Below, one piece after another: positions 1-28,276 of a stretch of DNA of 28,276 nucleotides; position 1 is the first letter of the stretch, and each line of letters opens with the position of its first letter. The DNA comes from a virus. Its lineage: Duplodnaviria > Heunggongvirae > Uroviricota > Caudoviricetes. The stretch is taken from the IMG/VR virus record IMGVR_UViG_2671180294_000004. One strand, written 5' to 3'. The position numbers and the translations under genes are program-made. The notes beneath the pieces are model-generated. The model had not been told where the DNA came from. It saw only the letters and a program-made list of their open reading frames with translations, and searched no databases.

Positions 1-187
1 AACAGATGTCTGGAAATATAGGGGCAAATCCAATCGTCGCCGTATTCCCGTATTAACAGAGACCGTAGCCCGACGGGGAACTCCTCATCATGCCAGCGAG
101 TCCGGTTCTGGCACGGAAGAAACCGGACGTTATGATTTAGTGCGGAAATATTTGTGTAGTGTTCTGTATGTTCTCAGTAAAGAGTAA
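1..187 (+). CDS. 3' end of an upstream ORF entering the window (partial, unknown function)
   Basis: Only plus-strand frame open from position 2 to a TAA at 185..187; the first ~130 nt are GC-rich, unlike the AT-rich DNA that follows. The last ~50 nt overlap the minus-strand ORF, so the true stop is uncertain. Confidence 0.25.
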
Positions 188-562
188 TGAATTATCAAAG
201 GTATAGTAATACCTTTTGTTTTCGTGGATATTTGTAATCCATCTGAAAACCCCTGCTGTAGCAAGATTTTTCCTGTATTCGTAAAATGATAACTCTCCTG
301 ATTTGAATCCTTTTAAGGTGGCTTCTATAAGGCATTTATTTTTTGAAAATCTTACATTTACAACCTTACCCTGTCCTTTTATTAAAACCGTATTATCGTT
401 TTCAAGAACAAGATGAATATTCTCTGTGGCTAAATAGTAAATGTAATGTGAGACATTGTGACGTTTTAGTTCAGAATAAAACCAGTGATAGTTTAAATTA
501 TTTCGCACTTTATCGAATATTTGTTTAAAAATGGCAACCTGAGCCATTGTAGTACCTTCCAT
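137..562 (-). CDS. Hypothetical protein, 141 aa (136 aa if started at the internal Met at 547); AT-rich accessory gene, second gene of a two-gene minus-strand cassette
   Basis: Intact ORF in markedly AT-rich DNA (roughly one-third GC by eye, against about half in the flanking phage genes). A GGAAGG Shine-Dalgarno-like motif precedes the second ATG (547), not the first. No motif I recognise, no obvious signal peptide or transmembrane segment. Lies 42 nt downstream of the RHH gene on the same strand. Confidence 0.55.
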
Positions 563-604
563 GTGATATGAGGGGGCGTAGTCTGCACGATTATCTAAAT
601 TGCT

Positions 605-838
605 TCAATCTGGTCTAACCTGTTTTCTGAGCAATTCAGTAATGTCACTCTTTTCTTTGTTTGCTTCAGGCGAAACTCTTTTTTCTGAGCACAGTCTCCG
701 GCGGCAGGCTTCAATGACCCAGGCTGAGAAATTCCCGGACCCTTTTTGAACAAGAGCGATGTTAATTTGTTCAATCATTTGGTTAGGAAAGCGGATGTTG
801 CGGGTTGTTGTTCTGCGGGTTCTGTTCTTCGTTGACAT
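605..838 (-). CDS. Ribbon-helix-helix (CopG/Arc/MetJ-like) DNA-binding protein, 77 aa
   Basis: The N-terminal segment RNIRFPNQMIEQINIALVQKGSGNFSAWVIEACRRRL fits the RHH pattern (basic beta-strand, then two helices with a G-x-S/N turn). Basic N-terminal tail. Directly upstream of and co-oriented with the 141-aa ORF. Confidence 0.6.
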   Translation of the reverse strand: MSTKNRTRRTTTRNIRFPNQMIEQINIALVQKGSGNFSAWVIEACRRRLCSEKRVSPEANKEKSDITELLRKQVRPD

Positions 839-999
839 GAGGTTGCCCTGTATTCAGTGTCGCTGATTTGTATTGTCTGAAGTTGTTTTTACGTTAAGTT
901 GATGCAGATCAATTAATACGATACCTGCGTCATAATTGATTATTTGACGTGGTTTGATGGCGTAGATGCACGTTGTGACATGTAGATGATAATTATTAT

Positions 1000-1226
1000 C
1001 ATTTTGCGGGTCCTTTCCGGCGATCCGACAGGTTACGGGGCGGAAGGCGCGCGGGTTTTCGCTATTTATGACAATTTTCCGGTTTAAGGCGTTTCCGTTC
1101 TTCTTCGCCGTAACCTAATGTTTTTATTTAAAACACCCCCTGAAAAGAAAGGAAACGACAGGTGCTGAAAACGGGCTTTTTGGCCTCTGTCGTTTCCTTT
1201 CTCTGTTTTTGTCCGTGGAATGAACA
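1000..1226 (+). other. cos: cos DNA-packaging site: cosN-equivalent 12-mer GGGCGGAAGGCG at 1038..1049, with cosQ-side sequence upstream and the cosB region running to the Nu1 start
   Basis: Flanks are near-identical to the lambda genome ends as I recall them (…GATCCGACAGGTTACG | 12-mer | CGCGGGTTTTCGCTATTTATGA…). The 12-mer itself differs from lambda GGGCGGCGACCT at 5 positions. Confidence 0.6.
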
Positions 1227-1746
1227 ATGGAAGTCAACAAAAAGCAGCTGGCTGACATTTTCGGTGCGAGTATCCGTACCATTCAGAACTGGCAGGAACA
1301 GGGAATGCCCGTTCTGCGAGGCGGTGGCAAGGGTAATGAGGTGCTTTATGACTCTGCCGCCGTTATAAGATGGTATGCCGAAAGGGATGCTGAAATTGAG
1401 AACGAAAAGCTGCGCCGGGAAGTTGAAGAACTGCGGCAGGCCAGCGAGACAGATCTCCAGCCAGGGACTATTGAGTACGAACGCCATCGACTTACGCGTG
1501 CGCAGGCCGACGCACAGGAGCTGAAAAATGCCAGAGACTCCGCTGAAGTGGTGGAAACCGCATTCTGTACTTTCGTGCTGTCGCGGATCGCAGGTGAAAT
1601 TGCCAGTATTCTCGACGGGATCCCCCTGTCGGTGCAGCGGCGTTTTCCGGAACTGGAAAACCGACATGTTGATTTCCTGAAACGGGATATCATCAAAGCC
1701 ATGAACAAAGCAGCCGCGCTGGATGAACTGATACCGGGGTTGCTGA

Positions 1747-1772
<26 letters not shown>
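1227..1772 (+). CDS. nu1: Terminase small subunit (lambda gpNu1)
   Basis: 181-aa translation MEVNKKQLADIFGASIRTIQNWQEQGMPVLRGGGKGNEVLYDSAAV… is near-identical to lambda Nu1; it is the first gene after cos. Confidence 0.95.
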
Positions 1773-5453
<3,681 letters not shown>

Positions 5454-5473
<20 letters not shown>

Positions 5474-6773
5474 TCTCCCGCATATTGCCAGCATGGCTTT
5501 TAATGAGCCGCTGATGCTTGAACCCGCCTATGCGCGGGTTTTCTTTTGTGCGCTTGCAGGCCAGCTTGGGATCAGCTGCCTGACGGATGCAGTATCCGGC
5601 GACAGCCTGACTGCCGGAGAGGCACCCGCGGCGCTGGCGTTATCCGGTGATGATGACGGACCACGACAGGCCCGCAGTTATCAGGTAATGAACGGCATCG
5701 CCGTGCTGCCGGTGTCCGGCACGCTGGTCAGCCGGACGCGGGCGCTGCAGCCGTACTCGGGGATGACCGGTTACAACGGCATTATCGCCTGTCTGCAACA
5801 GGCTGCCAGCGACCCGATGGTGGACGGCATTCTGCTCGATATGGACACACCGGGCGGAATGGTGGCGGGAGCATTTGACTGCGCTGACATCATCGCCCGT
5901 GTGCGTGACATAAAGCCGGTATGGGCGCTGGCCAATGACATGAACTGCAGCGCAGGTCAGCTGCTTGCCAGTGCCGCCTCCCGGCGTCTGGTCACGCAGA
6001 CCGCCCGGACAGGCTCCATCGGCGTCATGATGGCTCACAGTAATTACGGCGCTGCACTGGAGAAACAGGGCGTGGAAATCACGCTGATTTACAGCGGCAG
6101 CCATAAGGTGGATGGCAACCCCTACAGCCATCTACCGGATGATGTCCGGGAAACATTGCAGTCCCGGATGGATGCAACCCGCCGGATGTTTGCACAGAAG
6201 GTGTCGGCATATACCGGCCTGTCCGTGCAGGCTGTGCTGGATACCGAGGCTGCAGTGTACAGCGGTCAGGAGGCCATTGATGCCGGACTGGCTGATGAAC
6301 TTGTTAACAGTACCGATGCGATCACCGTCATGCGTGATGCACTGGATGCACGTAAATCCCGTCTCTCAGGAGGGCGAATGACCAAAGAGACTCAATCAAC
6401 AACTGTTTCAGCCACTGCTTCGCAGGCTGACGTTACTGGCGTGGTGCAAGCGACGGAGGGCGAGAACGCCAGCGCGGCGCAGCCGGACGTGAACGCGCAG
6501 ATCACCGCAGCGGTTGCGGCAGAAAACAGTCGCATTATGGGGATCCTCAACTGTGAGGAGGCTCACGGACGCGAAGAACAGGCACGCGTGCTGGCCGAAA
6601 CCCCCGGTATGACCGTGGAAACGGCCCGCCGTATTCTGGCCGCAGCACCACAGAGTGCACAGACGCGCAGTGACACTGCGCTGGATCGTCTGATGCAGGG
6701 GGCACCGGCACCGCTGGCTGCAGGTAACCCGGCATCTGATGCCGTTAACGATTTGCTGAACACACCAGTGTAA
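5454..6773 (+). CDS. C: Prohead protease / scaffold (lambda gpC, S49/ClpP-like)
   Basis: GTG start giving VTAELRNLPHIASMAFNEPLMLEP…, 439 codons as in lambda C. The ORF track extends upstream to 5319 in the same frame, but the lambda-equivalent start is the GTG at 5454, which overlaps the B 3' end. Confidence 0.9.
6378..6773 (+). CDS. nu3: Scaffolding protein (lambda gpNu3), nested in-frame in the 3' part of C
   Basis: Internal ATG at 6378 in the C reading frame giving MTKETQSTTVSATASQADVT… (131 aa), the lambda arrangement of Nu3 within C. Confidence 0.7.
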   Translation: MTKETQSTTVSATASQADVTGVVQATEGENASAAQPDVNAQITAAVAAENSRIMGILNCEEAHGREEQARVLAETPGMTVETARRILAAAPQSAQTRSDTALDRLMQGAPAPLAAGNPASDAVNDLLNTPV

Positions 6774-6782
6774 GGGATGTTT

Positions 6783-7115
6783 ATGACGAGCAAAGAAACC
6801 TTTACCCATTACCAGCCGCTGGGCAATAGTGACCCGGCTCATACCGCAACCGCGCCCGGCGGATTGAGTGCGAAAGCGCCTGCAATGACCCCGCTGATGC
6901 TGGACACCTCCACCCGTAAGCTGGTTGCGTGGGATGGCACCACCGACGGTGCTGCCGTTGGCATTCTTGCGGTTGCTGCTGACCAGACCAGCACCACACT
7001 GACGTTCTACAAGTCCGGCACGTTCCGTTATGAGGATGTGCTCTGGCCGGAGGCTGCCAGCGACGAGACGAAAAAACGGACCGTGTTTGCCGGAACGGCA
7101 ATCAGCATCGTTTAA
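6783..7115 (+). CDS. D: Head decoration protein (lambda gpD)
   Basis: [43 protein letters not shown]…, 110 aa, matches lambda gpD; the ORF track starts 2 codons upstream (6777). Confidence 0.9.
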
Positions 7116-7170
7116 CTTTACCCTTCATCACTAAAGGCCGCCTGTGCGGCTTTTTTTACGGGATTTTTTT

Positions 7171-8196
7171 ATGTCGATGTACACAACCGCCCAGCTGCTG
7201 GCGGCAAATGAGCAGAAATTTAAGTTTGATCCGCTGTTTCTGCGTCTCTTTTTCCGTGAGAGCTATCCCTTCACTACGGAGAAAGTCTATCTCTCACAAA
7301 TTCCGGGACTGGTAAACATGGCGCTGTACGTTTCGCCGATTGTTTCCGGTGAGGTTATCCGTTCCCGTGGCGGCTCCACCTCTGAATTTACGCCGGGATA
7401 TGTCAAACCCAAGCATGAGGTGAATCCGCAGATGACCCTGCGTCGCCTGCCGGATGAAGATCCGCAGAATCTGGCGGACCCGGCTTACCGCCGCCGTCGC
7501 ATCATCATGCAGAACATGCGTGACGAAGAGCTGGCCATTGCTCAGGTCGAAGAGATGCAGGCAGTTTCTGCCGTGCTCAAGGGCAAATACACCATGACCG
7601 GTGAAGCCTTCGATCCGGTTGAGGTGGATATGGGCCGCAGTGCGGCGAACAACATCACACAGTCCGGCGTCACGGAGTGGAGCAAGCGTGACAAGTCCAC
7701 GTATGACCCGACCGACGATATCGAAGCCTACGCGCTGAACGCCAGCGGTGTGGTGAATATCATCGTGTTTGACCCGAAAGGCTGGGCGCTGTTCCGTTCC
7801 TTCAAAGCCGTCAAGGAGAAGCTGGATACCCGTCGCGGCTCTCATTCCGAGCTGGAGACAGCGGTAAAAGACCTGGGCAAAGCGGTGTCCTATAAGGGAA
7901 TGTATGGCGATGTGGCCATCGTCGTGTATTCCGGACAGTACGTGGAAAACGGCGTCAAAAAGAACTTCCTGCCGGACAACACGATGGTGCTGGGGAACAC
8001 TCAGGCTCGCGGTCTGCGCACCTATGGCTGCATTCAGGATGCGGACGCACAGCGCGAAGGCATTAACGCCTCTGCCCGTTACCCGAAAAACTGGGTGACC
8101 ACCGGCGATCCGGCGCGTGAGTTCACCATGATTCAGTCAGCACCGCTGATGCTGCTGGCTGATCCTGATGAGTTCGTGTCCGTTCAACTGGCGTAA
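7171..8196 (+). CDS. E: Major capsid protein (lambda gpE)
   Basis: MSMYTTAQLLAANEQKFKFDPLFLRLFFRESYPFTTEKVYLSQIPGLVNMALYVSPIVSGEV…, 341 aa, matches lambda gpE; the track ORF begins 9 codons upstream (7144). Confidence 0.95.
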   Translation: MSMYTTAQLLAANEQKFKFDPLFLRLFFRESYPFTTEKVYLSQIPGLVNMALYVSPIVSGEVIRSRGGSTSEFTPGYVKPKHEVNPQMTLRRLPDEDPQNLADPAYRRRRIIMQNMRDEELAIAQVEEMQAVSAVLKGKYTMTGEAFDPVEVDMGRSAANNITQSGVTEWSKRDKSTYDPTDDIEAYALNASGVVNIIVFDPKGWALFRSFKAVKEKLDTRRGSHSELETAVKDLGKAVSYKGMYGDVAIVVYSGQYVENGVKKNFLPDNTMVLGNTQARGLRTYGCIQDADAQREGINASARYPKNWVTTGDPAREFTMIQSAPLMLLADPDEFVSVQLA

Positions 8197-8237
8197 TCAT
8201 GGCCCTTCGGGGCCATTTTCTCTCTGTGGAGGAGTTC

Positions 8238-8636
8238 ATGACGAAAGATGAACTGATTGCCCGTCTTCAGGAGCTGGGTGAGCAATTGAACCGCGATGTC
8301 AGTTTGACGGGAACGAAAGAAGAACTGGCGCTTCGTGTGGCAGAGCTGGAAGAAGAGCTTGATGACACGGATGAAACTGCCGGTCAGGACACCCCTCTCA
8401 GCCGGGAAAATGTGCTGACCGGGCATGAAAATGAGGTGGTATCAGCGCAGCCGGATACCGTGATTCAGGATACGGCTGAACTGGTCACGGTCGTGGCACT
8501 GGTGACGCTGCATACTGATGCACTTCACGCCACGCGGGATAAACCTGTGGCATTTGTGCTGCCGGGAACGGCGTTTCGTGTCTCTGCCGGTGTGGCAGCC
8601 GAAATGACAGAGCGCGGCCTGGCCAGAATGCAATAA
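8238..8636 (+). CDS. FI: DNA packaging / head assembly protein (lambda gpFI)
   Basis: MTKDELIARLQELGEQLNRDVSLTGTKEELALRVAELEEELDDTDETAGQDTPLSRENVLTGHENEV…, 132 aa, lambda FI-like; the track ORF has a 13-codon upstream extension from 8199. Confidence 0.85.
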   Translation: MTKDELIARLQELGEQLNRDVSLTGTKEELALRVAELEEELDDTDETAGQDTPLSRENVLTGHENEVVSAQPDTVIQDTAELVTVVALVTLHTDALHATRDKPVAFVLPGTAFRVSAGVAAEMTERGLARMQ

Positions 8637-8647
8637 CGGGAGGCGCT

Positions 8648-9001
8648 GTGGCTGATTTCGATAACCTGTTCGATGCTGCCATTGCCCGCGCCGATGAAAC
8701 GATACGCGGGTACATGGGAACGTCAGCCACCATGACATCCGGTGAGCAGTCAGGTGCGGTGATACGTGGTGTTTTTGATGACCCTGAAAATATCAGCTAT
8801 GCCGGACAGGGCGTGCGCGTTGAAGGCTCCAGCCCGTCCCTGTTTGTCCGGACTGATGAGGTGCGGCAGCTGCGGCGTGGAGACACGCTGACCATCGGTG
8901 AGGAAAATTTCTGGGTAGATCGGGTTTCGCCGGATGATGGCGGAAGTTGTCATCTCTGGCTTGGACGGGGCGTACCGCCTGCCGTTAACCGTCGCCGCTG
9001 A
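8648..9001 (+). CDS. FII: Head-tail connector protein (lambda gpFII)
   Basis: GTG-initiated 117-aa ORF MADFDNLFDAAIARADETIRGYMGTSATMTSGEQSGAVIRGVFDDPENISYAGQGVRVEG… matching lambda FII. Confidence 0.9.
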   Translation: MADFDNLFDAAIARADETIRGYMGTSATMTSGEQSGAVIRGVFDDPENISYAGQGVRVEGSSPSLFVRTDEVRQLRRGDTLTIGEENFWVDRVSPDDGGSCHLWLGRGVPPAVNRRR

Positions 9002-9012
9002 AAGGGGGATGT

Positions 9013-9591
9013 ATGGCCATAAAAGGTCTTGAGCAGGCCGTTGAAAACCTCAGCCGTATCAGCAAAACGGCGGTGCCCGGTGCCGCCGCAATGGCCATTA
9101 ACCGCGTTGCTTCATCCGCGATATCGCAGTCTGCGTCACAGGTTGCCCGTGAGACAAAGGTACGCCGGAAACTGGTAAAGGAAAGGGCCAGGCTGAAAAG
9201 GGCCACGGTCAAAAATCCGCAGGCCAGAATCAAAGTTAACCGGGGGGATTTGCCCGTAATCAAGCTGGGTAATGCGCGGGTTGTCCTGTCCCGCCGCAGG
9301 CGTCATAAAAAGGGGCAGCGTTCATCCCTGAAAGGTGGCGGCAGCGTGCTTGTGGTGGGTAACCGTCGTATTCCCGGCGCGTTTATTCAGCAACTGAAAA
9401 ACGGCCGGTGGCATGTTATGCAGCGTGTGGCCGGGAAAAACCGTTACCCCATTGATGTGGTGAAAATCCCGATGGCGGTGCCGCTGACCACGGCGTTTAA
9501 ACAGAATATTGAACGGATACGGCGTGAACGTCTTCCGAAAGAGCTGGGCTATGCGCTGCAGCATCAACTGAGAATGGTAATAAAGCGATGA
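9013..9591 (+). CDS. Z: Tail completion protein (lambda gpZ)
   Basis: 192-aa ORF MAIKGLEQAVENLSRISKTAVPGAAAMAINRVASSAISQSASQVARETKVRRKL… matching lambda Z. Confidence 0.9.
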   Translation: MAIKGLEQAVENLSRISKTAVPGAAAMAINRVASSAISQSASQVARETKVRRKLVKERARLKRATVKNPQARIKVNRGDLPVIKLGNARVVLSRRRRHKKGQRSSLKGGGSVLVVGNRRIPGAFIQQLKNGRWHVMQRVAGKNRYPIDVVKIPMAVPLTTAFKQNIERIRRERLPKELGYALQHQLRMVIKR

Positions 9592-9983
9592 AACATACTG
9601 AACTCCGTGCAGCCGTACTGGATGCACTGGAGAAGCATGACACCGGGGCGACGCTTTTTGATGGTCGCCCCGCTGTTTTTGATGAGGAAGATTTTCCGGC
9701 AATTGCCGTTTATCTCACCGGCGCTGAATACACGGGCGAAGAGCTGGACAGCGATACCTGGCAGGCGGAGCTGCATATTGAAGTTTTCCTGCCTGCTCAG
9801 GTGCCGGATTCAGAGCTGGATTCGTGGATGGAGTCCCGGATTTATCCGGTGATGAGCGATATCCCGGCACTGTCAGATTTGATCACCAGTATGGTGGCCA
9901 GCGGCTATGACTACCGGCGCGACGATGATGCGGGCCTGTGGAGTTCAGCCGATCTGACTTATGTCATTATCTATGAAATGTGA
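9588..9983 (+). CDS. U: Tail terminator protein (lambda gpU)
   Basis: 131-aa [72 protein letters not shown]… matching lambda U. Confidence 0.9.
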
Positions 9984-9990
9984 GGACGCT

Positions 9991-10731
9991 ATGCCTGTAC
10001 CAAATCCTACAATGCCGGTGAAAGGTGCCGGGACCACCCTGTGGGTTTATAAGGGGAGCGGTGACCCTTATGCGAACCCGCTTTCAGACGTTGACTGGTC
10101 GCGTCTGGCAAAAGTTAAAGACCTGACGCCCGGCGAACTGACCGCTGAGTCCTATGACGACAGCTATCTCGATGATGAAGATGCAGACTGGACTGCGACC
10201 GGGCAGGGGCAGAAATCTGCCGGAGATACCAGCTTCACGCTGGCGTGGATGCCCGGAGAGCAGGGGCAGCAGGCGCTGCTGGCGTGGTTTAATGAAGGTG
10301 ATACCCGTGCCTATAAAATCCGCTTCCCGAACGGCACGGTCGATGTGTTCCGTGGCTGGGTCAGCAGTATCGGTAAGGCGGTGACGGCGAAGGAGGTGAT
10401 TACCCGCACGGTGAAGGTCACCAATGTGGGACGTCCGTCGATGGCAGAAGATCGCAGCACGGTGACGGCGACGACCGGCATGACGGTGACACCCGCCAGT
10501 GCTTCCGTAGTGAAAGGGCAGAGCACCACGCTGACCGTGGCATTCCAGCCGGATGGCGCAACCGACAAGAGCTTCCGTGCGGTGTCTGCGGATAAAACAA
10601 AAGCCACCGTGTCGGTCAGTGGTATGACCATCACCGTGAAAGGTGTTGCTGCAGGCAAGGTCAACATTCCGGTCGTATCTGGTAATGGTGAGTTTGCTGC
10701 GGTTGCAGAAATCAACGTCACCGCCAGTTAA
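9991..10731 (+). CDS. V: Major tail tube protein (lambda gpV) with C-terminal Ig-like domain
   Basis: [50 protein letters not shown]…, 246 aa. The C-terminal T/V/S-rich segment is consistent with the bacterial Ig-like domain of lambda gpV. The track ORF starts 10 codons upstream (9961). Confidence 0.95.
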
Positions 10732-10746
10732 TCCGGAGAGTCAGCG

Positions 10747-11169
10747 ATGTTCCTGAAAACCGAATCATTTGAACATAACGGTGTGACCGTCACGCTTTCT
10801 GAACTGTCAGCCCTGCAGCGTATTGAGCATCTCGACCTGATGAAACGGCAGGCAGAACAGGCGGAGTCAGACAGCAACCGGAAGTTTACTGTGGAAGACG
10901 CCATCAGAACCGGCGCTTTTGTGGTTGCGATGTCCCTGTGGCATAACCATCCGAAGAAGACGCAGATGCCGTCCATGAATGAAGCCGTTAAACAGATTGA
11001 GCAGGAAGTGCTTACCACCTGGCCCACAGAGGCAATTTCTCATGCTGAAAACGTGGTGTACCGGCTGTCCGGTATGTATGAGTTTGTGGTGAATGATGCT
11101 CCTGAACAGGCAGAGGACGCCGGGCCTGCAGAGCCTGTTTCTGCGGGAAAGTGTTCGACGGTGAGCTGA
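10747..11169 (+). CDS. G: Tail assembly chaperone (lambda gpG)
   Basis: 140-aa ORF MFLKTESFEHNGVTVTLSELSALQRIEHLDLMKRQAEQAESDSNRKFTVEDAIRTGAF… matching lambda G. Confidence 0.9.
   Translation: MFLKTESFEHNGVTVTLSELSALQRIEHLDLMKRQAEQAESDSNRKFTVEDAIRTGAFVVAMSLWHNHPKKTQMPSMNEAVKQIEQEVLTTWPTEAISHAENVVYRLSGMYEFVVNDAPEQAEDAGPAEPVSAGKCSTVS
11145..11151 (+). other. Programmed -1 ribosomal frameshift slippery heptamer G GGA AAG for the G-T fusion
   Basis: GGGAAAG lies near the 3' end of G, with GGA and AAG as codons in the G frame, and the T frame is open immediately downstream. This is the canonical lambda G/GT arrangement. Confidence 0.8.
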
Positions 11170-11585
11170 GTTTTGCCCTGAAACTGGCGCGTGAGATGGG
11201 GCGACCCGACTGGCGCGCCATGCTTGCCGGGATGTCATCCACGGAGTATGCCGACTGGCACCGCTTTTACAGTACCCATTATTTTCATGATGTTCTGCTG
11301 GATATGCACTTTTCCGGGCTGACGTACACCGTGCTCAGCCTGTTTTTCAGCGATCCGGAGATGCATCCGCTGGATTTCAGTCTGCTGAACCGGCGCGAGG
11401 CTGACGAAGAGCCTGAAGATGATGTGCTGATGCAGAAAGCGGCAGGGCTTGCCGGAGGTGTCCGCTTTGGCCCGGACGGGAATGAAGTTATCCCCGCTTC
11501 CCCGGATGTGGCGGACATGACGGAGGATGACGTAATGCTGATGACAGTATCAGAAGGGATCGCAGGAGGAGTCCGGTATGGCTGA
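11151..11585 (+). CDS. T: T-frame portion of the tail assembly chaperone fusion gpGT (expressed by -1 frameshift from G)
   Basis: -1 frame ORF …FDGELSFALKLAREMGRPDWRAMLAGMSSTEYADWHRFYSTHYFHDVLLDMHF…, 144 codons, matching lambda T. It has no independent start codon with a ribosome-binding site. Confidence 0.8.
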   Translation: MFDGELSFALKLAREMGRPDWRAMLAGMSSTEYADWHRFYSTHYFHDVLLDMHFSGLTYTVLSLFFSDPEMHPLDFSLLNRREADEEPEDDVLMQKAAGLAGGVRFGPDGNEVIPASPDVADMTEDDVMLMTVSEGIAGGVRYG

Positions 11586-14139
11586 ACCGGTAGGCGATCT
11601 GGTCGTTGATTTGAGTCTGGATGCGGCCAGATTTGACGAGCAGATGGCCAGAGTCAGGCGTCATTTTTCCGGTACGGAAAGTGATGCGAAAAAAACAGCG
11701 GCAGTCGTTGAACAGTCGCTGAGCCGACAGGCGCTGGCTGCACAGAAAGCGGGGATTTCCGTCGGGCAGTATAAAGCCGCCATGCGTATGCTGCCTGCAC
11801 AGTTCACCGACGTGGCCACGCAGCTTGCAGGGGGGCAGAATCCCTGGCTGATCCTGCTGCAACAGGGTGGTCAGGTTAAGGACTCCTTCGGCGGGATGAT
11901 CCCCATGTTCAGGGGGCTTGCCGGCGCGATCACCCTGCCGATGGTGGGGGCCACCTCGCTGGCGGTGGCGACCGGTGCGCTGGCGTATGCCTGGTATCAG
12001 GGCAACTCAACCCTGTCCGATTTCAACAAAACGCTGGTCCTTTCCGGTAATCAGGCGGGACTGACGGCAGATCGTATGCTGGTCCTGTCCAGAGCCGGGC
12101 AGGCGGCAGGGCTGACGTTTAACCAGACCAGCGAGTCACTCAGCGCACTGGTTAAGGCGGGGGTAAGCGGTGAGGCTCAGATTGCGTCCATCAGCCAGAG
12201 TGTGGCGCGTTTCTCCTCTGCATCCGGCGTGGAGGTGGACAAGGTCGCTGAAGCCTTCGGGAAGCTGACCACAGACCCGACGTCGGGGCTGACGGCGATG
12301 GCACGCCAGTTCCATAACGTGACGGCGGAGCAGATTGCGTATGTTGCTCAGTTGCAGCGTTCCGGCGATGAAGCCGGGGCATTGCAGGCGGCGAACGAGG
12401 CCGCAACGAAAGGGTTTGATGACCAGACCCGCCGCCTGAAAGAGAACATGGGCACGCTGGAGACCTGGGCAGACAGGACTGCACGTGCATTCAAATCCAT
12501 GTGGGATGCGGTGCTGGATATTGGTCGTCCTGATACCGCGCAGGAGATGCTGATTAAGGCAGAGGCTGCGTTTAAGAAAGCAGACGACATCTGGAATCTG
12601 CGCAAGGATGATTATTTCGTTAACGATGAAGCACGGGCGCGTTACTGGGATGATCGTGAAAAAAAACGCCTGGAGCGGGATGCAGCCCAAAAGAGGGTAG
12701 ATCAACAGCGTCAACAGGACAAAAATGCGCAGCAGCAGAGCGATACCGAAGCGTCACGGCTGAAATATACCGAAGAGGCGCAGAAGGCTTACGAACGGCT
12801 GCAGACGCCGCTGGAGAAATATACCGCCCGTCAGGAAGAACTGAACAAGGCACTGAAAGACGGAAAAATCCTGCAGGCAGATTACAACACGCTGATGGCG
12901 GCGGCGAAAAAGGATTATGAAGCGACGCTGAAAAAGCCGAAACAGTCCGGCGTGAAGGTGTATGCGGGCGATCGTCAGGAAGACAGTGCTCATGCGGCCC
13001 TGCTGACGCTTCAGGCAGAACTCCGGACGCTGGAGAAGCATGCCGGAGCGAATGAGAAAATCAGCCAGCAGCGCCGGGATTTGTGGAAGGCAGAAAGTCA
13101 GTTCGCGGTACTGGAGGAGGCGGCACAACGTCGCCAGCTGTCCGCACAGGAGAAATCCCTGCTGGCGCATAAAGACGAGACGCTGGAGTACAAACGCCAG
13201 CTGGCTGCACTTGGTGACAAGGTTACGTATCAGGAGCACCTGAATGCGCTGGCGCAGCAGGCGGATAAATTCGCACAGCAGCAACGGGCAAAACGGGCAG
13301 CCATTGATGCGAAAAACCGGGGGCTGACTGACCGGCAGGCAGCGCGGGAAGCCACGGAACAGCGCCTGAAGGAACAGTATGGCGATAATCCTCTGGCGCT
13401 GAATAACGTCATGTCAGAGCAGAAAAAGACCTGGGCGGCTGAAGACCAGCTTCGCGGGAGCTGGATGGCAGGCCTGAAGTCCGGCTGGAGTGAGTGGGAA
13501 GAGAGCGCCACGGACAGTATGTCACAGGTTAAAAGTGCAGCCACGCAGACCTTTGATGGTATTGCACAGAATATGGCGGCGATGCTGACCGGCAGTGAAC
13601 AGAACTGGCGCAGCTTCACCCGCTCCGTGCTGTCCATGATGACAGAAATTCTGCTTAAGCAGGCAATGGTGGGGATTGTCGGGAGTATCGGCAGCGCCAT
13701 TGGCGGGGCTGTTGGTGGCGGCGCATCCGCGTCAGGTGGTACAGCCATTCAGGCCGCTGCGGCGAAATTCCATTTTGCAACCGGGGGATTTACGGGAACC
13801 GGCGGCAAATATGAGCCAGCGGGGATTGTTCACCGTGGTGAATTTGTCTTCACGAAGGAGGCAACCAGCCGGATTGGCGTGGGGAATCTCTACCGGCTGA
13901 TGCGCGGCTATGCGGAAGGTGGTTATGTGGGCGGTGCCGGAAGTCCGGCGCAGATGCGGCGGGCTGAAGGCATTAATTTTAATCAGAACAATCACGTGGT
14001 GATTCAGAACGACGGTACGAATGGTCTGCCAGGTCCACAGATGATGAAGGCCGTGTATGACATGGCCCGCAAGGGTGCCCGTGATGAAATTCAGACACAG
14101 ATGCGTGATGGTGGCCTGTTCTCCGGAGGTGGACGATGA
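11578..14139 (+). CDS. H: Tail tape measure protein (lambda gpH)
   Basis: 853-aa ORF MAEPVGDLVVDLSLDAARFDEQMARVRRHFSGTESDAKK… with the lambda H sequence, a coiled-coil-rich centre and a Gly-rich C-terminal region. Confidence 0.95.
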   Translation: MAEPVGDLVVDLSLDAARFDEQMARVRRHFSGTESDAKKTAAVVEQSLSRQALAAQKAGISVGQYKAAMRMLPAQFTDVATQLAGGQNPWLILLQQGGQVKDSFGGMIPMFRGLAGAITLPMVGATSLAVATGALAYAWYQGNSTLSDFNKTLVLSGNQAGLTADRMLVLSRAGQAAGLTFNQTSESLSALVKAGVSGEAQIASISQSVARFSSASGVEVDKVAEAFGKLTTDPTSGLTAMARQFHNVTAEQIAYVAQLQRSGDEAGALQAANEAATKGFDDQTRRLKENMGTLETWADRTARAFKSMWDAVLDIGRPDTAQEMLIKAEAAFKKADDIWNLRKDDYFVNDEARARYWDDREKKRLERDAAQKRVDQQRQQDKNAQQQSDTEASRLKYTEEAQKAYERLQTPLEKYTARQEELNKALKDGKILQADYNTLMAAAKKDYEATLKKPKQSGVKVYAGDRQEDSAHAALLTLQAELRTLEKHAGANEKISQQRRDLWKAESQFAVLEEAAQRRQLSAQEKSLLAHKDETLEYKRQLAALGDKVTYQEHLNALAQQADKFAQQQRAKRAAIDAKNRGLTDRQAAREATEQRLKEQYGDNPLALNNVMSEQKKTWAAEDQLRGSWMAGLKSGWSEWEESATDSMSQVKSAATQTFDGIAQNMAAMLTGSEQNWRSFTRSVLSMMTEILLKQAMVGIVGSIGSAIGGAVGGGASASGGTAIQAAAAKFHFATGGFTGTGGKYEPAGIVHRGEFVFTKEATSRIGVGNLYRLMRGYAEGGYVGGAGSPAQMRRAEGINFNQNNHVVIQNDGTNGLPGPQMMKAVYDMARKGARDEIQTQMRDGGLFSGGGR

Positions 14140-14465
14140 AAACCTTCCGCTGGAAAGTGAAACCCGGTATGGATGTGGCTTCGGCCCCTTCTGTAAGAAA
14201 GGTGCGCTTTGGTGATGGCTATTCCCAGCGAGCGCCTGCCGGGCTGAATGCCAACCTGAAAACGTACAGCGTGACGCTTTCTGTCCCCCGTGAGGAGGCC
14301 ATGGTACTGGAGTCGTTTCTGGAAGAGCACGGGGGCTGGAAAGCCTTTCTGTGGACGCCGCCTTATGAGTGGCGGCAGATAAAGGTGACCTGCGCAAAAT
14401 GGTCGTCGCGGGTCAGTATGCTGCGTGTTGAGTTCAGCGCAGAGTTTGAACAGGTGGTGAACTGA
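14136..14465 (+). CDS. M: Tail tip protein (lambda gpM)
   Basis: 109-aa ORF MKTFRWKVKPGMDVAS…EFSAEFEQVVN matching lambda M; start overlaps the H stop. Confidence 0.9.
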   Translation: MKTFRWKVKPGMDVASAPSVRKVRFGDGYSQRAPAGLNANLKTYSVTLSVPREEAMVLESFLEEHGGWKAFLWTPPYEWRQIKVTCAKWSSRVSMLRVEFSAEFEQVVN

Positions 14466-15163
14466 TGCAGGATATCCGGCAGGAAACACTGAATGAATGC
14501 ACCCGTGCGGAGCAGTCGGCCAGCGTGGTGCTCTGGGAAATCGATCTGACAGAGGTCGGTGGAGAACGTTATTTTTTCTGTAATGAGCAGAACGAAAAAG
14601 GTGAGCCGGTCACCTGGCAGGGGCGACAGTATCAGCCGTATCCCATTCAGGGGAGTGGTTTTGAACTGAATGGCAAAGGCACCAGTACGCGCCCCACGCT
14701 GATGGTTTCTAACCTGTACGGTATGGTCACCGGGATGGCGGAAGATCTACAGAGTCTGGTCGGCGGAACGGTGGTCCGGCGTAAGGTTTACGCCCGTTTT
14801 CTGGATGCGGTGAACTTCGTCAACGGAAACAGTGACGCCGATCCGGAGCAGGAGGTGATCAGCCGCTGGCGCATTGAGCAGTGCAGCGAACTGAGCGCGG
14901 TGAGTGCCTCTTTTGTACTGTCCACGCCGACGGAAACAGATGGCGCTGTTTTTCCGGGACGTATCATGCTGGCCAACACCTGCACCTGGACCTATCGCGG
15001 CGATGAGTGCGGTTATCACGGTCCGGCGGTCGCGGATGAATATGACCAGCCAACGTCCGACATCACGAAGGATAAATGCAGCAAATGCCTGAGTGGCTGT
15101 AAGTTTCGCAATAACGTCGGCAACTTTGGCGGCTTCCTTTCCATTAACAAACTTTCGCAGTAA
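14465..15163 (+). CDS. L: Tail tip protein (lambda gpL)
   Basis: 232-aa ORF MQDIRQETLNECTRAEQSASVVLWEIDLTEVGGERYFFCNEQNEKGEPVTWQGRQYQPYPIQGSGFELNGKG… matching lambda L. Confidence 0.9.
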   Translation: MQDIRQETLNECTRAEQSASVVLWEIDLTEVGGERYFFCNEQNEKGEPVTWQGRQYQPYPIQGSGFELNGKGTSTRPTLMVSNLYGMVTGMAEDLQSLVGGTVVRRKVYARFLDAVNFVNGNSDADPEQEVISRWRIEQCSELSAVSASFVLSTPTETDGAVFPGRIMLANTCTWTYRGDECGYHGPAVADEYDQPTSDITKDKCSKCLSGCKFRNNVGNFGGFLSINKLSQ

Positions 15164-15168
15164 ATCCC

Positions 15169-15912
15169 ATGACAGAGACAGAATCAGCGATTCTGGCGCA
15201 CGCCCGGCGATGTGCTCCAGCGGAGTCGTGCGGCTTCGTGGTAAGAACGCCGGAGGGGGAAAGATATTTCCCCTGCGTGAATATCTCCGGTGAGCCGGAG
15301 GCGTATTTCCGTATGTCGCCGGAAGACTGGCTGCAGGCAGAGATGCAGGGTGAGATTGTGGCACTGGTCCACAGCCACCCCGGTGGTCTGCCCTGGCTGA
15401 GTGAGGCCGACCGGCGGCTGCAGGTGCAGAGTGATTTGCCGTGGTGGCTGGTCTGCCGGGGGGCGATTCACAAGTTCCGCTGTGTGCCACATCTTACCGG
15501 GCGGCGCTTTGAGCACGGGGTGACGGACTGTTACACGCTGTTCCGGGATGCTTACCATCTGGCGGGGATTGAGATGCCGGATTTTCATCGTGAGGATGAC
15601 TGGTGGCGTCACGGTCAGAATCTCTATCTGGATAATCTGGAGGCCACAGGGCTGTATCAGGTGCCGTTGTCAGCGGCGCAGCCGGGCGATGTGCTGCTGT
15701 GCTGTTTTGGTTCATCGGTGCCGAATCATGCCGCCATTTACTGTGGTGACGGCGAGCTGCTGCACCATATTCCTGAACAACTGAGCAAACGAGAGAGGTA
15801 TACCGACAAATGGCAGCGACGCACACACTCCCTCTGGCGTCACCGGGCATGGCACGCATCTGCCTTTACGGGGATTTGCAACGATTTGGCCGCCGCATCG
15901 ACCTTCGTGTGA
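15169..15912 (+). CDS. K: Tail tip assembly protein (lambda gpK), long form with JAMM/MPN and NlpC/P60 domains
   Basis: Matches lambda K. The long ORF includes an upstream Glu and an HSHPGGLPWLSEAD JAMM-type metal-binding motif, with the Cys/His NlpC/P60-like region downstream. The classical lambda annotation begins at the internal ATG at 15313 (199 aa). Confidence 0.85.
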   Translation: MTETESAILAHARRCAPAESCGFVVRTPEGERYFPCVNISGEPEAYFRMSPEDWLQAEMQGEIVALVHSHPGGLPWLSEADRRLQVQSDLPWWLVCRGAIHKFRCVPHLTGRRFEHGVTDCYTLFRDAYHLAGIEMPDFHREDDWWRHGQNLYLDNLEATGLYQVPLSAAQPGDVLLCCFGSSVPNHAAIYCGDGELLHHIPEQLSKRERYTDKWQRRTHSLWRHRAWHASAFTGICNDLAAASTFV

Positions 15913-16481
15913 AAACGGGTGCCGAAGCCATCCGGGCGATGGCCACACAGCTCCCTGCGTTTCGTCAGAAGCTGAGCGACGGCTGGTATCAGGTGCGTAT
16001 TGCCGGGCAGGATGTTAGCACGTCCGGATTAACGGCGCAGTTACATGAGGCTCTGCCTGACGGCGCTGTGATTCATATTGTTCCCAGAGTCGCCGGGGCC
16101 AAGTCAGGTGGTGTATTCCAGATTGTCCTGGGAGCAGCCGCCATTGCCGGATCATTCTTTACCGCCGGAGCCACCCTTGCAGCATGGGGGGCTGCCATTG
16201 GTGCCGGTGGTATGACCGGCATTCTGTTTTCTCTCGGTGCCAGTATGGTGCTCGGCGGTGTGGCTCAGATGCTGGCACCGAAAGCCAGAACTCCCCGCAC
16301 ACAGACAACGGATAACGGTAAGCAGAACATCTATTTCTCCTCACTGGATAACATGGTTGCCCAGGGCAATGTTATGCCTGTTCTGTATGGTGAAATGCGC
16401 GTGGGGTCACGTGTGGTATCTCAGGAGATCAGCACGGCAGACGAAGGGGACGGTGGTCAGGTTGTGGTGATTGGTCGCTGA
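15810..16481 (+). CDS. I: Tail tip assembly protein (lambda gpI)
   Basis: 223-aa ORF MAATHTLPLASPGMARICLYGDLQRFGRRIDLRVKTGAEAIRA… matching lambda I; overlaps the K 3' end as in lambda. Confidence 0.9.
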   Translation: MAATHTLPLASPGMARICLYGDLQRFGRRIDLRVKTGAEAIRAMATQLPAFRQKLSDGWYQVRIAGQDVSTSGLTAQLHEALPDGAVIHIVPRVAGAKSGGVFQIVLGAAAIAGSFFTAGATLAAWGAAIGAGGMTGILFSLGASMVLGGVAQMLAPKARTPRTQTTDNGKQNIYFSSLDNMVAQGNVMPVLYGEMRVGSRVVSQEISTADEGDGGQVVVIGR

Positions 16482-16541
16482 TGCAAAATGTTTTATGTGA
16501 AATCGCCTCCGGGCGGTTTTATCGTTTATGGAGCATGACGA

Positions 16542-19500
16542 ATGGGTAAAGGCAGCAGTAAGGGGCATACCCCGCGCGAAGCGAAGGACAACCTGAAGTC
16601 CACGCAGCTGCTGAGTGTGATCGATGCCATCAGCGAAGGGCCGGTTGAAGGTCCGGTGGATGGATTAAAAAGCGTGCTGCTGAACAGTACGCCGGTGCTG
16701 GACAGTGAGGGGAATACCAACATCTCCGGCGTCACGGTGGTGTTCCGGGCAGGTGAGCAGGAGCAGTCACCGCCGGAGGGATTTGAATCCTCCGGCTCCG
16801 AGACGGTGCTGGGTACGGAAGTGAAATATGACACGCCGATCACCCGGACCATCACGTCGGCAAACATTGACCGACTGCGTTTTACCTTCGGTGTACAGGC
16901 ACTGGTGGAAACCACCTCAAAGGGAGACAGGAATCCGTCTGAAGTTCGCCTGCTGGTTCAGATACAGCGTAACGGTGGCTGGGTGACGGAAAAAGACATC
17001 ACCATTAAGGGCAAAACCACCTCGCAGTATCTGGCCTCGGTGGTGGTGGATAACCTGCCGCCGCGCCCGTTTAATATCCGGATGCGCAGAATGACGCCGG
17101 ACAGCACCACAGACCAGCTGCAGAACAAAACGCTCTGGTCGTCATACACCGAAATCATCGATGTGAAACAGTGCTACCCGAACACGGCACTGGTCGGCGT
17201 ACAGGTGGATTCGGAGCAGTTCGGCAGCCAGCAGGTGAGCCGTAATTATCATCTTCGCGGGCGCATTCTGCAGGTGCCGTCGAACTATAATCCGCAGACG
17301 CGGCAATACAGCGGTATCTGGGACGGAACGTTAAAACCGGCATACAGCAACAACATGGCCTGGTGTCTGTGGGATATGCTGACCCATCCGCGCTATGGCA
17401 TGGGGAAACGTCTTGGTGCGGCAGATGTGGATAAATGGGCGCTGTATGTCATCGGCCAGTACTGTGACCAGTCGGTGCCGGACGGCTTTGGCAGCACGGA
17501 GCCGCGCATCACCTGTAATGCCTGGCTGACCACACAGCGCAAGGCGTGGGATGTGCTCAGTGATTTCTGCTCGGCGATGCGCTGTATGCCGGTATGGAAC
17601 GGGCAGACGCTGACGTTCGTGCAGGACCGACAGTCGGATAAGGTGTGGGCCTATAACCGCAGTAATGTGGTGATGCCGGATGATGGCGCGCCGTTCCGCT
17701 ACAGTTTCAGCGCCCTGAAAGACCGCCATAATGCCGTTGAGGTGAACTGGATTGACCCGGATAACGGCTGGGAGACGGCGACAGAGCTTGTGGAGGATAC
17801 GCAGGCCATTGTCCGTTACGGTCGTAACGTCACGAAGATGGATGCCTTTGGCTGTACCAGCCGGGGGCAGGCACACCGCGCCGGGCTGTGGCTGATTAAA
17901 ACGGAACTGCTGGAGACGCAGACCGTGGATTTCAGCGTGGGTGCTGAAGGGCTTCGTCATGTACCGGGCGATGTCATTGAAATCTGCGATGATGACTATG
18001 CCGGTATCCGCACCGGCGGGCGCGTGCTGGCGGTGAACAGCCAGACCCGGACGCTGACGCTCGACCGTGAAATCACGCTGCCATCCTCCGGCACCACGCT
18101 GATAAGCCTGGTTGACGGGCAGGGGAATCCGGTCAGCGTGGAGGTCCAGTCCGTCACCGACGGCGTGAAGGTAAAAGTGAGCCGTGTTCCTGACGGTGTT
18201 GCTGAATACAGCGTGTGGGGGCTGAAGCTGCCGACGCTGCACCAGCGATTGTTCCGCTGCGTGAGTATCCGTGAGAACGACGACGGCACGTATGCCATCA
18301 CCGCCGTGCAGCATGTGCCGGAAAAAGAAGCCATCGTGGATAACGGGGCGCACTTTGACGGCGACCAGAGCGGCACGGTGAATGGTGTCACGCCGCCAGC
18401 GGTGCAGCACCTGACTGCCGAAGTCACCGCAGACAGCGGGGAATATCAGGTGCTGGCGCGCTGGGACACGCCGAAGGTGGTGAAGGGCGTGAGCTTCCTG
18501 CTCCGTCTGACCGTAACAGCGGATGACGGCAGTGAGCGGCTGGTCAGCACGGCCCGGACGACGGAAACCACTTACCGCTTCACACAACTGGCGCTGGGGA
18601 ACTACAGGCTGACAGTCCGGGCAGTAAATGCGTGGGGGCAGCAGGGCGATCCGGCGTCGGTATCGTTCCGGATTGCCGCACCGGCAGCGCTGTCGCGGAT
18701 TGAGCTGACGCCGGGCTATTTTCAGATAACCGCAACGCCGCATCTTGCCGTTTATGACCCGACGGTACAGTTTGAGTTCTGGTTCTCGGAAAAGCGGATT
18801 GCGGATATCAGGCAGGTTGAAACCAGCGCCCGCTATCTTGGCACGGCGCTGTACTGGATAGCCGCCAGTATCAATATCAAACCGGGCCATGATTATTATT
18901 TTTACGTTCGCAGTGTGAACACCGTTGGCAAATCGGCATTCGTGGAGGCTGTTGGTCAGCCGAGTGATGATGCATCCGGTTATCTGGATTTTTTCAAAGG
19001 CGAGATAGGGAAAACCCATCTGGCTCAGGAGCTGTGGACGCAGATTGATAACGGTCAGCTTGCGCCTGACCTGGCTGAAATCAGGACGTCCATTACGGAT
19101 GTCAGCAATGAAATCACGCAGACTGTCAATAAGAAACTGAAAGACCAGAGTGCGGCAATCCAGCAGATACAGAAGGTTCAGGTTGATACAAATAATAACC
19201 TGAACAGCATGTGGGCTGTGAAGCTGCAGCAGATGCAGGACGGACGCCTTTATATCGCGGGTATTGGTGCCGGTATTGAGAACACCCCTGACGGCATGCA
19301 GAGTCAGGTGCTGCTGGCGGCGGACAGGATTGCGATGGTTAATCCTGCGAATGGCAACACAAAACCGATGTTTGTTGGTCAGGGCGATCAGATATTCATG
19401 AACGACGTGTTCCTGAAACGCCTGACGGCTCCCACCATTACCAGCGGCGGTAATCCTCCGGCATTTTCCCTGACACCGGACGGAAAACTGACCGCTAAAA

Positions 19501-20021
19501 ATGCAGATATCAGTGGCAGTGTGAATGCGAACGCCGGGACGCTCAACAATGTCACAATTAATGAGAACTGTCAGATTAAGGGGAAACTGTCAGCCAACCA
19601 GATTGAAGGCGATATAGTCAAAACAGTGGGTAAGGCTTTTCCGCGGGACTCCCGGGCACCGGAGCGGTGGCCATCAGGGACCATTACCGTCAGGATTTAT
19701 GACGATCAGCCTTTTGACAGGCAAATTGTTATTCCGGCGGTGGCATTCAGCGGCGCTAAACATGAGCGGGAGAATAACGATATTTATTCGTCATGCCGCC
19801 TGATAGTACGGAAAAACGGTGCTGAAATTTATAACCGTACCGCGCTGGATAATACGCTGATTTACAGTGGTGTTATTGATATGCCAGCTGGTCGCGGCCA
19901 CATGACGCTGGAGTTTTCGGTGTCAGCATGGCTGGTGAATAACTGGTATCCCACAGCAAGTATCAGCGATTTGCTGGTTGTGGTGATGAAGAAAGCCACC
20001 GCAGGCATCAGTATCAGCTGA
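16542..20021 (+). CDS. J: Central tail fibre / host specificity protein (lambda gpJ-type), 1159 aa
   Basis: [54 protein letters not shown]… is lambda J-like over most of its length, followed by a C-terminal receptor-binding region. Confidence 0.95.
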
Positions 20022-20041
20022 ATTTTATAACCCATATACGG

Positions 20042-20068
20042 GCGCCAGAAATGGCGCCTTTTTTATTG
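20042..20068 (+). terminator. Rho-independent terminator after J
   Basis: GGCGCCA-GAAA-TGGCGCC hairpin followed by TTTTTTATT, 20 nt after the J stop. Confidence 0.7.
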
Positions 20069-20088
20069 CAGAAAAGCGAGAGGTAATT

Positions 20089-20159
20089 ATGCGTAAAGTT
20101 TGTGCAGCCATTTTGTCCGCAGCCATCTGTCTGTCCGTATCCGGTGCGCCTGCATGGGC
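20089..20159 (+). CDS. lom: lom 5' fragment (signal-peptide region only), cut off at a scaffold join (N at 20160)
   Basis: MRKVCAAILSAAICLSVSGAPAW is the same N-terminus as the lom copy at 20792, with the same RBS; the sequence then changes abruptly at the single N. Confidence 0.6.
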
Positions 20160-20160
20160 N

Positions 20161-20721
20161 GACGGAAAGCTGACCGCTAAAAATGCGGATATCAGTGGCA
20201 GTGTGAATGCGAACGCCGGGACGCTCAACAATGTCACGGTAAATGAAAACTGTACGATTAAGGGCATGCTGGAGGCGACTCAGGTCAGAGGTGACTTCGT
20301 TAAAGCTGTATCCAAATCATTTCCGAAACAGGCTGGTACGTGGGGTAACACGGAAACACCAAACGGGACGGTTACAGTCACCATAAGCGATGATCATAAC
20401 TTTGACCGCCAGATTATTATTCCGCCCATTATTTTTAACGGTATAGCGTATGACGATCCGGGGAGCGGAAATAACCCAGGAGGCACGCGATACACGGGTT
20501 ATGGTTTTGAAGTTCGCAAAAACGGCGTATTAATCGCATCCAGAGAAACTAAAGGTGCCATTCCCGGTAGTTACAGTGCAGTTATTGATATGCCTAGTGG
20601 TGGTGGTAGCGTCACTCTGGAGTTTAAGATTTTCCAGAAAGGCAATCAGGGGGCAGGCAATATCACCGACTGTACGGTGATTGTGACCAAAAAAGCGGCT
20701 TCCGGCATCAGTATTCGTTGA
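20161..20721 (+). CDS. 3' fragment of a second, divergent J-type host-specificity gene (alternative C-terminal receptor-binding domain); 5' end missing at the scaffold join
   Basis: The first ~90 nt are near-identical to J 19488..19580 ([25 protein letters not shown]) and then diverge while keeping the same domain organisation, ending …TKKAASGISIR. Followed by its own terminator and a lom gene. Confidence 0.7.
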   Translation, partial: DGKLTAKNADISGSVNANAGTLNNVTVNENCTIKGMLEATQVRGDFVKAVSKSFPKQAGTWGNTETPNGTVTVTISDDHNFDRQIIIPPIIFNGIAYDDPGSGNNPGGTRYTGYGFEVRKNGVLIASRETKGAIPGSYSAVIDMPSGGGSVTLEFKIFQKGNQGAGNITDCTVIVTKKAASGISIR

Positions 20722-20743
20722 AATATTTATAACCCCAATAAAT

Positions 20744-20768
20744 GGCGTCAGGAATGACGCCTTTTTTA
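20744..20768 (+). terminator. Rho-independent terminator after the second J 3' end
   Basis: GGCGTCA-GGAA-TGACGCC hairpin plus TTTTTTATT, paralogous to the terminator at 20042. Confidence 0.65.
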
Positions 20769-20791
20769 TTGCAGAAAAGCGAGAGGTAATT

Positions 20792-21274
20792 ATGCGTAAA
20801 GTTTGTGCAGCCATTTTGTCCGCAGCCATTTGCCTGGCCGTATCCGGTGCGCCTGCATGGGCGTCTGAACATCAGTCCACGCTGAGCGCGGGGTATCTTC
20901 ATGCCCGGACCAACGTTCCCGGCAGTGATGATCTGAACGGGATTAACGTGAAATACCGTTATGAGTTTACGGATACGCTGGGGCTGGTGACGTCATTCAG
21001 CTATGCAGGAGACAAGAATCGCCAGCTGACCCGTTACAGCGATACCCGCTGGCATGAAGATTCCGTGCGTAACCGCTGGTTCAGCGTGATGGCGGGGCCG
21101 TCTGTGCGCGTGAATGAATGGTTCAGCGCGTATGCGATGGCGGGTGTGGCTTACAGCCGTGTGTCGACTTTTTCCGGGGATTATATCCGCGTAACTGACA
21201 ATAAGGGGAAAACGCACGATGTGCTGACCGGAAGTGATGACGGTCGCCACAGCAACACGTCTCTGGCGCACTGA
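20792..21274 (+). CDS. lom: Lom/Ail/OmpX-family outer-membrane protein, 3'-truncated by an apparent frameshift deletion (possible pseudogene)
   Basis: Signal peptide followed by Lom-like beta-barrel sequence (GINVKYRYEFTD…SAYAMAGVAYSRVST…) that stops prematurely at …HSNTSLAH*. The last Lom strand (WRTDGFIVGVGYKF*) is present in the +1 frame at 21264..21308. Confidence 0.6.
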   Translation: MRKVCAAILSAAICLAVSGAPAWASEHQSTLSAGYLHARTNVPGSDDLNGINVKYRYEFTDTLGLVTSFSYAGDKNRQLTRYSDTRWHEDSVRNRWFSVMAGPSVRVNEWFSAYAMAGVAYSRVSTFSGDYIRVTDNKGKTHDVLTGSDDGRHSNTSLAH

Positions 21275-21334
21275 CGGTTTCATCGTGGGTGTCGGTTATA
21301 AATTCTGATTAGCCAGGTAACACAGTGTTATGAC

Positions 21335-21362
21335 AGCCCGCCGGTTCAGGCGGGCTTTTTTG
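21335..21362 (+). terminator. Rho-independent terminator between lom and stf
   Basis: AGCCCGCC-GGTTCA-GGCGGGCT hairpin followed by TTTTTT; an identical copy lies at 23859..23886. Confidence 0.65.
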
Positions 21363-21372
21363 TGGGGTGAAT

Positions 21373-21526
21373 ATGGCAGTAAAGATTTCAGGTGTACTGA
21401 AAGACGGCACAGGAAAACCGGTACAGAACTGCACAATCCAGCTGAAAGCAAAACGTAACAGCACCACGGTGGTGGTGAACACGCTGGCCTCAGAAAATCC
21501 GGATGAAGCCGGGCGTTACAGCATGG
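21373..21526 (+). CDS. stf: stf 5' fragment (side tail fibre N-terminus), interrupted by the N gap at 21527..21537
   Basis: [51 protein letters not shown] is identical to the start of the complete stf at 23897, then runs into the Ns. Confidence 0.6.
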
Positions 21527-21537
21527 NNNNNNNNNNN

Positions 21538-21799
21538 GTATGCGATGGTGGGTGTGGCTTACAGCCGTGTGTCGACTTTCTCCGGGGATTATCTCCGCGT
21601 AACTGACAACAAGGGGAAAACGCACGATGTGCTGACCGGAAGTGATGACGGTCGCCACAGCAACACGTCTCTGGCGTGGGGGGCTGGCGTGCAGTTTAAC
21701 CCGACCGAATCCGTGACCATTGACCTTGCTTATGAAGGTTCCGGTAGTGGTGACTGGCGAACGGATGCATTTATTGTTGGTATCGGATACCGTATCTGA
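21538..21799 (+). CDS. lom: lom 3' fragment (intact C-terminus, second allele), 5' end lost in the N gap
   Basis: …YAMVGVAYSRVSTFSGDYLRVTDNKGKTHDVLTGSDDGRHSNTSLAWGAGVQFNPTESVTIDLAYEGSGSGDWRTDAFIVGIGYRI*, a complete Lom C-terminal half. Confidence 0.65.
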
Positions 21800-21903
21800 C
21801 AACAGACGCCGATTTATCTTCTGTAAATATTGTTATGATACGCAGGTTCATCCACCTTATGGGGTGAACTGCGTTTGAGGAAACGTAAAGTTACACTGTC
21901 CTG

Positions 21904-21937
21904 AAGCCCGTGGCGTCACTGCTGCGGGCTTTTTTTA
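21904..21937 (+). terminator. Terminator-like hairpin with T-run upstream of the second stf copy
   Basis: AGCCCG…CGGGCT stem followed by TTTTTTTATT. Confidence 0.4.
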
Positions 21938-21950
21938 TTGGTGGAAAAGT

Positions 21951-23522
21951 ATGACAGTAAAAATTTCTGGCGTGCTTAAAGATGGCACAGGAAAACCAGT
22001 ACAGAACTGCACCATTGTGCTGAAGGCCAGACGAACCAGCAGCACGATGGTGGTGAACACGGTGGCCTCTGAAAATCCGGATGAAGCCGGACGTTACAGC
22101 ATGGATGTTGAGCATGGTCAGTACAGCGTCACCCTGCTGGTTGAAGGTTTTCCGCCTTCACATGCCGGGACCATTACCGTCTATGAAGGTTCCAGACCAG
22201 GTACGCTGAATGATTTTCTCGGTGCCATGACGGAGGATGATGTCCGACCGGAGGCACTGCGCCGCTTTGAGCAGATGGTGGAAGAGGTGTCACGTAACGC
22301 CTCCGCGGTTGCACAGAATACGGCAGCCGCGAAAAAATCAGCCAGCGAGGCGGCAACTCATGCAACCGATGCTGCAGCCTCAGCACGTGCCGCCAGCACG
22401 TCAGCCGGACAGGCCGCGTCGTCGGCTCAGTCAGCGTCTTCCAGCGCAGGAACGGCATCGACAAAGGCCCGTGAAGCAGCAAAAAGTGCTGCTGCAGAGT
22501 CATCAAAAAGCGCGGCAGCTACCAGCGCCAGTGCCGCGAAAACGTCAGAAACGAATGCCGCAGCATCACAAAAATCGGCAGCCACTTCTGCATCCACAGC
22601 GACCACGAAGGCGTCAGAAGCTGCCACCTCGGCACGGGGTGCGGCGGCCTCAAAAGAGGCAGCGAAATCTTCAGAAACGAATGCATCATCAAGTGCCAGT
22701 AGTGCAGCTTCCTCGGCAACGGCGGCAGGAAATTCCGCGAAGGCGGCAAAAACGTCCGAGACGAACGCTAAGTCTTCTGAAACAGCAGCGGGACAGAGCG
22801 CCTCAGCTGCGGCAGGTTCAAAAACAGCGGCTGCATTATCTGCCAGTGCCGCGTCAACAAGTGCCGGGCAGGCCTCAGCCAGTGCCACCGCCGCCGGAAA
22901 ATCGGCAGAAAGCGCCGCATCATCCGCTTCAACAGCCACAACGAAGGCTGGCAAAGCCACTGAGCAAGCCACTGCAGCAGCGAGGTCTGCTTCTGCAGCA
23001 AAAACCTCTGAAACAAATGCAAAGACTTCAGCAGACAATGCTGCTTCCTCTAAGGCAGCAGCCGCATCGTCAGCCAGTTCAGCGGCGTCATCGGCATCAT
23101 CTGCGTCTGCTTCAAAAGATGAGGCGACCAGACAAGCGTCAGCAGCGAAAGGTAGTGCCACGACAGCAACAACGAAAGCATCAGAGGCGGCAGGCAGTGC
23201 GACGGCTGCATCTCAGAGCAAAGTTGCTGCTGAATCCGCGGCAACGCGCGCCGAGACAGCAGCAAAACGGGCAGAGGATATTGCATCCGCCGTGGCGCTT
23301 GAGGATGCGAGCACGACGAAAAAGGGGATAGTACAGCTCAGCAGTGCGACCAACAGCACTTCCGAGTCACTGGCGGCAACGCCAAAAGCGGTTAAGGCGG
23401 TAATGGGTGAAACGAACAAGAAAGCGCCCTTAAATAGTCCTGCACTGACCGGAACGCCAACAACACCAACTGCGCGACAGGGAACGAATAATACCCAAAT
23501 CGCAAGCACGGCTTTCGTTATG
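21951..23522 (+). CDS. stf: Side tail fibre protein, paralogous copy (5' partial; 3' end lost in the N gap at 23523..23708)
   Basis: [69 protein letters not shown]… followed by the Ala/Ser/Thr-rich shaft; about 90% identical to stf at 23897 but with a different upstream region. Confidence 0.7.
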
Positions 23523-23708
23523 NNNNNNNNNNNNNNNNNNNNNNNNNNNNNNNNNNNNNNNNNNNNNNNNNNNNNNNNNNNNNNNNNNNNNNNNNNNNNN
23601 NNNNNNNNNNNNNNNNNNNNNNNNNNNNNNNNNNNNNNNNNNNNNNNNNNNNNNNNNNNNNNNNNNNNNNNNNNNNNNNNNNNNNNNNNNNNNNNNNNNN
23701 NNNNNNNN

Positions 23709-23798
23709 ATCCGCGTAACTGACAATAAGGGGAAAACGCACGATGTGCTGACCGGAAGTGATGACGGTCGCCACAGCAACACGTCTCTGGCGCACTGA
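23709..23798 (+). CDS. lom: lom 3' fragment (truncated allele), duplicate of 21185..21274
   Basis: Identical to the 3' end of the lom at 20792..21274, including the premature stop; begins immediately after the N run. Confidence 0.5.
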   Translation: MRVTDNKGKTHDVLTGSDDGRHSNTSLAH

Positions 23799-23896
23799 CG
23801 GTTTCATCGTGGGTGTCGGTTATAAATTCTGATTAGCCAGGTAACACAGTGTTATGACAGCCCGCCGGTTCAGGCGGGCTTTTTTGTGGGGTGAAT

Positions 23897-26800
23897 ATGG
23901 CAGTAAAGATTTCAGGTGTACTGAAAGACGGCACAGGAAAACCGGTACAGAACTGCACAATCCAGCTGAAAGCAAAACGTAACAGCACCACGGTGGTGGT
24001 GAACACGCTGGCCTCAGAAAATCCGGATGAAGCCGGGCGTTACAGCATGGACGTTGAGTACGGTCAGTACAGCGTTATTCTGTTGGTGGAAGGATTCCCG
24101 CCGTCACATGCCGGGACCATCACCGTGTATGAAGATTCCCGACCCGGTACGCTGAATGATTTTCTCGGTGCCATGACGGAGGATGATGCCCGTCCGGAGG
24201 CACTGCGCCGTTTTGAGCTGATGGTGGAAGAGGTGGCGCGTAACGCGTCCGCGGTGGCACAGAACACGGCAGCCGCGAAGAAATCAGCCAGCGATGCCAG
24301 CACATCAGCCCGTGAGGCGGCAACCCATGCGACTGATGCTGCAGATTCAGCACGTGCAGCCAGCACGTCAGCCGGACAGGCCGCTTCGTCGGCTCAGTCA
24401 GCGTCTTCCAGCGCAGGAACGGCATCAACAAAGGCCACTGAAGCCTCAAAAAGTGCTGCCGCTGCAGAGTCCTCAAAAAGCGCGGCGGCTACCAGTGCCG
24501 GTGCGGCGAAAACGTTAGAAACGAATGCGGCAGCGTCACAACAATCAGCAGCCACTTCTGCATCCACCGCGACCACGAAAGCGTCAGAAGCTGCCACCTC
24601 AGCCCGGGATGCGTCGGCTTCAAAAGAGGCGGCAAAATCATCAGAAACGAACGCATCATCAAGCGCCAGTAGCGCAGCTTCCTCGGCGACGGCGGCTGCA
24701 AATTCTGCGAAGGCGGCCAAAACGTCCGAGACGAACGCCAGGTCTTCTGAAACGGCAGCGGGACAGAGTGCCTCAGCTGCGGCAGGCTCAAAAACAGCGG
24801 CTGCGTCGTCTGCCAGCGCCGCGTCAACAAGTGCCGGGCAGGCCTCAGCCAGTGCCACCGCCGCCGGAAAATCGGCAGAAAGCGCCGCATCATCCGCTTC
24901 AACAGCCACAACGAAGGCTGGCGAAGCCACTGAGCAGGCCACGGCAGCAGCGAGGTCAGCTTCCGCAGCGAAGACATCCGAAACGAACGCGAAAGCGTCG
25001 GAAACCCGTGCAGAATCCTCAAAAACGGCTGCCGCATCGTCCGCCAGTTCGGCGGCGTCATCGGCATCATCGGCGTCTGCTTCAAAAGATGAGGCGACCA
25101 GACAGGCGTCAGCAGCGAAGGGCAGCGCCACGACGGCATCCACGAAGGCGACAGAGGCTGCTGGTAGTGCGACGGCAGCAGCTCAGAGCAAAAGTACGGC
25201 GGAATCTGCAGCAACGCGCGCTGAGACAGCGGCAAAACGGGCAGAGGATATTGCATCCGCCGTGGCGCTTGAGGATGCGAGCACGACGAAAAAGGGGATA
25301 GTACAGCTCAGTAGTGCGACTAACAGCACTTCCGAGTCACTGGCGGCAACACCAAAAGCCGTTAAGGCCGCGTATGACCTGGCTAACGGGAAATACACCG
25401 CACAGGATGCAACGACAGCACAGAAAGGGATAATCCAGCTAAGCAGCGCGACCAACAGCACGTCTGAAACGCTGGCGGCAACGCCAAAGGCAGTAAAAGC
25501 AGCCAATGACAATGCTGAGAAACGTCTGCAGAAAGATCAGAACGGTGCGGATATCCCTGGCAAAGACACCTTTACGAAAAATATTGGTGCCTGCCGTGCC
25601 TTCGGTGGGTCAGTAAGCACAACAACAGGAAACTGGACGACTGCACAGTTTATCGAGTGGCTGGATTCTCAGGGAGCATTTAACCATCCATACTGGATGT
25701 GCAAGGGTTCCTGGTCTTATGGCAATAATAAAATCATTACTGATACTGGCTGCGGTAATATTCATCTCGCCGGAGCTGTCATTGAAGTAATGGGGATAAA
25801 GTCAGCGATGACGATCCGCATTACCACTCCGACCACATCCAGCGGTGGCGGAACAACCAACGCCCAGTTTACCTATATTAATCACGGAACAGATTATTCA
25901 CCTGGCTGGCGAAGGGACTATAACTCCAGAAATAAGCCAACGGCATCAGAGATCGGGGCGCTACCGTCAGGTGGAACAGCAGTATCATCAGTTAATCTGG
26001 CTTCAAAAGGTCGGGTAGCCGCGCTGACAGACAATACGCAGGGGGCAGCAGGTCTTGAGTTATACGAGGTGTATAACAACGGATATCCAACAGCGTATGG
26101 AAATATCATTCACCTGAAAGGGATGACAGCCGTTGGCGAAGGTGAGTTACTCATCGGCTGGAGTGGTACAAGCGGTGCTCATGCTCCGGCATTTATTCGT
26201 TCACGACGGGATACGACCGACGCAAACTGGTCGCCGTGGGCGCAGCTTTACACCTCGGCTCATCCTCCTGCAGAGTTTTATCCAGTCGGTGCACCAATCC
26301 CGTGGCCATCAGATACCGTTCCGTCTGGTTATGCCCTGATGCAGGGGCAGACTTTTGACAAATCTGCTTACCCGAAACTTGCAGCCGCTTATCCGTCAGG
26401 CGTGATCCCTGATATGCGTGGCTGGACGATTAAGGGCAAGCCCGCCAGTGGTCGTGCCGTATTGTCTCAGGAACAGGATGGCATTAAATCGCACACCCAC
26501 AGCGCCAGCGCATCCAGTACGGATTTGGGGACGAAAACCACATCGTCGTTTGATTACGGCACTAAATCCACGAATAACACCGGGGCGCATACGCACAGTC
26601 TGAGCGGCTCTACAAGTTCAGCTGGGGCCCACCAACATAGTCAGACTGGGCCCAGAACGAATAGCGGGAGTCAACCTACTGGAATGTTTCCGGCAGGGAG
26701 TACTCAAGTTAGCGGGACTAATCAGGTTGGTATCAGTGGCTCATTAACCAGTGGCACCTCCCAATGGGTAGGTAAATCATCTTCAGAAGGAAACCATACA

Positions 26801-26980
26801 CACTCACTGTCCGGCACAGCAGCATCTGCGGGTGCACACGCGCATACTGTCGGTATTGGTGCTCATACGCACTCTGTTGCGATTGGTTCACATGGACACA
26901 CCATCACCGTTAACGCTGCTGGTAACGCGGAAAACACCGTCAAAAACATCGCATTTAACTATATTGTGAGGCTCGCATAA
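23897..26980 (+). CDS. stf: Side tail fibre protein Stf (complete), about 1027 aa
   Basis: Lambda Stf-like N-terminus [26 protein letters not shown]…; long Ala/Ser/Thr-rich shaft; tandem GI(V/I)[11 protein letters not shown](S/T)[10 protein letters not shown] motifs; His-rich GAHxHS repeats; C-terminus …[25 protein letters not shown] as in lambda Stf. The track ORF starts 2 codons upstream (23891). Confidence 0.9.
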
Positions 26981-27496
26981 TGGCATTCAGAATGAGTGAA
27001 CAAGCACGGACCATAAAAATTTATAACCTGCTGGCCGGAACTAATGAATTTATTGGTGAAGGTGACGCATATATTCCGCCTCATACAGGTCTGCCTGCAA
27101 ACATCGTGGCATCTCGTTGAAGATCATCGGGGTAAAACGGTTTATGACGTGGCTTCCGGCGACGCGTTATTTATTTCTGAACTCGGCTCATTACCGGAAA
27201 ATGTCACCTGGTTATCCCCGGAAGGGGAGTTTCAGAAGTGGAACGGCACAGCCTGGGTGAAGGATACGGAAGCAGAAAAACTGTTCCGGATCCGGGAGGC
27301 GGAAGAAACAAAAAACAGCCTGATGCAGGTAGCCAGTGAGCATATAGCGCCGCTTCAGGATGCTGTGGATCTGGAGATCGCAACGGAGAAAGAAACCTTG
27401 TTGCTGGAAGCCTGGAAAAAGTATCGGGTGTTGCTGAACCGTGTTGATACATCAACTGCACCGGATATTGAATGGCCAGTAGCACCTATAGGGTAA
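26980..27496 (+). pseudogene. tfa: Tail fibre assembly protein tfa, frame-disrupted (internal deletion of about 65 nt relative to lambda Tfa)
   Basis: N-terminal 46 codons ([41 protein letters not shown]…) end at a TGA at 27118..27120. The Tfa C-terminal sequence ([28 protein letters not shown]…[10 protein letters not shown]) continues in the +1 frame from 27104. Confidence 0.75.
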
Positions 27497-27582
27497 ATTC
27501 GTAATGATTACCTAAATACGTTATTCTTTTGTTAAAAAAGTGATTTTGCTATAGGTAGGGAGTATGTTCTTGGATTAAGAAT

Positions 27583-27613
27583 AAAAAATCGCCATGAAAG
27601 AGCTTCATGGCGA
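27583..27613 (-). terminator. Rho-independent terminator oriented for minus-strand transcription
   Basis: Perfect 10-bp inverted repeat TCGCCATGAA/TTCATGGCGA (27589..27613) with a 5-nt loop, followed on the minus strand by TTTTTTAT (27581..27588). Confidence 0.5.
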
Positions 27614-27761
27614 GTACATAAACGTACAAAATGTGATGAAAGTAGAGTGGCGTAAGCCACTATATTAAGATATGACAATAGCGAAGAAAAGTAAATAACA
27701 TTTTATGGACGTTTAATTGTTAATTATAAAAACTAGAGTGCCCGATATTGTTTATCTTGCT

Positions 27762-27863
27762 TTAAAATAATGTACTCAAACCAAATTTTTGAGCTAAAAG
27801 CTCAAATAATATAAATGCAATAATAATGTTTAATAAGACAATTAGCTTGCTTTGTATTTTCAT
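27762..27863 (-). CDS. Possible small hydrophobic peptide, 33 aa (speculative)
   Basis: Minus-strand ORF MKIQSKLIVLLNIIIAFILFELLAQKFGLSTLF in AT-rich DNA; no clear Shine-Dalgarno. Could be a chance ORF. Confidence 0.15.
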   Translation of the reverse strand: MKIQSKLIVLLNIIIAFILFELLAQKFGLSTLF

Positions 27864-28245
27864 TTCGGAATACTGTTAAGTAACTTTGATGACCCTAACA
27901 ATAGATCGGAATTTTCTTAGAGTCAATGGTCACTGTTTTTGCTTGCAAAGCAAATGTTTTGGTGGTTATAAGTTGTCTTAATATAGTCACGCATGCAACT
28001 TGTTCCATGCGGAGATTAAAGATTGGAATATAACGCGAAGATGGAATTAAATTACATTTGCAATAATCAATTTATTATTACTCAATAATTACCGATATTA
28101 TTATTGTAAATTAATCATTAGAGTGCAAAAAGAAATGTAACGGCAAAATAAGAGGACGATAGCTGAGAAAAAAGCGTGCTTTCCCAATCTGGGGCAAATC
28201 ACGTCTGAATGACACCTGAAAACAGGTGGTAGCCTCAAGAAGGCT

Positions 28246-28276
28246 GGTGATGCTGCCAACTTACTGATTTAGTGTA
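28246..28276 (+). mobile_element. IS1 terminal inverted repeat (left end, insA side); the element continues beyond the window
   Basis: GGTGATGCTGCCAACTTACTGATTTAGTGTA matches the start of IS1 as I recall it, and the base composition changes abruptly from the AT-rich region before it. Confidence 0.7.

Follow-up and report, generated by a model that had tools for sequence, protein, structure and literature searches.

The two minus-strand genes found beside cos in the DNA analysed here (28,276 nucleotides of a virus of the class Caudoviricetes, IMG/VR record IMGVR_UViG_2671180294_000004; hereafter the ‘window’) are already known and catalogued: the existing record covers their families, where they lie in lambda and in E. 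coli K-12, and one structure, and the genes do not constitute a new toxin–antitoxin or defence cassette. The explanation we favour, with rather better than even confidence, is that they occupy a right-end accessory region common to phages of the lambda family, in which two separately maintained accessory genes—one for a small YlcI/YnfO-type (DUF3950) protein, the other for a DUF1398 (YbcV/YdfO-type) protein—would be expressed in the prophage state, with the DUF1398 product directed at the host. What makes them worth attention is that two strongly conserved genes, which the most intensively studied phage carries at its right end and which most E. coli genomes contain, are without assigned function; our analysis provides a set of testable leads, namely PdhR control, a glycogen phenotype and linkage to packaging modules.

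Working rightwards from the start of the window, the list of open reading frames places one of 141 codons at 137–562 and, after a gap of 42 nt, one of 77 codons at 605–838. Both lie on the minus strand approximately 200 bp to the left of cos, co-oriented with each other and opposed to the late operon, just as an earlier reading of the sequence alone had described them. They are real genes rather than chance ORFs, with profile scores far above curated cut-offs and dN/dS values that show constraint. The strikingly low GC content attributed to the 3′ gene is also borne out, the fraction being 0.317 for 137–562 and 0.444 for 605–838, as against 0.568 for the late operon (1227–20021). The same reading had set the pair between the end of the phage right arm and cos; adjacency to cos is plain, whilst the end of the right arm is not visible, because the window reaches no more than 136 nt past the first gene on that side. 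In near-identical prophages the neighbours to the left are a hypothetical gene, a KilA-N gene and lysis genes. To the right, homology with the right end of lambda stops at 1037, and the 12-nt cohesive end therefore begins at 1038 (Table 1). An Rfam scan of positions 1–1300 returned only noise.

Table 1. Features at the left end of the window, in positions of the whole stretch
Feature	Position	Strand	Basis or remark
DUF1398 (YbcV/YdfO family) CDS	137–547	-	136 aa from M6; mechanical ORF to 562 gives 141 aa
Sigma-70 promoter-like site, TAGACC-16 nt-GATAAT	590–617	-	Consensus scan, 9/12 matches
PdhR-box-like sequence, AACAGGTTAGACCAGAT	608–624	-	Homology to K-12 site
Variable C-terminal tail of YnfO-type protein, residues 51–77 plus stop	605–688	-	
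Conserved 50-residue YlcI/YnfO core, RHH-like	689–838	-	PF13132, E = 2e-20
Region upstream of YnfO-type gene	839–1007		13-nt-arm inverted repeat at 908–940
cosQ, GGGTCCT	1008–1014	+	Sequence
cos as a whole (context)	1008–1049	+	
Cohesive-end segment, GGGCGGAAGGCG	1038–1049	+	Sequence, and lambda right-end alignment stopping at 1037
Nu1	1227–1772		Start of complete lambda-like late operon

The 141-residue product belongs to Pfam family DUF1398 (PF07166; E = 3.3e-43, 147 bits against a cut-off of 22), the match extending over the full length of the profile (positions 1–119 of 119), and to PHROG 413; in RefSeq prophages the gene is labelled ‘DUF1398 domain-containing protein’. Its true start is most likely M6: the ‘MEG’ codons of the ORF spell out a GGAAGG Shine–Dalgarno sequence 7 nt before the M6 ATG, most homologues begin at this position, RefSeq annotates a gene of 411 nt in a 99% identical prophage, and residues 1–5 of the longer ORF are unstructured in our model. 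The protein is ~80% identical to E. coli YdfO, for which an NMR structure has been determined (PDB: 2HH8), and the model takes up the same fold as this solved member of the family, with two alpha-alpha-beta-beta-beta halves (pLDDT 89, pTM 0.81). The input for this model was an alignment of 53 sequences, including distant chromosomal homologues brought in by two further searches; a first model, made from a shallow alignment of close relatives, had a pLDDT of 48 and was unusable. Foldseek, run with the model on the PDB and BFVD, returned no significant match beyond the family; as modelled, the protein appears to have an orphan YdfO fold, and we draw no functional inference from weak fold matches. 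With a pI of 9.4, an abundance of aromatic residues and no hydrophobic segment found, it is predicted to be a soluble, basic and cytoplasmic protein. The positions that are invariant across the family (T46, N48, G104 and Y119) do not form a catalytic-looking set. The family itself is small—only 196 of 1.84 billion cluster representatives reach E ≤ 0.001—and, to judge by source names, is restricted to Enterobacteriaceae; matches assigned to Pseudomonas, Kitasatospora, Flavobacterium and others proved to be contamination, consisting of lambda right-end DNA on small contigs.

The 77-residue product is a DUF3950 protein (PF13132; 72.8 bits against a cut-off of 25), and also matches NCBIfam YlcI_YnfO_N (35.2 bits against a cut-off of 30) and PHROG 949 (E = 6e-33); its label in RefSeq prophages is ‘YlcI/YnfO family protein’. 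It is very basic, with a basic N-terminal arm. The core has 42 invariant columns in five variants, and four unrelated tails are found behind it (lambda, Stx and JLK-2012 types). The core runs from a short strand of alternating hydrophobic residues through a proline to two helices joined by a G-x-S/N turn, and in this pattern it can be set in register with the ribbon and first helix of Arc. In an hhalign comparison with Arc, RNIRFP of the core fell on FNLRWP, over only 17 columns and with a probability of 1.7%, and CopG gave no match by the same method. Searches of the PDB with the 77-residue sequence and with a profile likewise gave no match. The upstream gene had been read as encoding a ribbon-helix-helix (RHH) DNA-binding protein; the sequence pattern fits that description, but it is accompanied by no significant sequence or profile match, and we consider an RHH fold of the core to be likely. 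In its strand-helix-turn-helix pattern, the YnfO-type protein resembles the RHH repressors (Arc and Mnt of P22, CopG) and RHH antitoxins, differing from them in being without an obligate partner.

Of the 100 bases that immediately precede the YnfO-type gene, 99 are those of lambda; this region is unrelated to the corresponding one of Stx-type phages. A consensus scan found no strong minus-strand promoter in this upstream region, and no operator motif is shared between the lambda-type and Stx-type regions outside the coding sequence. Separately, we observed a pair of ACCCGCA heptads (797–821), invariant at the nucleotide level, inside the 5′ coding region of the YnfO-type gene.

Neither the genes nor their arrangement are peculiar to this phage. 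In K-12, the Qin prophage carries ynfO-ydfO, the same two families in the same order, on the same strand and with the same adjacent spacing, by the prophage cos/nohA; the differences are that its DUF1398 allele is ~20% diverged, and that Qin is a decayed cryptic prophage whereas the window holds an intact lambda-like late operon. The right end of lambda is homologous on both sides, over window positions 86–621 (83% identity) and 676–1037 (95%), and its pair, which likewise lies between the lysis genes and cos, has the same orientation. The order in lambda/O276 is bor, gp78 (DUF1398, minus strand), gp79 (plus strand), the YlcI/YnfO ORF (minus strand) and cos; gp78 (lambdap78) is labelled ‘putative envelope protein’ and the YlcI/YnfO ORF is unnamed. 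Between the points equivalent to 621 and 676 of the window, lambda has ~613 additional bp, which carry the convergent, ybcW-like gp79 and owing to which its small protein is shorter, with a different tail (64 aa); lambda has in addition bor to the left. The lambda arrangement is thus that of the DLP12 prophage (ybcV-ybcW-ylcI-nohD), and that of the window is the ynfO-ydfO arrangement of Qin, in which the genes are adjacent. The proposal that a novel cassette has been inserted beside cos does not hold up against these parallels, K-12 having both ylcI-ybcV and ynfO-ydfO and the structure of a close paralogue having been solved; the caveat that came with it, that lambda-like phages may already carry homologues, was well placed, since lambda has both genes at the same location. 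A third arrangement is provided by Stx phages, in which a DUF3950 gene (for example, Stx2a_WGPS8 gp69 or JLK-2012 gp69) has the same core, with 86–90% protein identity, and is again divergent before packaging genes; here, however, no DUF1398 gene lies downstream, an HNH endonuclease gene rather than cos-Nu1 lies upstream, and the C-terminal tail is another one.

The two genes are separately maintained and are not an obligate pair. Of 5426 complete E. coli genomes, 4162 contain the 150-nt YnfO-type core, which occurs at 9861 places in all and as many as 12 times per genome; in the same 5426 genomes, phage-type DUF1398 genes occur (at ≥80% coverage) in 3011, and the exact allele of the window (≥99% identity) is present in 1063 records. 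Within the phage collection, 155 records have the YnfO-type gene and 43 of these have DUF1398, leaving ~112 without it; Stx phages have the YnfO-type gene by itself, separated by 42 bp from an HNH endonuclease-TerS-TerL module to which it is divergent. Conversely, a profile of the small protein, run against all 26 of a set of chromosomal DUF1398 loci, found no YnfO-type neighbour at any of them; these orphans, from Escherichia (ycgX type), Citrobacter, Klebsiella, Kluyvera, Pseudocitrobacter and Salmonella (diarizonae), are single chromosomal genes amid housekeeping genes. A sample of close relatives (80 IMG/VR loci whose 77-residue protein is 97–100% identical) gives a different picture, with DUF1398 located 45–48 nt downstream in 79 of the 80 and replaced by IS5 in the one exception. 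Among these loci the same small gene precedes two DUF1398 alleles (100% and 75% identical), and the identity of the upstream Nu1 ranges from 36 to 100%. Pairing in this sample shows common descent rather than coupling, and co-transcription with some functional coupling may hold within the sub-type that has the 77-residue tail. Further afield the genes separate, and the core stays constant where tails and upstream DNA are unrelated; what is conserved as a unit is thus the small gene's core and not the pair. A coupled two-gene module, as the sequence-only reading had it, is accordingly not what we see: each gene is found without the other, and the lambda pair is split by a convergent gene. An apparent fusion of the two (P0013, 233 aa) is a gene-calling artefact in which a TGA stop was read as W; we rejected programmed read-through because in-frame spacing is not conserved across the 45–48 nt range.

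Accessory, or ‘moron’, status on the other hand fits the observations, given the atypical GC content, the presence of DUF1398 in only a part of the phage records, its single loss to IS5 and the dispensability of the lambda homologue. Like the lambda morons bor and lom, DUF1398 is a non-essential, variably present gene of atypical composition that lies in the late region, with transcription opposed to the late operon or independent of it. The products of bor and lom, however, reside in the outer membrane and have known phenotypes, whereas the DUF1398 protein is predicted to be cytoplasmic and would, for this copy, presumably be expressed in the lysogen. As for selection, dN/dS for the YnfO-type core is 0.04–0.10 between clades, with dS up to 1.6, and for DUF1398 alleles it is 0.19–0.35; both genes are under ordinary purifying selection, without the signature of an arms race.

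It was the layout of the locus that had suggested a toxin–antitoxin or anti-phage module. Were the YnfO-type protein an antitoxin and autorepressor and DUF1398 the toxin of a type II system, one would point to the antitoxin-like layout, in which a small, basic, RHH-like gene is followed on its own strand, after 42 nt, by another small gene, to the near-universal pairing in close relatives, and to the C-terminal tail that the small protein has beyond its DNA-binding-like core. We nonetheless regard this as very unlikely. DUF1398 persists as an orphan at the 26 chromosomal loci, most of the phage records with a YnfO-type gene have no DUF1398 for it to neutralise, and lambda has another tail on the small protein and a convergent gene between the two. 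Nor does DUF1398 match any toxin family in Pfam, NCBIfam or PADLOC, or possess conserved catalytic residues; clones overexpressing its paralogue YbcV are viable and grow to stationary phase, and production of YdfO for the NMR structure is judged to imply that overexpression in bacteria is tolerated. A prophage gene, or genes, for anti-phage defence or superinfection exclusion would sit comfortably in a cos-proximal accessory slot, with its atypical GC, its variable presence and an orientation suited to expression in a lysogen, and would also accommodate the swapping of divergent DUF1398 alleles behind an almost identical YnfO-type gene. This too seems improbable: in PADLOC-DB 2.0 the 77-residue protein had no match and the 141-residue protein only one to Csx23 that is noise (E = 0.025, 12.6 bits), no enzymatic or sensor domain is present, the dN/dS of DUF1398 is that of ordinary purifying selection, paralogues outside phages (ycgX and the orphans of Kluyvera and Citrobacter) stand amid housekeeping genes, and no defence screen in the literature searched names the family. 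The toxin–antitoxin interpretation is contradicted by the independence of the genes and by the tolerance of YbcV overexpression; a defence role has nothing positive in its favour, and a small probability is all we give it.

Two further explanations assign the genes to the phage particle or its assembly. The YnfO-type protein may serve packaging, for instance by keeping terminase or cos cleavage silent in the prophage, with DUF1398 as unrelated cargo. In every case the core directly precedes packaging genes and is divergent from them, whether these begin with a lambda-type Nu1 of 36–100% identity or form the unrelated HNH-TerS-TerL module found in Stx phages; a YnfO-type gene is also listed as accessory in two capsid-forming PICI satellites with TerS and TerL genes of their own (PMC13612085), and the constraint on the core is very strong. 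Set against this are the want of an operator-like motif common to both kinds of upstream region, the lack of any experimental link, and the possibility that positional linkage arises from recombination history alone; we consider a packaging role improbable. That DUF1398 might be a component of the virion or envelope we find scarcely credible. Its only basis is two database labels, ‘head protein’ (PHROG 413 and RefSeq phage records) and ‘putative envelope protein’, and both labels are contradicted by the evidence: the gene lies on the strand opposite to the late operon, and CRISPRi knock-down of lambdap78 gave plating efficiencies of 1.9 and 1.3 and a score of non-essential (PMC10695390).

We return, then, to the right-end accessory region with its two independent genes. 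In many lambdoid phages the YnfO-type core lies at the boundary of lysis and packaging genes, pointing away from the latter, and what follows downstream varies. Both genes here are read against the late transcript, so efficient production would be achieved only with late transcription off, that is, in the lysogen. Under this scheme the prophage would make the YnfO-type protein as a small, dimeric regulator of transcription, and DUF1398 would be expressed from a promoter of its own under the control of the host pyruvate sensor PdhR; its product would bind a host partner and so change the physiology of the host, perhaps in its carbon or glycogen metabolism, and not the growth of the phage.

For PdhR control, the argument is by homology with K-12. 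A sigma-70 promoter-like site is located directly upstream of the DUF1398 gene, within the 3′ end of the YnfO-type gene, and falls in the homology block (window 86–621) that lambda has kept together with its own DUF1398 gene; only the GATAAT hexamer of the site is identical in lambda. Overlapping it is a PdhR-box-like sequence, AACAGGTTAGACCAGAT, which differs from the genomic-SELEX site of the K-12 Qin ynfO/ydfO region, AAcaGGTcagACCAgaT, by one base, located in the unspecified spacer. In K-12, SELEX placed PdhR sites immediately upstream of ybcV as well as of ydfO, the site at ybcV/ybcW of DLP12 being the equivalent one, and mRNA of ybcV, the DLP12 paralogue (~76% identical), is down 10-fold in a pdhR mutant (PMC7660256). 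By this homology, the DUF1398 gene of the window is probably controlled by PdhR from its own promoter. The link to metabolism comes from the same paralogue, overexpression of which produces a glycogen-deficient phenotype in cells that reach stationary phase (PMC2853380).

A bolder form of this proposal, which we put forward only as a long shot, would make the YnfO core an unrecognised prophage-state regulator of the lysis/packaging boundary, and DUF1398 a PdhR-controlled effector that rewires host carbon metabolism or blocks other phages. Such a core could silence terminase or cos cleavage, or could provide cross-talk between co-resident prophages, and it might act through the heptad pair in its own 5′ coding region.

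No experiment that gives a function to any member of either family was found in the literature searched; ynfO and ydfO are listed there among the uncharacterised genes of Qin, and what is written on ycgX allowed no inference. A reported protection from oxidative stress by YdfO overexpression (PMC4077768) was set aside, as the source cited for it reports YfdO of CPS-53 and never ydfO. The same paper records strong induction of ydfO by ionic-liquid shock. Expression of the small gene's family is also documented: a published list of convergent excludons, a class reported from 50% or more of the RNA-seq samples studied, includes ybcW-ylcI (PMC12288877), and ylcI is therefore transcribed in a cryptic prophage.

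Starting from the cos end, we see that the 12-nt cohesive-end segment departs from its lambda counterpart at 6 of 12 positions, whilst both of its flanks are lambda-like, the cosQ and cosB sides included. Across the 61 related IMG/VR loci with a readable site, seven carry the variant found in the window and the remaining 54 the lambda sequence. Moving from cosQ towards the small YlcI/YnfO-type (DUF3950) gene, we find an inverted repeat 70–100 nt upstream of the latter; the first 100 bases upstream of the gene, with the repeat included, are 99% identical to lambda.

Features of the window and of related loci
Feature	Location	Strand / orientation	Details
Cohesive-end segment, 12 nt	window 1038-1049		GGGCGGAAGGCG; lambda counterpart GGGCGGCGACCT
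Inverted repeat	window 908-940		13-nt arms ATCAATTAATACG / CGTCATAATTGAT, 7-nt spacer
Heptad-pair segment	window 797-821	minus	ACC CGC AGA ACA ACA ACC CGC AA; codons 7-14 of the small gene
53-aa ORF	L005 (PhiR49_1) 3751-3912	co-oriented with the DUF1398 gene	directly downstream of the DUF1398 gene; from annotation in near-identical phages
IS5-type transposase gene	L057 (a related locus) 438-1454		directly after the small gene

Within the small gene itself, the heptad ACCCGCA occurs twice in a short segment, at a spacing of 15 nt. The nucleotides of this segment are near-invariant between clades, set against a synonymous divergence elsewhere of 0.8–1.6 (a comparison of four sequences only); a pattern that, on sequence grounds, may reflect constraint at the level of DNA or RNA, such as an internal operator or the translation-initiation region.

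The small gene ends in a TGA that shares its frame with the ORF of the downstream DUF1398 gene, 14 codons away (window 563–607), and gene callers that apply genetic code 4 join the two into a 233-aa fusion (P0013; 761 member sequences). Relatives do not conserve this frame relation, since the spacing between their two genes varies between 45 and 48 nt. One relative carries an IS5-type transposase gene in the place expected for DUF1398. An equivalent of the 53-aa ORF of PhiR49_1 would lie just past the left edge of the window, the start of which would cut it.

Lambda right-end DNA, running from gp78 (the lambda DUF1398 homologue) to cos, is also present in assemblies named Pseudomonas, Kitasatospora, Brevibacillus, Flavobacterium and Bradyrhizobium, amongst others (L101–L122 and L131–L134; ENA), often on contigs some 3.5 kb long. 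Contamination from a sequencing control appears to be the source, and it makes the host range of DUF1398 seem wider than it really is.

As for function, increased resistance to oxidative stress has been ascribed to overexpression of YdfO, the DUF1398 protein of the K-12 Qin prophage (PMC4077768), with PMC3105296 given as the source; we set this claim aside, as the cited paper concerns three proteins of the CPS-53 prophage, YfdK, YfdS and the similarly named YfdO, with ydfO never mentioned.

What the first reader, a model, noticed from the sequence alone, without database searches (positions are those of the whole stretch)
20161..20721. Second, divergent J-type C-terminal receptor-binding domain downstream of the complete J gene
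The fragment shares a near-identical ~90-nt linker with J (…[26 protein letters not shown]…) and then diverges strongly in sequence while keeping a similar length and a similar C-terminal tail (…TKKA(T/A)AGISI(S/R)). Two alternative receptor-binding modules attached to a conserved linker is the signature of host-range cassette exchange. It shows that the strain carries at least two J specificities, and the conserved linker is a plausible recombination point.
Basis: partly seen in the sequence, partly recalled or inferred. Interest (0 to 1): 0.45.

Follow-up and report, generated by a model that had tools for sequence, protein, structure and literature searches.

The report
Mis-scaffolded end of prophage J gene
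The "second receptor-binding domain" is a real, ordinary 3' end of a lambda-type tail-tip gene J that a draft-genome scaffolder placed behind another J gene across a one-N gap, so the tandem arrangement is an assembly artefact, not a host-range cassette.

Summary
20161-20721 encodes 186 residues homologous over their full length to the lambda J receptor-binding end. The first 26 aa match J1 (the window's 1159-aa J) exactly; overall identity is 49.5%. But the fragment starts on the base after a 1-N scaffold gap (20160). The window is a whole draft Shigella sonnei contig with three N gaps, and after each gap the sequence restarts inside a repeated prophage gene (J or lom). Segment B (20161-21526) and segment D (23709-28276) overlap end-to-start by 342 identical bases, so segment C is wrongly placed between them. 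In finished S. sonnei chromosomes, B is 100% identical to the end of an intact 1165-aa J that follows the same late operon as in the window, then a 160-aa lom and the tail fibre of D. The lom-to-J junction occurs in none of 5,426 complete E. coli genomes or 185,579 species-representative genomes. Segment A's end and C's start lie 267 bases apart inside one lom in five natural loci. The scaffold therefore interleaves two prophage tail-end loci. That two J specificities are present in the isolate is plausible and commonplace. A cassette arrangement is not supported. Interest is low.

The parts
1..18733 (+). Segment A, first part: lambda-type late operon (terminase to tail genes) and the first 2192 nt of J (from 16542). 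Essentially identical to the prophage in finished S. sonnei chromosomes.
   Evidence: Window 1578-18733 shows only 1-5 scattered mismatches against L007, L009 and L012. J 16542-18733 is 2192/2192 identical to Ss046. The exact tape-measure protein is on record in 482 blocks of the collection.
18734..20021 (+). 3' part of the assembled J1 (1159 aa), from a different J allele. It includes the conserved linker (from 19479) and the first receptor-binding variant, RBD1 (diverging from 19583).
   Evidence: About 25 mismatches cluster between 18734 and 19573 against all finished S. sonnei loci, and similarity is lost after 19582. 97.8% identical to E. coli cM8a J. RBD1 scores E=2e-72 against the OmpC-binding A8 gpJ.
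20022..20159 (+). Intergenic spacer with a terminator-like hairpin, then the first 71 nt of a lom gene (signal peptide, from 20089). This is the end of contig A.
   Evidence: 92% identical to 20726-20862. The last 25 nt are exact copies of 20838-20862.
20160..20160 (.). 1-N scaffold gap, present in the public record itself. This is the false junction.
   Evidence: L005, a stretch of the source contig, has an N at 8619, which is window 20160. No genome holds the junction.
20161..20721 (+). THE FINDING: the last 186 codons plus stop of a lambda-type J gene (conserved linker plus the second receptor-binding variant, RBD2). It is the authentic 3' end of the 1165-aa J of the S. sonnei reference prophage.
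   Evidence: Identical to the C-terminus of J in L003, L007, L008, L009, L010 and L012. Pfam PF12421 at 94 bits. Aligns with lambda J 952-1131 at E=1.9e-37. 97-99% identical to J of phages Evi, 2B8, cdtI and Stx2c phages.
20792..21274 (+). lom, 160 aa, truncated by a ~77-nt deletion relative to the 199-aa form.
   Evidence: Pfam Ail_Lom positions 1-159 of 199. The same 160-aa gene is present in finished S. sonnei loci. Deletion seen against RM10466.
21185..21526 (+). Tail of contig B (lom 3' end plus the first 160 nt of the stf tail-fibre gene, which starts at 21367). It is redundant with the head of contig D.
   Evidence: 342/342 identical to 23709-24050, end to start.
21527..21537 (.). 11-N scaffold gap. 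False junction from stf 5' end into the middle of lom.
21538..23522 (+). Segment C: 3' part of a full-length-type lom (to 21799) and the first 524 codons of a different stf (from 21951). It belongs with the A-tail locus and is misplaced between B and D.
   Evidence: In cM8a, L016, L017, L018 and L019, A's end and C's start are colinear and 267 nt apart inside one lom. Only 87.6% identical to the stf of the Ss046 locus.
23523..23708 (.). 186-N scaffold gap. False junction from the middle of stf into the lom 3' end.
23709..28276 (+). Segment D: lom 3' end (to 23798), stf of 1029 aa (23891-26980) and tfa (27044-27496). This is the true continuation of segment B.
   Evidence: 4565/4568 identical to Ss046 (L003 5819-10386), contiguous there with B (L003 4795-6160). 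The exact stf protein is encoded in CP000038.1. tfa matches Pfam Caudo_TAP.

Best explanation
The tandem layout is a scaffolding artefact of a short-read draft assembly of Shigella sonnei. The window is the whole of contig CXCC01000048.1 of GCA_001261015.1. The isolate holds at least two lambda-type prophage tail-end regions (J-lom-stf) that share long near-identical stretches. The assembler could not separate them, and contigs broke inside the repeated genes. The scaffolder then strung pieces of two loci into one line in the order A | B | C | D, joined by 1, 11 and 186 Ns. The real structures are most likely these. Locus X: the late operon (window 1-18733), the rest of J (about 745 nt not in the window), then B (linker, RBD2, 160-aa lom), then D (stf, tfa). 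This is exactly the arrangement in finished S. sonnei chromosomes. Locus Y: a J 3' end with RBD1 (18734-20159), 267 nt of lom missing from the window, then C (lom 3' end and a different stf). The fragment is therefore the normal C-terminal receptor-binding domain of a full-length (1165-aa) tail-tip protein J. By homology with lambda J it sits at the distal end of the J trimer at the tail tip and binds an outer-membrane protein receptor to trigger DNA injection. Shown here: identity, context and artefact. Inferred: function, and the receptor is unknown. Sub-claim, about 0.65 confidence: the fragment, not RBD1, is the authentic end of the J belonging to the operon in this window.
For: (1) The fragment starts on the base after an N. 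All three non-colinear junctions of the window fall on its only three N runs, and the Ns are in the public record. (2) B's last 342 nt equal D's first 342 nt, end to start. (3) In finished S. sonnei Ss046 (CP000038.1), B maps at 1366/1366 and D at 4565/4568, contiguous and overlapping by those 342 nt. The fragment equals the C-terminus of an intact 1165-aa J. (4) The whole of B occurs exactly in six loci, including three finished chromosomes, always behind the same late operon as segment A. (5) An 80-nt junction probe found each half thousands of times but the junction in 0 of 5,426 complete E. coli genomes. In those genomes the halves lie 701 nt apart in the normal order. The junction pattern gave 0 hits in 185,579 representative genomes. 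(6) A's end and C's start are colinear and 267 nt apart within one intact lom in cM8a, L016, L017, L018 and L019. (7) J1 as an exact protein is on record only in this contig. (8) A sister draft with a similar accession series stacks tail-fibre 5' ends at its N gaps in the same way.
Against: No reads or coverage are available, so the artefact is inferred from sequence logic and comparison, not seen directly. The exact allele of 18734-20159 and of segment C was not found above 98% identity anywhere, so locus Y is reconstructed only by colinearity with relatives. Contig B's start (the equivalent of 19479) does not fall at an obvious exact-repeat boundary within the window. The finished genomes are other isolates of the species, not this one.
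Confidence: 0.9

Rival explanations
1. The layout is still an artefact, but J1 is correct as assembled. The isolate would have two full-length J genes in two prophages whose first ~2.2 kb are identical (collapsed in the assembly). The late operon in the window would truly end in RBD1, and the fragment would belong to the other prophage.
For: Intact 1159-aa J proteins with this type of C-terminus are common in E. coli and are 97-98% identical to J1 along their whole length, so the architecture is natural. The assembly gives one continuous sequence 16542-20021 with no N.
Against: In three finished S. sonnei chromosomes and several drafts, the operon with the exact same tape-measure protein continues into the 1165-aa J ending in the fragment. 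J1's exact sequence is seen on no other contig. The J1 5' part is 100% identical to the reference J, while natural 1159-aa J proteins differ from it at 11-21 residues in that part. That pattern is what a collapsed or chimeric join would give.
Confidence: 0.3
2. One reading: a real tandem arrangement. A complete J would be followed by a second receptor-binding cassette on the same DNA molecule, allowing host-range switching by recombination at the conserved linker.
For: As written, the scaffold has this order. The ORF 20089-20721 is open and in frame across the N. The linker is highly conserved between the two copies.
Against: The junction is an N and is absent from all finished and representative genomes searched. 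The B/D overlap shows the scaffold order is wrong nearby. The fragment is the end of an intact J in finished genomes of the species. No recombinase gene was seen in the window. The only inverted repeats are two short imperfect pairs of 18-19 nt at 83-84%. An in-frame join has a 1-in-3 chance and depends on an arbitrary gap length.
Confidence: 0.03
3. Mixed sample: the two J 3' ends come from two different strains or a contaminant sequenced together, not from two prophages of one genome.
For: The allele of 18734-20159 and of segment C has no match above 98% in any S. sonnei or E. coli locus retrieved, whereas B and D match S. sonnei at 99.9-100%.
Against: Other S. sonnei assemblies also hold J ends of the RBD1 type (P0002, P0003, P0014, P0125). 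Several J/lom loci per genome is the norm. Nothing else in the window suggests a mixture.
Confidence: 0.05

Closest known systems
J (tip attachment / host specificity protein) of the lambdoid prophage in Shigella sonnei Ss046, CP000038.1 (1165 aa), and the same gene in CP032523.1 and CP041511.1
   Same: The fragment is 100% identical, in nucleotides and protein, to the last 186 codons. The downstream 160-aa lom and 1029-aa stf also match.
   Different: In the window it is cut off from its 5' part and placed after another J 3' end by the scaffolder.
Lambda gpJ C-terminal receptor-binding domain (PDB 8iyk, 8xcj; Pfam PF12421 Ig_GpJ_C), which binds LamB
   Same: Homologous over the whole domain (lambda J 952-1131, E=1.9e-37). 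Same conserved linker [18 protein letters not shown] and same position at the end of J.
   Different: Strongly diverged in the distal part, where receptor specificity is thought to lie. The receptor is therefore not necessarily LamB and is unknown.
A8 gpJ chimera (PDB 9wca; Nature 2024, PMC11338833): lambda gpJ carrying the C-terminal portion of a natural E. coli phage gpJ that uses OmpC
   Same: It shows that J C-terminal portions are functionally exchangeable modules. RBD1 of the window is its closest solved relative (E=2e-72), and RBD2 also matches it (E=2.6e-47).
   Different: That exchange was engineered. It is no evidence of a cassette at this locus. OmpC use by RBD1 is an inference from similarity only.
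J of phages Evi, 2B8, PhiR26_1, PhiR29_1, cdtI and long-tailed Stx2c phages
   Same: 97.3-98.9% amino-acid identity to the fragment over all 186 residues, at the end of their J genes.
   Different: No receptor was found for them in the searched literature.
False duplications or stacked repeat variants at scaffold gaps in short-read draft assemblies (a known class of assembly error; from my own knowledge, not tested against a reference description)
   Same: Junctions sit on N runs, contig ends are redundant (342 nt), the order conflicts with finished genomes, and a sister draft shows the same pattern.
   Different: The pipeline used for this assembly was not identified here.
Invertible tail-fibre host-range switches (Mu Gin, P1 Cin, e14 Pin type; from my own knowledge)
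   Same: Natural relatives of this locus carry a recombinase next to stf/tfa (L001, L013).
   Different: Those switches act on side tail fibres and need an invertase and inverted crossover sites. None is present around J here.

Membership tests
Lambda-type tip attachment protein J, C-terminal receptor-binding domain (Pfam PF12421) | Sequence match to the family profile above the curated threshold | tested here: met
   94 bits against a cut-off of 26.2, profile positions 1-134 of 135. Lambda J 952-1131 at E=1.9e-37.
Lambda-type tip attachment protein J, C-terminal receptor-binding domain (Pfam PF12421) | Forms the C-terminus of a full-length J (~1130-1165 aa) encoded after the tail genes L, K and I and before lom | tested here: met
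   Met in the finished S. sonnei loci that hold the identical sequence and in RM10466. Not met in the window as written, and only because of the scaffold join.
Lambda-type tip attachment protein J, C-terminal receptor-binding domain (Pfam PF12421) | Binds a specific outer-membrane receptor | not testable with these tools
   Receptors are known for relatives only: lambda uses LamB; A8, 434 and phi330 use OmpC (PMC11338833, PMC12502783).
Scaffolding artefact (false tandem of repeat variants) | The novel junction coincides with an assembly gap | tested here: met
   N at 20160. The other two non-colinear junctions fall at the other two N runs.
Scaffolding artefact (false tandem of repeat variants) | The junction is absent from finished genomes while both flanks are present | tested here: met
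   0 of 5,426 complete E. coli genomes, with 2,705 records matching one half or the other. 0 hits in the representative genomes.
Scaffolding artefact (false tandem of repeat variants) | The segments map to a different, colinear arrangement in finished genomes of the species at ~100% identity | tested here: met
   B at 100% and D at 99.93% are contiguous in Ss046. B is exact in six loci.
Scaffolding artefact (false tandem of repeat variants) | Redundant sequence at the ends of non-adjacent contigs | tested here: met
   342/342 overlap of B's tail and D's head.
Scaffolding artefact (false tandem of repeat variants) | No reads or read pairs support the junction | not testable with these tools
   Raw reads are not available here.
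Programmed host-range cassette switch (invertible or shufflon-type) | A site-specific recombinase gene next to the cassettes | tested here: not met
   The ORFs of the J/lom/stf/tfa region (20000-28276) were read with translations and are J, lom, stf and tfa only. The full ORF list of the window shows a standard late operon, and gene calls for relatives give the same families. Not every window ORF was scanned against Pfam.
Programmed host-range cassette switch (invertible or shufflon-type) | Inverted or direct crossover sites flanking the alternative modules | tested here: not met
   Only two short imperfect inverted pairs (18-19 nt, 83-84%). The direct repeats are just the homologous gene parts.

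The most novel reading that the evidence does not exclude
The join is physically real in this one isolate. An illegitimate or linker-mediated recombination would have placed a second J receptor-binding module behind the first 24 codons of lom, giving an in-frame Lom-signal-peptide/J-receptor-binding-domain fusion (20089-20721). Such a protein could be exported and occupy the phage receptor, acting as a decoy that excludes superinfecting phages, or it could serve as a spare host-range cassette.
Probability: 0.02. Interest if true: 0.55.

Novelty: not a real feature. Interest (0 to 1): 0.05.

Why it matters
It matters mainly as a caution. Draft scaffolds of prophage-rich genomes such as Shigella and E. 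coli can stack variant copies of J, lom and stf at N gaps. That creates apparent tandem host-range cassettes and chimeric ORFs: here a 210-aa 'Lom signal peptide plus J domain' ORF, and possibly a chimeric 1159-aa J that is deposited as WP_052973690.1. Scans for novel gene arrangements should treat any junction on an N as unproven. Biologically, the isolate probably carries two J receptor-binding variants on different prophage regions. That is normal for these bacteria and already well documented for lambdoid phages.

Tried and rejected
(1) A first junction query of 351 nt looked as if 1,995 genomes held it. Inspection showed the two halves 701 nt apart in the normal order, merged by the tool's place-joining, so I replaced it with an 80-nt probe. 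(2) Two scans of representative genomes, one for the junction and one for the strain-specific lom deletion, found nothing and did not locate the source. The source was found instead by exact-protein look-up. (3) I searched for the exact home of 18734-20159 and segment C through P0003, P0049, P0115 and P0125. All are colinear relatives at only 94-98% identity. P0001 has no gene on record. (4) Receptor assignment for RBD2 from the literature failed: no paper on phages PhiR26/29, Evi or 2B8 turned up, and the receptor-prediction preprint and the EHEC phage paper give no matching J variant. (5) I considered calling J1 a definite assembly chimera. I softened this after finding that natural intact 1159-aa J proteins of the same type exist. 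(6) A simple two-branch de Bruijn bubble between A and B was rejected as the full explanation. B's head is not an exact copy of A's linker, and only A's suffix (25 nt) and the B/D overlap show exact repeats within the window. (7) An error (a multi-record file made subject names ambiguous) was corrected. (8) Structure prediction was not run, because full-length sequence homology to solved J domains already answers the fold question.

Full report
1. THE OBSERVATION

Region 20161-20721 is an open frame of 186 codons plus a stop. Its first 104 nt match the complete J gene of the window (J1, 16542-20021, 1159 aa) at 19479-19582 in 96 of 104 positions, with only two mismatches in the first 77. The first 26 residues are identical. 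After that the two sequences diverge to 49.5% amino-acid identity, and they end in similar tails ([10 protein letters not shown] and KKAASGISIR). The fragment matches Pfam PF12421, the J C-terminal receptor-binding domain, at 94 bits against a cut-off of 26.2. It aligns over its full length with solved lambda J residues 952-1131 (E=1.9e-37) and with the A8 gpJ construct (E=2.6e-47). J1's own end does the same.

Position 20160, the base just before the fragment, is an N. The window has exactly three N runs: 20160 (1 N), 21527-21537 (11 N) and 23523-23708 (186 N). The 71 bases before the first N are the 5' end of a lom gene, a near copy of the lom start at 20792. After the second and third gaps the sequence restarts in the middle of lom-like sequence. 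The window therefore falls into four segments:
- A: 1-20159
- B: 20161-21526
- C: 21538-23522
- D: 23709-28276

Every non-colinear junction sits on a gap.

3. THE SCAFFOLD ORDER IS WRONG

The last 342 nt of B (21185-21526) are identical to the first 342 nt of D (23709-24050), end to start. B and D are thus overlapping contigs of one locus, and C has been put between them.

An exact-protein look-up shows that the window is the whole of contig CXCC01000048.1 (28,276 nt) of draft assembly GCA_001261015.1. Public sources name its J protein as Shigella sonnei. The Ns are in that public record.

The exact 1029-aa tail fibre of D is encoded in CP000038.1, which I know to be the finished chromosome of S. 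sonnei Ss046. In that chromosome:
- B maps at 1366/1366 identity to L003 4795-6160.
- D maps at 4565/4568 to L003 5819-10386.
- The two are contiguous and overlap by the predicted 342 nt.
- The fragment equals the C-terminus of an intact 1165-aa J, followed by a 160-aa lom and the 1029-aa stf.

The whole of B is found exactly in six loci (L003, L007, L008, L009, L010, L012), three of them finished chromosomes.

4. THE JUNCTION EXISTS NOWHERE ELSE

An 80-nt probe centred on the N found one half or the other in 2,705 records, but the junction in none of 5,426 complete E. coli genomes. A longer probe showed the two halves 701 nt apart in the normal order of linker, receptor-binding domain, lom 5' end. 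The junction pattern has no match in 185,579 species-representative genomes.

5. WHERE A AND C BELONG

The exact tape-measure protein of A is on record in 482 blocks of the collection. In finished chromosomes CP032523.1 and CP041511.1, and in several drafts, the same late operon runs into the 1165-aa J, then the 160-aa lom, then a ~1027-aa stf.

At nucleotide level, window 1578-18733 differs from these loci at only 1-5 scattered positions. From 18734 to 19573 about 25 mismatches cluster, and after 19582 similarity ends. The window therefore follows the reference prophage up to 18733 and then continues with the 3' end of a different J allele carrying RBD1.

That A-tail and segment C are colinear, with exactly 267 nt of lom between them, in E. 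coli cM8a (97.8% and 97.4% identity) and in L016-L019 (about 94% identity). In the scaffold they are 1,378 nt apart, with B in between.

The scaffold thus interleaves two loci:
- Locus X: operon, J, B, D.
- Locus Y: A-tail, lom, C.

6. IS J1 ITSELF CHIMERIC?

J1's exact sequence is on record only in this contig. Its first 731 residues are identical to the reference J, whereas natural 1159-aa J proteins of E. coli differ from the reference J at 11-21 residues in that part. This fits a collapsed repeat or a chimeric join. On that basis I judge it more likely than not (about 0.65) that the fragment, rather than RBD1, is the true end of this operon's J.

However, intact 1159-aa J proteins with an RBD1-type end are common and 97-98% identical to J1 throughout. 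A real second full-length J with an identical 5' part therefore cannot be excluded. The exact allele of 18734-20159 and of C was not found above 98% anywhere, so its home in this isolate remains unknown.

7. MECHANISM OF THE THING ITSELF

By homology with lambda J (PDB 8iyk, 8xcj), the fragment is the distal receptor-binding domain of the trimeric tail-tip protein, preceded by the conserved linker. Relatives use LamB (lambda) or OmpC (A8 gpJ, PMC11338833; phages 434 and phi330, PMC12502783). RBD1 is closest to the OmpC-binding A8 domain (E=2e-72). RBD2 is 97-99% identical to J of phages Evi, 2B8, cdtI and Stx2c phages, for which I found no receptor assignment. Function is inferred, not shown.

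8. THE CASSETTE IDEA

Across alleles, J is a mosaic. It is about 97% conserved up to residue ~800, has a divergent block at 801-920, a conserved island at 921-1000 that includes the linker, and then the variable receptor-binding domain. That fits the well-known modular evolution of lambdoid J genes, and engineered swaps of the C-terminal portion work (PMC11338833).

There is no local switching apparatus, though. No recombinase gene was seen among the window's genes, and only two short, imperfect inverted repeats lie around the modules. Also, the window departs from the reference J at 18734, not at the linker.

9. VERDICT

The sequence is real and already known. The arrangement is not a real feature.

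A sister draft, CXFU01000079.1, shows the same stacking of tail-fibre 5' ends at its N gaps, which suggests a systematic pipeline effect. From memory, some scaffolders insert a single N when two contigs are predicted to abut or overlap but cannot be merged. I could not identify the pipeline used here.

Interest is low. The residual novel reading, a real Lom-signal-peptide/receptor-binding-domain fusion or spare cassette, has a probability of about 0.02.

Noticed in passing
window 20792-21274 and 23709-23798: lom is only 160 aa. It ends '...NTSLAH*' because of a ~77-nt deletion relative to the 199-aa lom of E. coli RM10466 and cM8a. The same truncated gene is in finished S. sonnei loci, so it is a real, probably inactivating lesion: the last beta-strands are missing (Pfam Ail_Lom positions 1-159 of 199).
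   Followed up: partly
window 20089-20721: Gene callers read across the N and report a 210-aa ORF made of the Lom signal peptide plus the J receptor-binding domain (Pfam Ail_Lom weak, plus Ig_GpJ_C). It is an artefactual fusion protein. That exact sequence is not in the protein collection.
   Followed up: yes
window 16542-20021: The 1159-aa J of the window is deposited as WP_052973690.1 / CSO87020.1 [Shigella sonnei] but is seen on this one contig only. Its first 2192 nt are identical to the reference S. sonnei J, and mismatches begin abruptly at 18734. It may be an assembly chimera that has entered RefSeq.
   Followed up: partly
L004 (GCA_001250415.1, CXFU01000079.1) 1-5435: A sister draft stacks three copies of a tail-fibre 5' region. 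Two of them restart at the same sequence after N runs (1155-1174 and 2234-2244), and there is a 1-N gap at 5435. This is the same artefact type in another assembly.
   Followed up: partly
P0001 (608-aa 'Host specificity protein J [Shigella sonnei]'): This protein contains an internal duplication of about 200 residues of the J distal region. No gene with this product is on record in the contig collection. It is probably another misassembly product.
   Followed up: no
window 28276 (right end), equal to L003 10386: In Ss046 an IS1 transposase gene lies about 220 nt beyond the point where the window ends, so the draft contig probably stops at an IS1 copy.
   Followed up: partly
window J1 residues ~801-920 (about 18940-19300): A second strongly divergent block (7.5-57% identity against RM10466 J) lies upstream of the conserved linker island (residues 921-1000). 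The distal third of J is therefore a patchwork of at least two variable modules, not just the terminal domain.
   Followed up: partly
window 18734-20159 and 21538-23522: The exact allele of this J 3' end, lom and stf was not found above 98% nucleotide identity in any E. coli or S. sonnei locus retrieved. Its chromosomal home in this isolate is unknown.
   Followed up: partly
L001 9429-10019; L013 7841-8431: Natural relatives of this tail-end region carry a recombinase/resolvase-family gene just after stf and tfa, the kind of gene used by invertible side-tail-fibre switches. The window has no such gene; in Ss046, IS1 follows instead.
   Followed up: no

Follow-up and report, generated by a model that had tools for sequence, protein, structure and literature searches.

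What does a bacteriophage genome keep in DNA that appears to contain no genes? The question is raised by the last part of the sequence analysed here (the window), a 28,276-nucleotide stretch of viral DNA, in which about 750 bp between tfa and an IS1 element are AT-rich and poor in open reading frames (ORFs). The original prediction described this region, 27497-28245, from the letters alone, and all of its descriptive claims were confirmed. No ORF reaches 60 aa, the longest in 27497-28245 being one of 52 aa, which runs into IS1, and one of 48 aa. The G+C content is 27-31% over 27500-28124, compared with about 50% in stf/tfa. The inverted repeat of IS1 begins at 28246, and the short hairpins reported next to it are present at 28213-28228 and 28231-28245.

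According to our analysis, recombination at the variable end (b region) of a lambda-type prophage has probably made a mosaic of 27497-28245, in which the left two thirds represent a leftward YncL-like moron and the right part an att fossil. Full-length matches to 27497-28245 were found in 280 genomes. Positions 1-578 alone and positions 665-749 alone, counted within this region, were matched in other prophage contexts. The alignments diverge from about 28040 in copy L008 and from about 28050-28074 in copies L004 and L007, and the similarity of the second module begins at about 28161. The features of the region are as follows.

27497 to about 28045-28074: module 1, which carries the minus-strand transcription unit and lies downstream of tfa in several unrelated lambdoid prophages
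27497..27582, no strand: spacer from the tfa stop codon to the terminator, poorly conserved (41% of columns variable among 36 distinct copies)
27583..27613, minus strand: predicted intrinsic terminator of the leftward unit, with the stem at 27613..27589 and the U-run at 27588..27583
27614..27761, minus strand: predicted 3' UTR, roughly 150 nt long, containing a U-rich single-stranded stretch and the hairpin AGTGGC-TTAC-GCCACT (27661..27646), both conserved
27762..27863, minus strand: gene of 33 codons for a probable YncL-like single-pass membrane peptide, from profile match and selection, MKIQSKLIVLLNIIIAFILFELLAQKFGLSTLF (stop codon included)
27864..27891, minus strand: putative 5' UTR of about 27 nt, placed from the -10 position, UAUUCCGAAAUG
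27898..27926, minus strand: candidate sigma-70-like promoter found by scan, TTGACT, 17 nt, TATTGT, with a C just before the -10 (CTATTGT)
27927..28045, no strand: upstream part of module 1, including the palindrome 27937-27953 (not conserved)
28046..28160, no strand: AT-rich linker at the joint of modules 1 and 2, present in the lambda-att lineage only, where the alignments lose similarity
28161..28245, plus strand: phage arm (left part only, IS1 having cut it) of a fossil attR from lambdoid prophages that integrate at serU; two short hairpins lie within it
28246..28276, plus strand: IS1 left end with the inverted repeat GGTGATGCTGCCAACTTACTGATTTAGTGTA; L059 has a complete IS1A of 768 bp annotated at precisely this junction

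Only the terminator, the hairpin 27646-27661 and the 33-aa ORF are conserved in diverged copies. The spacer has 55-70% identity to the divergent copy L007. The upstream part, 27927..28045, accompanies the 33-codon gene in prophages found at ydfJ, sitABCD and the lambda att site, and no conserved ORF was found in it. Two palindromes had been singled out as structured elements, and both are present, at 27937-27953 (TTTGCTT-GCA-AAGCAAA) and at 27788-27806, the latter inside the 33-aa ORF. Neither can be kept as a meaningful element, as they are not conserved in an 80%-identical copy, and no conservation was found in the L007 or L008 lineages. The same applies to an 11-bp inverted repeat on either side of the gene (27660-27670 / 27976-27986). 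A minus-strand ORF of 37 aa (27895-28008, hypothetical in PhiR70_1) was also rejected, its ATG being ACG in L004, L007 and L008.

The 33-codon gene and its likeness to YncL

The hydrophobic 33-aa ORF at 27762..27863 translates exactly as had been quoted, and it is intact in 54 of 54 copies. The dN/dS values, measured on three diverged lineages only, are 0.09 and 0.04, and 16 of the 24 changes are synonymous (p = 8e-7 for the synonymous excess). Variable sites are most numerous at the third codon position (13), followed by the first (8) and the second (2). No indel columns occur in the ORF, whereas the flanks do have indels. Among 36 distinct copies, 22.5% of the columns in the ORF are variable, compared with 10.8% in 27583-27665 and 22-41% elsewhere. 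Judged by this pattern of substitutions, the 33-codon ORF is conserved as a protein.

Could such an ORF be found in DNA that does nothing? The whole stretch might be functionless DNA decaying at a recombination junction, with the ORF and hairpins surviving because the copies are young. Most copies are indeed at least 95% identical, and the right third really is a truncated att fossil. The prophage itself is decaying, as tfa is broken by a 65-bp deletion in this window and IS1 has removed DNA, and public data include an allele of the peptide with a frameshift. However, the lineage of 76-80% identity keeps the frame of the ORF, with 11 synonymous and 7 non-synonymous changes, between flanks that have indels and about 40% variable columns. 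The frame was kept in only 11% of simulated neutral copies with 18 substitutions, and the module has been retained in at least 3 different prophage contexts. Decay of the entire stretch is therefore regarded as quite unlikely, and a real gene in its left part is preferred.

The suggestion that the ORF might encode a small membrane peptide was strengthened by comparison with protein families, which points to a YncL-like product under purifying selection. The 33-aa peptide matched the NCBIfam model of YncL (NF000537) with an E value of 1.3e-5 and 25 bits, below the curated cutoff of 35 bits; K-12 YncL scores 68.6 bits against its own model. Three alleles gave 25.0, 23.5 and 22.5 bits (E 1.3e-5 to 7.5e-5), the match spanning residues 1-28 of the 30 positions in the profile, and all three matched YncL only among 18,950 NCBIfam models. 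Six shuffled versions and the reversed peptide produced no NCBIfam match. The BLOSUM62 score against K-12 YncL is 60, and the highest of 20,000 shuffles reached 45. Since the peptide scores below the curated cutoff for YncL, we call it, on this profile match, a prophage-borne YncL paralogue, not an equivalog.

YncL of E. coli K-12 (b4598, NF000537; Salmonella STnc1110/STM14_1932) has 31 aa, compared with 33 aa here. Both proteins have one hydrophobic segment, at residues 7-23, with basic residues on either side, and in both the best 17-residue hydropathy window starts at residue 7 (2.94 and 2.34). There are 11 identities over 28 aligned residues (M1, S5, V9, L10, N12, A16, L19, F20, L22, F27 and G28), among them N12 within the helix and the [KR]-F-G near the C-terminus. 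A further likeness is that the mRNA of each gene is short and monocistronic, with a promoter and a terminator of its own, which are predicted in the prophage; a C precedes the -10 in both. Several differences can be seen as well. The K-12 gene is located between patD and ortT, whereas the prophage gene follows tfa. The prophage gene lacks a Shine-Dalgarno sequence, whereas K-12 yncL has AAAGGUGG. The prophage unit has a much longer, conserved 3' UTR, and the C-terminal tail is LSTLF in the prophage peptide compared with WFI in YncL. No nucleotide-level homology was found between the prophage locus and the K-12 yncL locus.

Searches beyond the profile returned little except the gene itself. A phmmer search against 1.84 billion representatives gave only the peptide and one frameshifted variant, and a scan of IMG/VR with a degenerate motif gave only further copies of the same gene. 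The peptide had no match by tblastn against phages, in the GTDB genome scans, or in Pfam, PHROGs and PADLOC. A full-text literature search for the peptide sequence found no paper.

YncL is a stress protein of E. coli, whose expression rises under stress or in stationary phase (PMC12542507, PMC5437024). Production of YncL leads to sublethal depolarisation, a phage-shock response and nucleoid condensation (PMC12542507), and the cleavage substrates of RseP include YncL (PMC10470546). By analogy, the prophage peptide may be expressed from the prophage and inserted in the inner membrane like YncL, where it would partly dissipate the membrane potential. The lysogen might thereby be shifted to a stress-tolerant, low-metabolism state, or a superinfecting phage might be hindered. 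Such a role in depolarisation or exclusion is one that we infer wholly from YncL.

The peptide is small and hydrophobic, and its predicted mRNA is long and structured with a weak ribosome-binding site, features that also recall the toxin of a type I toxin-antitoxin pair, which would be checked by an antisense RNA and serve as an addiction or abortive-infection module. Overproduction of YncL depolarises cells and lowers their viability (PMC12542507). In the prophage, a plus-strand promoter-like site at 27672-27701 could give the antisense RNA; however, this site is at chance level, its -35 is lost in L007, and the scan found no plus-strand terminator. No toxin-family match was obtained in NCBIfam, Pfam, PHROGs or PADLOC, and to our knowledge there is no antitoxin for YncL. 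YohP and the type I toxins TisB, HokB and DinQ similarly consist of a single hydrophobic helix of about 30 aa, and an effect on membrane potential would be expected of the 33-aa peptide by analogy with YncL and YohP (PMC12542507). They have no sequence relationship to the 33-aa peptide, for which no antisense antitoxin is evident. A toxin of this type is considered very improbable, and the peptide is better described as a YncL-like paralogue.

Signals of the leftward unit and the RNA as a possible product

The candidate promoter matches the consensus at 9 of 12 positions. Its -35 is kept in 34/36 distinct copies with constant spacing, and its -10 is TATTGT, or TATCGT in the lineage of 76-80% identity. 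In a scan of the region, promoter-like sites were found at background frequency (4, with 3.8 expected) and terminator-like sites were slightly enriched (2, with 0.6 expected). No Shine-Dalgarno sequence precedes the ATG in any allele.

The hairpin with a T-run that had been noticed on the minus strand is a perfect 10-nt inverted repeat, also found by the scan. It forms a stem of 11 pairs, or of 10 pairs if the loop is taken as 5 nt, with TTTTTT after it. Across the 36 distinct copies the stem shows a sole change, from G.U to A-U, at its top. The assignment of this hairpin as the terminator of a leftward unit is supported, and conservation in the region is highest in this block. Folding of the unit's 3' end is much stronger than that of shuffled sequences (z = -4.9, 0/200 shuffles). 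In the hairpin at 27661..27646, changes keep the pairing (C-G to U.G) or fall in the loop; the distal 3' UTR, 27666-27761, is poorly conserved. Both the promoter-like and the terminator elements are conserved in the lineage of 76-80% identity.

These elements suggest a moron in the form of a self-contained unit read leftward, against the late operon. It would consist of a sigma-70/sigma-S-style promoter, a leader of ~27 nt, the 33-codon gene, a structured 3' UTR of ~150 nt and the terminator. The strong intrinsic terminator would halt transcription before its antisense entry into tfa.

The most conserved block of the region, 27583-27665, is non-coding, with 10.8% variable columns compared with 22.5% in the ORF. 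Because conservation is higher in the 3' UTR than in the ORF, the main selected product may be the RNA. The leftward transcript would then act mainly as an sRNA, or as the source of a 3'-UTR-derived Hfq-binding sRNA, and the ORF would be secondary (a dual-function RNA) or incidental. The hairpin, the U-rich single strand, the terminator with its U-run and the fold at z = -4.9 are consistent with this explanation. Salmonella yncL, which is sigma-S dependent, was itself first catalogued as an sRNA, STnc1110 (PMC5437024). Weak sub-threshold Rfam matches on this strand are all to Hfq-type sRNAs, namely VrrA, MicC, Hrs12, rseX and Esr41. However, every one of them is far below its gathering score (E 0.04-6), no Rfam family was matched at threshold in the region, and the clear coding signature in the ORF would not be expected of an incidental ORF. 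An explanation mainly in terms of RNA is thus doubtful, although the very conserved 3' UTR may yield a 3'-UTR-derived sRNA beside the peptide.

One specific form of this idea, a MicC-like phage sRNA directed at OmpC, failed. OmpC is a receptor for lambda-type side tail fibres, and MicC (RF00121) was among the Rfam matches, with 22.8 bits against a gathering score of 90 and an E value of 0.16-0.7 (0.04 for VrrA). Its duplex with the ompC leader does not stand out from those of shuffled sequences, 49% of which are as good, whereas real MicC beats 500/500 shuffles. The alignment of the region to micC is not significant.

More speculatively, the RNA of the leftward unit might serve the prophage in two ways. 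It would code for a depolarising peptide of YncL type that confers stress tolerance or superinfection exclusion, and the unusually conserved segment 27583-27665 would be set free as an sRNA that binds Hfq and acts on host genes. This combination is rather unlikely; if it were true, about 15% of E. coli strains would carry an unannotated prophage regulator beside the tail fibre genes.

The right end and the IS1 junction

Beyond the linker, the region has a different history. The 85-bp segment 28161..28245 matches the right ends of many other prophages with 93-100% identity. In IS-free relatives, the arm that begins with this segment leads on to a tRNA-Ser(CGA) 3' fragment, followed by about 290 bp from the flank downstream of K-12 serU (L001 6665-7211), and L001 6861-7211 is at least 97% identical to the 3' part of K-12 serU and its downstream flank. 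The same order is annotated at the end of the Escherichia phage SerU-LTIIb (KU052038) prophage. The likeness to a serU-type attR therefore lies in 28161-28245 being the start of the same arm, which in the IS-free relatives leads to the tRNA-Ser(CGA) fragment and the yodB-side flank. Two differences are apparent: here the arm lies within a prophage that occupies the lambda att site (ybhB-bioA side) and does not mark a prophage boundary, and it is cut by IS1 113 bp short of the core, with only the first 85 bp left. It had been proposed that the region could be the remains of a variable-region gene; at the right end, the remains are instead those of an integration site of serU type. The serU-type attR, together with about 290 bp of the chromosome, was probably brought into the phage lineage and shortened afterwards by a deletion associated with IS1. 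The right third would have no function of its own, and would comprise an AT-rich joint and the phage arm of the fossil attR.

The hairpins adjoining IS1 fold no better than chance (z = -1.1). A retroregulator like sib/tI of lambda, formed by minus-strand hairpins and a U-run in 28160-28245, was considered and is speculation, given the same chance-level fold (z = -1.1).

In L059, IS1 is followed by the sequence that corresponds to L001 position 7300, which indicates a 550-bp deletion with no target duplication. The minus-strand frame reported as open from the IS1 junction is open, at 28111..28215 (34 aa from a GTG). Its interpretation as the 3' remnant of a split gene did not hold, as the frame continues to only 55 aa in IS-free relatives. 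When the DNA beyond IS1 was inspected in genomes with the same junction, as the original prediction had proposed, the frame was not continued, because 550 bp have been deleted. The 55-aa minus-strand ORF across the IS1 site, which is annotated in ev099, was rejected: L005 carries a frameshift in it, its C-terminus differs in L006, and it matches no family.

The IS-free relatives raise another possibility, that the AT-rich DNA (27-31% G+C) is the long, H-NS-silenced upstream region of a downstream regulator gene. In L001, mEp332, PhiR70_1 and ev099, an AraC-family (YdeO/GadX-like) gene of 247-250 aa lies on the plus strand 1,505 bp after tfa. However, module 1 occurs without the regulator gene at ydfJ and at sitABCD, the fossil att site and chromosomal DNA separate module 1 from that gene, and only 206 bp are left upstream of it in IS1-bearing genomes. 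A control region of this kind is improbable, and the mosaic of a leftward gene and an att fossil is retained as the preferred explanation.

Distribution and probable moron character

The unit was found in 828 of 5,426 complete E. coli genomes, in 942 copies, all of them chromosomal and none annotated. The neighbouring tfa is common to 55 phage records, including lambda, at 80-97% identity, and among these the module is present only in mEp332, PhiR70_1 and ev099. A second 3' remnant of tfa brackets the module in L004 and L007.

Morons, as defined for HK97 and HK022, are additional genes that sit between conserved genes of a phage and bring a promoter and a terminator of their own; lom and bor are examples in lambda. 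The unit described here resembles them in its G+C content (27-31% compared with about 50% in the flanking genes) and in being present or absent among phages with the same flanking tfa. It is also sited at the end of the late operon, adjoining the tail fibre genes. Its strong, conserved terminator and its candidate promoter, which is conserved across lineages but of a type found at chance frequency in this region, may be signals of its own. It differs in its size, as 33 codons are far fewer than in usual morons, and in running against the late operon.

YncL is one of the few small membrane proteins of E. coli with a measured effect. A diverged paralogue of it, under purifying selection in lambdoid prophages, occurs in about one in seven complete E. 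coli genomes, and it was missed by every annotation examined. Phage DNA that seems free of ORFs can be resolved into a hidden small gene and datable recombination scars, which here are an IS1 deletion and a fossil serU attR accompanied by transduced DNA of the chromosome. As the prophage paralogue is both selected and widespread, these findings suggest that the YncL type of peptide has been recruited by phages.

Mosaic structure of the region and its prophage

The 749 bp at 27497-28245, between tfa and IS1, are AT-rich (G+C 27-31% versus about 50% in stf/tfa) and poor in ORFs, the longest being 52 aa and 48 aa. This agrees with the original prediction, and all of the features named there were found in place. 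The best reading of the region is a hidden, conserved YncL-like small-protein moron accompanied by recombination scars. The relevant features are as follows.

27497 to ~28045-28074: module 1, matching region positions 1-578
27926..27898, minus strand: promoter-like TTGACT, 17 nt, TATTGT, upstream of the 33-aa ORF (scan)
27863..27762, minus strand: 33-aa ORF
~150 nt downstream of the ORF, minus strand: 3' UTR, whose end consists of a hairpin (27661..27646), an unpaired U-rich stretch and the terminator
27613..27583, minus strand: hairpin followed by a T-run
Between modules 1 and 2: AT-rich linker
28161 onward: module 2, matching region positions 665-749
28246: start of the IS1 inverted repeat
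L001 (IS-free relative) 6861-7211: tRNA-Ser(CGA) 3' fragment and serU downstream flank, inside the prophage, past the window's IS1 junction
L004 (prophage at ydfJ) ~5600-5700 and L007 (prophage at sitABCD) 4546-4645: second tfa 3' remnant

By sequence, the prophage is assigned to the lambda type. The window's tfa shares 93% identity with lambda orf-194, and in relatives the prophage occupies the lambda att site adjoining ybhB-bioA. Other E. coli chromosomes contain the region at 100% identity, and three phages, mEp332, PhiR70_1 and ev099, contain it at 98.9-99.6%. In IS-free relatives, 1,505 bp extend from the tfa stop to a plus-strand AraC-family gene, and RefSeq genomes carry zero annotated features in this interval.

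Among 5,426 complete E. coli genomes, three classes of match can be seen. In 280 genomes all 749 bp match; in the second class the match is confined to positions 1-578, and in the third to positions 665-749. Matches of the second class lie downstream of tfa in other prophages, including a Qin-like remnant at ydfJ (L004, 96%) and two prophages beside sitABCD (L008, 94%; L007, 76-80%). Those of the third class occur at the right-hand end of numerous other lambdoid prophages. The region is a mosaic of these parts.

The window's tfa (26980-27496) is a pseudogene. Near 27103 it lacks 65 bp of the intact 582-bp tfa of L001, leaving ORFs of 46 aa and 150 aa. Rfam family IS009 (RF02111) matches at full length with 228 bits within the tfa coding sequence (L001 5762-5960, window ~27258-27456), and this family may represent no more than a piece of tfa. 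In the adjacent 1,029-aa side tail fibre ORF (23891-26980), the N-terminal half is long, rich in Ala/Ser/Thr and of low complexity, and it produces several long spurious ORFs of 249-258 aa on both strands.

Module 2 and the IS1 junction

In IS-free relatives, 28161-28245 runs on for 113 bp to a 3' fragment of tRNA-Ser(CGA), past which about 290 bp show at least 97% identity to K-12 DNA downstream of serU, toward yodB. In an ST131 strain the module 2 arm also marks true prophage ends adjoining zinT, and it is present at the annotated SerU-LTIIb prophage end, where the order is stf, stf2, tRNA-Ser pseudogene, yodB. The tRNA fragment, the serU flank and the SerU-LTIIb order indicate that a serU-type attR entered the phage lineage together with flanking chromosome. 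Module 2 is the fossil of an integration site, which in IS-free relatives still includes this transduced bacterial DNA; the recipient lineage today uses the lambda site for integration. The original prediction's two short hairpins adjoining IS1 (28213-28245) are present; they belong to the module 2 arm, and their fold stability is at chance (z = -1.1).

The minus-strand frame at the IS1 junction had been proposed as a possible remnant of a split gene. It is indeed open, reaching 55 aa in IS-free relatives; it is rejected as a gene because, of two related prophages, L005 carries a frameshift in it and L006 differs at its C-terminus. The exact junction is common to 79 genomes. At L059, a locus with this junction, a complete 768-bp IS1A is followed by sequence from L001 position 7300; 550 bp were deleted at IS1, tRNA fragment included, and target duplication is absent. 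The expectation that the DNA past IS1 would restore the interrupted frame was therefore not borne out.

At L059 5097-6071, the IS1A deletion ends 206 bp upstream of an AraC-family (YdeO/GadX-like) regulator gene, so IS1 may alter expression of this gene. The regulator, of 247-250 aa, lies at the prophage right end (L001 7506-8249; also mEp332, PhiR70_1 and ev099) with IS2/IS3 transposase fragments after it. In NCBIfam it matches YdeO best, with 149 bits versus a cutoff of 348, and the next, GadX, is also under its cutoff. It is similar to AppY and other AraC-like regulators carried by prophages.

Identity and conservation of the YncL-like gene

The 33-aa ORF noted in the original prediction was recovered, and its sequence identifies it as a conserved YncL-like small-protein gene. 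The sole NCBIfam match of the peptide is YncL (NF000537), a stress-linked 31-aa small membrane protein of K-12, with E = 1.3e-5 over residues 1-28 of the 30-position profile. Two further natural alleles again gave YncL as the single match, and neither the reversed peptide nor any of six shuffles of matched composition gave an NCBIfam match. The BLOSUM62 local score against K-12 YncL (MNVSSRTVVLINFFAAVGLFTLISMRFGWFI) is 60, compared with a mean of 20 and a maximum of 45 in 20,000 shuffles, and the hydrophobic core occupies residues 7-23 in both proteins. No nucleotide-level homology was found between the prophage gene and the K-12 yncL locus. Because its 25 bits fall under the curated equivalog cutoff of 35 bits, the peptide is classified as a diverged YncL paralogue, not YncL itself. 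PHROG, Pfam and PADLOC searches placed it in no family, and among 15 billion predicted proteins the exact peptide has just two occurrences, both unnamed.

The pattern of variation points to selection as a protein. Each of the 54 copies, which come from E. coli genomes, phages and 48 IMG/VR contigs, keeps the ORF intact, and 36 distinct module sequences have zero indel columns within it, with indels in the flanks. Across these 36, variable sites number 13 at third, 8 at first and 2 at second codon positions. The dN/dS is 0.09 against one diverged lineage (11 synonymous, 7 non-synonymous changes) and 0.04 against a second (5 and 1), an excess of synonymous changes with binomial p = 8e-7. In a neutral simulation with 18 substitutions, the frame survives in only 11% of copies. 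Public data hold one frameshifted allele. The 43-aa variant P0018, from public genome or metagenome data, matches the peptide exactly up to residue 26 and diverges afterwards. A 1-nt change in the A-run CAAAAATTT would fit this pattern, arising either as a rare frameshift allele or as a sequencing error in the homopolymer.

Promoter-like matches in the region are at chance level in the motif scan (4 versus 3.8 expected), and terminator-like matches are slightly enriched (2 versus 0.6). Upstream of the ORF, the -35 is conserved in 34 of the 36 module sequences, and at constant spacing the -10 reads TATTGT, replaced by TATCGT in the diverged lineage. A C precedes the -10, as in CTATACA upstream of K-12 yncL; this might fit the use of sigma-S, on which Salmonella yncL is known to depend (PMC5437024). 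The predicted leader of about 27 nt has no Shine-Dalgarno motif, which argues against efficient translation. The most conserved block is 27583-27665, with 10.8% variable columns versus 22.5% in the ORF and 28-41% elsewhere; its few changes preserve base pairing, and it folds much better than shuffles (z = -4.9). A MicC-like reading of the 3' UTR was ruled out when target-pairing and alignment tests both failed. Also ruled out were a 37-aa ORF, whose start codon is lost in three lineages, an 11-bp inverted repeat around the gene, which is not conserved, and the predicted palindromes (27788-27806, 27937-27953), which are present in the sequence and likewise lack conservation across lineages.

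Moron character and proposed function

Morons are extra self-contained genes among conserved phage genes, and the leftward unit appears to bear their marks. The unit at 27583-27930 is present in 828 of the 5,426 genomes (942 copies, all chromosomal, none annotated), and only three distinct phages carry the module among 55 phage records with the shared tfa. Since a second, diverged tfa 3' remnant follows module 1 in the same orientation in L004 and L007, direct tfa-end repeats bracket the moron, a pattern expected when recombination within tfa ends moves a cassette. In L005, an O26 prophage with module 2 in common, three DUF1076 (NleG-type effector) genes (1803-3803) separate the att arm from the tail fibre genes; therefore, cargo genes gather in the same slot in other lineages.

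Producing YncL depolarises the membrane to a sublethal degree, triggers a phage-shock response, reduces protein synthesis and condenses the nucleoid (PMC12542507); YncL is cleaved by RseP (PMC10470546). By homology, the prophage peptide would insert in the inner membrane and, once inserted, would lower the lysogen's membrane potential. The lysogen could gain stress tolerance from this, or the ability to exclude other phages.
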